DNA of 64,000 bases. Origin: a virus. Positions within the stretch are counted from its first letter, which is position 1; the number at the start of each line of letters is the position of its first letter. The stretch spans positions 105,748 to 169,747 of the IMG/VR virus record IMGVR_UViG_3300022696_000071. The stretch is one strand, 5' to 3'. Both the position numbers and the translations under genes were made by a program. Positions 1-64,000 of the stretch are shown here, piece by piece. A model generated the notes under the pieces. It made no database searches, was not told the DNA's origin, and saw only the letters and a program-made list of their open reading frames with translations.

Positions 1-285
1 ATTTTTTTAGCACTATGTATACTACTGGCGTAATCAACAGTTTTAGCTCTCATCTGAGTTGACATTTCTGTCAATGATTTATTAAACGTGCCTACATTGT
101 TTATAAGCTGTTTTTTCTCATTTTCTAACTGATCATTGTAATCAACCATATCACCCTCTTATATTGGTTTAAACGCGCATATATCCTTATTTTTAAATTT
201 ACAGTTTGTCCGATCTTTGTAAATAATCGGACAAAAAAAAGAAAATAGATAACAAACTGAAATCTTATCTATTTTCTTTTTTTAA

Positions 286-966
286 TTAGAACATTATTTT
301 AACATATCTACTTATTTTTTTATTTACAGGATGATCATTGAAATTATCATATTTAATATAAACATCGTGTAAGAATTTATTTTGCCATTTTTTAAATATA
401 TTATTTTTATAATAATGATCTATACCCATATTTTTAACATTATCACAAAATTCTAATAATGCTGTTCCATCTAATCGTTTTATTATTTTAATATTATTTC
501 TGATAGCAAACGATAATTCTAATTTATCTAAGTCATACACATTCTCTTTATGTGGATATATTATTTCATACTCTATTTCTGATTTACATTCAGGGCATAA
601 CTTAAATTTTGGACGCCATTTAGCATGTACAGATAATTTATTACATTTATTACATTTAACTATAAATTTTGAATTAGCCCACATTCCCTGTTTAAAAATA
701 ATAATATTTTGTTTTAATTTTAAATTATATTCATCTATAAATGAATCAACATAATCAAATGAATAAAACATAAAATTAAATATTCTAATCAAATATATTT
801 CAAAAAGTAAAAATTCTCTCTTCGATGAATCATTTCTTTTAATTTTTAATTCATTAAATATTCCTGTTTTATTAATATTAATAAATGGAATAAATTTATT
901 AAAAATGAATCTAATTTTTATGATTATAAAAAATGGTAATGTGAACAAACCATATATTAATTTCAT
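286..966 (-). CDS. hypothetical protein; N-terminal hydrophobic segment and C-terminal Cys-x2-Cys...Cys-x2-Cys zinc-ribbon
   Basis: 226-aa ORF from the track. CNKCNK...CPEC motif. AT-rich codon usage consistent with neighbours. Confidence 0.4.
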   Translation of the reverse strand: MKLIYGLFTLPFFIIIKIRFIFNKFIPFININKTGIFNELKIKRNDSSKREFLLFEIYLIRIFNFMFYSFDYVDSFIDEYNLKLKQNIIIFKQGMWANSKFIVKCNKCNKLSVHAKWRPKFKLCPECKSEIEYEIIYPHKENVYDLDKLELSFAIRNNIKIIKRLDGTALLEFCDNVKNMGIDHYYKNNIFKKWQNKFLHDVYIKYDNFNDHPVNKKISRYVKIMF

Positions 967-1039
967 ATTATATCTCCAAAACTTTTGGGGGAATATGCAT
1001 TAAACATATTCCCCATTTTATAATAATTAATTTATATTA

Positions 1040-1993
1040 TTATATATTTAAACCATTTATAGTTTTAATAATGGATGATGTGGGTTTAACTTGATTTACA
1101 ATTGCGAGAACCTCAGATGGATAAGTATATTCTTGACATGGAATTGTATCTGGATTATTTACACCTATCTGTTTATATGCTTCAAACAAAACCATCAAAC
1201 TCTCTTTTAAATATTTTTTAAATGTTGGATTATTAGACCCACCAAGATAAAACATATCTGATGCGAACATTCTAACAATTAATTCATCAACTTTATTTTT
1301 ATCTTTCACATAATTACCAATTAAGTCTCTCCATATAGAAGTTGTGTTTGATCTATTTCCTACAACCCCTCTTTGTTCATTACGCATAAATAAATCTTTT
1401 ATAGAAACAGATATTTTTTTATCTAAATCTGGATATTTATTTTGCAAATAATAAACCATTATAAATCTATAAAATGGAACTAATATCGATGACATATTAT
1501 TTTTAATAGTTGAGATTGTATCATTACACGATGTGTAATGAGCAAATTCATGTGTAATTATCGGTGGAACTTCTCTATATGCTTGACCTAATAATCCAAC
1601 ATTATCATCTAAAAATACATATACTTTATTTGTAGATCTGTCATAAAATGCAATCATCCCACCCCGACTTGAATATAAATCAGGGGTGATATTTAAAAAA
1701 TCTCGTTTAAAATTATTGTATTTTCTTTTTATTTCTTTCCCAAGAAATTTAAACTTTGATTTACTAATATATCCAATATACATTACTTCTTTATCAATCG
1801 CTTCTATAAATTTAGAAGCAGTTGGTTTTGATATTGGATTTGTTTCAATCCAAGTTTTCATATAATCGTTTATTCGTTTATTACTATATACATTAATCCC
1901 ATCATGCGTTGTAGTCACTAATTCCAGACCATATGGTGCCAACTCTGCGAATTCTCGTAACTCAACAAATTGAGTGTAATCATTATCATCCAT
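1040..1993 (-). CDS. putative zinc metallopeptidase (HExxH)
   Basis: 317-aa ORF with an ITHEFAHY motif (HExxH). Confidence 0.4.
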   Translation of the reverse strand: MDDNDYTQFVELREFAELAPYGLELVTTTHDGINVYSNKRINDYMKTWIETNPISKPTASKFIEAIDKEVMYIGYISKSKFKFLGKEIKRKYNNFKRDFLNITPDLYSSRGGMIAFYDRSTNKVYVFLDDNVGLLGQAYREVPPIITHEFAHYTSCNDTISTIKNNMSSILVPFYRFIMVYYLQNKYPDLDKKISVSIKDLFMRNEQRGVVGNRSNTTSIWRDLIGNYVKDKNKVDELIVRMFASDMFYLGGSNNPTFKKYLKESLMVLFEAYKQIGVNNPDTIPCQEYTYPSEVLAIVNQVKPTSSIIKTINGLNI

Positions 1994-2048
1994 AAGTATA
2001 TTCCCTTTAAAATATTAATTTTAAAGTTTGTCCGTAGAATATACTTCA

Positions 2049-2921
2049 CTATGTATTAACACACACCACATCTTTAATTATATTACGTAATATAGCAGCA
2101 ATATAATTATCAATGAAATGATCATCTATTCCATTTGATAATGCCGTATCTACGGCAGGATTATCTTTGAATCTTCCATAAAATTTATCTTTGAGTCTAT
2201 ATATAAAACTCTTTTTTCTATCATCAGTTATAACATCACATCCAGAATTAATATAAACAAAATTACCAACATGTTTCCATCCAACTAATGGTATTAATGT
2301 TACTGCATCATTATTATTTACAAATCTAAAATAATTACCAATCTGTTCGTTAAAAAGTGGTTTAAAACTATACGATGAAAATCTTGGAGATCCATACGTA
2401 TAAGTTGCAACATGTCTATCTTTTAAATTACAATCATTACTATAAATATATGCAGTAAACAATGCAGCCATTGCTCCACCCAAGCTATGACCACAAATAA
2501 ATATTTTATGCTTTTTAAATTCAGTAGATAATAATTCTATAATTTTATATCCAAATGTATTTACAGCACCATTAAATCCATCATGAACTTCAGACTCAAA
2601 TGGACCATTAACTTTCTCTACATCAATATCAGTTTTCACATCACGAATATCATTTGTTCCAGCAAATGCTACAACAACAAACTGATTATCCCATATAATC
2701 AATAATTCATCGTTTCCAGATACGAATTCATAACATCCACAAGTATCTTCAGAAAATAAATTTAAACAAGTTATTGCATTTACATCTTTTGTCTTATATG
2801 CATACTTTGATATAACAGCTAATGCATATGCGTTCGTTAAATCGAGTTCATGAATTTCTTCTAATAAATTAACTGGATAAATTTTCTCTACGTCATTACT
2901 CATCTTTAATTCTCCTCTCAT
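2049..2921 (-). CDS. class-3 lipase-like alpha/beta hydrolase
   Basis: GHSLGGA nucleophile-elbow motif (GxSxG), exactly as in the Lipase_3 family. 290 aa. Confidence 0.55.
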   Translation of the reverse strand: MRGELKMSNDVEKIYPVNLLEEIHELDLTNAYALAVISKYAYKTKDVNAITCLNLFSEDTCGCYEFVSGNDELLIIWDNQFVVVAFAGTNDIRDVKTDIDVEKVNGPFESEVHDGFNGAVNTFGYKIIELLSTEFKKHKIFICGHSLGGAMAALFTAYIYSNDCNLKDRHVATYTYGSPRFSSYSFKPLFNEQIGNYFRFVNNNDAVTLIPLVGWKHVGNFVYINSGCDVITDDRKKSFIYRLKDKFYGRFKDNPAVDTALSNGIDDHFIDNYIAAILRNIIKDVVCVNT

Positions 2922-3022
2922 TATATAATTTACAAAAAATTAAATTACGTTTAATGTGGGGGTTCTTGGCAATAATAATGATTATTGGTTATTACTTAAT
3001 ATATATATAGTCAATTTATAAT

Positions 3023-3604
3023 TTATCTTCTATTAAATGTTGGTCTTTTTTTATCAACCATAATTTCTGATATAATATCATTATATTTTATTTCTGTTTT
3101 AATATATGCATCGATCAATATATCATTATTATCAACAATAAAATCTATTATTAAAGCAACATATTCTTTAATTATTAATTCATCTCTAATCTCATTAAAT
3201 TGAAAATTCTTGAGAATATAATGTTTAAAAGTATCACTAAGTGCATAACGTACAATATCTCTGAAAGTAAGAGTTTCAGATTCAATATAATGCATCATAG
3301 AATATATCTTTTTATATTTACCCACAATATCATAAAATACATCGATAAGTTTATATCTTCGCATTTTTATATGCTCGATATTTTCTCCAGTTTCATATTT
3401 TAAAAAATATAATTCATTTAATTTTCCATAAAACACATCATGAAGTTTATTAGTCATAAGATACTTATATAATTTATCTTTTACTCTTCCTATATTTTTA
3501 CCCATAAATTCATTATCATCAATTTTCAATATCACTTTATTCATCTTGTTTATCCCCCTTTCTGCAATCAAAACCATCATCATGTGAACATTTATCACTA
3601 CCAT
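3023..3604 (-). CDS. hypothetical protein
   Basis: 193-aa ORF. Overlaps the next ORF by about 68 nt, so the true start may be internal. Confidence 0.35.
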   Translation of the reverse strand: MVVINVHMMMVLIAERGINKMNKVILKIDDNEFMGKNIGRVKDKLYKYLMTNKLHDVFYGKLNELYFLKYETGENIEHIKMRRYKLIDVFYDIVGKYKKIYSMMHYIESETLTFRDIVRYALSDTFKHYILKNFQFNEIRDELIIKEYVALIIDFIVDNNDILIDAYIKTEIKYNDIISEIMVDKKRPTFNRR

Positions 3605-3905
3605 ATAAATATTTTGCAGAATCGATATCTAATCCAGCCCTTCTAAATGCAGCAATTTCTTCTGGCATTAATTTAAGAACAGCAGAATGCATTAATTCCA
3701 AATCTGTTTTATTTCTTACACGAGTAGATGTATCATGAACATAAATCGATCTATAATGATACTCTACTCCTTCTGGTTTACCATCTTCATTCAGATCCAA
3801 AACCATATTTCTTGCATCAACTACATTTTTATAATAAAACTTAGTTCCAAAATCTTCACCATCAATAGTTTTAAATATTCTATATATTTCCATTATAATC
3901 ACCAA
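3537..3905 (-). CDS. hypothetical protein
   Basis: 122-aa ORF. RBS-like purine run upstream. Confidence 0.35.
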   Translation of the reverse strand: MVIIMEIYRIFKTIDGEDFGTKFYYKNVVDARNMVLDLNEDGKPEGVEYHYRSIYVHDTSTRVRNKTDLELMHSAVLKLMPEEIAAFRRAGLDIDSAKYLYGSDKCSHDDGFDCRKGDKQDE

Positions 3906-3979
3906 TAAAAAATTAATTAAGAGTTTATATTGCAGAATCTGAGATGCAGATATTAATTTATCTGCATCTCAAACCGACT

Positions 3980-4948
3980 TTAATCAACCCACGTCCTATA
4001 TGCCGGTTGGGTTGATCTGGCTTCAGAGTTAAGAACGACTTTTCTCCAGTGGAGATATTTAATCGTTCTATGATCGGAAGGTTTAGTTTTCGATCTGGAA
4101 ACGTGACGTAATCTGCCACGCACAAATCGACCACCATTTGAGAACATAGATCTTTCTCTCGTAAATGGTGAGATGTCTAAACCAGCATCGATTAGTTGAC
4201 CAACTAATTTTGAATCACGAAAGAGTTTTACCGGAACACCAACAAATTCTTCCGCTTGATGCTGATTTCCATTCCGAATATTAAACGCTTCTCCTAAATT
4301 TTTCTTTCTCTCGATAAATACTCGATTCTTATCAAGAAGAAAGTTAACGATATCTCTTTCATTTTGATTTGTTTCTACGAAGAAATATTCCCCCTGTCGT
4401 GGAGGTGTCATCTTCCGTTTTCCATCACTGAATGTAATAGATGCACCAAGAGACAATTTCGCGTCAGCAACTGTTGAGCATGGCGTTCTGAGTTGAGAGA
4501 TAAACAGTTGTCTCTCATCAACTCCCCCAAGATAATGCTCTTTTCTGCCAGACGTTTTCTCGGTGATGATGAACTCGGTGTCTGTCTCTCTGAAATTGAC
4601 ACCTGTTCTTTGAAGAACATTTCTACGAACTTTTACAAAATCAGAACGTCGAGATTTTTCTTCCGTATACTCAAACGTTCTTTCATTTTCATTGACAAAA
4701 AGAACAAACTGTTGACTCTCTTTATCGATGTTGAGAATTTGAACTTCATTCTCAGCATCTCCAAAGAAAATTTCGAACCATTCGTCGATTCGAGTTCCAT
4801 TGATATCGTTGCCGATATCAATTTGAACAATATTGTTCAAATTTCTCCCTCTGCCTTTTGGTTTATCAATGAACCGAAGTTCAATATCAAGTTCATCGAA
4901 TTTCCGTTTCAATATTTCAAACCGTCTATCACTCATAATACCCTCCAA
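3980..4948 (-). CDS. hypothetical protein (compositionally GC-richer than its neighbours)
   Basis: 322-aa ORF with an Arg-rich C-terminus. Local GC is clearly above the surrounding AT-rich DNA. Confidence 0.4.
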   Translation of the reverse strand: MEGIMSDRRFEILKRKFDELDIELRFIDKPKGRGRNLNNIVQIDIGNDINGTRIDEWFEIFFGDAENEVQILNIDKESQQFVLFVNENERTFEYTEEKSRRSDFVKVRRNVLQRTGVNFRETDTEFIITEKTSGRKEHYLGGVDERQLFISQLRTPCSTVADAKLSLGASITFSDGKRKMTPPRQGEYFFVETNQNERDIVNFLLDKNRVFIERKKNLGEAFNIRNGNQHQAEEFVGVPVKLFRDSKLVGQLIDAGLDISPFTRERSMFSNGGRFVRGRLRHVSRSKTKPSDHRTIKYLHWRKVVLNSEARSTQPAYRTWVD

Positions 4949-5429
4949 ATCTAATAAAAAACTTAAATATAAAATAAAAAGCTAACAAGTCTAATCTTAT
5001 ATAATTTAATATATATACTTATAACTAATTAAATTTACATTAGATATTTATGTTTATATCTATAATTATTAAAATATAACTATGAGTTCAACATACTGAA
5101 ATTATTATAAATAAACATTAGAGAATTAATTAAGTTTTTAGCTTGACTTAGTAAAAACTAATCAACTATCAGATGTAAAAACAGTGATGCAAGTTATTAT
5201 AATAACAGAATATAATGCAGGACAATCCTTTTCTACATTTCACTAAAAAGTTACTAAATCCAATTAATACATTATTAATTTCTCATTTAACCCACTTAAC
5301 GTACTCATTAATTAATTTTTTTATTTGTTAATATCATACTATTCATATAATCATTTTATATTCTACAAAAAAAAGCAGAGATGGTAACTCGACCCTTCAC
5401 GGGGGAGTACCATTCCGCTTTTTTTGATT

Positions 5430-5717
5430 TTATTCGCGTTTGGGTTTCTTCAACCCGAGCGCTTCAGAAACGGGTTTGTTTAAATCGGCAGTTATTGCCG
5501 ATTTCAACTTCCCTTTATTGATGACAGCCAGCGTGACGAACACGCCGACAACGATGCCAACCACCCACAACAGGGGGTCAGCGAACGATATCATTTTGTG
5601 GGAGTACATGAACAAATAGTACTCCCACAAAAGTCCGTCTAATCCTGCCGGTTTACCCCCATAAATGGAGATAAACTCGAACAAAACAAATCCTTCTACC
5701 AAACACGTAAATAACAT
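5430..5717 (-). CDS. small membrane protein
   Basis: 95 aa with two hydrophobic segments. GC-richer. Flanked by a bidirectional hairpin at 5369-5427. Confidence 0.35.
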   Translation of the reverse strand: MLFTCLVEGFVLFEFISIYGGKPAGLDGLLWEYYLFMYSHKMISFADPLLWVVGIVVGVFVTLAVINKGKLKSAITADLNKPVSEALGLKKPKRE

Positions 5718-5819
5718 GACAATTCCTCCTTATTATAAGATTAATGGTTAGTAGACCGTCCAACCTCCTCAGACGATTCTACTTATTAATTAATATATAT
5801 AATAAATGGTATACTATAT

Positions 5820-6230
5820 TTAATCTAATTTTTCCATATATCGATTTATCATCTTATCGATTTGGTTAAAGTCTCTTCCAATAACAAATCCATCTTTAAA
5901 CTTCTTCAAAAATAATTCTTTTTCTCCTGTTACTTCACCAATATCGATCTTAGAATCAACGAATTCCATAAACGCTACACCATCACATAATTTGTTTAAA
6001 ACAGCTACATCTATAATAATAGTTACATCATCTTTAAATCTGAAACATAACATATCATTATGTAAATCATACACGCCACCCATAACATAATTCATAGATC
6101 TTTGGATTGATCCAAGTCGTACAATATCTGGAATTGTTACAAGTGGAATATATCTATATCCTTTCCCATATGGTTCACCATATTCGATTAAATTTTCTTC
6201 ATTATTGATAAGATGATACATTTCACCCAT
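5820..6230 (-). CDS. hypothetical protein
   Basis: 136-aa ORF, tightly packed with 6232..6537. Confidence 0.4.
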   Translation of the reverse strand: MGEMYHLINNEENLIEYGEPYGKGYRYIPLVTIPDIVRLGSIQRSMNYVMGGVYDLHNDMLCFRFKDDVTIIIDVAVLNKLCDGVAFMEFVDSKIDIGEVTGEKELFLKKFKDGFVIGRDFNQIDKMINRYMEKLD

Positions 6231-6231
6231 T

Positions 6232-6537
6232 TTATTCTCCTTTATCGTTTATAGTAATTGAATCAAGATATTTAACTATTATATCATGATTATCTTTAGA
6301 TATCTTATTTTTAGATATTAATTCATTCAAAAATAATCTCAATTCGTTTGTATAACCAATGGGAACACATTCAACTCCATCATACTGCATTTTAAATTCT
6401 CGTTGATCAGTTATATTCTTTATCTCATTCATTAATTTCAAAAATAATTCTGATTCTTGTAAATCATCAGATATTAATGAATAAGATAATGTAGTTCTTA
6501 TTTGACTAACGTTTATCATATGTACTGATTCTAACAT
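6232..6537 (-). CDS. hypothetical protein
   Basis: 101-aa ORF. Confidence 0.35.
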   Translation of the reverse strand: MLESVHMINVSQIRTTLSYSLISDDLQESELFLKLMNEIKNITDQREFKMQYDGVECVPIGYTNELRLFLNELISKNKISKDNHDIIVKYLDSITINDKGE

Positions 6538-6548
6538 AATATCTCCTT

Positions 6549-7106
6549 TTAAGCTGGACTCCAGAAATAATCTCTTTGCAATTTTTCTTTATATATTGCA
6601 CCAAGAACTTTAAGATCTTTGAGATATCTTAAAGATTGTGATCTTGATATGCCAGACTTATTAGCAACATCACTCGATCTAATCCATTCTTCATCGACTA
6701 CAACTTTGAATATTCGATTTATGAATGAGTCTGCATTATTTAATCTCTCATTAACGATTTTTCTTAATTTGAACTCAAGACAATCTTCACAAAAATCGAT
6801 TGGTAAAACGTCATTGATCATTTTTTGAACTGTCAATTTCACTTGATTATCTTTTATATCAAACATTCCATTGATATCTTCAAGTCTCGTTATTTTTATT
6901 TTACCCAATCGAACTGTAAAAAATTTATCATTTCCACATACTTTGCAGACATCACGATCTAATTGATCAAGATTAACATTATCATGAGTTACTCTTATTC
7001 CTACTTTATCATTAAACAATACGAGTTCCATATACACTACTCCTTTCGTAATAAATAAAAATAAATATGTTGTCGGCATGGTCATATTCCTCCATAATAT
7101 GACCAT
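6549..7106 (-). CDS. hypothetical protein with a C-terminal HTH-like segment (possible regulator)
   Basis: C-terminus SGISRSQSLRYLKDLKVLGAI resembles a winged-helix HTH. Two candidate starts (7106 and about 7033), both with AGGAG-type RBS. Promoter motif at about 7136-7165 (minus). Confidence 0.4.
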   Translation of the reverse strand: MVILWRNMTMPTTYLFLFITKGVVYMELVLFNDKVGIRVTHDNVNLDQLDRDVCKVCGNDKFFTVRLGKIKITRLEDINGMFDIKDNQVKLTVQKMINDVLPIDFCEDCLEFKLRKIVNERLNNADSFINRIFKVVVDEEWIRSSDVANKSGISRSQSLRYLKDLKVLGAIYKEKLQRDYFWSPA

Positions 7107-7301
7107 TCTTTCCTCCTTTTTATATTTAAAATGGTTAATGGTTATTATTTAATATATATAGAAAAAAATAATATGTGGATATCACCTCCTTTCACATATT
7201 ATTTTTTTAATCACATTTTACCACCAACACGGTCTGACCGGAATCGGTATCGCGACCCGGTTCGCGTCAGAGAAGACGTGTAACCGTTCCCCCAACAAAA
7301 A

Positions 7302-7338
7302 AGAGAAAATGGACTATACATCCATAATCTCTTTTTTT
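7302..7338. terminator. bidirectional hairpin terminator sharing the GGACTATACATCC loop with 10607-10646
   Basis: AAGAGAAAATGGACTATACATCCATAATCTCTTTTTTT, flanked by A-run and T-run. Downstream of minus gene 7347..7961. Confidence 0.45.
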
Positions 7339-7346
7339 GTATATTA

Positions 7347-7961
7347 CTATATTCCATCAACCAGCTTATTGCTGGTTTTCATCATTTTATTGCCCCATAG
7401 CATAGTGTTAGATATGATATGGGGCATATACTTTTCGTATAATGTACCCGTATCATATTCAATTTCTCTTATGCGGGTGCCTATGTAATACGATTGAGGA
7501 CCATCCTTCTTCCTCATAATCGTAATAAAATTAAAATTATAATCGGCAGCTTCCCGCCGATTTTGGAATTCCGACCAGTCGTGTTCGAAGATTACATCTT
7601 CGTTGCCTTCGAACAATTTAACCAACGAACCGGGTTTAACCGTTTCAATCATTACTGCAACGCAGTAATTTACTTGTCGTCCAATCTCGAAAATATAAAG
7701 AACATCTTTGAACATGCATACGTGTTTAAGATGTAGATTCTTTCTATCCCCGAATTCAATCCCAGTAATATCGTCTTTAATAACAAAAATGTTTTCTTTG
7801 CATGATCTCTCTCCCCATCCATGACCATGATAGAGTCTATGGTCATCTTTGTCTTGCGACAAAATGACGCCGGGAGTGTTTAAATCTTTCCTGGTTATCA
7901 TTTTAATATTATTGACGACAATAATCTCCCCATTTTTTACATTAATGATAATTTGGCTCAT
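7347..7961 (-). CDS. hypothetical protein (contains an HRLYHGHGW motif)
   Basis: 204 aa. RBS AAGGAGAATTAAAGATG. The His cluster suggests metal binding. Confidence 0.45.
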   Translation of the reverse strand: MSQIIINVKNGEIIVVNNIKMITRKDLNTPGVILSQDKDDHRLYHGHGWGERSCKENIFVIKDDITGIEFGDRKNLHLKHVCMFKDVLYIFEIGRQVNYCVAVMIETVKPGSLVKLFEGNEDVIFEHDWSEFQNRREAADYNFNFITIMRKKDGPQSYYIGTRIREIEYDTGTLYEKYMPHIISNTMLWGNKMMKTSNKLVDGI

Positions 7962-7989
7962 CTTTAATTCTCCTTTTTTTGGTAAAAGT

Positions 7990-8045
7990 TAATGGTTAAA
8001 ATTTAATATATATAATCACAATATATATTAAATAATAACTAATTA
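7990..8045. promoter_or_regulatory. divergent pair of promoter-like motifs (minus: TGATTATATATATTAAATTTTAACCATTAAC; plus: ACAATATATATTAAATAATAACTAATTAACC)
   Basis: Sits between the divergent genes 7347..7961 (minus) and 8075..8359 (plus). Confidence 0.45.
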
Positions 8046-8074
8046 ACCACTTAAAATTAAAAGGAGATTTTATT

Positions 8075-8359
8075 ATGACAAAAAAAGAAAAACAAGAACT
8101 TATCATGAAGCTGAAAAATATTTTAGCTTTACTTGTAACAACAAGATCGGATGATATTACTGAAGATCAATTCAGTGATATCGTTCGAAAGATTGATGTA
8201 CTGGATAATATTTTTAAGAACATCATGACCAACACAGATGGTCATAGATGCGAATCGTGCTATCATCCAGTAAAAGTGGGAGAGATTATTCCCACGGTAG
8301 AGTATAATGGACTATTCCGTTATTACGGAAAATCAAAATGTATTTATTGCGAAAAATAA
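8075..8359 (+). CDS. small zinc-ribbon protein
   Basis: 94 aa. RBS AAAAGGAGA 8 nt upstream. C-terminal CxxC...CxxC. Promoter motif at about 8018-8045 and hairpin terminator at 8371-8427. Confidence 0.45.
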   Translation: MTKKEKQELIMKLKNILALLVTTRSDDITEDQFSDIVRKIDVLDNIFKNIMTNTDGHRCESCYHPVKVGEIIPTVEYNGLFRYYGKSKCIYCEK

Positions 8360-9233
8360 ATACATTATAAAAAAAAGAGAATGGGATATATTATACACAT
8401 ACGCATTTAATCTCATTCTCTTTTTTTAAGTTCACATACACACACAGAGAGAGAGAAGAGGGGGTAAGAAAAGAAGGACAAATAAGTAGAAATAGAAAGA
8501 AAGATTTGTATTCATGGGAATAAAGATCTCAAATAGAATTCAATAGAAGATGCCCATCTTTAATACATCACATTCTTTCTTTTTCAATTGATAGACCAAC
8601 TCACCTATCAAGTTGAATGACAGATAAGAGAACTATACGGGAACTGTACCATTCTCACAAAATTATCCATTCAACAAATCAATGAGCATAGTCATTTATT
8701 GGCTATTTGATACTTTATCTGTTATATTTATCAACCGATAAATTATCCGACAGAAATAAGCGTCACAATACTTTTAAACGTTTATTTTGCGTCAATATTT
8801 CTATATATGAGTTTATTCAATAATATCAACAACTTATCAATCTACAATTTTTAAATTACTTTTTTACACATCAAAGAAGTACATTTCACTGAAACCTTCC
8901 TTTTTCCCTTCCAAACCCATTTTCATCAATACACCCCATATTATAACCAAATCACCCATCTATCAATCCAATTTATACGATTTTTACATAGTGCAGATAA
9001 CCATTTTTCATCAATTTTTAATTGATTTCTATTTCATCAAAATCATCAAATTACTTCTATAATTACTATTCTACAATACAAAAAACTGAAATAATGGAAA
9101 TATACATTCATATCAATCTGGTTAAAAAATTAAGATTGATATATGTGATGATGTCTCTCAGAGAGAGAGAATAAGATTTATAAGTGTATTCAAAAAACAT
9201 ATGATCTCATTCTCTCTTTCTTTTTTTGTTTAT

Positions 9234-9280
9234 ATAAATAGTAGCATAATACTACTACTATTTATATATAAATCAATCTA
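9234..9280. repeat. near-perfect palindrome TTTATATAAATAGTAG-N-CTACTATTTATATA(TA)AA
   Basis: 14-16 bp arms read directly from the sequence. Lies in the ORF-free region. Confidence 0.55.
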
Positions 9281-9466
9281 TATATATTCAAAAAATTATA
9301 CCAAAAATTTTTCCACATCCAAATAATAGCTATTGAAAACTATATATCAGAAATAAATTCTCATGGAATATAAAATTAAAGAATCTGAATATAGATATAA
9401 TAATTATATTCAGATTTCTTTCAGATTTGGTATAAGTATATATATATGTCTCTATATTGATTCAAA

Positions 9467-9614
9467 AAAATTGATCTATTAATTTCAAAAAATGGTGTAT
9501 TTTCGTTTTCAGATAGGACAGGTATATATATATATTGATTCAAAAAAGTTGATCTATCAGATATCCATTGATTCAAAAAAGTTGATCTATTGATTTCAAA
9601 AAATGGTGTATTTT
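9467..9614. repeat. iteron-like direct repeats: TTGATTCAAAAAA(A/G)TTGATCTAT x3 and TGATTTCAAAAAATGGTGTATTTTC x2
   Basis: Copies at 9467-9490, 9535-9557 and 9568-9590, with the second repeat at 9481-9504 and 9590-9614. Inside a 1.9 kb ORF-free region. Confidence 0.6.
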
Positions 9615-9932
9615 CCCAACCAGGACTGGTCCTTAAAGGTACCCTCATAAGTCGCCAAGTAAATCGAAGCTTGAAGCAATGGTATATGATGTTCATGTTT
9701 CAAGTATGCCAATCATTGAAGACCCACCCAAACATCAAAGCTTCAAGTATTTTTTTCGAAAATTTGAGTATTTACCCACTCTATCAATATGTCCTGCTAT
9801 TACCCTATTTCCATCCAAATCGCTCTCATTTCGTTTCTATGGAGATTTATTTTAAATCTATAGTGAGATATTCATAAAAAAAGATCATCCAATGTTGACG
9901 AAATGAGATAGGAATAAATGGAAATGATGTGT

Positions 9933-9975
9933 CTACTGCCTTACGGCAGATTTAGAATTCCATATATATAGTGAA
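9933..9975 (-). repeat. conserved hairpin element copy A (TTCACTATATATAT-N10-ATCTGCCGTAAGGCAGTAG as read on the minus strand)
   Basis: One of four copies (A-D) of an approximately 45-nt element: promoter-like 5' half, 10-nt spacer and a CTGYC/GRCAG stem-loop. A lies in the ORF-free region. Confidence 0.5.
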
Positions 9976-10255
9976 TCATTCTCTATGTCATGGATAATCT
10001 TTTTCTTCTCCAATTACTTCGATTTGTGTTTTGTTAACGAAATCAGTGGAATTTTTATTATTTTTGTTATGTGGGGGGATTAATGGATACAGGTCATGTT
10101 ATGATGAATCAGGTCATTTTGGGGAGATTTTGATCAAAATCTATTCAATTTTCTCTATACGCTGATTAATGATTCCATAGTGAAAATTGAATAAAAAAAT
10201 TAGTTCGATTATTGTCGAATACTTTCTTTTTACTTCTCTGAATGATCTTTCTAAT

Positions 10256-10285
10256 TCACTATATATATATATTAATAGATAATCA
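10256..10285 (+). promoter_or_regulatory. promoter-like motif TTCACTATATATATATATTAATAGATAATC
   Basis: Upstream of 10316..10597. Confidence 0.45.
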
Positions 10286-10315
10286 TTAACCATTTTAATA
10301 AAAAAGGAGATAAGT

Positions 10316-10597
10316 ATGATTACATCAATGAAGGATTTAATGTTGTGGGGTCGATTTTTCATAGTTTCAATCACTGTCATTCTGGTGATTGAGATTGCAC
10401 GTATTGTGCACCCTACATTTCTGTGGGTGCATAAATACACGATAGTGGATTGGTTGCTTAATACCAATCCACTATTCCACCAGCGTCGTCGTAACCGGAT
10501 TATTAAAGGCTTTATCCGGGAGAGAACCATCATGCAGTATGATAGGTTCTCTCGATACGGGGTTATCCGCGTATTAATTCAGAATATACGCGGATGA
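10316..10597 (+). CDS. small membrane protein
   Basis: 93 aa. RBS AAAGGAGATAAG. Promoter motif at 10256-10285. Terminator at 10607-10646. Confidence 0.4.
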   Translation: MITSMKDLMLWGRFFIVSITVILVIEIARIVHPTFLWVHKYTIVDWLLNTNPLFHQRRRNRIIKGFIRERTIMQYDRFSRYGVIRVLIQNIRG

Positions 10598-10606
10598 GAA
10601 ACCCCC

Positions 10607-10646
10607 AAAAGAGATCATGGACTATACATCCATGGTCTCTTTTTTG
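10607..10646 (+). terminator. hairpin terminator with loop GGACTATACATCC
   Basis: AAAGAGATCATGGACTATACATCCATGGTCTCTTTTTT. A near-identical hairpin core occurs at 7302-7338. Confidence 0.5.
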
Positions 10647-11033
10647 TTGCAATGCACATAAAAAAATAAAATCAAGCTGAAATTATTTTTTTATCTCGAT
10701 CTGTCCTACCCGCACTATGTAAAAAGTTAATAACTCGAAAATTTGACGACATCAGAAATGGGTCATTTTCAACTATATGTGACCTGTATCTTTGAAAATA
10801 GCCTATTTTTCTTTTTTTATAAATTTATACGATTTAGAGTATAGAAACATAGGACCATTTGGGTGATTTCTGCATTGCACAAAAATGATAAATTACTATT
10901 ATATATAAATTATAGTATATTGCTTCAGAAGCTCTCAGATGCGCCACATTGAACGCAAGCATTGGTGCATACAAGTATATTCAGAATGGTGCGAACGTTG
11001 AATACAGGACATTGAATAGATGGGTTATATATT

Positions 11034-13004
11034 CTATTTCGTCAAAAGATTATAAATATCGTTTTCATCTCCATCTCTGAACAAATCAAATGTATTATTC
11101 ATTCCACCCTTCATATTCCCCATATTGGCCCTTATATAAGAATCCACTTTCTTTTTAAATGTATTAAACTCATTATTCATATATTCATCCAATAATGGTG
11201 CACCAAACCCATTTAACCCACGTATCAGATCAGTTGCATCTTCAGTTGGTGAATTCATTTCATTATATGTGCTATCAAAATTATCAAATGAATCTAATAC
11301 ATCCTTCCTATAATGCCTCACATAACATATAAAGCCCAAAGCCATTGCTAAATCGTCATGCAATCCAACATCAGCCTGTATCTTATTCCCTTTATCAACT
11401 AACCCACTTAATTCTAACGCTAATCTTTCTGATTTAACAATAGATGGATCTTCTATTATGTATTGATATAGAGAATCGAGTATTAATGGTCTTGTTTTAA
11501 CATTAGTAGATAGTCCTGGATAGAATTTCTTATGTCCTGTTTGTCCTCTCCACTCTCCATACATATTATACTCATATGATTCATCTCGTAATATCTCTTC
11601 TATTACTTGATTGCCATAGCTGTTGTTTTCTATGATCAGGATGGAGCGTGGATACAGTTTAGCTATATATTTGACTACAGTAGTAAAATCAAATACTGCC
11701 ATTTTCCCTTTAAACTCAGCAATTTGTTTCATATCAACAAATCTAAACACTTCTATCGTACTCCAATCACCATCCCCCAATCCACTCCCCGTATCAACCC
11801 CAATTAATACTTTAGAATCTTTATCAGTATGAGTATATCTAATGAACTCACCACCCTGTTGCGTCCAGCCGCTCTCAAACCCTTCAGAATCGTTTTCAAT
11901 GTTAACCCCTATCTTACCCCTTATCCAGCGTCTTTCAAGCGGTCTGACGTGTCTGGTGGTTTCTTGCAGCACTACAATCACATCATCATCAAATAAATTA
12001 TTACCAGATCCAACAAACTTCATCTCAAGTTCTTGATTTATCTTACGTTTATTATTCTGTAAGATTGCACACTGTTGATCATACCACTTTGGATCATTCT
12101 TGAATATCGGAATTTCAGACCAATGAATCTTATATGGTCTGAATGCAGAGAGAATAGCATCACCACCATCATCCACATTGGTAGTCAATACTGCCGAATC
12201 GGTAGTCAATACTGCCGACTTAGACGATTTATCAGCTTCTTCATTTGTCCTTCCCTCCCCCTCCCCACTCTTATCCTTTTTCCCACCTATTACATTAGAA
12301 CTCTTAGATAAATTATTGTTACTATCCAACCACAGCTTGTAATACCACTTTCCTATTCCCTGCTGACCATTCGGAGTTGATAATACGATGGTTCCATAGG
12401 GAATTCCACGCTCTTTAGCCACTTGTTGGGCATATGATAGGGTTGAACCGAGTCCAGTCCACGCTTCATCGATTTTCATAATGTGTGCAGCTTCGTCAAT
12501 TACTAGTAATCCGATAGATTTTGACCGAAAAACCGATCCTGGGTTAGACAAACTTACTGCTGTGGAGTGAAGTTGGCACCCATTTGTGGTACTAAAACTC
12601 TGAACGGACTTGTGTTTATACTGTGGTTTCAGATAGTTAGGGAGTTTGTCTACTATGTCTTCCACCTTCTTGCAAAAATCCGAGGATTCGGCGCCTGATC
12701 TACTCAGTACCCCGCTTACCAGGTTAGAATTAAAGGTACTGATATAAGCAATTATAAGTTGGCACAATGTACTAAAGCCGGTTTGTCTTGATTTGAGTAA
12801 AATCAAGTGATGATATTTAAAAAATGCACGAATGATTTCTTTTTGTGGTTCATAGAGTTTGGGTAATGTATCTCCACCAGCTAATGGTAGATAACAGCAT
12901 TCTTCCATGAATTTAATTGGATTGTTTTTATATTCTAAATACTTAGTTGCATATTTTAATGCGCTTCTTGATAATTTTTCAGTATTATCTTGTTGTATTT
13001 CCAT
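11034..13004 (-). CDS. terL: terminase large subunit (TerL): ATPase plus nuclease
   Basis: Walker A-like KSRQTGFST. Walker B LLVIDEAAH. Nuclease-domain motifs IGVDTGSGLGDGDWS and GLHDDLAMALGF. 656 aa. Contains a low-complexity K/E/S-rich insertion with an in-frame 21-bp tandem duplication. Confidence 0.85.
   Translation of the reverse strand: MEIQQDNTEKLSRSALKYATKYLEYKNNPIKFMEECCYLPLAGGDTLPKLYEPQKEIIRAFFKYHHLILLKSRQTGFSTLCQLIIAYISTFNSNLVSGVLSRSGAESSDFCKKVEDIVDKLPNYLKPQYKHKSVQSFSTTNGCQLHSTAVSLSNPGSVFRSKSIGLLVIDEAAHIMKIDEAWTGLGSTLSYAQQVAKERGIPYGTIVLSTPNGQQGIGKWYYKLWLDSNNNLSKSSNVIGGKKDKSGEGEGRTNEEADKSSKSAVLTTDSAVLTTNVDDGGDAILSAFRPYKIHWSEIPIFKNDPKWYDQQCAILQNNKRKINQELEMKFVGSGNNLFDDDVIVVLQETTRHVRPLERRWIRGKIGVNIENDSEGFESGWTQQGGEFIRYTHTDKDSKVLIGVDTGSGLGDGDWSTIEVFRFVDMKQIAEFKGKMAVFDFTTVVKYIAKLYPRSILIIENNSYGNQVIEEILRDESYEYNMYGEWRGQTGHKKFYPGLSTNVKTRPLILDSLYQYIIEDPSIVKSERLALELSGLVDKGNKIQADVGLHDDLAMALGFICYVRHYRKDVLDSFDNFDSTYNEMNSPTEDATDLIRGLNGFGAPLLDEYMNNEFNTFKKKVDSYIRANMGNMKGGMNNTFDLFRDGDENDIYNLLTK
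12181..12222 (-). repeat. in-frame 21-bp tandem duplication inside terL (GGTAGTCAATACTGCCGAATC / GGTAGTCAATACTGCCGACTT)
   Basis: Encodes SAVLTTD-SAVLTTN within a low-complexity insertion of TerL. Confidence 0.6.
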
Positions 13005-13258
13005 TTTTATTATCGTCTCTTTCTATTTTTATATATTAATATATACATATGTTATTTATATATGTATATTTACTGTCTGATGTATATACACATATTTGTC
13101 CTTCCGTGTATTGTTTCTCTTCCTCCCCTTTCACCCCCCATTTTTTTATTTATACATATATATACGTATAAATCATTCTTTTTCTTCTTTTATTTTTTTT
13201 ATATATTAATAGATATAATATAATCTTAATATAAATTAATCATAAAAAATTTAGGGGG

Positions 13259-13471
13259 ATGTGTATTATGACGACAATGGAAAATTTGTACATTTCCATG
13301 TACAAAAAGAACAGGGAAGAGTTTATCAGTGGCGTAGATGATTTAGCTATAGTGGCTGAATCTTATATGTCATTAGTTGATAGTGGGATAAATACTCGGC
13401 AAGATTTACATATTTGTCGAGTGATAATTAGATGGTTTAAAGAGAAGAGAGTGTGTAATCATTCTCTTTAA
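13259..13471 (+). CDS. small hypothetical protein (early-type gene)
   Basis: 70 aa. RBS TTAGGGGGAT. Promoter motif at 13200-13225. Terminator at 13486-13520. Confidence 0.4.
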   Translation: MCIMTTMENLYISMYKKNREEFISGVDDLAIVAESYMSLVDSGINTRQDLHICRVIIRWFKEKRVCNHSL

Positions 13472-13485
13472 ACTATTTAAAAAAA

Positions 13486-13520
13486 AGAGATATATATATG
13501 TACGTATATCTCTTTTTTTA
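13486..13520 (+). terminator. rho-independent terminator (AGAGATATATATATG/CGTATATCTCT plus T-run)
   Basis: Inverted repeat followed by TTTTTTT directly after the stop of 13259..13471. Confidence 0.55.
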
Positions 13521-13530
13521 TTGTTATATA

Positions 13531-13556
13531 TTCAGCTATATATATTAAATAATAAC
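13531..13556 (+). promoter_or_regulatory. conserved promoter-like motif TTCAGCTATATATATTAAATAATAAC
   Basis: Identical 26-mer at 14418-14443. Lies about 15-40 nt upstream of the RBS of 13570..13869. Confidence 0.5.
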
Positions 13557-13569
13557 AGATAAATATAAA

Positions 13570-13869
13570 TTGTATTTTTTCTATATATATATAATAATGG
13601 TTTGTGTGAAAAGAAAGGAGATATATAAAGAGATGAATAATTTAAGTGATAGTGTAAATACTATTTCTTCTTATATGATGACTGATATAGAGTTCTTAAT
13701 TATAGTCATTATTATTATTTTAATAATATTATTATTATTTGTTTATGTATTAATAAGTTATAAGATTAAAGAATATAAGATGAATAAGTATTTGAAATGG
13801 TATTATAGTAATAGACAGTATGGTGATGGATATAATAACAATAATCAACAGAAGAAGAGAAAGATATAA
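13570..13869 (+). CDS. small membrane protein
   Basis: 99 aa with a central TM helix (IIVIIIILIILLLFVYVLI). Promoter motif at 13531-13556. Confidence 0.4.
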   Translation: MYFFYIYIIMVCVKRKEIYKEMNNLSDSVNTISSYMMTDIEFLIIVIIIILIILLLFVYVLISYKIKEYKMNKYLKWYYSNRQYGDGYNNNNQQKKRKI

Positions 13870-13974
13870 AGAGATGAATATAATAGGAGAAGAGTGAAAG
13901 AATTACTTAAGGAACTCCCTCCTATTCCGTCTTCTAAGTTTGTGTAATCTGTAAATATATAAAGAAAAGGAGAT

Positions 13975-14331
13975 TTGATTATGTTTATGAGTATAGATAA
14001 GAATATGTATGAAGTTATTGATGAAATATTAAATAATGGACTCATGTTCAACACTGTTGTAACAAATCGAATAAAAAAGATGATCATCGTCAATGATTCA
14101 TCAAATTCGTTTAAACATATGTATTCAATGGAGTATGAGTATGAAGCAAAATGGAAAAACGAAGTGATGACATTGAGAATATTTCGGGATGATAATGAGC
14201 ATGTAGATTTATTCATACTTGTCATATATAAATCGCCTATCAGAAAAACAAATGTCAAAATTGAAAAGTGTGACGATACAATGAAAAACTTGAAAAAACA
14301 AGTTGAGTATATATGTAACAAAATGAAATAA
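13975..14331 (+). CDS. hypothetical protein
   Basis: 118 aa. RBS AAAGGAGATTTGATTATG. Terminator at 14348-14399. Confidence 0.45.
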   Translation: MIMFMSIDKNMYEVIDEILNNGLMFNTVVTNRIKKMIIVNDSSNSFKHMYSMEYEYEAKWKNEVMTLRIFRDDNEHVDLFILVIYKSPIRKTNVKIEKCDDTMKNLKKQVEYICNKMK

Positions 14332-14417
14332 TATTCAACTTTATATAAAAAAAGAGAGCTATATATTTATATGGTTTATATATAATTCTCTTTTTTTTGT
14401 TATATATTCATTATATA

Positions 14418-14443
14418 TTCAGCTATATATATTAAATAATAAC
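14418..14443 (+). promoter_or_regulatory. conserved promoter-like motif (identical copy of the 13531-13556 26-mer)
   Basis: Upstream of the small TM gene 14475..14633. Confidence 0.5.
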
Positions 14444-14474
14444 TAATAACCATTTATAAAAAAGGAGAATTAAT

Positions 14475-14633
14475 CATGACGACCTTCGTAGTAGTTTGTT
14501 TAGTTTTAATGGTAATAAGTGGTTTAATGTGGCTTGTTACAGAAGTCATGTTAAACCGGGATGCGGCAAGAGATGAAATAGCCGCAAAAAATCAACAGAA
14601 AAAGAAAATTGATGAGTTGTATGGAAGAAAATA
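14475..14633 (+). CDS. small single-TM protein (not in the supplied ORF track)
   Basis: Hand translation: MTTFVVVCLVLMVISGLMWLVTEVMLNRDAARDEIAAKNQQKKKIDELYGRK. RBS AAAAAGGAGAATTAATCATG. Promoter motif at 14418-14443 (identical 26-mer to 13531-13556). Terminator at 14650-14695. The antisense track ORF 14551..14790 is probably spurious. Confidence 0.45.
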
Positions 14634-14767
14634 AAAACTCATTGATTTTCAAAAAAAAGATTGCACAAGCGTCAACGTGTAATCTTTTTTTTGTTATATA
14701 TATTAAATAGTATACTAATTGATTTATGTTTAAATTTATATGATGAATTAGGAGAAATAGGAGAATT

Positions 14768-15403
14768 ATGATGAATTTTTTAGATGTCAATCGTAAAAGA
14801 GAAATTAATTTTTTAGACGCTGTTATGCTTATTATTGATACGATGATTAAATTTGATAATCATTTAATATTTCAGTTTCATAAATTAATTGGTCTTTTGA
14901 AAAATGATTATGAAAATAGTAACGTTAAATCATTTTTTAAAAATATAAATAAATATGGAGTCGTAACTACATGTATATATTCAACATATAATAGTGATTG
15001 TAAAAAATTTCAATGTAAATTAAATGAACTTGATTTTAAAATATCTAAAATATTTGTATTAAAACGTAAAAATTATGAAATCATAATTGCAGAGAATGCA
15101 GTAACTAAAAACTCACATATATCGGTGGTGGGAGGAGGAGGATTGATGAAAATGGATAATGTTATGCTTGAAGCGAAAAAGACGTTAGAGATACTTAACT
15201 CGTTGAAAAAGAGACTAAGTGCTGATTTGGGAGATGATCGAATCATTATTAGATATAAGTGTATATCTGATAATAAATATTCTGTCGATCACATATCGGA
15301 AGATGAATATAAAAAGTTGTTTGAGAAACATGAACTCGTTTTGATGTCAACTCCAGAAAAATTACAATCATATATAAAGTCTACGATATGGGTGGAGGAT
15401 TAG
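14768..15403 (+). CDS. hypothetical protein
   Basis: 211 aa. RBS AGGAGAAATAGGAGAATTATG. Promoter motif at 14693-14715. Confidence 0.45.
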   Translation: MMNFLDVNRKREINFLDAVMLIIDTMIKFDNHLIFQFHKLIGLLKNDYENSNVKSFFKNINKYGVVTTCIYSTYNSDCKKFQCKLNELDFKISKIFVLKRKNYEIIIAENAVTKNSHISVVGGGGLMKMDNVMLEAKKTLEILNSLKKRLSADLGDDRIIIRYKCISDNKYSVDHISEDEYKKLFEKHELVLMSTPEKLQSYIKSTIWVED

Positions 15404-15407
15404 AGAA

Positions 15408-15770
15408 ATGATTAATTGTGGTGTCAATATTGAAAATAATAGATATGTATCATCGTTTATTGGTAAAGTTAGCAGACATGATGATTATAAGATCTTCATG
15501 AATGCTGTAATTAATATCTATAAAATGAGACGTTCCAGAAGGAAATATAATGGAACATTGATAACTCATAGAACCATGTTATGTATGGGTGTATATAATG
15601 GTGTTGTCGTGACTGAATATATTGTTACGATTGATAATTTTGAAGATGAAAAAACAGTTCTTCATGTTGTCAGTTATAATGGTGATGATATAGAATTTCA
15701 TATAACCACATCAGTGTATTCAGTTAAACGTGAAGTTGAATCAGTGTATGGGAAGATATATTGGGGATGA
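15408..15770 (+). CDS. hypothetical protein
   Basis: 120 aa. RBS TGGGTGGAGGATTAGAGAAATG. Operonic with the neighbouring genes. Confidence 0.45.
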   Translation: MINCGVNIENNRYVSSFIGKVSRHDDYKIFMNAVINIYKMRRSRRKYNGTLITHRTMLCMGVYNGVVVTEYIVTIDNFEDEKTVLHVVSYNGDDIEFHITTSVYSVKREVESVYGKIYWG

Positions 15771-15779
15771 GGAATCATT

Positions 15780-15983
15780 ATGGAGAAAGAAGATGTTTCA
15801 ATTATAGTTGGTTCCAGACATGATGTTATTAATATAAAACATTATATGTACGGAACTGAAGAATGGAAAATGAGACAAAAACAAATAAAAATGCGTACTA
15901 AAGAGTTGAATAAACAGTACGCGAATCATGAATTTCGTAATACGATTGTTGCGAAATTCATAATGAAAGAGTTTATTCTGTAA
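15780..15983 (+). CDS. small hypothetical protein
   Basis: 67 aa. RBS-like GGGGATGAGGAATCATTATG. Confidence 0.35.
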   Translation: MEKEDVSIIVGSRHDVINIKHYMYGTEEWKMRQKQIKMRTKELNKQYANHEFRNTIVAKFIMKEFIL

Positions 15984-16114
15984 TCGAACTCGTTCATAAT
16001 TAAAAAAGATGATTGATTAGAGTTATATATCACTCATCTTTTTTTATTTAATTCCATCATATATATTAATATATAACCATTAACCAGTTTAACCATATAT
16101 AAAGGAGGAATGGT

Positions 16115-16552
16115 ATGATGATGGAAATTGTTGGGAACATGGTTGAAAATGTAGTTTTTAATCTTCTCGAACTCAAAGAGGAGATGAAACAAAGAATGGA
16201 GGCTGGTAAAGTCGCCATTTTAATGCAGAAGATCGACGTTGTCTCTTCTACGAGTTCATCGAATGATGGGGACGTATTCGATGGGCTTAACATTGACGTT
16301 CTCAAGACGCCGGAAAAGATAATGGAAAAGTACGGCGTCGAGTTCCCCAACTATCCCATAGTCGAATCCACCGACGACTATGGGCTGGTGTGGTGGACCG
16401 ATGTGTCTAAGTTGGATCAGGATGAGATTATGAAGTTTAAGATCATTCTGATCGCCATCAATAACGTTAAAGATGGCTCCACTGCCGAAACCACTTGGCT
16501 TCGGCAGTGGCACAAATGGGTTGAGCGGAATGGGCAATGCGATCCGATTTAG
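16115..16552 (+). CDS. hypothetical acidic protein
   Basis: 145 aa. RBS ATAAAGGAGGAATGGTATG. Promoter motif at 16064-16090. Confidence 0.45.
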   Translation: MMMEIVGNMVENVVFNLLELKEEMKQRMEAGKVAILMQKIDVVSSTSSSNDGDVFDGLNIDVLKTPEKIMEKYGVEFPNYPIVESTDDYGLVWWTDVSKLDQDEIMKFKIILIAINNVKDGSTAETTWLRQWHKWVERNGQCDPI

Positions 16553-16609
16553 CATTGCCCGAAAATTAGCTACGATGATTGTATATATCGTGGCTAATTT
16601 TTTATACGA

Positions 16610-16634
16610 TTCACTATATATATTAAGTAATAAC
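16610..16634 (+). promoter_or_regulatory. conserved promoter-like motif TTCACTATATATATTAAGTAATAAC
   Basis: Identical 25-mer at 17410-17434. Upstream of mini-gene 16670..16834. Confidence 0.5.
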
Positions 16635-16669
16635 ATAGTAAATAAATTATCAAGAAAGGAGGTGAGAAC

Positions 16670-16834
16670 TATGTTAAGCGGTTTCTTTAAAGCCGCTGGT
16701 TGGGTGGCAGGGGCAACCTTGTCCGCCTACGCCAGCGTGAAACTCGTCGAGCACTGTGAGAGAGTGCTCGACGAGAATCGGGAAATGCGGAAGCGTCTGG
16801 GGATCGAAGATCCCCTCAAGACTTCCACTTCCAA
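16670..16834 (+). CDS. small Gly/Ala-rich amphipathic peptide (GC-rich mini-gene)
   Basis: MLSGFFKAAGWVAGATLSAYAS... (55 aa). RBS AAAGGAGGTGAGAACTATG. Promoter motif at 16610-16634. Hairpin terminator at about 16848-16900. Internal start of track ORF 16473..16841. Confidence 0.4.
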
Positions 16835-16955
16835 AAAATAACCTCTACGAAAAAAAGGACCCAGATATATTGTCTGTATATGTATCTGTGGTTCTTTTTT
16901 TGTTATATATTAAATTATAACTTTAAACCATTTTATTTATATAGGAGATGTTATT

Positions 16956-17285
16956 ATGGGTAAAATCTCTATTAAAACGTTTTGGATCGCATTTTGGACA
17001 GTTGCAACTATATCGGTAGGAAGTATCTTGATCTGGTTTGTAATTCAGATGGGATTTCAATTGTATATTAATAAAGAATATAACAATCCTCCCATCACAT
17101 CATCATCATCAGTTAAAAATGATAAAACAATAATGTTCGACAATGGGATTGAAATGAATGTTGGATGTAATAAAGAATATGGCATTATTTGTTTTTTCAG
17201 TCATTCAAACACGTTGCAGTACGCCTCATGTGTACCTCTCACCTCAGATTCAAATCAAAAATTATACTCATTATGTTCAGAATGA
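16956..17285 (+). CDS. small membrane protein
   Basis: 109 aa. N-terminal TM (FWIAFWTVATISVGSILIWFVI). RBS ATAGGAGATG. Promoter motif at 16902-16921. Perfect hairpin terminator at 17295-17335. Confidence 0.45.
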   Translation: MGKISIKTFWIAFWTVATISVGSILIWFVIQMGFQLYINKEYNNPPITSSSSVKNDKTIMFDNGIEMNVGCNKEYGIICFFSHSNTLQYASCVPLTSDSNQKLYSLCSE

Positions 17286-17294
17286 GTATAAAAA

Positions 17295-17335
17295 AGAGAA
17301 AATTGGTGAAATATATGCCAATTTTCTCTTTTTTT
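17295..17335 (+). terminator. rho-independent terminator (perfect 12-bp stem AGAGAAAATTGG/CCAATTTTCTCT plus T7)
   Basis: Directly after the stop of 16956..17285. Confidence 0.6.
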
Positions 17336-17351
17336 GTTATTTTTTACCATA

Positions 17352-17397
17352 TTTCACTATATATATAAAATTGTAATATCTGCCGTAGGCAGTAGAG
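17352..17397 (+). repeat. conserved hairpin element copy C (TTTCACTATATATATAAAATTGTAATATCTGCCGTAGGCAGTAGAG)
   Basis: Plus orientation. Immediately upstream of the promoter motif at 17410. Confidence 0.5.
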
Positions 17398-17409
17398 ACG
17401 TTTTTCAAA

Positions 17410-17434
17410 TTCACTATATATATTAAGTAATAAC
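17410..17434 (+). promoter_or_regulatory. conserved promoter-like motif (identical copy of the 16610-16634 25-mer)
   Basis: Upstream of mini-gene 17471..17638. Confidence 0.5.
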
Positions 17435-17470
17435 ACAACCAATAACTCATTAACTTAAAAGGAGGAAGTT

Positions 17471-17638
17471 ATGAACATGAATGGATGGGCGAAATTCGGT
17501 ATGGCGGTAGGTGCAGTTGTGGTTGCGAATATAGCGTGCGCCGCCGCAGCAGGGACGTGGAACATGGTGAAAAACGCGGCCACTGCTGCTCGCGAGCAGC
17601 AGGAATCGATCGATGCGGCAAAGAAGGCGGCTAACTAA
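17471..17638 (+). CDS. small Gly/Ala-rich peptide (GC-rich mini-gene)
   Basis: Hand translation: MNMNGWAKFGMAVGAVVVANIACAAAAGTWNMVKNAATAAREQQESIDAAKKAAN. RBS AAAAGGAGGAAGTTATG. Promoter motif at 17410-17434. A 19-bp-stem inverted-repeat terminator at 17641-17714. Track ORF 17450..17674 (minus) is antisense to this and is rejected. Confidence 0.45.
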   Translation: MNMNGWAKFGMAVGAVVVANIACAAAAGTWNMVKNAATAAREQQESIDAAKKAAN

Positions 17639-17640
17639 CC

Positions 17641-17714
17641 CCCAACCCCAACCTATCTCACTCTCAGCCGGCATGCATCCCGCTTACGCCCAAGAGTGAG
17701 ATAGGTTGGGGTTA
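17641..17714 (+). terminator. long inverted repeat (about 19-bp stem CCCAACCTATCTCACTCT ... AGAGTGAGATAGGTTGGGG); probable terminator
   Basis: Immediately 3' of mini-gene 17471..17638. Confidence 0.5.
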
Positions 17715-17750
17715 ACTTAAAGTTAAATTTTTTGTTCATGATTTTATTTT

Positions 17751-17774
17751 TTTCTATATATATTAAATTATAAC
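17751..17774 (+). promoter_or_regulatory. promoter-like motif TTTCTATATATATTAAATTATAAC
   Basis: Upstream of 17811..18107. A near-identical copy at 22977-23000 lies upstream of 23028..23399. Confidence 0.45.
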
Positions 17775-17810
17775 GAACAAAAATTTATTAACTATTTTAA
17801 AAGGAGAGTT

Positions 17811-18107
17811 ATGATGTTTATTTCGATTATTCTTTCTGTTGTGTTAATGCTTAAATTTTTTATTTTCGTTCGATATAGATTATCATGGAATGGATCATAT
17901 ATCATATCATGGAAAATAGTATATAAATCGATTTTAAATATAAGAAATAGACATAAATTAAAATTGATAAAGAGTGGAAATAATTACATAACATTAAGAA
18001 ATAGCATGATAAAAGATTTAAATTCATGTAAAACATGGGAAGATCGTAATAGTGTAGGTGACGCGATTAATGCTCTCGATTATGTTTATAAACTTGAAAA
18101 AATATAA
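17811..18107 (+). CDS. small membrane protein
   Basis: 98 aa. N-terminal TM. RBS AAAGGAGAGTTATG. Promoter motif at 17751-17774. Confidence 0.4.
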   Translation: MMFISIILSVVLMLKFFIFVRYRLSWNGSYIISWKIVYKSILNIRNRHKLKLIKSGNNYITLRNSMIKDLNSCKTWEDRNSVGDAINALDYVYKLEKI

Positions 18108-18121
18108 AGGGTAATTCTATT

Positions 18122-18400
18122 ATGTGTCTTAATCGTATGAAAGAAGTCAGTGATGATTATTTGATTCGATTGGTACGATATAATGAATCTAATAATATTT
18201 TCATTGGATGGAAATCATTTGTTATTGATGAATCAACGGGAAAATTAACATGCCCGCGTATTATAATAATTATCCTGAGCCTCCTCTACTATACAACAAA
18301 TGGGTTTATTCTGGTGCATCTGTTGATAAGGGATATGAGGAGAGAGGGTGGCATGTGTTTACTGAATACAAAGATGCCAATTCACTTACTAAAACTATGA
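18122..18400 (+). CDS. hypothetical protein; the 3' part overlaps the next ORF in another frame
   Basis: 92-aa ORF. Only the first ~45 codons look protein-like. The downstream ORF 18250..18594 begins inside it. Confidence 0.3.
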   Translation: MCLNRMKEVSDDYLIRLVRYNESNNIFIGWKSFVIDESTGKLTCPRIIIIILSLLYYTTNGFILVHLLIRDMRREGGMCLLNTKMPIHLLKL

Positions 18401-18594
18401 ATTATAATAGTGTTAGTAAATACTATTATCATGGAACTCGACCAATACTATTTCGAAAAGAAGACATAATAGTAGTTGGTAAAAATATGGTTGATAAAAG
18501 TGTCATTGCATTATCTCATATGAAAATTTTAAGAATGAGTGAAATAAATGAATTTAAAATAGCATCTGAAATAAGAAGGATAGATAACTTATGA
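18250..18594 (+). CDS. hypothetical protein
   Basis: 114 aa. Protein-like composition throughout. GGAAAA purine run upstream of the ATG. Confidence 0.4.
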   Translation: MPAYYNNYPEPPLLYNKWVYSGASVDKGYEERGWHVFTEYKDANSLTKTMNYNSVSKYYYHGTRPILFRKEDIIVVGKNMVDKSVIALSHMKILRMSEINEFKIASEIRRIDNL

Positions 18595-18751
18595 ACTGGG
18601 AGGATAACTGGAAGACAACAGAATAATTATATCCATAAATGGTAATGGGATACTGAGTTTGTTTTATATGAATGTTTGGGGATATAATTACGAATGCGTA
18701 ATTAAGAAAAGAAGAATTATCGAAAGTTAGCAAATATGTATTTTAAACCCA

Positions 18752-19075
18752 TTGGAGACTATTATTATGTTTTATTATGCGTGTTTAATTTGTGATGAAG
18801 CTGTTCCAAGACCAGAACCGATACCTGAATGGTCAGCAGTTGTTTGTGATAAATGTCATGAAGATATGTGTGATATTGATCCAAATGACATGAAAATCAT
18901 TGTTGAATCGAAAAGTTTCGTTAAGTGTCGGAAGACTGTGATTATTAGAAATCATATTATTCCGAAACTCAGTGAAGATGGAGAAACAATTGTTTCCCAA
19001 ATATGTGGAAATCGATCTGTAAATGGATTCTCCGTTTCAAATGATCGATGGAAACAATGGATGGAGAAGATTTAA
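18752..19075 (+). CDS. zinc-finger protein
   Basis: CLICDE...CDKCHEDMC motif. 107 aa. Upstream RBS is weak. Confidence 0.4.
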   Translation: METIIMFYYACLICDEAVPRPEPIPEWSAVVCDKCHEDMCDIDPNDMKIIVESKSFVKCRKTVIIRNHIIPKLSEDGETIVSQICGNRSVNGFSVSNDRWKQWMEKI

Positions 19076-19133
19076 CATATATGACCACATAGATCATTAT
19101 AATATGGTCTATGTGGTCTGAAAGGAACTGAAA

Positions 19134-19646
19134 ATGGATTCTTTTAATGAAATTGAATGTATTAATATTGATAGTGATTTAAAACCGGCATTAATTCATA
19201 TCTATGCGATATTAAGAAACGATTTCAGAAGTCATTATGGTTTTGATTTACCAAGAACAGAACGAGAATGTGAAACTATTTTTGGTTCGATTGGTTTGGC
19301 GTATATTCGAATCAAAAGAGAAATAACAAATTATGCAAATTTCAATATAATTGATTTTACAAGACTTATATTCATATATATAAAATGGCGAACGTATGGT
19401 GGAACGCTTGTCATAAATAAAATTCGTCTTATTTGGGATAGAAACGTAAGAGATGCACCAATTATAATAACTGGTTATCGTGGTAATTCTTTGATAATAA
19501 ATATATATGGATATGATTTCTTGAGAGTATTTGGTTTCGATCACGAAGAAAATTTAGATGGGATATCACAATTTGTTGTTAATGATCATGATCTTACAGT
19601 AAAAACAATAGAAGAAATTAAAAAGAATTCACGTCACGTTGTATAA
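19134..19646 (+). CDS. hypothetical protein
   Basis: 170 aa. RBS-like GAAAGGAACTGAAAATG. Confidence 0.4.
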   Translation: MDSFNEIECINIDSDLKPALIHIYAILRNDFRSHYGFDLPRTERECETIFGSIGLAYIRIKREITNYANFNIIDFTRLIFIYIKWRTYGGTLVINKIRLIWDRNVRDAPIIITGYRGNSLIINIYGYDFLRVFGFDHEENLDGISQFVVNDHDLTVKTIEEIKKNSRHVV

Positions 19647-19666
19647 ACCATTATAAATAAGGAGAT

Positions 19667-19978
19667 ATGGTTATGATTAGTGGAAGACCATCGCATCCAG
19701 GACAAATATTAGTAGAATTTATCAATAATATTAAAGGGTTAACTGTTGATAAATTATCTGATGTCACCGAGATTGAAGAAAGATATTTATTGGAGTTAAT
19801 GATTGAAAAAGAATCAATGACTCCATATGTGGCGCAGGTATTTTCCAGGGTATTTTCGACAACACCTTCTTATTGGATAGATCTTCAATCTAAACTCGAT
19901 CTGTGGGAAAACCATGTTAAACATGAACAGTTTTTAAGTGGGTTAGAATCATTGGTTGATACAAATATAGAACAATAA
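19667..19978 (+). CDS. HigA/VapI-like HTH antitoxin-family protein (XRE-type)
   Basis: HPGQILVEFI...LTVDKLSDVTEIEERYLLELMIEKESMTPYVAQVFSRVFSTTPSYWIDLQ. This matches the HigA antidote-family pattern (HPGE-IL...WLNLQ). RBS AAGGAGATATGGTTATG. Confidence 0.55.
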   Translation: MVMISGRPSHPGQILVEFINNIKGLTVDKLSDVTEIEERYLLELMIEKESMTPYVAQVFSRVFSTTPSYWIDLQSKLDLWENHVKHEQFLSGLESLVDTNIEQ

Positions 19979-20064
19979 TATTTATTTAAAAATTGGCTAA
20001 ATAATAATCACATAGATTAGAATATCATTTTAATCTATGTGATTATTTGAAAGGAGATATGGTT

Positions 20065-21507
20065 ATGTGTGGAATAGGATGTGTTTGGTTCAGAGAAAGT
20101 GTTGATGTGGAAATTTTGGAAAAAATGCTGGAAGCAACTGAAAAAAGGGGAAAAGATGCATTTGGATATGCAATAATACGATATGATAAAACTGAAGATG
20201 ATTATGTTTTATTTGATATAAATCGATATGGTAAATCTTATAGTGAAATCAAACAAAATATCAATCTTTTTACAGTATTAAAAGTTGGAGATATAATTAT
20301 ATGGAATAATAGAGCAAAACCAATGACTGAATTTTCATCTGTAGATGGAGATGATAGAACAATTCAACCGATATGGTACAGAGATGAAGGGATCATTATG
20401 GTTCATAATGGTGTTGTATCGAATGAAGATGAAAAATTTAAAAGAAGAACAAAAATAGATTCTGAATTTTTCATTCATAGATATTTAAAAAATGGAAGAA
20501 ATATTAAAAAGACAGCAGAAGAAATGATTGGTGGATCTGCTTATATATACGTTGATCTAAGAAGAGATATACTTGGTGTTGTAAGAGATTTCAGACCATT
20601 GGGGAAAGCATATAAGAAGGGTGTTGGTTATTTTGTAATGACTGATACTGATGAATTCTATAATGTCTTTGGTGATATGGATGTGGCTATATGGGAAAAT
20701 TTCTATTATAGCAATATACAACAATTTACTACAAATGAGGTAGATTTAAATTCTGGTCTAATTAACAGAAAAGAATTTGAACCAAATTATATATCATCTC
20801 TTCCAGAACAAGATCCAAATAAAGTACTTGTAATGTCATCTGGTGGAGTTGATTCTTCTGTTGCTGCATGTGTTGCTGCAAAATTATTGAGAAAAGAAGT
20901 TACACTTGTTCACTTTGATATTAAACAAAAGAATAATCCAGGTGAAATTCGTGCAGTTAATTACTTAAGAGAATTTCTAAGATGTAGACTCGATTATGTT
21001 GATTTACGATGGCTTGGATCATATGGAAAAAGTGTATTAACAGATAATCAATTAAAAGTTCCAAGTGGGTCAGTTAAATCAAATTTGAAAAATACAGTAT
21101 GTTGGGTGCCAGCAAGAAATCTTATAATGTTATCATGTTTGATGGGTGTTGCTGAAGCTATAGGTGCAAGTGAAATATATAATGGTTTTACTCAAGAAGA
21201 AGGCACGGTTTACAATGACAATTCAACATCATTTTTCAATGCAATGAATTATGTGTCTGATTTTGGTACTCTTAAACGACCAAAAGTAAAAACCATTCTT
21301 GGGAATCTGATGAAGCCAGAAGTTATTAAACTTGGATGGTATTTTGGATTAGATTTCAGTCAATTGTGGTCATGCGATACATATAATGAAAAAACTGGTA
21401 AAGAATGCGGTGAATGTGGTGCGTGTACGCTTAAGGCTTTAGCGTTAGAACATGCTAAACAATTAGACAGACCACCAGAAGAAATAATAAATAGGTTGAA
21501 ATATTGA
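20065..21507 (+). CDS. Gat-QueC: class-II glutamine amidotransferase domain fused to a QueC-like PP-loop ATP pyrophosphatase (7-deazaguanine pathway)
   Basis: N-terminal MCGIGCVW (Ntn Cys nucleophile). SGGVDSSVAA PP-loop (SGGxDS). C-terminal CDTY...CGECGACTLK Zn motif typical of QueC. The track starts at TTG 20047. ATG at 20065 has better RBS spacing (AAGGAG at 20051-56). Confidence 0.75.
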   Translation: MCGIGCVWFRESVDVEILEKMLEATEKRGKDAFGYAIIRYDKTEDDYVLFDINRYGKSYSEIKQNINLFTVLKVGDIIIWNNRAKPMTEFSSVDGDDRTIQPIWYRDEGIIMVHNGVVSNEDEKFKRRTKIDSEFFIHRYLKNGRNIKKTAEEMIGGSAYIYVDLRRDILGVVRDFRPLGKAYKKGVGYFVMTDTDEFYNVFGDMDVAIWENFYYSNIQQFTTNEVDLNSGLINRKEFEPNYISSLPEQDPNKVLVMSSGGVDSSVAACVAAKLLRKEVTLVHFDIKQKNNPGEIRAVNYLREFLRCRLDYVDLRWLGSYGKSVLTDNQLKVPSGSVKSNLKNTVCWVPARNLIMLSCLMGVAEAIGASEIYNGFTQEEGTVYNDNSTSFFNAMNYVSDFGTLKRPKVKTILGNLMKPEVIKLGWYFGLDFSQLWSCDTYNEKTGKECGECGACTLKALALEHAKQLDRPPEEIINRLKY

Positions 21508-21609
21508 AATGGGATTATTGGTAATTCACTGAAATGTACGATAAGATTTAATTATATATATTAATTAATAATCAATAATCATTTAACCATATATAAAGGA
21601 GGAAATATT

Positions 21610-21840
21610 ATGGTTACGTCTAAAAGAGAGTCGTGGAATCAGGGTGGCGTTTTTCACGCCGCTTCCACGATTTCAATTGGTGGTTCCACAACATCTGGTT
21701 ATGGGACCGCCGCCTCAATCAATGGCCGAGTATACGTACATGTATACTCGACTCCAACCAACAAAAATAGGCGGGAGTTCTATAACCGCCTTAACTCGGA
21801 ATTGAGATGGGCGAGACAAATGACAACGCCCATCATGTAG
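21610..21840 (+). CDS. small hypothetical protein (GC-richer)
   Basis: 76 aa. RBS TATAAAGGAGGAAATATTATG. Promoter motif at 21551-21575. Confidence 0.4.
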   Translation: MVTSKRESWNQGGVFHAASTISIGGSTTSGYGTAASINGRVYVHVYSTPTNKNRREFYNRLNSELRWARQMTTPIM

Positions 21841-21928
21841 CCAAAAAGCCATGCATACACTAAGCGAGTATCATTCAAGTATGCATGGCTTTGCCCGATT
21901 TAATATTTTTTATCAAAAAGGAAATAAA

Positions 21929-22375
21929 ATGACTGATATAGAAACAAATGAAAAAATTGGATTTGATTTAGATGGTGTTATTTGTTTTGAACCAGCAGAT
22001 CTGTGGCAGAAATTTGTATTTAATGCAGAAGATGGTGTAAAATATCGGCATGAACAACCCGTATGTTATAGACCAATGGTGAAGGGGCATATTATAACGG
22101 GTAGAAGAATTGACGATGAACAAATCACATATGATTGGTTATCTATGAATGATATTGAATTTATAAATGTTCATTTTGGACTAAATCATTATATGCCTCA
22201 AATTCTTCTTCATAAAGCTGATATGATAGACCAACTCGATTTAGATATTTATGTCGAAAGTTGTAGTTATATCACAATGTGTTTAATGAGAATGATCAAT
22301 TCAAATTGCAGAATTGTATTGCCTGACAGTTCAATTGTAAGAAACTATTTAAAACTTGAATATAAATTATCGTAA
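21929..22375 (+). CDS. HAD-superfamily phosphatase or nucleotidase-like protein
   Basis: HAD motif I FDLDGVI near the N-terminus. Internal ATG at 21929 is preceded by AAAAAGGAAAT. The track ORF starts at 21851. Confidence 0.5.
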   Translation: MTDIETNEKIGFDLDGVICFEPADLWQKFVFNAEDGVKYRHEQPVCYRPMVKGHIITGRRIDDEQITYDWLSMNDIEFINVHFGLNHYMPQILLHKADMIDQLDLDIYVESCSYITMCLMRMINSNCRIVLPDSSIVRNYLKLEYKLS

Positions 22376-22386
22376 AAAAAGGAGAG

Positions 22387-22623
22387 ATGATGGAGAGAAA
22401 AGTAGATAGTGTCAATATTGTCAGTAAAATAATAAATGAAAATGGTAAACGAATAGTTGTATATCACCCCATTGTAGATGGAAGAGAACTTCCGATGTAT
22501 TCAGAGAATCCAGACGTAGCTCTTCTTGCTGGTCTTGGATACAAATACGATAATGGGTTAAGTTCAGACTTTACCAAGTATGCATGTCGTATGCTTGGTA
22601 TAAACAGTAAATGGGCAGAGTAA
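22387..22623 (+). CDS. hypothetical protein
   Basis: 78 aa. RBS AAAAAGGAGAGATGATG. Hairpin terminator at 22646-22690. Confidence 0.4.
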   Translation: MMERKVDSVNIVSKIINENGKRIVVYHPIVDGRELPMYSENPDVALLAGLGYKYDNGLSSDFTKYACRMLGINSKWAE

Positions 22624-22645
22624 AGTTTGCCCTTTATGTCATGTA

Positions 22646-22690
22646 AAAAAATCTTATTAAACGCTGTCATTTAATAAGATTTTTTTATTA
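22646..22690 (+). terminator. hairpin terminator (AAATCTTATTAAA...TTTAATAAGATTT plus T-run)
   Basis: After the stop of 22387..22623. Confidence 0.5.
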
Positions 22691-22694
22691 AAAT

Positions 22695-22721
22695 TCACTA
22701 TATATATATTAATAGATAACC
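22695..22721 (+). promoter_or_regulatory. promoter-like motif TTCACTATATATATATTAATAGATAAC
   Basis: Upstream of 22757..22927. Same family. Confidence 0.45.
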
Positions 22722-22756
22722 AATAACCTATTTAATCCAAAAGGAAGGAGGGCGCA

Positions 22757-22927
22757 TATGCCTTACCATAGGAGAGACGATATAAGTTGTTGGTCCTGTC
22801 GTAAAGACGGGACCAACGATTGCCCGAATGGTCATCATTCGGGCAATTATTTTAACGGGCAAGATTGGTGCCACGCCTGGGCACCGATCCGCCGCGAAGA
22901 AACCCGGGAAGAGTCCGCCGAGTAGAC
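22757..22927 (+). CDS. small Cys/His-rich peptide (GC-rich mini-gene, not in the track)
   Basis: Hand translation: MPYHRRDDISCWSCRKDGTNDCPNGHHSGNYFNGQDWCHAWAPIRREETREESAE. RBS AAGGAAGGAGGG. Promoter motif at 22695-22721. Hairpin plus T-run at about 22941-22985. The antisense track ORF 22728..22949 is rejected. Confidence 0.4.
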
Positions 22928-23027
22928 TCTTCCCACAACCCCCCATCAAGTCAGTATGATTGGTGGGGGTTTCTTTTTTTCTATATATATTAAATTATAA
23001 GTATTTGAATTCGTTTTAATTTTTTAT

Positions 23028-23399
23028 TTGAAAGGATATAATATGAGAATGTGGATGATTGATCCAAAGAAATTATGTCGTAAACACTTACTTGGGGAGC
23101 ATGGCGAAATACATAAACATCGTCATAATTTTGTTAAGCATCATCGTATCGATGGTAGACTATTACCCATAGTTCAAATACAACCAGCAGACATGAGTAA
23201 GAGACATGATGAACTGGCTGAAGAAATGTTAAGAAGGGGATATAATCATCAATCTCCTTATGACCAACCAGATATTTCTTATTTGGCAGAATGGAAACAA
23301 CAGTCGAAAGTTGATCTATTAATAAGTGAAAAAGACTTATGTAAACGATGTAAACAATGTAGAGAACTAATTATGGGAGAGGAAAACAATGATAAATGA
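23028..23399 (+). CDS. pyrimidine-dimer DNA glycosylase-like protein (T4 endonuclease V / DenV family)
   Basis: N-terminal MIDPKKLCRKHLLGEHGEIH resembles the L-x2-HLMAEYREL signature of T4 DenV. 123 aa. Promoter motif at 22977-23000. Confidence 0.45.
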   Translation: MKGYNMRMWMIDPKKLCRKHLLGEHGEIHKHRHNFVKHHRIDGRLLPIVQIQPADMSKRHDELAEEMLRRGYNHQSPYDQPDISYLAEWKQQSKVDLLISEKDLCKRCKQCRELIMGEENNDK

Positions 23400-23440
23400 A
23401 ATAGTTTTAGACAAAACTAAAAAATAGGAGATAATATAAT

Positions 23441-24343
23441 ATGAATTATCAATCATCTTTATTATTTAGAAGAGCTATAGCACGAATTTTATATAGAGTT
23501 GATATAAACACTTCTATAGTTTCAAAGTATGAATTTGAAGATTATGTTAATTTAATGATAAGTATTATGATAAGATTCAAAAAATACGATATATCTGTAG
23601 ATAATTTTATTTTCAGAAATATTTATTTATTATGGGATAAAATAGATGATAAAGATATATTTTGGATAAATAAATTTGGTGATGATTTTGAATTGTATAT
23701 AGATGGTAATAAAATAGTTAGACTTATGCTGTACGGAAAGATAAATGAATCTATAAAATTCGAAGACATAATTATTTATGATAAATTAGTTCAGTTTAAA
23801 TATGATGAAGTTGGAGAATATGTTGACGAGTTTGAAGAAGATACAATTTATAATTTTATAGATGAAGATGTAATTCATGAAATAAAAACTTCGATTAATG
23901 AAGTAATATATACAAGTGCATATGACGAAGTTAATAATAACCGTATTATTAATCAGTTAACTTGTCATATACTTGATTCAGTAAATAGTTGTTTATATTA
24001 TCCCATATTCTATGCATATGAAATAAAGAAAATGTTGTATGTATTAATGAGATATTATTTTAATCTATATGTATCATGTACTTGTGATCTACGTCAAATT
24101 GTTGGAGTAGCAACAATTTGGGATGATGAATCTGCTGAAGAAGTTATGGGTATATATGATATAAAAGAATTTTTACATATGTGTGTTCAATTAGATATTG
24201 TTGATATTACAGATTATGAAATTGGTTATTTTATGATAATAGACTGTAGAAAAATTTTACAAATAACTGGTGATGATAATTTTTCTGAACGAAGAAACAT
24301 ATATTTGATTAAGGAATTTTATAATGCTTACAATAAGAAATAG
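23441..24343 (+). CDS. hypothetical protein
   Basis: 300 aa. RBS AAAATAGGAGATAATATAATATG. Confidence 0.45.
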   Translation: MNYQSSLLFRRAIARILYRVDINTSIVSKYEFEDYVNLMISIMIRFKKYDISVDNFIFRNIYLLWDKIDDKDIFWINKFGDDFELYIDGNKIVRLMLYGKINESIKFEDIIIYDKLVQFKYDEVGEYVDEFEEDTIYNFIDEDVIHEIKTSINEVIYTSAYDEVNNNRIINQLTCHILDSVNSCLYYPIFYAYEIKKMLYVLMRYYFNLYVSCTCDLRQIVGVATIWDDESAEEVMGIYDIKEFLHMCVQLDIVDITDYEIGYFMIIDCRKILQITGDDNFSERRNIYLIKEFYNAYNKK

Positions 24344-25427
24344 AGATGATAATTTTTCAATGAATCGGGTGTTGGAAGTTGTTTATAATTTATCTAATCA
24401 AAATGTAGGTTGTAAAGATTTATCTGAATTTAGAAATAAACTATATGATAAAATAGAAGCTGTATTTGGAGAATATCCTATTAAAATATCTCATGTTGAA
24501 ATATTTATTAATTTTGTTAATAGTAAATTTAAATCTTATAAAGATTCAGATAACAATATATATTTATATACAACTTCTGATACAAGTACTTCTATATCTT
24601 ATTCAATTAATTCTGATGGATATGAAGAAATAACTGATGGTAATATGCATGTTAACAATCAATCATCAACATCTGCACCCATAGATCCATTACCAACACC
24701 AGATTTGTTTGAATTTATTTCAAATCATGATGAAACAAAGTCAAATATATTACGAATAAACATAAGTAAGTGGGTTAAGGAATATCATTATAATGAAGAA
24801 AATACAAATGAAAAATATAATTTAGAAGTGTTTGATTATCTTAATGAAACAGATATCGAAATATGGAATATGCTTTATACAAAACGACATATTGCATTTT
24901 CAAAGTTACAAATGATATCTATGTCATTAGCTATGGTCATAAATTATATATTATCATATTATGGTATAAATACTGTTAATTATTTTAATATAATGGATAT
25001 CATATGTTGTTGTCTTAGATTGACTAAAAGAGCATTGAGTGATAATTCAAATTCAGATATATCTTATACTATTTATGATCACATCGATTTAATAATTTTT
25101 GATTGGGTTATTGATGATGATAGAAGTATTTATTTTAAACTGCAAAATATGTCTAAACTGAATGGTAAGTATAAATATGACATAACTAGAAAATGGAAAA
25201 ATGATGTTTATAAACGATGTTTATTTATAAATATATATCCCCTTTTAAGAGATTATATATTATTAAATGATCCTTATGATATATTTAACAAAGAATCAAT
25301 AAAAGCGTATGAAGATTTTTCATATCGTGAAATCCAATTGAAATATAACAAGCAAGAAGTGGAATTAGCTCTTGATACTTGGTATAGTAAACTGGTCAGT
25401 AGGGTTGAGTTTCCAGTAGATATATAA
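24324..25427 (+). CDS. hypothetical protein
   Basis: 367 aa. 20-nt overlap with the upstream gene (operonic). Confidence 0.45.
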   Translation: MLTIRNRDDNFSMNRVLEVVYNLSNQNVGCKDLSEFRNKLYDKIEAVFGEYPIKISHVEIFINFVNSKFKSYKDSDNNIYLYTTSDTSTSISYSINSDGYEEITDGNMHVNNQSSTSAPIDPLPTPDLFEFISNHDETKSNILRINISKWVKEYHYNEENTNEKYNLEVFDYLNETDIEIWNMLYTKRHIAFSKLQMISMSLAMVINYILSYYGINTVNYFNIMDIICCCLRLTKRALSDNSNSDISYTIYDHIDLIIFDWVIDDDRSIYFKLQNMSKLNGKYKYDITRKWKNDVYKRCLFINIYPLLRDYILLNDPYDIFNKESIKAYEDFSYREIQLKYNKQEVELALDTWYSKLVSRVEFPVDI

Positions 25428-25522
25428 CTAAAAATCACCCGAATGCAACTACTACATTGTGTTCGGGTGAATCGTTAAATGGGTGGGAAGGACATATAAT
25501 AAAATAAAGGAGACTATTTCAT

Positions 25523-25966
25523 ATGAGAAGAATGGATATTGGTAGAGTTAATTTTTTGGATGAATTATTTGATGTTTATAGCTTTCCTCCTAATATGGTG
25601 TTTATAGTTGGAGGAGAGGGTACACTTGCATTACATGGAATAAAACGGAATCAAAAGTATCTAAGTATTGTGGTTCCATATGAAATATTTGAATTCTTGA
25701 AAAGTCATCCGTGGGTGGAAATTTATAAAGATAGAATAAATTTGTTAACATATCTTGTTAATGGAAATATTCGAATATACCATCATCATCCAAGAATCGG
25801 AATGATGTATGAGCAGATTGTTGAATTTTACAATCTTTTAAATGTTGAAGATATTCTATTTTTTACATTGAAAATGGCTATAGATGCTAAATCATCTAAG
25901 CATGAAAAATATGCAATGAAAAAAATAATTACTTATTTAGATGAAAAAGAAATATATATTAATTAA
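25523..25966 (+). CDS. hypothetical protein
   Basis: 147 aa. RBS TAAAGGAGACTATTTCATATG. Confidence 0.45.
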   Translation: MRRMDIGRVNFLDELFDVYSFPPNMVFIVGGEGTLALHGIKRNQKYLSIVVPYEIFEFLKSHPWVEIYKDRINLLTYLVNGNIRIYHHHPRIGMMYEQIVEFYNLLNVEDILFFTLKMAIDAKSSKHEKYAMKKIITYLDEKEIYIN

Positions 25967-26060
25967 TATTAAATCAATGCATATTATATTTGTTTCAATT
26001 TAAATAGTATATTTTTATATGAATATATTATTTCACATTAAAATGGAGACGTATTGAGTA

Positions 26061-27107
26061 ATGAAAACAGAACACAGTCTATATTATGGTCATTCAAAAG
26101 AGTTACTTAAATCAACAGCTTCAGATTGTGTTGATTTAATAGTAACATCTCCACCATATCCCATGATTAAAATGTGGGATGATATATTTATAGATCAAGA
26201 ACCATTACTGAAACAATATTTAAATGATGGTTATGGTAAAGATGCATTTAATGCAATTCATAATAATATATTAACTCCAATATGGATTGAATCATATAGA
26301 GTTCTTAAAGAAGGTGGTATATTATGTATAAATATAGGAAATGCAGTAAGAACATTAAATAGTAATTTTAGAATGTATGATAATTGTTCAAGAATATCTA
26401 ATACTTTGAATAATATGCGACTATTAGTTCAATTACCATCTATAATATGGAGAAAACCAACAAATTCACCAAATAAATTCATGGGATCTGGAATGTTACC
26501 AGTTGGTGCATATATAACATTAGAGCATGAATTTGTATTGATATTTAGAAAAGGTGAGAAAAGAAAGTTTAATGGTGTAGAACAAGATATAAGACGAGAG
26601 AGTGCAATATTTTGGGAAGAAAGAAATAAATGGTTTTCAGATGTTTGGACTGATCTCCCTGGGATATCACAAGATTTAAACAATAAAGAAACAAGAAAAA
26701 GAAGTGGTGCATATCCACTTGATTTACCATATCGATTGATAAATATGTTTTCTATAAAAGGAGATACTGTTCTTGATCCATTTCTTGGAACTGGTACAAC
26801 TATGATTGCTGCTATGGCTTCAGAACGAAACAGTATTGGTTTAGAATTAGATAAAACTCTTGAACCAATAATAAATATTTATATGAATAATTTGAAAAAT
26901 ATAAGTGATCTAATTATAAAAGAAAGATTGTTAAATCATAAAGCATTTGAAACACGTATGTCTAATGATAATAAAGAACTTAAATATAATAATAGATATC
27001 ATGATACGCGAGTTGTATCAAAACATGAAAGATTTATTAAACTGAAGCATGTAAACAAAATAAATAAAAAAACACCAACTAAATTTGAAGTAACATATGG
27101 TAAGTGA
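26061..27107 (+). CDS. DNA methyltransferase, beta class (N4-cytosine or N6-adenine); apparently an orphan
   Basis: Motif IV LIVTSPPY precedes motif I DTVLDPFLGTGTT (beta-class order). An SPPY tetrapeptide is typical of N4mC methyltransferases. No nuclease partner is recognisable nearby. Confidence 0.7.
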   Translation: MKTEHSLYYGHSKELLKSTASDCVDLIVTSPPYPMIKMWDDIFIDQEPLLKQYLNDGYGKDAFNAIHNNILTPIWIESYRVLKEGGILCINIGNAVRTLNSNFRMYDNCSRISNTLNNMRLLVQLPSIIWRKPTNSPNKFMGSGMLPVGAYITLEHEFVLIFRKGEKRKFNGVEQDIRRESAIFWEERNKWFSDVWTDLPGISQDLNNKETRKRSGAYPLDLPYRLINMFSIKGDTVLDPFLGTGTTMIAAMASERNSIGLELDKTLEPIINIYMNNLKNISDLIIKERLLNHKAFETRMSNDNKELKYNNRYHDTRVVSKHERFIKLKHVNKINKKTPTKFEVTYGK

Positions 27108-27113
27108 TTATGA

Positions 27114-27153
27114 TATGCCGTGCGTATAAATACATATATACACACGGCATATT
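27114..27153. terminator. bidirectional hairpin terminator (ATATGCCGTGCGTATA...TATACACACGGCATAT)
   Basis: Between the convergent genes 26061..27107 (plus) and 27156..27404 (minus). Confidence 0.5.
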
Positions 27154-27155
27154 CT

Positions 27156-27404
27156 TTATTTTTCGTCACATATTTCAGCCATGACGAAATACTGGTCGTT
27201 TATATTTACGACCGTTTTTCCGTCGATGCATTTGACGGAATATGATACTTGTGAACTCGAAGAGTTTTTACACTCTTTGAGTTCATCATTCAACTCAAAT
27301 ATGTTGATCACCAAAACAACTATGATGATTAACTGAATCCATCCAATTAACCCAAGTACACTACTTCGGGTTATTATTCCATTATCCTCTTCTCTTCTTC
27401 CCAT
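27156..27404 (-). CDS. small membrane protein
   Basis: 82 aa. TM segment LGLIGWIQLIIIVVLVINIF. Bidirectional hairpin terminator at 27114-27153 is shared with the methyltransferase gene. Confidence 0.4.
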   Translation of the reverse strand: MGRREEDNGIITRSSVLGLIGWIQLIIIVVLVINIFELNDELKECKNSSSSQVSYSVKCIDGKTVVNINDQYFVMAEICDEK

Positions 27405-27435
27405 TCCTATTCCTATTTCTCCTTTTCATTTATTA

Positions 27436-27663
27436 TTATTCTAAGCCCATGATTTCTTTCATTGTCATAAATTTCATGGGTTCAGAGTTAGTATTATCAT
27501 ATTTTTTTATTTTTTTATCTTCTTCTATTTTATTTTTTATATTATCTATCTTTTTCATTATTATTATTTGGTTATGTATTATTTCATCTATTTCTTTTCT
27601 TATATTATGCGTCATTATTTTGAGTTTCCTCTTTACATTCTTCCGACAACTCATAATTATCAT
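27436..27663 (-). CDS. small Lys-rich protein
   Basis: 75 aa. Overlaps the 3' end of the upstream ORF. Confidence 0.3.
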   Translation of the reverse strand: MIIMSCRKNVKRKLKIMTHNIRKEIDEIIHNQIIIMKKIDNIKNKIEEDKKIKKYDNTNSEPMKFMTMKEIMGLE

Positions 27664-37768: not shown

Positions 37769-38964
37769 TTTACTTCTCCCAATATCCCACTCGTCTTCAT
37801 GAATTCTGCTAATTTTTTCAGCGGAAGAATATTCTTCGAAGCGAGTGTTTTTATAAGATCATGACCTTTTCCCTTGCCATGAACGTATTTTATCGAACAG
37901 ATCATTAACTCTTTATTCGACTTATGAATCTTATTCAAAATATCTACGTAGATTTTTGAATAATATACTCTTTCTTTTTCATTATCTGTCGAATAATAGT
38001 GGGAATAATATGCATCAGTTACTGCATATATAAATGCAAATCGTTCAACTGATTTAACAGGAATATCAAACTGTCCTGTTGCAAAGATCGCTTTCGTATC
38101 AAACTGAGAATATATGTCTGTATAGATCTTGAACTTCGCTGCTGCTTCATGTCCAACGTATGCAGCATAAATGGAACTTTGCGTTGATCCAGACAATTTT
38201 TTCCACATATCTCTTTTCTGAAGAGCTTGAATCTTCGTTGAGAGATATGTCCAAGAACGAGGAGAGGGCCAGGGGTCAACCATTGATTCTTCACCCTGAA
38301 AGAATTCTCTATTTGACATATCTTCCAAAAACGAGATAATCGGACCATATACTTCATTTTTGAAAGCAAATTTATCACGCCAATTCTTATACGATGGTTT
38401 GATATAATATTTGGCAACTCGGTTCATCACTGCACCGAATTGGGGTTTGGAGCCAGACAGTGCTTTATCATTGCCAGCAAGCATTATTAATGTGTCTGCC
38501 GGAAACCCTTTACCTCTAATTGTATAATCAGTAAATGCTTCGAATCCGACTGATTGAACTGATTTTGAGGCAAGATGCCAATCATCGATTACAATCAAAA
38601 CTGGTTTTTCTTTACTTAATTCTCTTGCTTCACATATAATATCTGGAATAGACCAGATTGTATGCATTTCTTTTCTCTTTCCTTCTTCCGATTCAATATG
38701 TAAAAAGTCGGGTATACCGCCCAACTCCTCAACTTTCAAGAATCCAGCATTTCGAACGATAAGATGGAAGTTTTGCTTTTTCGCAAGTTCACGAAGTGAT
38801 TCAGTTTTACCGGAACCGGGAGGTCCAACGAAATAGTTGATTGCCATTTTTATTTCTGGGTTCTCGATCTTTTCTTTGTGATCGATAATAGCTATACTAA
38901 TAGCTTCATGTAAATTAAGAACATGATCACTCATAACAGTACCACTTCTTCCATTTTCAGACAT
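37765..38964 (-). CDS. AAA+ ATPase (MoxR-like partner of the vWA protein)
   Basis: Walker A VGPPGSGKT. Walker B LIVIDDWH. 399 aa. Confidence 0.6.
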   Translation of the reverse strand: MSENGRSGTVMSDHVLNLHEAISIAIIDHKEKIENPEIKMAINYFVGPPGSGKTESLRELAKKQNFHLIVRNAGFLKVEELGGIPDFLHIESEEGKRKEMHTIWSIPDIICEARELSKEKPVLIVIDDWHLASKSVQSVGFEAFTDYTIRGKGFPADTLIMLAGNDKALSGSKPQFGAVMNRVAKYYIKPSYKNWRDKFAFKNEVYGPIISFLEDMSNREFFQGEESMVDPWPSPRSWTYLSTKIQALQKRDMWKKLSGSTQSSIYAAYVGHEAAAKFKIYTDIYSQFDTKAIFATGQFDIPVKSVERFAFIYAVTDAYYSHYYSTDNEKERVYYSKIYVDILNKIHKSNKELMICSIKYVHGKGKGHDLIKTLASKNILPLKKLAEFMKTSGILGEVK

Positions 38965-38976
38965 GTAAATCTCCTT

Positions 38977-39723
38977 TTAAATTATTTGCTTAGAATGACA
39001 ATGTATAGTCAACGTTTCTGCAAAAGGCCATATAAGATCTTTCCACACAAACGATTTGTCGATTTCATTATGATCTATAAAATTAAGAGATGATTTATTT
39101 ATTGTTATGACACTATCATCATATATAAGTGGCATTATCAATTTATCATTCTCTTCTTTTACAAACCATTCGATTTTATCAGATGATAATACAACTCGTC
39201 TGATTGATTCTAATCCAAATAATATAGACTTCTTAGTTCCGAAATCTATATTTTTAAATAAATCGTAGAATGAAGTATCAATTGTTCTATTCTTTATACC
39301 TTTAACAACGACATCTCCATTCATACATATAGCCATATATGCCGATCTATCTATAGTTATTATTAACTTAGATATTATATTTCTCAGTTCTATCGGCATA
39401 GTATTCTTTATATTTTTAATTTTTTTATTCGTAACTATTCCATCTTTTGTTCTTATAATTACATCATTTTCCGATAGATCATTTGTTTTTATATAATATT
39501 CCATTATATATGATGTTACTTTGTTTATGTAAATATTTAATGTTGGATTATCTCTTTGTAATAGTCCAATTTGTACAACTCTTGTATTTTTATCTTCATA
39601 ATTTATACCATTAACGTCCCATCCGATGCTTCTTAGGATATTGTATCCACATGCTCTTACATCATATATGTACAAATTAGAATATATAAGTGGACCATCT
39701 TTTATTATTCTCATTTTAAACAC
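38977..39723 (-). CDS. hypothetical protein
   Basis: 248-aa ORF. Confidence 0.4.
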   Translation of the reverse strand: MFKMRIIKDGPLIYSNLYIYDVRACGYNILRSIGWDVNGINYEDKNTRVVQIGLLQRDNPTLNIYINKVTSYIMEYYIKTNDLSENDVIIRTKDGIVTNKKIKNIKNTMPIELRNIISKLIITIDRSAYMAICMNGDVVVKGIKNRTIDTSFYDLFKNIDFGTKKSILFGLESIRRVVLSSDKIEWFVKEENDKLIMPLIYDDSVITINKSSLNFIDHNEIDKSFVWKDLIWPFAETLTIHCHSKQII

Positions 39724-39778
39724 CTATCCCCGGCAGATATGTTACCCGTATATATGTATATCGTACCGGGGATATAGT

Positions 39779-40564
39779 TTAGCCATTTATGGCATATTGT
39801 TGATTGATTGGTCTGTATGATAATTTAGTAATTGTTGTCAATAGCTTTTTTACATAATTAACATCAACCGTCTCAATCAACGTTTCATTCATAACGTTTA
39901 ATGCATCTTCTATGCTGATAACTTCGTCATTATCAACCATATTGCGATACTTTGCCCCTATTTTTCTAAACGTTATTTTATGGATGTCTGTTAGATTATC
40001 GTTTAGTCTATTTGGTTCAAGATGATTATCTTTTCTAAATGACCAAACAACATTCTTTGTCGCTTTAGTTACTATCATCTGATAAACACGATCACAAGTT
40101 ACATCATTGGATCTTTCTATGAATGCAACTATCTTTTTTCCTTTCATCGGATCATATGGGATATATGCAAATATTCCATTATCACCATAGTACTGTTTAA
40201 TCATAAATCCATTATTATGAATCTTCGATTTAGTACTGGTGTATATGTATGTTATTGCATTTTTATTCATAACGAATGGTATTAATGTGTTGTTATCTGA
40301 TAAAATCATTCTTGTCTTTTCTTTATTTGAAAATGTCAAATTATCTTTTATCAGTAATTGACCCGTTATATTTGAATTAATCCCGATACTTGTTAGATCT
40401 ACTACTTCGAACTCGTTTATATTCTCACAAAACTCATGCCATTTTAAATTTCCCAATTTAAAATCTTGGGAATTCTGTGATTCAAAAACATTGGTTTGTA
40501 TGAATTTTATGGATTCTTTATATTTATTTATATTTTTTCTTAATAAATCATAAACAGTAGTCAT
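39779..40564 (-). CDS. hypothetical protein
   Basis: 261-aa ORF. Confidence 0.4.
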   Translation of the reverse strand: MTTVYDLLRKNINKYKESIKFIQTNVFESQNSQDFKLGNLKWHEFCENINEFEVVDLTSIGINSNITGQLLIKDNLTFSNKEKTRMILSDNNTLIPFVMNKNAITYIYTSTKSKIHNNGFMIKQYYGDNGIFAYIPYDPMKGKKIVAFIERSNDVTCDRVYQMIVTKATKNVVWSFRKDNHLEPNRLNDNLTDIHKITFRKIGAKYRNMVDNDEVISIEDALNVMNETLIETVDVNYVKKLLTTITKLSYRPINQQYAING

Positions 40565-40576
40565 ATAAATATCTCC

Positions 40577-41248
40577 TTATATCATAGTGAATTTTCTATT
40601 TACGTGAGTCGTAAACTCTTTATTCACATCGAGATTTTTCAAAAAGCTACCTCTCAACGCAATCATCGTAACACCATCTGCATGTTCGCCCTGTTCAACT
40701 CCCCGTGCACACATACAGTTATGTATTGCTTCAGTAGCAACCCCTAATCCTTCTACGCTCAATTTATCAACCATTAGGGATGCCAATATATTTGTAAAGT
40801 CTTCTTGAAGTATTGGTGCACGACCAATCATTTTTACAGTTTCTGATATTTTTGATAAACCAGGAACTTTACATCGCTTTGGTATATCATGCTGTGTTGG
40901 AATATACCCAACCACCACTTTATATCTTACATCTTCGAAGTGATGAGGACACAGGGAGTGGATTCTAATTACTTGAGATACAATCATTCCATTAAATTGT
41001 GTTGGGAATGATTTAGTCTCTAATCCACTGTAATCAAGATTATGATAATCTATTCCAGAACATCGTTCCAATACCATTGATTTTGCAATTCGGGTTGGGG
41101 TATCTCTGAAATTTTCATCAGATCTCCAATCGACATAAAATGCATCTAATATTGTATTCCATGCATCTTCAATCATTGATATTTTAGTTTCATTATCATT
41201 ATTTGATGGTTTAACGCTACCAAACTTAAATAGATTGTTTTCAGGCAT
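40577..41248 (-). CDS. folE: GTP cyclohydrolase I (FolE); first step of 7-deazaguanine / preQ0 synthesis
   Basis: FolE motifs: DTPTRIAKSM, LCPHHF (CEHH-equivalent), GLSKISETV (GLSKIAR), QEDFT (QERLT), HNCMCARGV (HLCMxMRGV). 223 aa. Confidence 0.75.
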   Translation of the reverse strand: MPENNLFKFGSVKPSNNDNETKISMIEDAWNTILDAFYVDWRSDENFRDTPTRIAKSMVLERCSGIDYHNLDYSGLETKSFPTQFNGMIVSQVIRIHSLCPHHFEDVRYKVVVGYIPTQHDIPKRCKVPGLSKISETVKMIGRAPILQEDFTNILASLMVDKLSVEGLGVATEAIHNCMCARGVEQGEHADGVTMIALRGSFLKNLDVNKEFTTHVNRKFTMI

Positions 41249-41263
41249 TTTATATTTCCTGTT

Positions 41264-44263
41264 TTAATTTTTTATTTTTAAACCAAGTATGTCTAAATAT
41301 GCTTCTAATAATTTCATACTTTGTGGTCTGTCATCAAATGAATCATCAGATAAGCTTGGATTATTTAATATATCTTTTGTTAATAATTTATTCTTTAATC
41401 CCGGCGAATCACTCTGAACAGTTAACAAATCTCTTAAGAAATTTGTTCCACCATGAGCCAATAAAGCCCACGTTTCCATCTCACCAAATCTATGACCACC
41501 ACTCCTTGATTTACCACCAAGTGGTTGAAGTGTCTTTTTACTATATGGTCCAATACTTCTTGCTGCCATTTTTTCAGATGATCGATGTATTAATTTAGTA
41601 AAGAATATATATCCAGATACGATAAATCTTTTTATATTCATTCCTGTTTCTGGATCAAATATTTCATATCTAAATTCCGAATCAACAATAAACATTAAAT
41701 TGAATAAATCATATATAGATATTGATTGGAATGGTGGTTGTATGAAATATAAGTTTTCTTCTGGATCATTGTTATTATTATAATTTTCTATAAATTCAGA
41801 TCTTATTTTATTTTTTATCCATTCATCATCTGTTTTATCAATTATATCAAGAACTTGATCCAAAAGTTCTAATTTATCATCTAAACCATCAATTTCTTTT
41901 AATTTCAATTTTAATTGATGAAGACATTCGCTCATGTGTAATTCATATAATTGACCAATATTCATTCTTGATATAATACCAAGTGGATTTATAATAATAT
42001 CTAAATTCCTTCCATCTGGTAATTTTGGCATTTTATTATCTGGAATTATTCTTGATATTATACCTTTGTTACCGTGTCTGTTTGCTACTTTATCACCTTC
42101 TCCTATTTGTTGTTCATATACTGCTTGCATTTTTACAAGTATCCCGCCAAATCGTTTTCCTTTGTGTGCATATTTCCCTTTTTGATTAACACAATCTAAT
42201 CGAGATAGCCCATTTTTAGTTACAAATGCATTCACATCATCTTTATTGTCCATAAATCTCTCAAGCCGACTATATAATTGAATATAATTATCAGTTTGAG
42301 TAATCATCATCCTTTCTATAAAATCATGAAATTCTTTTATTTGTTTATTCCAACTATTTGGATATATTTCAATATCGGTTATCGTACAATCAACTGGAGC
42401 AGTTGGTTCAAATGGTTCAATATTTATTGATTCAAAACCATCTTCATCGTCAATAGTTTTAACTCTTGCATAAATCTGACCCTTTTTAAGTTTATCACCA
42501 ACTGAAAATAGTGGCATATATTCTTCATCGATTAAACTTAGGAGGACTTGTCCAGGTTCTATGCTAAAAGTAAGATCAATACTATGTAATGAAGTGAATT
42601 TTTTTCTTGTTGATTCACTTATTACAATACCATCTTCATAGTTCCAACCTTTCCATATAGCTATACCTGTTAATAAATTATGACCAAGTTTCAATTCACC
42701 ATTATCAAGCGTTATAGATTCACATAAAATATCACCCTTTTTAAATTCTTCTCCAACTTTATAGTAACATTTTATGTAATCAACGGTGTTTTGATACATG
42801 TTTCTATAATTTATATTTATAACTTCTGATGTTTTATCAACATACATTGCAATTACAAATTTATTATTGGCATGAACAATAGCACCATCATTTTTTGCAA
42901 TATGGGTAAAAGTGGTATGCTCAATATTCATACTTTCTAAGCCACTTCGTATAAATGGTTTCTCAGAATCTTTTAATATTATTGATTGTTTCAATTGATT
43001 TGATGCCATTTGAAGTCGAATCTGGTCATCATTTTTAAGAAATGGAACAAGAGATATAGGGTAAGATGTTATAACTTCTTGATCTGGAGTTCCAAATATT
43101 CCATTTTCTCCAATATCTATTGTTGGAATCATATTTAATATAACACCACAACCTTCCCGGTCTGGTGTATCTGCTGGACATACATATCCAAACTGACTAT
43201 GATGAATATCTCTAAGATGGTTTGGAACATTTTCTTTCTTAAATCCACCTGGACCAGTTAGAGACAATTGACACATGGAAGCGATTTCTGTGACAGGATT
43301 TATTGGAAAGTTAAAATGAACAATACTACTCACATTACAACCATCCAATATAATATTTTTGTTTATCTTAAATTTCGTATTTTTTGGATCGTTGTTTATT
43401 GTTACAATCATATCATAAAATTTTTTGACCAATGGAAACAGTATATATTCTGATAATCTTATTCTTTTTCTTTTGAATGTTTTATCAGATTTAGAACCAT
43501 CGTATATTCCCTGCAACAATTCGAATAGTATTGATTCAGTTTTCATTAATTTTTTGCTGAATATATCTATTTCATATGCTGCTTTTAACGAAAATAAAAC
43601 ACTTTTCCCTTTTTTATATTTATCTATATTGGCAGAAGAGTATAATTTTCCTATATTTGTTGTTCTCTCCTTTTTGCTTATATCGTATAATTTTTTACAC
43701 TCTACTATAAGATTATTTACATATTGATTATTTGGTCTTCCAGCTATAAACTCTTCAATTTCTTCTTTTGTATGAAATGTTGAAAGAAGAAGAGCAAGAG
43801 ATATTTTTTTATTAAAAAGAGTTACTATATAATTCTCTCTATCTCTTATATTATTGAGATTAAGTTCTATATTTATCGTATTTGTTCTTAATTTCAATAA
43901 ACCATTTCGATATATAATTGGAAAATCGTATAATTGAAAGATTGGTATCTTCAGATATCCACCAATATAGAAAAAATGATTTTCTATGATATCAGGTATT
44001 TTAATATCATAATTAAGATCTTTTTTCTTTCGTGTATTTCCATTTTTTAAAGTAGCTCTAAGTATCGAATATATATTATATTTCAATTCTTCAAGACGCT
44101 TTGCATGAGAATTTATCCAATCACATTTCTCAAAAGTCCAGTTATTGATTAAAGATACATTTTCGAATATTTCAGTTATTAACCGTTTTATTCGATCTTT
44201 ATCCCACTCGATACTTCTTCTAAAAAATATATCATTCTTCTTGTATCTTTTATCCATAATCAT
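41264..44263 (-). CDS. rpoB: DNA-directed RNA polymerase beta subunit (C-terminal two-thirds; N-terminal lobes absent)
   Basis: GPGGFKKENVPNHLRDIHHSQFGYVCPADTPDREGCGVILNM. NRHGNKGIISRI. PDGRNLDIIINPLGIISRMNIGQ. GHRFGEMETWALLAHG. 999 aa. The conserved GPGG block sits at about residue 335 versus about 566 in E. coli beta. Confidence 0.85.
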   Translation of the reverse strand: MIMDKRYKKNDIFFRRSIEWDKDRIKRLITEIFENVSLINNWTFEKCDWINSHAKRLEELKYNIYSILRATLKNGNTRKKKDLNYDIKIPDIIENHFFYIGGYLKIPIFQLYDFPIIYRNGLLKLRTNTINIELNLNNIRDRENYIVTLFNKKISLALLLSTFHTKEEIEEFIAGRPNNQYVNNLIVECKKLYDISKKERTTNIGKLYSSANIDKYKKGKSVLFSLKAAYEIDIFSKKLMKTESILFELLQGIYDGSKSDKTFKRKRIRLSEYILFPLVKKFYDMIVTINNDPKNTKFKINKNIILDGCNVSSIVHFNFPINPVTEIASMCQLSLTGPGGFKKENVPNHLRDIHHSQFGYVCPADTPDREGCGVILNMIPTIDIGENGIFGTPDQEVITSYPISLVPFLKNDDQIRLQMASNQLKQSIILKDSEKPFIRSGLESMNIEHTTFTHIAKNDGAIVHANNKFVIAMYVDKTSEVININYRNMYQNTVDYIKCYYKVGEEFKKGDILCESITLDNGELKLGHNLLTGIAIWKGWNYEDGIVISESTRKKFTSLHSIDLTFSIEPGQVLLSLIDEEYMPLFSVGDKLKKGQIYARVKTIDDEDGFESINIEPFEPTAPVDCTITDIEIYPNSWNKQIKEFHDFIERMMITQTDNYIQLYSRLERFMDNKDDVNAFVTKNGLSRLDCVNQKGKYAHKGKRFGGILVKMQAVYEQQIGEGDKVANRHGNKGIISRIIPDNKMPKLPDGRNLDIIINPLGIISRMNIGQLYELHMSECLHQLKLKLKEIDGLDDKLELLDQVLDIIDKTDDEWIKNKIRSEFIENYNNNNDPEENLYFIQPPFQSISIYDLFNLMFIVDSEFRYEIFDPETGMNIKRFIVSGYIFFTKLIHRSSEKMAARSIGPYSKKTLQPLGGKSRSGGHRFGEMETWALLAHGGTNFLRDLLTVQSDSPGLKNKLLTKDILNNPSLSDDSFDDRPQSMKLLEAYLDILGLKIKN

Positions 44264-44539
44264 TCCTTTTTTTTAAAAAAGTACAATTTCGTTTATAAAC
44301 TCTTTGAAATAATTTTTATCACATGACAATGTTATTAATTCACGACCAGCGCCATAAATCACTTCAAATGTCATATCATCTTTAGAACTATCATGTATTA
44401 TCTTTAACTTAAGATAATTTGGTTTACCATCTTCAGATAATTGTCTTTCAACACTGAATTTGGTCTTTTTTTCTTTTTCAATAAAAACTTTATCAGGTAT
44501 AATAAATCTCCTACTTATAATTTAATATATATATTCATA

Positions 44540-47500
44540 TTAATATTTAAATAATTCAGTCAGTGCTGATGAATTATCAGATCTATTATTTATAAGACCT
44601 TCCAACAATTTAGCTTTCAAATTAGCAAACATAGCTCCAAGTAACCATGATGTTCGTGATGGTATCTGAAGAATACTCACGAATTCATAATCAACATCAT
44701 TTCTGTTTGAAACTAATCTCCAAAGATCATTATCAACCCACATCATAGCAGATACAATTATTTCATAATGAACCATATGTATATTTTTATATTCTCCGAA
44801 TATACTATACATGAATTTGAGTAAATGTATTGGTTTACTTATATTCTCATCTCCATCTATTTGTTTTAATTTTGTTGGATTATGAAATAATTTATTTGCT
44901 ATATTAATACCACTAATAATATCTTCATTGTGAGAACCACCATCATCTGAATCTTCATCACTTACTCTATTTACAACACCGCTATTGTGAACAAATACAC
45001 CAGAAGATACTGGAAAATTATGATATTCATTATCAACTTCTAAATCATAAAATTCTTCTTCTTTATCTAATTCTATAAATTCTATATTATTAACTTTATG
45101 ATTGTATCCGCATGGGATGTCATGGTTTGGATCGGGGATAGGAGCATAATCATTATATAATTTATTTCTAAGATAATCTGGCGACCACTTGAGAAGATGT
45201 TCTCTATCATGTATTTTTCGACCATACATTTCTTTATTAATTTTATCAAATTGACTCAAACATAATCTAATATTGTTATCTTTCATATGTTGAAGTATTT
45301 TATCCATCATTGTTTCTGCAATACGTTGTTGTTTTGATCGATTATCTTCAACTCGATCATCAACAAGATGAGACAGAAAATCTGGAGAATGTTTAAGAAG
45401 ACCTTCTATCGTCTTCCTACTTAACGCTTTTGGATAAACAATTTCATTAGCTTTATCAAATGATGTATAAGTAAGAGGCATATCGAGTTCTTCCATCTTA
45501 GCAAGAACTTTTTTCATACGAGATTCACATTGAAGTTGTTGTCTCGATTTACCAGTTACTTTCCCTTTACTGTCACTACTCACTATTCGTCTTTCACCAC
45601 CAACTGGTTCGAGATGATTAAGATAATCTGGTGATAATTCTAACATCTTTTCTCTATGATGTGTTTTATCACCATATATTTCTCTATTTGATTTATCAAA
45701 ACTACCATATGTCATTGGAAGATTATTTTCTTCCATGTGTTTAAGAACTCTATCCATTCGTGATTCAGCATGAAGTTGTTGACGAGGTTTTTTAACTATA
45801 TCATCAATAAATCCAATCATTAAATCTTCATGATCTTTTATTGCATATTTATATGTTGGATATCTTAATCCAGCAGATTTAAAATATTTTTCTCGAATCA
45901 TATTAAAGTTCGTAGATGTTTTTTCTAACTTAAGATCAGATATTAATTTTAATATGTTTTCAATACATGTACGCCTTACTTTAATTGATATTTGTTTACT
46001 TTTTTCAGGATTATCAATGTGCCATTGTTTACGTGTTTCTGATGCTTTTATTCTTGCATCCTCTCCATGCATTTTTATATGTTCATCTGCATCTATTATT
46101 TGTATATTTGTAGGATAATCATTTTTAATATCATTATCGATATGATGTCTATGTATATTATTAGTTTTATTTATTTTCTCACAATCTGAGTGGTCTGATG
46201 ATAAATGGAATATTAAATCTCTCCTATAACCATTTGCTTTTGGTTCTTTATAATTTTGTTGAATTCTTCTTCTTCCCTCCATTCTACTACTAAGTGTACC
46301 ATATTCTAATAGATAACAAGGCATTAAAGAATCCCATTTCTTTAAATCTTTTGCTTTCTTATATGTACCATTACGCATCATCATTTCATGATCAGGTGTA
46401 ACTTTTATTATTTTCTTATTGTCTAAAGTTATTTTTACCATCTTATTCGTTATATGATCTTTAAACACATTCAATACTTTAGATACAACTATTTTTCCAT
46501 CTGGTGAACATGAAAAAGTATAAATATCTTCACTATTAATATTTATACGTTCATATAATTCATCCATTCGTATATGATTATTGTTTACATCTATTATACA
46601 AGTGTCGCGTGAAAGGCTTTCATGGAAGGTACGCAGTACAAGCTGCACGAGTCTCTCCCCGATTGAGTGAACAGCCATTATACCAATTTCATCGCTATGA
46701 AGTATTTTATGAAGATTACCATAACAAGTTTTACATATTTTTTCAGATTCACAATAAATTGGAGATCTTAGTTTTATATTTTTTCCAATTATATCATTTA
46801 TGTTCGAAGTTCTAATTGGAATAACATTACCATTATCATCCACATAATTTCTCCAGAGTAGAACTCTTGCCATCTTTTTATCTCGTACATATATCTCCAA
46901 ATAATCTTTAGTACAACAATCAATTTTATTGTGATCTATTTGATAATTAATACAACTGTATATTAATTGACGTGTTAAATATCCAGAATCACCAGTTGAT
47001 AATGCTGTATCCAATAATCCCTTTCTTGCACCATAACACGATTCAAAAAATTCTTTCTGATTCAACCCTTCCACCATACTACTTCGAATCAGATCTGGCC
47101 TAATATTTCCTTTTGAATCTGATACATAGCCCCTTGTGAATACAAGTTGCTTTGCTTGTTTCCATGAACCTCTCGCCCCCGACTTTATATACTGTGAGAA
47201 TGGTAAACTATCTAATAATTCATGTACTTCTTCTGAATTTTCGATAATATTCATATCATCTACAATATTACCAGTTAATTCTTTATTCTTCTTCAATAAT
47301 TCTTCTTTGAATATATCATCTAATCCAAGTGTATATCCTCGAATAGTTGACAATGAAAAACCAAGATTTTTAATTTTATCCAGTGTTTTTATAACTTTAG
47401 ATGGTGGATATGATAATACAATTTTATTTAATAAATTAAGTAATTTTCTCTTATCAATAACATCATCTATAATTGGATAATCTTCTGGTAAGCATTTATT

Positions 47501-47902
47501 AAATAATGCTCTCCCTCTTGATAATTGTACCCCTTTATATTCAACTAATTCAGTCAGCATATCATCAGTTGTTTCACCATTATTAATTTGAGTAGCACCA
47601 TATATTCCAAGAATAATGTCTTGATTGGGGCGAGGTACAAGAGTAATATCTGTTTGAGATAATAAATTATTCCATATTCCTATTCTTTCTTTCACATCAT
47701 TTTTTGATTCTTCTGTAATTGGAAAGTATAATGCCATACAATCTTGTACATATACACCATCGTGAGTTGAAAATGTAAAATAATCTTCAACAGTGAAATC
47801 ATATCCAATTGTTTTAGATGGATCTTTTTTAATAGAGATAGAAGAAACAGGAATTAAATTATATTTTTCTTCCAATTCTTTTTTTGATATTTTATTCGTC
47901 AT
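44540..47902 (-). CDS. rpoC: RNA polymerase beta' C-terminal part. Begins with a 54-aa C-intein fragment and contains a second, full-length intein.
   Basis: Residues 1-54 end with the intein block F/G-like GYDFTVEDYFTFSTHDGVYVQD. Residue 55 onward, CMALYFPIT, aligns with E. coli QMAVHVPLT, which follows NADFDGD. Beta' motifs present: GARKGLLDTALSTGDSGYLTRQL; LRTFH (trigger loop); GINIANKLFHNPTK; C-terminal SILQIPSRTSWLLGAMFANL. RBS AAGGAAAAAATTATAATG. Confidence 0.85.
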   Translation of the reverse strand: MTNKISKKELEEKYNLIPVSSISIKKDPSKTIGYDFTVEDYFTFSTHDGVYVQDCMALYFPITEESKNDVKERIGIWNNLLSQTDITLVPRPNQDIILGIYGATQINNGETTDDMLTELVEYKGVQLSRGRALFNKCLPEDYPIIDDVIDKRKLLNLLNKIVLSYPPSKVIKTLDKIKNLGFSLSTIRGYTLGLDDIFKEELLKKNKELTGNIVDDMNIIENSEEVHELLDSLPFSQYIKSGARGSWKQAKQLVFTRGYVSDSKGNIRPDLIRSSMVEGLNQKEFFESCYGARKGLLDTALSTGDSGYLTRQLIYSCINYQIDHNKIDCCTKDYLEIYVRDKKMARVLLWRNYVDDNGNVIPIRTSNINDIIGKNIKLRSPIYCESEKICKTCYGNLHKILHSDEIGIMAVHSIGERLVQLVLRTFHESLSRDTCIIDVNNNHIRMDELYERININSEDIYTFSCSPDGKIVVSKVLNVFKDHITNKMVKITLDNKKIIKVTPDHEMMMRNGTYKKAKDLKKWDSLMPCYLLEYGTLSSRMEGRRRIQQNYKEPKANGYRRDLIFHLSSDHSDCEKINKTNNIHRHHIDNDIKNDYPTNIQIIDADEHIKMHGEDARIKASETRKQWHIDNPEKSKQISIKVRRTCIENILKLISDLKLEKTSTNFNMIREKYFKSAGLRYPTYKYAIKDHEDLMIGFIDDIVKKPRQQLHAESRMDRVLKHMEENNLPMTYGSFDKSNREIYGDKTHHREKMLELSPDYLNHLEPVGGERRIVSSDSKGKVTGKSRQQLQCESRMKKVLAKMEELDMPLTYTSFDKANEIVYPKALSRKTIEGLLKHSPDFLSHLVDDRVEDNRSKQQRIAETMMDKILQHMKDNNIRLCLSQFDKINKEMYGRKIHDREHLLKWSPDYLRNKLYNDYAPIPDPNHDIPCGYNHKVNNIEFIELDKEEEFYDLEVDNEYHNFPVSSGVFVHNSGVVNRVSDEDSDDGGSHNEDIISGINIANKLFHNPTKLKQIDGDENISKPIHLLKFMYSIFGEYKNIHMVHYEIIVSAMMWVDNDLWRLVSNRNDVDYEFVSILQIPSRTSWLLGAMFANLKAKLLEGLINNRSDNSSALTELFKY
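44984..46600 (-). mobile_element. intein 2 (539 aa) inserted in the beta' trigger-loop region; carries an HNH endonuclease motif and three tandem ~55-aa DNA-binding-module-like repeats
   Basis: Starts at Cys (RDT|CIIDVNN). Block B-like VTPDHEMM. HNH-like HRHHIDNDIKNDYPTNIQIIDADEHIKMHGE. Ends EYHNFPVSSGVFVHN|S. Three repeats: HAESRMDRVLKHMEENNLPMTYGSFDK / QCESRMKKVLAKMEELDMPLTYTSFDK / RIAETMMDKILQHMKDNNIRLCLSQFDK. Codon boundaries checked against the DNA. Confidence 0.7.
47741..47902 (-). mobile_element. C-terminal fragment of split intein 1 (54 aa), fused in frame to the beta' C-extein
   Basis: MTNKISKKELEEKYNLIPVSSISIKKDPSKTIGYDFTVEDYFTFSTHDGVYVQD followed by C+1. The terminal residue is Asp rather than Asn. 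Confidence 0.6.
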
Positions 47903-47919
47903 TATAATTTTTTCCTTTT

Positions 47920-64000: not shown

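Follow-up and report, generated by a model that had tools for sequence, protein, structure and literature searches.

The 1956 bp between positions 8360 and 10315 of the window, the whole 64,000-nucleotide stretch of viral DNA analyzed here, are tentatively interpreted as clustered copies of the cassette with which the phage transcribes its genes (terminator, promoter box, and leader), here devoid of ORFs, that would give rise to non-coding RNA. To judge from its sequence, the region most likely insulates or regulates the early genes on both of its sides. A preliminary description had proposed either an iteron-type replication origin or a regulatory hub. The second proposal fits what was found, namely two standard terminators, three promoter-like cassettes, a member of a promoter-plus-hairpin family, and a canonical promoter at the right edge. 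The first is unsupported as stated: the repeats amount to two to three duplicated copies, neither an initiator-like gene nor a DnaA box accompanies them, less stable DNA exists elsewhere in the window, GC skew is uninformative beyond gene orientation, and several of the origin-like features cited are arms of terminators or members of a dispersed family.

A gene-free interval in a densely coded window

The region, bordered by a gene at 8075-8359 on the left and one at 10316-10597 on the right, is the window's longest stretch without an ORF preceded by a Shine-Dalgarno sequence and the sole large ORF-free gap in the 64 kb, the rest of which is densely coded; the other gaps listed in the ORF-gap scan are artefacts of the filter used. 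The three longest ORFs in the region (95, 91, and 58 aa) lack a Shine-Dalgarno sequence and have codon-usage scores of -0.12 to -0.43 versus +0.37 +/- 0.13 for the genes of the phage, bearing out the earlier claim of about 1.9 kb free of ORFs. Translated repeats of the FEINRSTFLNQ type, also described previously, are carried by the 91-aa ORF on the minus strand (9421-9696). Searches for a hidden gene were negative throughout. No long frame appears in the region when TGA, TAG, or TAA is reassigned, a codon-usage scan revealed no gene, and tblastx of the region against the remaining window identified neither a paralogue nor a pseudogene. Further, when the 95-aa ORF was searched with phmmer against 1.8 billion representatives, the matches were weak, covered about 25 residues, and fell in long proteins, each with several matched stretches. 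The description of the region as AT-rich holds for 9200-9550 (GC 0.17-0.22) but not for the whole, the GC content of which (0.27-0.29) is that of the genome (about 0.29).

Known categories of non-coding element were likewise considered and rejected. Rfam 15 gave nothing at the gathering score in the whole window and nothing above chance level at E <= 10, and ARAGORN detected no tRNA or tmRNA. Matches to sigma-70 promoters were fewer than in shuffled sequence (14 versus 23), and none of the ATCAAT boxes, when compared by eye with the IHF site WATCAANNNNTTR, fits it. Outside of the hairpins, fold z-scores are unremarkable, which, like the lack of an Rfam match, counts against the reading as non-coding RNA.

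The phage has no relative near enough for a test of conservation. Its TerL is 26% identical to that of the nearest cultured phage, such that it is unrelated to cultured phages at this level, and the best TerL relatives (48% identical) are not syntenic. TerL and the proteins of both flanking genes each form a singleton cluster present on two contigs, the longest being the 201-kb JGI contig; the flanking genes are ORFans, and a neighboring 204-aa protein has no homologue. Nothing among 50,697 phage records matched the region by blastn, its exact motifs were not found in IMG/VR, and TerL-based locus searches of IMG/VR and JGI metagenomes recovered no close relative. The 29 matches of the promoter 20-mer in GTDB genomes are single and all attributable to chance. 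Within the window, blastn matched only the canonical promoter and the hairpin element (element A, below) of the region to sequence elsewhere.

The gene for TerL ends 0.8 kb to the right, and the region lies beside small early-type genes, as would befit a DNA-handling site at a landmark of the genome, be it an injection stop like the iss of phage T5, the boundary of a terminal repeat, or a signal for packaging close to the terminase gene. In anatomy the region does resemble the non-coding repeat region of the T5 iss, which is similar in size (1.7 kb in T5 versus 1.96 kb here), and two relatives (L001 and L036) also carry ORF-poor, repeat-bearing stretches <=3 kb downstream of TerL. However, these stretches have no sequence in common with the region, and three other relatives (L002, L035, and L037) have no such gap beside TerL. 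Moreover, a T5-type iss is recognized by DnaA boxes that occur pairwise inside conserved inverted repeats, by its place at the inner border of a long terminal repeat, and by the A1, A2, and dmp genes next to it; the region contains no DnaA boxes, paired or otherwise, and no A1/A2/dmp-like genes were recognized. A role in DNA handling is thus considered very improbable.

Putative transcription cassettes without reading frames

The features of the region, from left to right, are as follows.

8370-8427, both strands: T1, bidirectional intrinsic terminator (A7, 18-bp stem, 22-nt loop, T7; -19.3 kcal/mol, z -7.4)
8437-8526, plus strand: (CA)5(GA)6 and polypurine tract, the window's most purine-rich 90 nt (79%)
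8584-8795, no strand assigned: four clustered, hairpin-forming inverted repeats, of which two are built on ATCAAT/ATTGAT boxes
8826-9075, no strand assigned: G-depleted tract (plus strand 8 G versus 59 C; minus strand G-rich)
9160-9228, plus strand only: T2, intrinsic terminator with (GA)n as its 5' arm and a T7 end (-22.5 kcal/mol, z -3.05)
9231-9268, no strand assigned: perfect 14-bp palindrome, TATATAAATAGTAG-N10-CTACTATTTATATA
9255-9330, plus strand: M0, degenerate cassette, (TA)n box followed by ATTCAAAAAA
Anchored at 9280, minus strand: promoter-like box inside M0 (8.1 bits)
9382-9416, no strand assigned: 17-bp AT-rich palindrome, AATCTGAATATAGATAT / ATAATTATATTCAGATT (z -3.3)
9419-9506, plus strand: M1 cassette, TTTCAGAT-N8-(TA)5.5, then a 23-mer, then a 25-mer
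9507-9617, plus strand: M2 cassette, as M1 but with one more 23-mer, carried on a 33-nt insert
9665-9762, plus strand: GC-richer segment (0.39-0.40), 8-9 bp long-range stem CTTGAAGC/GCTTCAAG, then T7
9807-9925, no strand assigned: long imperfect hairpin (z about -4.1 to -4.4), its 28-nt arms 75% complementary; contains a nested hairpin
9925-9975, minus strand: hairpin element A, promoter-like box CACTATATATAT (11.4 bits), 12 nt, then CUGCC-GUAA-GGCAG-UAGA
10142-10193, no strand assigned: 17-bp inverted repeat, TATTCAATTTTCTCTAT / ATAGTGAAAATTGAATA
10255-10287, plus strand: canonical promoter of gene 10316-10597 (20.6 bits), the right border of the region

The promoter consensus of the phage, TATATATATTAAAT(A/T)ATAAC, has about 24 strong sites (20-35 bits), located shortly before genes that carry a Shine-Dalgarno sequence, and is present at sites flanking the region at 8010 (minus), 8024 (plus), and 10268 (plus). 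Its core, ATATATATTAAAT, also occurs in five relatives with TerL identities of only 42-48%. In being an extended and highly conserved AT-rich box that precedes many small early genes, the consensus resembles the early promoters that are recognized by the virion RNA polymerase of phages of the AR9/phiKZ type, and like those multisubunit-RNA-polymerase jumbo phages this phage encodes split beta/beta' subunits. The early promoter of AR9 has been defined experimentally as AAATATATATTAT-N6-G, and a single deviation from it abolishes function (PMC5312081).

Both terminators of the region are in the style of the phage. T1 follows gene 8075-8359 directly and was detected on both strands by the terminator scan; its AAAAAGAGA...TCTCTTTTT layout is that of the phage's other terminators. 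Together with T2, a stable stem-loop followed by a U-run on the plus strand, it shares the A-run/GAGA-stem/T-run architecture of the phage, including long loops (22-26 nt) that are common to its other terminators. The (CA)n(GA)n tracts noted previously are present at 8436-8462 and 9156-9171, but the second is the 5' arm of T2 rather than an origin-type feature. A further terminator-like site (9665-9762) is weak (z -2.5) and escaped detection in the stricter scan. The hairpin cluster at 8584-8795 folds on the plus strand at -55.1 kcal/mol (z -4.6) and with similar energy on the minus strand (z -1.4). A strand call from fold z-scores at 8540-8810 was rejected, as the energies are near equal and the z-scores differ because base composition differs between the strands.

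The direct repeats described earlier as iteron-like are real, with three copies of one motif and two of another, although they span 9457-9615 rather than 9467-9614, as given by the positions of the copies. The 23-mer TTGATTCAAAAAARTTGATCTAT is found at 9457, 9535, and 9568 (spacings of 78 and 33) and the 25-mer at 9480 (TAATTT..., with one mismatch) and 9591 (spacing of 111), such that a 49-nt unit at 9456-9504 recurs at 9567-9615 with 96% identity. The longest exact repeat (24 nt) compares with a mean of 11.7 and a maximum of 16 in 300 dinucleotide shuffles. On comparison of these sequences, the supposed iterons resolve into tandem duplicates of a single cassette of about 90-110 bp, represented by M1 and M2 (96-100% identical) and by the degenerate M0. 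Promoter cassettes have often been duplicated in other parts of the early region as well, as seen in exact repeats of 33 nt and 27 nt at 13.5/14.4 kb and 16.6/17.4 kb.

Each cassette opens with a (TA)n box that corresponds to the upstream half only of the phage promoter. The conserved TTAAAT...TAAC half is missing, TTAAAT being replaced by TTGATT or TTCAAA in M0, M1, and M2, and the extended consensus of the AR9/phiKZ type is absent from all three, a difference from AR9 early promoters. When scored against the promoter matrix, the M boxes reach -0.4 to 5.1 bits, as compared to 20-35 bits for real sites and 2.2 bits for the 99.9th percentile of the background. Given these low scores and the loss of AR9 early promoter function upon a single deviation, the M boxes may not be promoters at all. 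The palindrome at 9231-9268 was reported previously as having 14-16 bp at 9234-9280, and its 14-nt arms (9231-9244 and 9255-9268; 100% complementary) agree with this. Each arm resembles a degenerate promoter box, comparable to the back-to-back canonical promoters at 8003-8031.

A leftward RNA is predicted to start near 9955, and a second leftward start near 9270 is possible. The terminator scan placed no minus-strand terminator between 9950 and T1, and a transcript from 9955 would be expected to run to T1 (about 8372), attain a length of up to about 1.5 kb, and be strongly G-rich over 9075-8826. Rightward RNA, should the M boxes fire, would start near 9467 or 9545 and would either stop at the weak site at 9747-9762 or continue as a long leader of gene 10316-10597. 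The presence of T2 would imply some plus-strand transcription over 8430-9160, a unit for which no promoter was recognizable. Candidate roles for such RNAs include antisense control, a sponge, or a primer.

Read another way, the region is a mosaic of degenerate standard cassettes, with a box at 8795, leader-like motifs (AACCATTTT) at 8914 and 8999, GTTTATATAAATAG following T2, and M0, and could instead represent decayed early-gene cassettes, in which remnants of promoters, leaders, and terminators have outlasted their small ORFs and have no present function. The neighboring early genes are ORFans that likely turn over fast, and no conservation of the region was found in databases, as might be expected of such debris. 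Decay is nonetheless improbable: no coding trace or paralogue is left, M1 and M2 have remained near identical, and T1 and T2 are intact. Further, the most extreme values of the window for skew, purine content, and phasing of A-tracts fall in this region and would not result from neutral decay, and the phage, to judge from how densely the rest of the window is coded, otherwise tolerates no idle DNA. These extremes and the phased A-tracts look like properties of the DNA itself, and are superfluous to the preferred reading of the region as ORF-less transcription cassettes.

The question of a replication origin

Iteron origins usually comprise three to seven direct repeats of about 17-22 bp that bind an initiator and are helically phased, next to an AT-rich unwinding element that melts more readily than the DNA around it. 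In common with such origins (e.g., lambda ori, plasmid Rep/iteron systems, and SPP1 oriL), the region has direct repeats roughly in phase with the helix beside AT-rich DNA and palindromes. It differs from them in that only two to three full copies are present, that these stem from duplication, and that neither a cognate initiator gene nor DnaA boxes are nearby. The duplication of the cassette explains the array of 23-mers and 25-mers; the shorter core ATT(T)CAAAAAA is phased at 11 bp. Searches of the genes at 6549-7106, 7347-7961, 8075-8359, and 10316-10597 with Pfam and PHROG revealed no Rep-, O-, or initiator-like domain, though an unrecognizable initiator is possible, and the DnaA box TTATCCA[CT]A is absent from both strands of the region.

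A different type of origin, activated by transcription, is the main rival to the preferred reading and is possible, if on the unlikely side. Such origins include phi1.1A/B of T7 (the primary origin), with an adjacent AT-rich stretch; oriF and oriG of T4, which combine a promoter with an unwinding element; RNA II of ColE1; and the ori of lactococcal phage c2, with its non-coding early transcript. Here, the phased A-tract repeats would introduce a bend and may serve as a binding site for a phage protein, melting would occur at the (TA)n boxes, and a stable hybrid of G-rich RNA and C-rich DNA formed by the leftward transcript at 9075-8826 would prime synthesis. As in the origins of T7, T4, ColE1, and c2, tandem promoter-like boxes adjoin easily melted AT-rich DNA in ORF-less units bounded by terminators, and the strongly G-rich segment of RNA would favor a persistent hybrid. 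Unlike in those origins, the boxes are off consensus and only putative promoters (-0.4 to 5.1 bits for the M boxes and 11.4 bits for element A), and no primase or RNase H site is recognizable.

Several observations are consistent with a transcription-activated origin. Eight tracts of five or more A residues across M0-M2 are phased at 11.0 bp (R = 0.85, the highest in the window), and the core ATT(T)CAAAAAA is present in five to seven copies on one strand, spaced by 23, 55, 33, and 23 bp, all near multiples of 11. However, a coding stretch at 29.1-29.5 kb is similarly phased. For duplex instability over 300 bp, the interval 9193-9493 ranks at the 99.4th percentile, but the DNA at 13.0-13.8 kb and in several promoter regions is more unstable still. 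RNA folded across M2 and the repeats is unstructured and less stable than shuffled sequence (z about +2), as expected for a site that acts at the level of the duplex. The window's most extreme G/C asymmetry is found between the minus-strand promoter-like boxes and T1: among 250-nt stretches, the tract at 8826-9075 ranks lowest both in GC skew (-0.76) and in number of G, such that RNA from its minus strand would carry 59 G versus 8 C and be predisposed to form an RNA-DNA hybrid. The tract also contains ATCAAT boxes and two copies, at 8914 and 8999, of a 17-nt sequence, AACC(C)ATTTT(T)CATCAAT, and is enclosed by 20-nt inverted arms (8835-8854 and 9122-9141). In addition, palindromes are present and the region lies in a zone of diverging gene orientation.

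The minimum of the cumulative GC skew, at about 13 kb, points away from the region. Skew was discarded as an origin marker because it follows gene strand and carries no signal independent of gene orientation. The lack of an initiator-like domain in the ORFan flanking genes, a 204-aa neighbor without homologues, the missing DnaA box, the small number of full repeats, and their explanation by duplication all weigh against a transcription-activated origin. In its most specific form, such an origin would belong to a jumbo phage with its own multisubunit RNA polymerase, and RNA from the leftward hairpin promoter would form a G-rich R-loop at 9075-8826 beside bent, (TA)n-rich DNA and thereby prime synthesis; this form, too, is on the unlikely side.

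A dispersed hairpin family and implications for jumbo phages

The hairpin copy reported near 9933 was confirmed as CTGCCTTACGGCAG at 9936-9949, within the leftward-pointing, minus-strand element A. Element A has three further copies in the window, at 17352, 30250, and 54229. Members share a promoter-like box, a spacer of 12-13 nt, and a hairpin with a 5-bp stem, CUGYC-GNRA-GRCAG-UAGA. In the alignment of the four copies, 100% of cells are paired, with one compensatory change from C-G to U-A, and the loops (GUAA, GUA, GGAA, and GCAA) are of the GNRA type in three copies and GUA in the fourth. A hairpin of this kind has not been described for AR9.

The hairpin of type I-F CRISPR repeats has the loop GUAUA in GTTCACTGCCGTATAGGCAGCTAAGAAA (PMC4604432). 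Two of the four copies (A and B) have the exact stem of the hairpin recognized by Csy4 (Cas6f), CUGCC/GGCAG, with a near-identical loop (GUAA or GUA), and each hairpin has its own promoter-like box, as in solitary repeat units that act as RNA anti-CRISPRs. A mimic of this kind would be expected to resemble a CRISPR repeat of its host over the full length, handle included. The flanks differ from those of I-F repeats, the stem of copies C and D is a compensated version (CUGUC/GACAG), and the Rfam CRISPR-DR families did not match the hairpin family. That the four elements, including copy A, might encode small RNAs mimicking Cas6f-type CRISPR repeat hairpins is less likely than an R-loop origin and is a lead only.

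Beyond the locus, the analysis yields a dispersed family of promoter-plus-GNRA-hairpin elements and the promoter consensus of a new clade of uncultured jumbo phages, a consensus very similar to the early promoter of AR9. To the best of our knowledge, the origins and non-coding RNAs of jumbo phages that encode multisubunit RNA polymerases of their own have hardly been mapped at all, and we know of no origin that has been defined for AR9/phiKZ-like phages. The locus is compact and well delimited, and with explicit predicted 5' and 3' ends of its RNAs, a repeat array with a predicted bend, and a tract prone to R-loops, it is directly testable. If it comprises ORF-less cassettes only, the region would represent an ordinary trait of a fast-evolving early region; if the R-loop reading were true, it would be the first origin for AR9/phiKZ-like phages.

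The phage and its gene-free stretch

The source of the window is an uncultured jumbo phage with an overall GC content of about 29%. Its large terminase (TerL) is encoded on the minus strand at 11034-13004 and has an identical counterpart among JGI proteins, found on a 201-kb contig. It shares only 26% identity at best with terminases of cultured phages, the nearest being T4-like, and at most 48% with metagenomic relatives; no close relative of the phage was found in any collection searched. TerL comprises 656 aa versus about 560-580 aa in relatives, several of which align over only 33-55% of it (best local segment), suggesting an insertion in this phage's TerL. Split multisubunit RNA polymerase subunits are encoded at 41264-50617, all on the minus strand (beta' N-terminal part, 44540-47902; beta' C-terminal part, 49019-50617; beta, 41264-44263); an intein splicing domain, together with an HNH-like segment, is found in the beta' C-terminal gene. 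An XPD-like helicase is also encoded. A glutamine amidotransferase/QueC-like domain fusion (20047-21507, plus strand) and an N6/N4 DNA methylase (26061-27107, plus strand) together suggest 7-deazaguanine-type and methyl DNA modification. An 864-aa protein (30686-33280, minus strand) matches the Pfam major vault protein shoulder domain (E 2.5e-10), which is unusual in a phage. The window contains no tRNA genes or Rfam families, and its GC skew tracks gene strand.

Positions 8360-10315 form the sole large ORF-free stretch in the 64 kb. The longest frames (95, 91, and 58 aa) lack a Shine-Dalgarno sequence and appear non-coding on the phage's own codon usage, bearing out the preliminary description, which had seen no credible ORF here. 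Stop-codon reassignment opened no long frame, a search of 1.8 billion representatives gave the 95-aa frame no credible homologue, and in the window tblastx detected neither a paralogue nor remains of a pseudogene. The rest of the window matches the region only in the canonical promoter and in element A, a hairpin with a promoter-like box. At the right border, gene 10316-10597 (plus strand) has its own promoter and Shine-Dalgarno sequence; its exact protein is missing from a 15-billion-protein collection that holds those of its neighbours, and it was probably missed or differently called in the source annotation. The overlapping 130-aa minus-strand ORF (10141-10533) is likely a miscall. A micro-ORF of 16 codons (MDTGHVMMNQVILGRF; 10083-10133, plus strand) follows a GGGGGG tract; the repeat CAGGTCAT, present at 10090 and 10110, overlaps it in both copies.

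Promoters, terminators, and repeat cassettes

Runs of (TA)n mark intergenic regions across the window, and their alignment yields a strong consensus, TATATATATTAAAT(A/T)ATAAC. This is very similar to the early promoter used by the virion RNA polymerase of jumbo phage AR9, AAATATATATTAT-N6-G(+1), which was mapped by experiment and where one deviation from consensus can abolish activity (PMC5312081). About 24 sites score 20-35 bits against the phage's own promoter matrix, each shortly before a gene whose Shine-Dalgarno sequence is strong; they are dense ahead of small genes and rare in the large-gene block at 30.7-64 kb. The core, ATATATATTAAAT, was found again at intergenic positions in all 5 of 5 relatives examined (TerL identity only 42-48%). 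Many early leaders have a conserved motif, TAACCATT(T)TAA, between promoter and Shine-Dalgarno sequence; the region itself has it twice, at 8914 and 8999, as AACC(C)ATTTT without an ORF. Terminators of the phage are characteristically an A-run, a GAGA-rich stem, and a T-run, often bidirectional and often long-looped. Canonical promoters flank the region on either side.

Transcription signals and repeats in and around the region (the first two lines give examples)
3003, 7156, 8010, 28040, 30625, 35682, 44529, 61849 (minus): strong promoter sites
8024, 10268, 13541, 14428, 16619, 17419, 17759, 21557, 22705, 22986 (plus): strong promoter sites
8010 (minus) and 8024 (plus): back-to-back promoters serving genes 7347-7961 and 8075-8359
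10268 (plus): canonical promoter serving gene 10316-10597
7140-7110 (minus), 8040-8060, 10283-10300, 14445-14460, 16075-16100 (plus): leader motif examples
8370-8427 (both strands): T1, bidirectional terminator
9160-9228 (plus only): T2, terminator
9231-9268: perfect 14-bp palindrome
9255-9330: M0, degenerate third cassette copy
9419-9506 and 9507-9617: cassettes M1 and M2
9457, 9535, 9568: 23-mers
9480, 9591: 25-mers
9936-9949: hairpin (copy A)

The repeats, palindrome, and hairpin reported earlier are all present, with slightly shifted coordinates. Both (CA)n(GA)n tracts also exist but read differently, the first as the start of the most purine-rich 90 nt in the window and the second as the 5' arm of T2. 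Terminator T1 has the phage's standard form and a fold energy of z -7.4 relative to shuffled sequence. A 49-nt unit is present twice at 96% identity, and exact repeats reach 24 nt (longest in shuffles: mean 11.7, maximum 16). The "iterons" amount to a single cassette duplicated in tandem: M1 and M2 have in common TTTCAGAT-N8-(TA)n, then a 23-mer, then a 25-mer, and M2 has a 33-nt insert bearing the additional 23-mer. The (TA)n boxes of the cassettes retain the promoter's upstream half, have its conserved TTAAAT...TAAC half replaced, and score only -0.4 to 5.1 bits; the palindrome resembles two degenerate boxes back to back, as in the true pair at 8003-8031. Such a mosaic of degenerate signals in an ORFan neighbourhood would agree with decayed cassettes, an improbable reading given the 96-100% identity of M1 and M2, the intact terminators, and extremes of composition that do not fit decay.

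Physical properties and a possible origin or packaging site

Among 250-nt stretches of the window, 8826-9075 has the lowest G count (8 G versus 59 C) and the most negative GC skew. The AT-richness first ascribed to the whole region holds only for its markedly AT-rich centre (9200-9550), but the region overall equals the genome average. Duplex instability at 9193-9493 reaches the 99.4th percentile, with 13.0-13.8 kb even less stable, and eight A5+ tracts on one strand (9190-9605) are phased at 11.0 bp with R = 0.85, the window maximum, closely followed by coding stretch 29.1-29.5 kb. ATCAAT boxes are enriched (16 observed, about 4 expected), mostly rightward left of 9272 and leftward within M1/M2. 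Hairpins are dense at 8584-8795, 9382-9416, 9807-9925, and 10142-10193; over the repeats RNA folds less stably than shuffled sequence (z about +2), which fits either a duplex-level site or single-stranded RNA.

A transcription-activated replication origin, mechanistically overlapping with a transcription hub, would account for the bent repeat array, (TA)n boxes, palindromes, and R-loop-prone tract. The case is wholly circumstantial and rather unlikely to hold. There is no recognisable initiator-like gene among the neighbours, no DnaA box in the region, and no skew signal independent of gene strand; the repeat copies are few and explained by cassette duplication. The iteron-type origin originally proposed is not supported as stated. 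The anatomy of the 1662-bp T5 non-coding region is very similar (10.1101/866236), and ORF-poor, repeat-bearing stretches lie 1.5-2.6 kb downstream of TerL in two distant relatives (L001, 13480-14468; L036, 9110-9700). A T5 iss-like, terminal-repeat-border, or packaging site is nonetheless very improbable, as DnaA-box pairs are absent from the region and three other relatives have no such gap. Neither stretch has sequence in common with the region: that of L001 contains G-rich direct repeats (GGGTGGGATT / GGGCGGGATT)..TGGCGG, a G-quadruplex-type motif, and a 23-nt exact repeat, and that of L036 has two promoter cores preceded, at a distance of about 45 nt, by TTTTTnnAAAAAnnTTTTTG boxes.

A proposed non-coding transcription hub and element A

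The leading explanation, a tentative one, is that the region is made up of terminator/promoter/leader cassettes of the phage, in copies that lack an ORF, a "non-coding transcription hub"; it is based on a direct likeness in sequence to many further sites of the same genome. It agrees with the regulatory hub of the preliminary description, whose interpretation as a whole is partly supported, and it leaves the phased A-tracts and composition extremes unexplained. The presence of T2 implies plus-strand transcription over 8430-9160, a unit for which no promoter was found. The M boxes may lack promoter function altogether; if they fire, the RNA would stop at a weak site (9747-9762) or form a long leader of gene 10316-10597. 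Element A is the best-supported start signal, and its leftward RNA, very G-rich across 9075-8826, would meet T1 as its first terminator, giving a length of up to about 1.5 kb.

Copies A-D of the composite element that includes element A
9975-9925 (minus)
17352-17400 (plus)
30250-30300 (plus)
54229-54275 (plus)

Each copy consists of a promoter-like box (9-15 bits), 12-13 nt, a 5-bp stem CUGYC/GRCAG, and UAGA, with loops of GUAA, GUA, GGAA, and GCAA, three of them of the GNRA type. Stem pairing holds in 20/20 cells with one compensatory change (C-G to U-A), although with n=4 the statistics are weak. A convergent gene lies ahead of copy C, which points into its 3' end; the genes flanking copy D are on the minus strand, and this copy runs antisense to them. 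In copies A and B, both stem and loop match those of the Csy4/type I-F CRISPR repeat hairpin, a likeness that makes it possible that the hairpin family acts as an RNA anti-CRISPR mimic.

Follow-up and report, generated by a model that had tools for sequence, protein, structure and literature searches.

Predicted phage-polymerase promoters, probably early, head small terminator-bracketed transcription units in an uncultured jumbo phage

Other giant phages equipped with an RNA polymerase of their own are already known to use their own promoter signals. In RNA-polymerase-encoding jumbo phages the general rule is a highly conserved, AT-rich element of about 10 nt lying around position -10 of the early genes (PMC7598289). 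The early consensus of AR9, AAATATATATTAT-(6N)-G+1, comes from mapping with dRNA-seq and primer extension and is attributed to the virion polymerase (PMC5312081); non-virion polymerase genes are found in early operons (PMC13282480), as is also the case in the AR9 annotation. YerA41 has a single bacterial-like polymerase set and a sigma factor, both present in its particles (PMC7354516), and many jumbo phages without a polymerase of their own encode sigma factors (PMC13282480, PMC7824862). T4-type phages, in turn, carry PeSLs, which are composite promoter-terminator cassettes (PMC2839356, PMC4122927). Here we analyse a stretch of 64,000 nt (the window) from a 201-kb metagenomic jumbo phage that is uncultured, and describe a repeated upstream element, class I, which its sequence and placement suggest is probably an early promoter class specific to a phage polymerase.

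The exact core of this element, TATATATTAA, occurs 28 times in the whole window against 3.1 expected and no more than 7 in any shuffle. With up to three mismatches, the 18-mer TATATATTAANTAATAAC is found 34 times (5.0 expected) and a 25-mer 7 times (0.00 expected). An iterated weight matrix with a threshold of at least 19.5 bits gives 26 strong class I sites in the window, with the general consensus (c)TA-TATATATTAA-aTwATAAC: a conserved block of 20 consecutive nt whose 12-nt, A/T-only core is nearly invariant, 12 positions being more than 90% conserved. The prefix TTCAC, which had been proposed as part of the consensus, did not hold up, being present at only 6 sites. All 26 strong sites lie outside the gene calls of our own heuristic, in a window that is 87% coding (binomial P ~8e-24), and for 24 of them a gene begins on the same strand no more than 120 nt downstream. 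Counted from the start of the core, the ribosome-binding site lies a median of 44 nt away and the start codon 55 nt. A leader of 25-35 nt, often beginning AACCAtTAACCAttt, follows the block and leads into a strong AGGAGG-type ribosome-binding site.

The densest series runs along the plus strand from 13200 to 23005, with 12 strong copies and one weaker copy at 17360. More than 15 near-identical motifs had been claimed for this segment, a count that is exceeded in the window as a whole and not reached here; likewise, their placement before almost every small gene was overstated, since the 12 transcription units cover about 27 genes and 7 of them are single mini-genes. The first site (13198-13217), the weakest of the strong ones in the weight-matrix scan at 19.8 bits, precedes 13259/13298-13471. 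It is followed by 13537-13556 (TATATATATTAAATAATAAC), before 13633-13869 and 13987-14331; 14424-14443, before a mini-gene of 52 aa (14476-14634); 14695-14714, before 14768-15403, 15408-15770 and 15780-15983; a palindromic variant at 16058-16077, before 16115-16552; 16615-16634, before the mini-gene 16671-16841; 16902-16921, before 16956-17285; and 17415-17434 (site 17417), before the mini-gene 17477-17638. Site 17757 (17755-17774) heads a long unit of about 8 genes, 17811-21507, whose last gene (end 21507) is QueC-like/glutamine amidotransferase. The series closes with 21553-21572, before 21610-21840, 21929-22375 and 22390-22623; 22701-22720, before the mini-gene 22758-22925; and site 22984 (22982-23001), before a pyrimidine-dimer glycosylase-like gene (23043-23399) and the genes that follow it. 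The reported exact duplications of 25/26 nt are real and slightly longer: 33 nt at 13524-13556 and 14411-14443, containing the second and third sites, and 27 nt at 16609-16635 and 17409-17435. Both span the motif and its 5' flank.

Most units finish in a hairpin and a T-run. A strict scan for a hairpin followed by T6 found 21 plus-strand and 14 minus-strand terminators, shuffled strands giving 2-8 each, and eight of them fall within 13.4-22.7 kb, each 3-82 nt ahead of a motif. These plus-strand terminators are 13482-13519, which is bidirectional (A-run, hairpin, T7) and ends 20 nt before the next class I site; 14350-14398, 14654-14692, 16004-16045, 16561-16603 and 16854-16901, with the next site 28, 5, 15, 14 and 3 nt on, respectively; 17292-17335, after which come first the weak site 17360 and then the strong 17417; and 22647-22686, with the next site 17 nt on. 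Two further plus-strand structures were picked out by eye: a terminator-like, long GC-rich hairpin with a T-run at 17644-17735, before site 17757, which failed the strict scan, and the GC-rich hairpin CCCCCCATCA...TGATTGGTGGGGG with its T-run at 22935-22979, before site 22984. A minus-strand partner of the latter was also detected. Individual termination of the units, as originally proposed, is borne out by the eight strict terminators together with these two hairpins.

Class I sites are also found outside this block. On the plus strand, 8020-8039 precedes 8075-8359, and 10264-10283 precedes 10316-10597. On the minus strand, 2988-3007 lies before a class 3 lipase-like gene (2049-2921), 4998-5017 before 3980-4948, and 5782-5801 before 5430-5717. 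The predicted reverse-complement copies ahead of 6549-7106, 7347-7961, 27605-27967 and 35253-35615 were all recovered, at 7141-7160 (site 7158; the top score, 33.2 bits, 4 nt after a terminator), 7995-8014 (site 8012, divergent from the plus-strand site at 8020), 28025-28044 (site 28042) and 35667-35686 (site 35684, syntenic with the class I site 6266 of the relative L203). Another minus-strand site, 30610-30629, precedes a short unit with a strong ribosome-binding site and small ORFs, which stops at a strong terminator near 30326.

A multisubunit RNA polymerase is encoded on the minus strand of the window, at 41264-50617. Its beta subunit (41264-44263) is unsplit and compact (999 aa; Pfam Rpb2 domains 3, 6 and 7), with E = 3e-80 to bacterial beta and 5e-30 to chain 7s00_C of the AR9 non-virion polymerase. 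Beta' comes as an N-terminal part (49019-50617, minus strand; Pfam Rpb1 domain 2) and a C-terminal part with an intein (44540-47902, minus strand; Pfam Rpb1 domain 5 and Intein_splicing, PHROG HNH endonuclease), parted by a homing-endonuclease-like gene (47920-49032; PHROG homing endonuclease); in the relative L002, beta' is unsplit at 894 aa. Judged from these matches, the window polymerase is not of the split phiKZ/AR9 type and is much nearer bacterial beta than AR9. A second, virion polymerase was not found in the 64 of 201 kb read, and a second beta/beta' copy is absent both from the window and from the 10 kb or less around the first copy in about 85 relatives. One class I site (44514-44533, minus strand) lies between the beta' and beta genes and precedes a 75-codon ORF and beta; this ORF (44275-44500) has an apparent ATA start. 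Two more (61788-61807 and 61834-61853, minus strand) head a long gene array toward the polymerase genes, and from there to 44540 the strict scan gave no terminator except a weak one at 55093. A palindromic partner of this pair scores on the plus strand, at 61804-61823.

A second upstream element, class II (GGACAAAC-n-ATAAATT), also occurs here, with GGACAAAC found 7 times in the window against 1.0 expected. On the minus strand it lies at 35204-35226 (GGACAAACcATAAATT) before 33952-35193, and is kept before the orthologue in L203 (7070); at 2011-2033 (GGACAAACtTTAAAATT) before 1040-1993; and at 189-211 (GGACAAACtGTAAATT) before 3-149. It is retained at syntenic genes, ahead of orthologues with 32% identity, stands before the TerL operon of L203 and is present in L123 and L205. 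Class II most likely marks the other temporal class. Class II-like elements also lie ahead of the polymerase operon in three genomes, and since it is these, and not class I, that stand directly before that operon, the early/late assignment is blurred.

The class I core recurs in related genomes. In L204, a 189-kb contig without alignable DNA whose TerL and beta are 46% and 55% identical, there are 8 copies of TATATATTAAA (0.23 expected), which lie upstream of small genes adjoining TerL and show the same geometry. Single core copies, spaced in the same way from a ribosome-binding site and ATG, are found in L167/L203, L123, L001, L128, L126, L129 and L205. In the wider family, where beta is 36-41% identical, the core shows no enrichment, with 45 copies against 47 for permuted controls.

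We consider it likely, though well short of certain, that class I sites are the principal promoters of a transcription system belonging to the phage, and not host sigma-A promoters. The idea of a dedicated phage RNA polymerase had been put forward from the motif itself; it gains support from the polymerase genes in the window, the lack of a -35 element and of any sigma-70 excess, and the same core and geometry in L204. In the sequence, a unit runs from a terminator hairpin and T-run to the 20-nt block 3-30 nt further on, and then through leader and ribosome-binding site to one or more genes and the next terminator. If the phage works like AR9, phiKZ and phiR1-37, its AT-rich core would lie at about -10, where a phage-encoded multisubunit RNA polymerase, presumably the enzyme reading class I, would recognise and melt it, and transcription would begin 6-7 nt past the core, at the conserved purine within ATAAC. 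We infer the promoter role, the early timing and this +1 position alike. Class I serves ORFan mini-genes, genes for DNA modification and repair, and some of the polymerase cluster, a set suggesting that the class is active from the start of infection, in which case the enzyme that reads it must arrive with the DNA. This could be a separate virion polymerase encoded outside the window, as in AR9 and phiKZ, or else the 41-50 kb polymerase itself, packaged into the particle as has been reported for YerA41.

A competing view, which we regard as unlikely, is that the host sigma-A holoenzyme, unmodified, reads these sites as early promoters, with TATATT as the -10 in an AT-rich upstream and discriminator context and no need for a -35. 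In a very AT-rich host of Firmicute or Mollicute-like type this would be plausible. TATATT (core positions 3-8) does retain A-11 and T-7 of TATAAT and would place the start in the conserved ATAAC. Moreover, TTCACT, a 4-of-6 match to TTGACA, lies just upstream at six sites, one of which a sigma-70 scan caught as TTCACT-17-GATAAT. Small, individually terminated early genes under the host polymerase are classical in SPO1. The T4 PeSL cassettes are a further precedent (PMC2839356). However, the alignment of the whole class I set carries no information at either possible -35 position and there is no TG extended -10, whereas 12 consecutive positions conserved above 90% go far beyond what the sigma-A hexamers need; the alternative -10, wATAAC, lacks T-7; sigma-70-type promoters are not enriched in the window (105 found, 133 +/- 10 expected); the phage has polymerase genes of its own; and the same 11-mer is retained in relatives from other samples.

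It is quite improbable, in our view, that the host core polymerase reads class I with a phage-encoded sigma-like factor, as at T4 late promoters. Class I and T4 late promoters are alike in being AT-rich -10-type elements without a -35, and sigma factors are common in jumbo phages lacking a polymerase (PMC13282480, PMC7824862), but no sigma-70 family or gp55-like domain was found among the roughly 80 window proteins, the phage's own beta and beta' make the host core unnecessary, and a newly made factor could not read the class if it is early. We give very little credence to the repeats being primarily operators or recombination/mobility cassettes, with terminator-motif junctions shuffling mini-genes as proposed for T4-type PeSLs: the exact 33-nt and 27-nt duplicates covering motif and 5' flank, the position of the terminator-motif composite between ORFan genes and the documented role of PeSLs as recombination substrates (PMC2839356, PMC4122927) speak for it, but the sites are strictly oriented and stand 50-60 nt from start codons, as a promoter must and as recombination alone would not require, and PeSLs are themselves promoters, so that recombination would come on top of the promoter role and not replace it.

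Returning to class I as a phage-polymerase promoter, four described systems offer comparisons. (i) The early promoters of AR9, phiKZ and phiR1-37 share with it a highly conserved, A/T-only element of about 10 nt without a -35, a conserved base at a fixed distance past the core (6-7 nt), polymerase genes downstream of such promoters and, if class I is indeed early, placement ahead of small early operons, dozens of times per genome. The originally noted likeness to early promoters of phages with multisubunit polymerases is supported by the 8-mer ATATATTA, common to the class I core and the mapped AR9 early consensus as read from the annotated AR9 promoters, although the likeness to AR9 is only this 8-nt A/T string in two genomes of ~28% G+C, and the AR9 promoters do not exceed the threshold of the class I weight matrix. 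The flanks differ, TTAA and ATAAC here against TTAT and N6-G in AR9, and a terminator brackets each unit here. The phiKZ/AR9 polymerases are split, whereas this one is unsplit and bacterial-like, with no virion set identified in the window; being also nearer bacterial beta than AR9, it makes the analogy one that crosses lineages. (ii) YerA41-type phages likewise have one detectable, bacterial-like beta/beta' set, the beta of YerA41, GN1 and Carin-5 aligning from the same region as bacterial beta, and a single polymerase of this type, being injected together with the DNA, could thereby read early promoters. In contrast, identity is ~27% over ~55% of beta, YerA41 has a sigma factor and none was found among the window proteins, its host is Gram-negative, its genome is 145 kb against 201 kb here, and no YerA41 promoters have been described. 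(iii) The -10-only, AT-rich form recalls T4 late promoters, which have TATAAATA at -10 only and are read with gp55/gp33, whereas no gp55-like or sigma-like protein is seen among the window proteins. CACTATA, the -7 to -1 segment of T7 and SP6 promoters, is found at only 6 of the 26 class I sites and lies upstream of the conserved core, not at its 3' end. T7-type promoters use a single-subunit polymerase, a domain that we did not find in the window proteins. (iv) PeSLs resemble the units described here in having a stem-loop terminator directly followed by an early promoter, as class I would be, and in their near-identical copies between small ORFan genes in plastic genome regions, but PeSL promoters are of the sigma-70 type and are read by the host polymerase, whereas class I is without sigma-70 features.

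The class I sites, built around the A/T-only core TATATATTAA, form a repeat family with a fixed position and orientation relative to genes and terminators, and are very likely promoters. The exact core occurs 28 times in the window against 3.1 copies expected, an 18-mer with up to 3 mismatches matches 34 times (5.0 expected), and the 25-mer of the original prediction 7 times, where 0 are expected. An iterated weight matrix retrieves 26 strong sites at 19.5 bits or more, a Markov-shuffled window giving about one match above 12 bits. Although 87% of the window is coding, all 26 sites lie outside the heuristic gene calls, and 24 have a same-strand gene start within 120 nt downstream; measured from the start of the core, the ribosome-binding site lies at a median of 44 nt and the start codon at one of 55 nt. 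The information profile resolves a 20-nt block, TA-TATATATTAA-aTwATAAC, that is, twelve nearly invariant A/T positions, a looser triplet and ATAAC, with no conservation further upstream. A purine is conserved at core positions +16/+17, with the same spacing as in the RNA polymerase-encoding phage AR9, and the predicted +1 is a purine 6-7 nt after the core. Of the leaders that follow, about half open with AACCAtTAACCAttt in their first ~15 nt (for example 7120-7140 on the minus strand and 16078-16100 on the plus strand), and AACCA is present in 12 of the 26, compared with a background of 5%.

The original prediction was of more than 15 copies in 13200-23005, heading individually terminated mini-genes. 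The array is there, with 12 strong sites and one weak one instead of more than 15, and the motifs do head 12 units, which however hold about 27 genes; roughly ten units are individually terminated, seven of them monocistronic (52-145 aa). The weight-matrix scan recovered all four of the minus-strand examples that had been proposed, and the two exact duplicates are genuine, with lengths of 33 and 27 nt. The consensus described a real motif, although its TTCAC prefix belongs to a minority of 6 sites. As a loose terminator scan gave no excess over shuffles, a strict one was used instead, requiring a single hairpin of -6.5 kcal/mol or lower flush with at least 6 T: it returned 21 plus-strand and 14 minus-strand terminators, against 2-8 per shuffled strand, most of them being A-run/hairpin/T-run structures that score on the opposite strand too. 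Eight strict plus-strand terminators fall in 13.4-22.7 kb, each 3-82 nt upstream of a class I site, and two further GC-rich hairpins with T-runs were seen at 17644-17735 and 22935-22979, each before a motif.

Which enzyme would read these sites? (i) A promoter of the T4-late type, read by the host core polymerase with a phage gp55-like or sigma-like factor, is AT-rich and -10-only, a form that class I fits. Pfam and PHROG searches with essentially all the called window proteins gave no sigma factor, gp55-like protein or single-subunit polymerase. (ii) A bacterial sigma-70/sigma-A promoter would combine TTGACA at -35 with TATAAT at -10, 16-18 nt apart, or have a TGn extended -10, and the class I sites have neither arrangement. 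If TATATT (in the core) or wATAAC (at the 3' end) is taken as the -10, the implied -35 position carries no information; the TG extension is absent, and wATAAC is without the key T-7. Nor are sigma-70-type matches enriched between 5 and 24 kb (105 vs 133 +/- 10 in shuffles). (iii) A T7-type promoter, ~23 bp long, ending at +1 to +6 and accompanied by a single-subunit polymerase gene, was not found, and a T7-like reading of CACTATA was discarded because it occurs at 6 of the 26 sites only and the window proteins contain no single-subunit polymerase domain.

The sites are thus devoid of sigma-A features, and the phage has a polymerase of its own: the window encodes homologues of both multisubunit subunits, all on the minus strand. 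Beta lies at 41264-44263, with a class I site before it at 44531, and beta' is present as a C-terminal part (44540-47902), which contains an intein with an HNH match, and an N-terminal part (49019-50617), divided by a homing-endonuclease-like gene at 47920-49032 (DUF7487 and PHROG homing endonuclease). Related loci were found by an alignment-based search with beta, a single-protein search having given no match; metagenomes contain hundreds of beta homologues, each about 1000 aa long and carried by contigs of 150-335 kb. In two of these related loci beta' is unsplit (L002, 894 aa) or split differently (L001, 443 + 450 aa), and the window's beta matches its bacterial counterpart with E = 3e-80, the AR9 non-virion enzyme with 5e-30. 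Since beta and beta' are unsplit in the clade and beta is far closer to the bacterial subunit, the window's polymerase is not of the split phiKZ/AR9 type. A second beta/beta' set, such as a split, virion-packaged one, was found neither in the 64-kb window, the portion read of a 201-kb genome, nor within 10 kb of beta in ~85 relatives.

Immediately upstream of beta' all three genomes encode a protein of 235-260 aa (50634-51341, minus strand, in the window; 4957-5739 in L001; 6502-7284 in L002), 28-33% identical among them and with the C-terminal motif HPNxDxNGxYCLGE...DCYWxP. The 235-aa window protein has no PDB match, no Pfam family and no homologues by word search, and its single-sequence AlphaFold model was unusable (pLDDT 36); it may be an accessory or specificity subunit of the polymerase. 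The block upstream of the polymerase genes also keeps ThiF/E1-like proteins across the clade (55249-55863 and 56580-57593, both minus strand; L001 643-1233; L002 1313-2107). Between beta' and beta, a 75-codon ORF (44275-44500) is one of three cases on the minus strand, at 44500, ~30568 and ~51296, in which ATA or ATC rather than ATG/GTG/TTG stands at start-codon spacing after a strong ribosome-binding site, and these triplets may be non-canonical start codons.

The class I core is conserved in close relatives. L204 covers the region around the terminase gene of a 189-kb relative (identity 46% for TerL, 55% for beta), and there TATATATTAAA is present in 8 copies against 0.23 expected, upstream of small genes and with the orientation and spacing seen in the window; one of these copies also has the TTTCACTA prefix. 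Six further relatives carry single core copies that are suitably spaced from a ribosome-binding site and ATG, and the copy at 6266 of the related locus L203 is syntenic with that at 35684 of the window. What follows the looser triplet differs by lineage, being ATAAC in the window, ATATA in L204 and ATGA in L126, L128 and L129, a variation expected around a start site. This conservation is confined to the closer relatives (beta at least ~47% identical); over ~78 loci of the wide family TATATATTAA is not enriched (45 vs 47 in permuted controls). As a metagenome probe, TATATATATTAANNNATAA was rejected, the pattern being too unspecific, with scattered single matches in unrelated AT-rich contigs among those listed. 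The L204 leaders have in addition an ATTAAC element 8-14 nt before the ribosome-binding site, and at L204 1632-1700 a class I site is followed ~60 nt later by GGGGAAGTAGCTCAGTCGG, which resembles the 5' end of a tRNA; ARAGORN detected no tRNA in L204.

A second conserved element exists. The 8-mer GGACAAAC has 7 copies in the window against 1.0 expected, and three of them, which continue with (A/G/T)TAAA(A)TT, point towards genes that lie 26-55 nt downstream. Copies of this element, here class II, with the form GGACAAAC-n-(A/G)TAAATT, are located at 189-211, 2011-2033, 35204-35226, 13101 and 51351 on the minus strand and at 28058 and 30237 on the plus strand, and in the relatives at L203 7070 and 9708, L123 21956, L205 3909 and 7127, and L001 4513. 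The copy belonging to 33952-35193 has an exact counterpart, GGACAAACtATAAATT, before the orthologous L203 gene (32% identical); the same 16-mer also precedes the L203 terminase operon, with variants in L123 and L205, and class II-like elements stand before the polymerase operon in the window (51351), L001 (4513) and L002 (~6202). That two unrelated upstream elements are both conserved suggests two promoter specificities, and class II is a candidate second promoter class. Over the ~78 wide-family loci GGACAAAC is not enriched (44 vs 35 +/- 21), its conservation too being limited to the closer relatives. The 413-aa protein of one class II gene gave no PHROG, PDB or phage tblastn match by which its function could support a 'late' label for this class. 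A different, composite element occurs in three copies, at 17353-17399 and 30255-30298 on the plus strand and 9929-9975 on the minus strand: after a degenerate promoter-like box, (C)ACTATATATAT(A/G/C), there come, at a distance of 11-12 nt, the 5-bp inverted repeat CTGyCG-n3/4-GrCAG and then TAGAGAC. With up to 2 mismatches, GGCAGTAGAGAC is found 6 times against 0.85 expected, and the composite element may be an operator, a small RNA or a processing site.

Proteins identical to those of the window are recorded only from one JGI metagenome contig of 201,166 bp, and the window is therefore part of the genome of an uncultured jumbo phage. Cultured phages are not close to it: megablast of 13000-23100 against 50,697 phage records gave no match, and tblastn with beta reached 35% identity at most. 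An exact 21-mer scan of IMG/VR likewise gave 0 matches. No relation to T4-type phages was found; the relatives nearest to the window's phage are uncultured jumbo phages that encode a polymerase themselves. The window has ~29% G+C and strong AGGAGG-type ribosome-binding sites, and a scan for tRNAs and with Rfam gave no match. It encodes a large terminase (11034-13004, minus strand) and a helicase (61855-63561), together with a 7-deazaguanine-type gene set, namely a QueC-like/glutamine amidotransferase fusion (20047-21507, plus strand) and GTP cyclohydrolase I (40577-41248, minus strand), which suggests that the phage DNA carries modified G. Further genes of this type (QueC, radical SAM, phosphoribosyltransferase) are present in L002 and L203. 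The class I core contains no G or C.

Two other features of the window deserve mention. An 864-aa protein (30686-33280, minus strand) has a major-vault-protein 'shoulder' domain (Pfam E = 2.5e-10), and its homologues, 30-33% identical, occur only in uncultured huge phages of 462-735 kb (LR756500, LR756501, LR756503), which are absent among the 85 listed of 119 tblastn matches to the window's beta. The segment 8430-10250, which lies between class I units that diverge from each other, comprises ~1.8 kb without convincing ORFs and holds GA/CT-rich runs and three copies of the iteron-like direct repeat ATTGATTCAAAAAARTTGATCTAT, two 49-nt copies of which, at 9456-9615, are 96% identical. Cumulative GC skew is lowest near 12 kb, and 8430-10250 could be a replication origin or a genome end.

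Taken together, the repeat family, the lack of sigma-A features, the polymerase genes and the core conserved in close relatives support the original reading of the motifs as promoters of a dedicated phage polymerase, and we consider it reasonably probable that a phage-encoded polymerase reads the class I sites. These would be an early class: their gene content, with ORFan mini-genes, DNA-modification genes, a denV-like gene and part of the polymerase cluster, is suggestive. If so, the enzyme would have to enter along with the DNA; it could be a virion polymerase encoded separately, or the window's own enzyme in packaged copies. A bolder scheme, which we think rather unlikely as a whole, is that this uncultured clade of 150-335 kb phages runs its whole programme on one compact, unsplit, bacterial-type, virion-delivered polymerase, which specificity factors with no relation to sigma-70 would switch between two clade-conserved promoter classes, the TATATATTAA-type and the GGACAAAC-n-ATAAATT-type. 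Under such a scheme the protein encoded directly upstream of beta' would be one candidate specificity factor, and the class I core, made of A and T only, would not sense the 7-deazaguanine modification of the phage DNA. The late promoters of AR9 depend on uracil; comparably, the G-containing class II could depend on the 7-deazaguanine modification.

If the phage-polymerase reading is correct, the motif already amounts to a map of transcription for a clade of uncultured jumbo phages with a polymerase unlike the studied phiKZ and AR9 enzymes. The map would comprise 26 regions where transcription is predicted to start, the 12 units of the mini-gene block and, besides class I, another promoter class. 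The sites would be defined templates on which to test what a compact, unsplit phage polymerase recognises and from which factor its specificity comes, and the short promoter and terminator parts could serve as orthogonal expression elements. None of this overturns anything: in phages with a polymerase of their own, early motifs that are AT-rich and conserved are what one would expect.

Comparison with known systems places class I as follows. (i) The PeSLs of T4-type phages are cassettes of a terminator and a sigma-70 promoter between ORFan genes (PMC2839356, PMC4122927); the window shares their architecture, a stem-loop terminator directly before a promoter, repeated between small variable genes, but neither the sigma-70 early promoter nor the T4-like phage. 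(ii) The particles of YerA41 contain its single, bacterial-like polymerase set together with a sigma factor (PMC7354516), which shows that a phage enzyme can read early promoters without a second polymerase. (iii) In phiKZ and AR9 the non-virion polymerase genes lie in early operons (PMC13282480), and in the window a class I site (44531) precedes beta. (iv) The early promoters of AR9, AAATATATATTAT-(6N)-G+1, were mapped by dRNA-seq and primer extension and assigned to the virion polymerase, and a shared motif has been described in the early leaders (PMC5312081); six annotated examples have ATATATTA in common with class I, differ from it in the flanks and do not score with our weight matrix. 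(v) According to a review, every jumbo phage encoding an RNA polymerase has a ~10-nt AT-rich conserved element around -10 of its early genes (PMC7598289), and class I resembles such an element in being AT-rich, highly conserved and over-represented upstream of operons. These comparisons support counting class I among the promoter arrays that serve the phage polymerases of jumbo phages, here in a lineage whose polymerase is unusual in being unsplit.

Follow-up and report, generated by a model that had tools for sequence, protein, structure and literature searches.

The gene at positions 20065 to 21507 of the 64,000-nucleotide stretch of viral DNA analysed here (the window) was confirmed, by sequence comparison and a predicted structure, as an intact two-domain Gat-QueC. 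With a probability of about 0.6, it encodes an active glutamine-dependent enzyme belonging to a 7-deazaguanine DNA-modification pathway, in which DpdA, QueD and QueE would be encoded elsewhere in the genome, or QueD and QueE would be provided by the host. By analogy with phage 9g, the product would most likely be dG+, and dADG is possible. The system of the window is a divergent variant of a known one, and its pathway is incomplete within the 64 kb.

Domain structure and catalytic residues of Gat-QueC

The gene and its parts are as follows.

20065..21507, + strand: gat-queC, a fusion of an Ntn class-II glutamine amidotransferase and a QueC-type PP-loop ATP pyrophosphatase, 480 aa
20065-20784, + strand: glutaminase domain, about residues 1-240
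20800-21456, + strand: QueC domain, about residues 246-464
20839..20856, + strand: PP-loop SGGVDS, the ATP pyrophosphatase motif, from a six-frame motif scan
21373..21426, + strand: zinc-binding Cys4 site, C437-x10-C448-x2-C451-x2-C454, from invariant or near-invariant alignment columns and a residue table

The reading frame is open from a TTG over 20047..21507 on the + strand. The functional start was placed at ATG 20065, giving MCGIGC, because the ribosome-binding site AGGAG lies 9 nt 5' of this codon and because an Ntn amidotransferase requires Cys immediately after the initiator Met. Pfam QueC matched residues 253-464 (E 2.4e-41, 142 bits, cut-off 22), and GATase_6/7 matched residues 91-185 (GATase_6 at 28.5 bits, cut-off 27). 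The protein also matched PHROG 10428 and 1550, and its QueC domain scored 124.5 bits with the NCBIfam equivalog TIGR00364, under the cut-off of 150.3. In profile searches of the PDB, residues 246-463 matched QueC (2pg3/3bl5) at an E value of about 1e-28, and residues 2-237 matched the glutaminase domain of GlmS (1xff, E 7.6e-13). The AlphaFold2 model reached a pLDDT of 88.2 and a pTM of 0.78, and Foldseek related the whole chain to asparagine synthetase B and GlmS and the C-terminal domain to QueC (TM 0.74-0.79).

The Ntn Cys directly after Met and the other class-II glutaminase residues (R, HNG, DS) are present as C2, R28, G29, R83, H114-N115-G116 and D132-S133. The QueC domain likewise keeps its SGGxDS PP-loop (from S259), R351, Y383 and the C(x)nCxxCxxC zinc motif (C437/C448/C451/C454), and the SGGVDS at 20839-20856 is the sole such motif in a six-frame scan of the window. 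Every catalytic residue shared with the functional Gat-QueC of phage 9g is kept. These results bear out the initial annotation, which had recognised a class-II amidotransferase (MCGIGC) fused to a QueC-like enzyme with SGGVDSS and a C-terminal Cys4 site.

It had also associated this architecture with phages that carry modified DNA, which agrees with the report that the Gat-QueC of phage 9g gives dG+ in DNA together with DpdA (PMC6884629). The two-domain architecture is shared with 9g and the Queuovirinae, whose dG+ pathway comprises FolE, QueD, QueE, Gat-QueC and DpdA1, and the glutaminase residues, the PP-loop and the Cys4 site are common to the 9g and window proteins. However, the two are only about 27% identical, and 9g has a compact operon (QueE, Gat-QueC, QueD, FolE, DpdA, clamp and polymerase), whereas the corresponding genes of the window are scattered or missing. 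Crenarchaeota have a Gat-QueC with the same domain fusion and proposed amidotransfer chemistry (PMC6884629, PMC10516641); the archaeal enzyme, likened here to the window protein by description, acts in a cellular context on tRNA, converting preQ0-tRNA to archaeosine. With canonical QueC (3bl5, 2pg3) the C-terminal domain shares its fold, the Cys4 site, SGGxDS, VPxRN and the YPDC tyrosine, but canonical QueC lacks a glutaminase domain and works with free ammonia. The best whole-chain structural matches are asparagine synthetase B and other enzymes joining an Ntn amidotransferase to a PP-loop domain, and asparagine synthetase B shares the logic of coupling glutamine hydrolysis to adenylation of a carboxylate; the synthetase domain of the window protein, however, is of the QueC family with its zinc site and not of the Asn_synthase family.

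The substrate pocket distinguishes the window protein further. Where canonical QueC carries YPDC (GYPDC), Gat-QueC carries YPDN within the motif LEExGxYPDN, which is common to 9g and the clade of the window protein (clade consensus TLEEEGSYPDNS, in agreement with NLEEAGAYPDNE of 9g). The window version is QEEGTVYNDNS, in which Tyr, Asp and Asn are kept and Pro is replaced by Asn, so that the Cys of YPDC is absent. In E. coli QueC, residues Y35, R99, Y131 and Y189 are essential, Y35 and Y189 being needed for preQ0 formation (PMC13329287). The equivalents of R99 and Y131 are present as R351 and Y383, but that of Y35 is Ile and that of Y189 is Asp, and thus two positions of the canonical four-residue signature are replaced. 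Across the clade these two positions hold I/L/F and D, whereas 9g-type Gat-QueC has Tyr at both. As judged from the alignment, the apparent loss in this clade of two tyrosines essential to E. coli QueC is new.

Gene neighbourhoods in the window and its relatives

In a phylogenetic tree, the window protein falls in a separate deep clade of uncultured viral sequences, apart from the 9g enzyme. At E ≤ 1e-30 the Gat-QueC family profile picks up about 700 clusters formed at 50% identity, and in the scans made the family was viral or metagenomic only; among the best 80 loci from the 600 stretches of cellular genomes listed there was only plain bacterial QueC and no Gat-QueC. In relatives at 38-61% identity, gat-queC is clustered with genes for FolE, QueD (CxxxHGH), QueE (NCBIfam E 1e-30) and a QueC paralogue. 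The clusters also hold an rSAM/SPASM enzyme, considered as a possible RaSEA-like partner, with generic NCBIfam matches only and MoaA as its best PDB match, and a small PRTase that is sometimes fused to FolE. DNA-replication genes are among the neighbours as well, and in some relatives gat-queC adjoins genes for GT2 or GT8-like glycosyltransferases, a UDP-glucose dehydrogenase, SDR and sulfotransferase-like proteins.

A DpdA/TGT-type transglycosylase gene lies beside gat-queC in five distinct lineages, and this arrangement speaks for a function in DNA modification. Two of them, L085 (E 1.4e-32 to a Vibrio phage DpdA) and L251/252, have DpdA1-like genes, a feature that relatives thus share with 9g, and L004/5, L086 and L087 have TGT-like genes with DSGGFQ (NCBIfam TGT, E 6e-8 and 2e-9). 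A weak DpdA1-like match was also found beside gat-queC in L006/7. Vibrio phage V07 was considered as a jumbo-phage example and dropped, its record being marked UNVERIFIED_ORG and duplicating a Queuovirinae cluster.

The region downstream of gat-queC in the window is arranged as follows.

21508..21928, + strand: spacer between gat-queC and the HAD-like gene, 421 nt
21555-21603: promoter-like repeated motif in the spacer
21610-21840: 76-aa ORF in a GC-rich, highly structured island of the spacer, from a composition profile
21929..22375, + strand: gene for a putative small cap-less HAD-like phosphatase, 148 aa from ATG 21929, the ORF being open from 21851

Each of the seven close relatives (L001, L165, L166, L085, L251/252, L003 and L253) has a HAD-like gene directly after gat-queC, and the window has one too. 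HAD phosphatases have a Rossmannoid fold that bears motifs I (DxDxT/V), II (T/S), III (K) and IV (acidic), and DLDGV, IIT-R, K and E, corresponding to motifs I-IV, are invariant in an alignment of six homologues. Family matches were weak (phrog_415 and phrog_8630, L001 member; Pnkp1 at E 0.15), the window protein had no Pfam and no PDB match, and a single-sequence AlphaFold2 model was unusable (pLDDT 32). A conserved downstream partner of this kind, a phosphatase as its motifs suggest, is a new feature of the Gat-QueC clade. In the relatives the two genes overlap or abut, whereas the window pair is split by 421 nt. The island in this spacer, at about 21600-21910, is predicted to fold as RNA at −122 kcal/mol (z = −8.0); Rfam gave nothing at the gathering threshold and sub-threshold noise alone over 16-23 kb. 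The GC-rich structured insert splitting the pair in the window is likewise new.

Pathway membership and alternative readings

Three further genes of the window bear on the pathway.

26061..27107: DNA methyltransferase, N6_N4_Mtase E 4.3e-36
40577..41248, - strand: folE, GTP cyclohydrolase I, Pfam GTP_cyclohydroI E 2.2e-30
41264..44263: RNAP beta-like (rpoB-like) gene, 999 aa, Rpb2_6 E 3e-46

GTP cyclohydrolase I catalyses the first step from GTP to the 7-deazaguanines and serves folate synthesis as well. A folE gene next to rpoB had been proposed initially and was found as described: the Pfam match covers positions 1-178 of 179 (105.9 bits, cut-off 27), and CPHH and HNCMCARG, the zinc-ligand motifs, are visible in the translation. 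The NCBIfam FolE models (E of about 1e-31, about 107-111 bits) did not reach their equivalog cut-offs of 162-202, and the window FolE is therefore divergent; it matched FolE of phages 9g, VspDsh_1 and immuto_2-6A at E values of 5e-14 to 7e-23. The gene lies directly downstream of the RNAP beta-like gene, in the RNAP operon, 19 kb from gat-queC and on the opposite strand. The phage itself, from a metagenomic contig of 201 kb, is uncultured, giant and very divergent, and it encodes a multisubunit RNA polymerase of its own. The methyltransferase, also proposed initially as part of the modification strategy, is present as a gene, and it may, like FolE, be connected with the Gat-QueC pathway.

In agreement with the initial annotation, QueD (CxxxHGH) and QueE (radical SAM) were found nowhere in the 64-kb window by Pfam, PHROGs, HMMs or motif scans. 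DpdA was also absent from the window in searches with Pfam TGT/DUF6610, PHROGs, custom HMMs, hhalign and a six-frame DSGGFQ scan, which covered DpdA1-like and TGT-like types, DpdA3 of immuto and, through Pfam, DUF6610/DpdA4; hhalign gave probabilities of at most 2.4%, against 74-100% for the controls. There was no second QueC in the window, and the QueC paralogue of close relatives was not found on any contig of 201,166 bp, while for five relatives, as positive controls, it was found on contigs matching theirs in length. The proposal of DNA modification is supported by the relatives, in which gat-queC lies beside genes for a transglycosylase, FolE, QueD and QueE; the 64 kb of the window have no recognised DpdA, QueD or QueE.

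In the pathway that we favour, the N-terminal Cys of Gat-QueC would hydrolyse glutamine, and the ammonia would pass to the PP-loop domain, which may adenylate the 7-carboxyl of 7-carboxy-7-deazaguanine or act on the nitrile of preQ0. A DpdA/TGT-type transglycosylase would put the resulting amide or amidine (ADG, preQ0 or G+) in the place of guanine in the phage DNA, and the modified DNA would be protected against restriction. FolE would raise the flux from GTP, the conserved HAD-like phosphatase would be accessory, and QueD, QueE and DpdA would be encoded in the other approximately 137 kb of the contig, unless the host supplies QueD and QueE. Phage DNA that contains 7-deazaguanine bases resists many restriction enzymes; eight such derivatives are known.

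The phage might instead have only Gat-QueC, the HAD-like gene and FolE, as an orphan or host-dependent remnant with no DpdA and unmodified DNA. The enzyme would then work on the pool of free bases or nucleotides, or on precursors of host tRNA, and might for instance keep host CDG or preQ0 from becoming queuosine. The missing DpdA, QueD, QueE and QueC paralogue in the 64 kb, the failure to detect the paralogue on the 201-kb contig and the insertion that interrupts the conserved gat-queC/HAD pair are all in favour of a remnant. However, the pathway search covered one third of the contig, the catalytic residues of Gat-QueC are all intact, and DpdA is reported in every phage carrying 7-deazaguanine synthesis genes (PMC10516641). 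Pathway genes are also dispersed in characterised phages: in immuto_2-6A, a large phage, QueC is 12 kb from the rest. Its FolE and the small PRTase beside it have homologues among relatives of the window clade, and its T4-type terminase is distantly related to that of the window (26% identical), but it has plain QueC, QueF and DpdN rather than Gat-QueC, and nothing in the window corresponds to its DpdA3. On balance, we regard a remnant as unlikely.

An AsnB-like, glutamine-dependent and adenylating enzyme could also amidate a carboxylate other than CDG or preQ0, such as that of a uronic-acid sugar or a sugar-decorated base. The overall AsnB fold, the loss of two pocket tyrosines of QueC and the glycosyltransferase, UDP-glucose dehydrogenase, SDR and sulfotransferase-like neighbours in relatives are consistent with this, as is the homologue in the cultured jumbo phage PhiXhv-12, which lies beside genes for an LmbE-like deacetylase and a glycosyltransferase and has no QueD, QueE or DpdA nearby. 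Yet the domain is QueC-specific (Pfam E 2.4e-41, with QueC structures as the best domain match), VPARN, Y383 and the 9g-type Gat-QueC motif are retained, the clusters of relatives also bring together QueD, QueE, FolE and DpdA, and there are no sugar enzymes near gat-queC in the window, so that such a substrate is improbable. It is still less probable that the enzyme modifies protein or tRNA instead of DNA, possibly in counter-defence. Cap9 and QatC, of the QueC family, ligate 7-deazaguanine to protein N-termini; this deazaguanylation is described in the literature, and both profile and model match Cap9 (9nto_B, E 8.7e-12, TM 0.78), as the protein does the PADLOC QueC model (E 4.5e-13). But canonical QueC matches far more strongly (E 1e-28), and a glutaminase domain is missing from Cap9 and QatC. 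The surroundings of gat-queC in the window include neither CD-NTase nor Qat partner genes, the 64 kb contain no tRNA genes, and in relatives gat-queC is accompanied by DNA-replication genes and DpdA. A nucleotide-level route in which PRTase and HAD phosphatase replace DpdA, as in toyocamycin ToyH/ToyI, was rejected because the same PRTase lies beside FolE in immuto_2-6A, which has DpdA3, and because in L085 and L251/252 DpdA1-like genes come after gat-queC and its HAD-like partner.

Significance of the divergent clade

The results place an archaeosine-type amidotransferase in a giant phage that is very divergent and encodes its own multisubunit RNA polymerase. The comparison also defines a large uncultured clade with gene sets unlike the characterised Queuovirinae operon: a HAD-like partner, a QueC paralogue, rSAM/SPASM and PRTase, of which the first three have no annotated counterpart in the 9g stretch compared. 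It is conceivable, though we consider it doubtful, that the clade marks an undescribed 7-deazaguanine hypermodification pathway yielding a base beyond the eight known, with the window phage carrying a reduced version. Its parts might be the tyrosine-less Gat-QueC, an obligatory HAD-like phosphatase, variable sugar-modifying enzymes, the second, non-canonical QueC and MoaA-like rSAM/SPASM enzyme of most relatives, and the PRTase, sometimes fused to FolE; the product might be, for example, an alkylated or glycosylated derivative of archaeosine or ADG. Should the extra enzymes work on the base, the clade would offer new DNA chemistries as well as new enzymology; otherwise the system would be one more case of a known anti-restriction strategy.

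Mini-inteins were observed at a conserved site of Gat-QueC in relatives, in keeping with a conserved position of functional importance.

A divergent two-domain Gat-QueC

The initial annotation had described a fusion of a class-II (Ntn) glutamine amidotransferase with a QueC-type PP-loop enzyme (Gat-QueC) and a GTP cyclohydrolase I (FolE) beside rpoB, and both assignments held.

20065-21507 (+): gat-queC, 480 aa, within the ORF 20047-21507
40577-41248 (-): folE, full-length GTP cyclohydrolase I, adjoining an rpoB-like gene

In AAAGGAGATATGGTTATGTGT, AGGAG lies 9 nt 5' of the ATG at 20065, and the product begins MCGIGC; the start was placed there because of the AGGAG position and because an Ntn amidotransferase needs the MCGIGC start. 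Pfam located QueC at residues 253-464 (E 2.4e-41) and GATase_6/7 in the N-terminal half, and PHROGs returned a QueC-like family together with a family that GenBank mislabels L-glutamine-D-fructose-6-phosphate aminotransferase. Against structures, the family profile matched QueC (E ~1e-28) and the GlmS glutaminase domain (E 7.6e-13). In an AlphaFold2 model built with 15 homologues as input (pLDDT 88, pTM 0.78), Foldseek related the whole chain to asparagine synthetase B and GlmS, and the C-terminal domain to QueC. The gene is an intact, very divergent Gat-QueC. Directly upstream, 19667-20047 (+) resembles a HigA/XRE-type HTH protein by inspection of the sequence, without confirmation by Pfam. 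After it comes a near-perfect 21-nt hairpin (20003-20023/20027-20047), whose end is the gat-queC RBS.

Identity to every listed GenBank phage Gat-QueC was at most 30%, for example 27.6% to the characterised enzyme of Enterobacteria phage 9g and 27.4% to those of Vibrio phages and the jumbo Xanthomonas phage PhiXhv-12. A large protein collection contained an identical copy (P0001), whose JGI contig is 201,166 bp long, and 16 relatives at 37-61% identity. A full HMMER scan gave 708 clusters (50% identity) at E <= 1e-30, the best 150 of which were mostly full-length and two-domain, and in scans of cellular genomes the best 80 loci listed gave plain QueC and no fusion. Mini-inteins of ~140 aa occur in the Gat-QueC of two relatives, P0003 and P0008, and of many family members that are 600-990 aa long. 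The insertion site is right after window residue 382, within the conserved LEEEG|SYPDN, and in many of the longer family members a split falls at profile positions 356-380 (mostly 374-380).

The glutaminase residues of the window enzyme are all shared with the functional 9g enzyme, together with the PP-loop, the four cysteines of the zinc site, R351 (VPARN) and Y383. The window clade and 9g also have in common the motif LEExGxYPDN, which stands in place of the GYPDC of canonical QueC. Y35, R99, Y131 and Y189 are essential in E. coli QueC (2026 study, PMC13329287). The Y35 and Y189 tyrosines are kept in 9g-type Gat-QueC, whereas in the window clade they are replaced by Ile/Leu/Phe and Asp, respectively. 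Almost all relatives also encode a QueC paralogue of 220-235 aa (a family of 575 matches at E <= 1e-5), which is likewise non-canonical, lacking Y35 and Y131 equivalents. Candidate reactions would be CDG to ADG, on to preQ0, or preQ0 to G+; the sequence does not decide among them, since the Y35 and Y189 positions are altered and the paralogue is also non-canonical. In 9g, Gat-QueC and the DNA guanine transglycosylase DpdA gave dG+ even when the host lacked queC (PMC6884629), and by this analogy dG+ would be our best guess at the product.

Deazaguanine genes around the relatives

The surroundings of the relatives were examined and their ORFs clustered. Seven close relatives had at least 51% identity (L165, L001, L166, L085, L251/252, L003 and L253/254). 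Besides the paralogue, almost all relatives encode a radical-SAM/SPASM-like enzyme of ~330 aa, whose best solved relative is MoaA (E 7e-13). FolE, QueD (CxxxHGH), QueE (NCBIfam E 1e-30) and a small PRTase (~130 aa) occur in many. The presence of SDR, glycosyltransferase and UDP-glucose dehydrogenase genes varies. This PRTase is a recurrent member of deazaguanine clusters. In L006/7 it forms a fusion with FolE, and it adjoins FolE in the characterised large phage immuto_2-6A; as a guess, it might salvage guanine or a precursor. In addition, a DNA/tRNA-guanine transglycosylase homologue stands beside Gat-QueC in five distinct lineages.

Genes near Gat-QueC in relatives
L001, L003, L004, L006, L008, L010, L087, L089, L166, L251, L254: radical-SAM/SPASM-like enzyme and QueC paralogue
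L006/L007 5341-6291; L001 14139-14525; L003 9573-9998; L255 31931-32326: small PRTase
L085 (E 1.4e-32 to Vibrio phage DpdA), L251/252: DpdA1-like, directly 3' of the HAD-like gene
L004/5, L086, L087: TGT-like with the catalytic DSGGFQ motif (NCBIfam TGT, E 6e-8 and 2e-9)
L006/7: weak DpdA1-like match

NADAR-domain and Thg1-like genes lie near some of these clusters (L003 3495-4707; L254 3505-4747; L001 21095-21407). NADAR enzymes reverse ADP-ribosylation of guanine bases, and these genes may therefore represent another guanine-centred counter-defence.

Pathway genes in the window and readings of the pathway

QueD, QueE and DpdA had been reported as not recognisable in the window, and wider searches agreed. 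Pfam was run on all 79 non-overlapping ORFs as concatenated pseudo-proteins, and PHROGs on unannotated ORFs of 140-480 aa. HMMs from relatives and characterised phages (TGT-like, DpdA1-like, QueD, QueE, QueC paralogue, rSAM/SPASM, PRTase) were compared with every ORF of at least 40 aa, and DpdA1-type and TGT-type profiles and the immuto_2-6A DpdA3 were aligned by hhalign with all ORFs of at least 150 aa, where the best probability was 2.4% against 74-100% for positive controls. A six-frame scan covered DSGGFQ, CxxxHGH, CxxxCxxC and PRPP motifs. Across the 64-kb window, these searches gave no match beyond Gat-QueC itself. A protein-index search with the paralogue gave matches on contigs equal in length to the Gat-QueC contigs of P0002, P0004, P0007, P0010 and P0011, and none on a contig of 201,166 bp among the best 120 of 575 matches. 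On this weak negative evidence, the paralogue is probably missing from the window phage, and Gat-QueC is probably its sole QueC-type enzyme, as in 9g.

The best supported reading is 7-deazaguanine DNA modification, to which we assign a probability of about 0.6; it is not demonstrated for this genome, and its strongest support is the transglycosylase neighbours in relatives rather than in the window phage. Amidation of sugar carboxylates would fit the sugar enzymes of some relatives and PhiXhv-12, but is outweighed by the QueC-specific domain and the co-occurrence of Gat-QueC with QueD, QueE and DpdA. Protein deazaguanylation, modelled on Cap9/QatC, is unlikely: the partner genes are absent, and neither Cap9 nor QatC has a glutaminase domain. 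A nucleotide-level route without DpdA, in which the PRTase and a HAD phosphatase would act like ToyH/ToyI in toyocamycin synthesis, was rejected because the PRTase-FolE neighbourhood also occurs in immuto_2-6A, which has DpdA3, and because two close relatives have a DpdA1-like gene after the Gat-QueC–HAD pair. The enzyme architecture and logic are known ones; the clade is new, its HAD-like partner is conserved and residues of its substrate pocket are altered. The relatives hint at additional chemistry.

The Gat-QueC homologue of the cultured phage PhiXhv-12 (L168; 120910-124144 of PV764601.1) has genes for an LmbE-like deacetylase and for a glycosyltransferase as neighbours. No gene for QueD, QueE or DpdA was seen up to 8 kb away, and the homologue may belong to a different pathway.

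The HAD-like partner and other window genes

A gene of 135-190 aa lies 3' of Gat-QueC in all seven close relatives and is homologous to a window ORF.

21929-22375 (+): HAD-like gene, 148 aa, with HAD motifs DLDGV, IIT-R, K and E; family matches weak

It usually overlaps or abuts Gat-QueC, and is several genes downstream in L003 and L253. In the window, 421 nt separate the two genes, containing a promoter-like motif and a GC-rich island (21600-21910), regarded as an insertion because the flanking genes abut in relatives. The island (fold -122 kcal/mol, z = -8.0 vs shuffles) had no Rfam match and contains a 76-aa ORF (21610-21840) with a perfect RBS; it may be a structured RNA, or else a small gene of high GC content. 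Further short islands of 45-60% GC, against 29.5% for the genome, lie at 5441-5690, 16261-16890, 17441-17750 and 22741-23010. The motif, TATATATTAA-N2-4-ATAA(C)…AACCATTT, is conserved at 17 window sites, mostly 35-45 nt upstream of AAGGAG and ATG (for example 16060, 16617, 17417, 17757, 21555 and 22703 (+); 7142 and 2989 (-)). It is probably a phage-specific promoter, possibly served by the phage's own RNA polymerase.

The 64-kb window (29.5% GC) had no near match among GenBank phages and contained no tRNA genes. The genes it carries are those of a large tailed phage, among them a T4-type terminase (~26% identity to known ones). They also encode a multisubunit RNA polymerase, through a beta gene and split beta' genes, one of which has an intein.

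49019-50617 and 44540-47902 (-): RNA polymerase beta', the second ORF with the intein (Pfam Intein_splicing, E 4.5e-17)
47920-49032 (-): DUF7487 ORF between the two (Pfam)
23028-23399 (+): DenV-like pyrimidine-dimer DNA glycosylase (Pyr_excise, E 1e-10)
26061-27107 (+): beta-class N6/N4 DNA methyltransferase, TSPPY motif (E 4.3e-36); no adjoining restriction enzyme recognised by Pfam or PHROGs
30686-33280, 36329-38964, 2049-2921 (-): 864-aa protein, major-vault-protein shoulder domain (E 1.6e-9); DUF2201 metallopeptidase/VWA protein and AAA ATPase; class-3 lipase

At 55249-57593 (-), a JAB/MPN-like protein (motif HKHPDGCMSFSGTD) lies between two ThiF/E1-like proteins (Pfam ThiF, E 6.7e-24, two stretches), which looks like a ubiquitin-like conjugation module.
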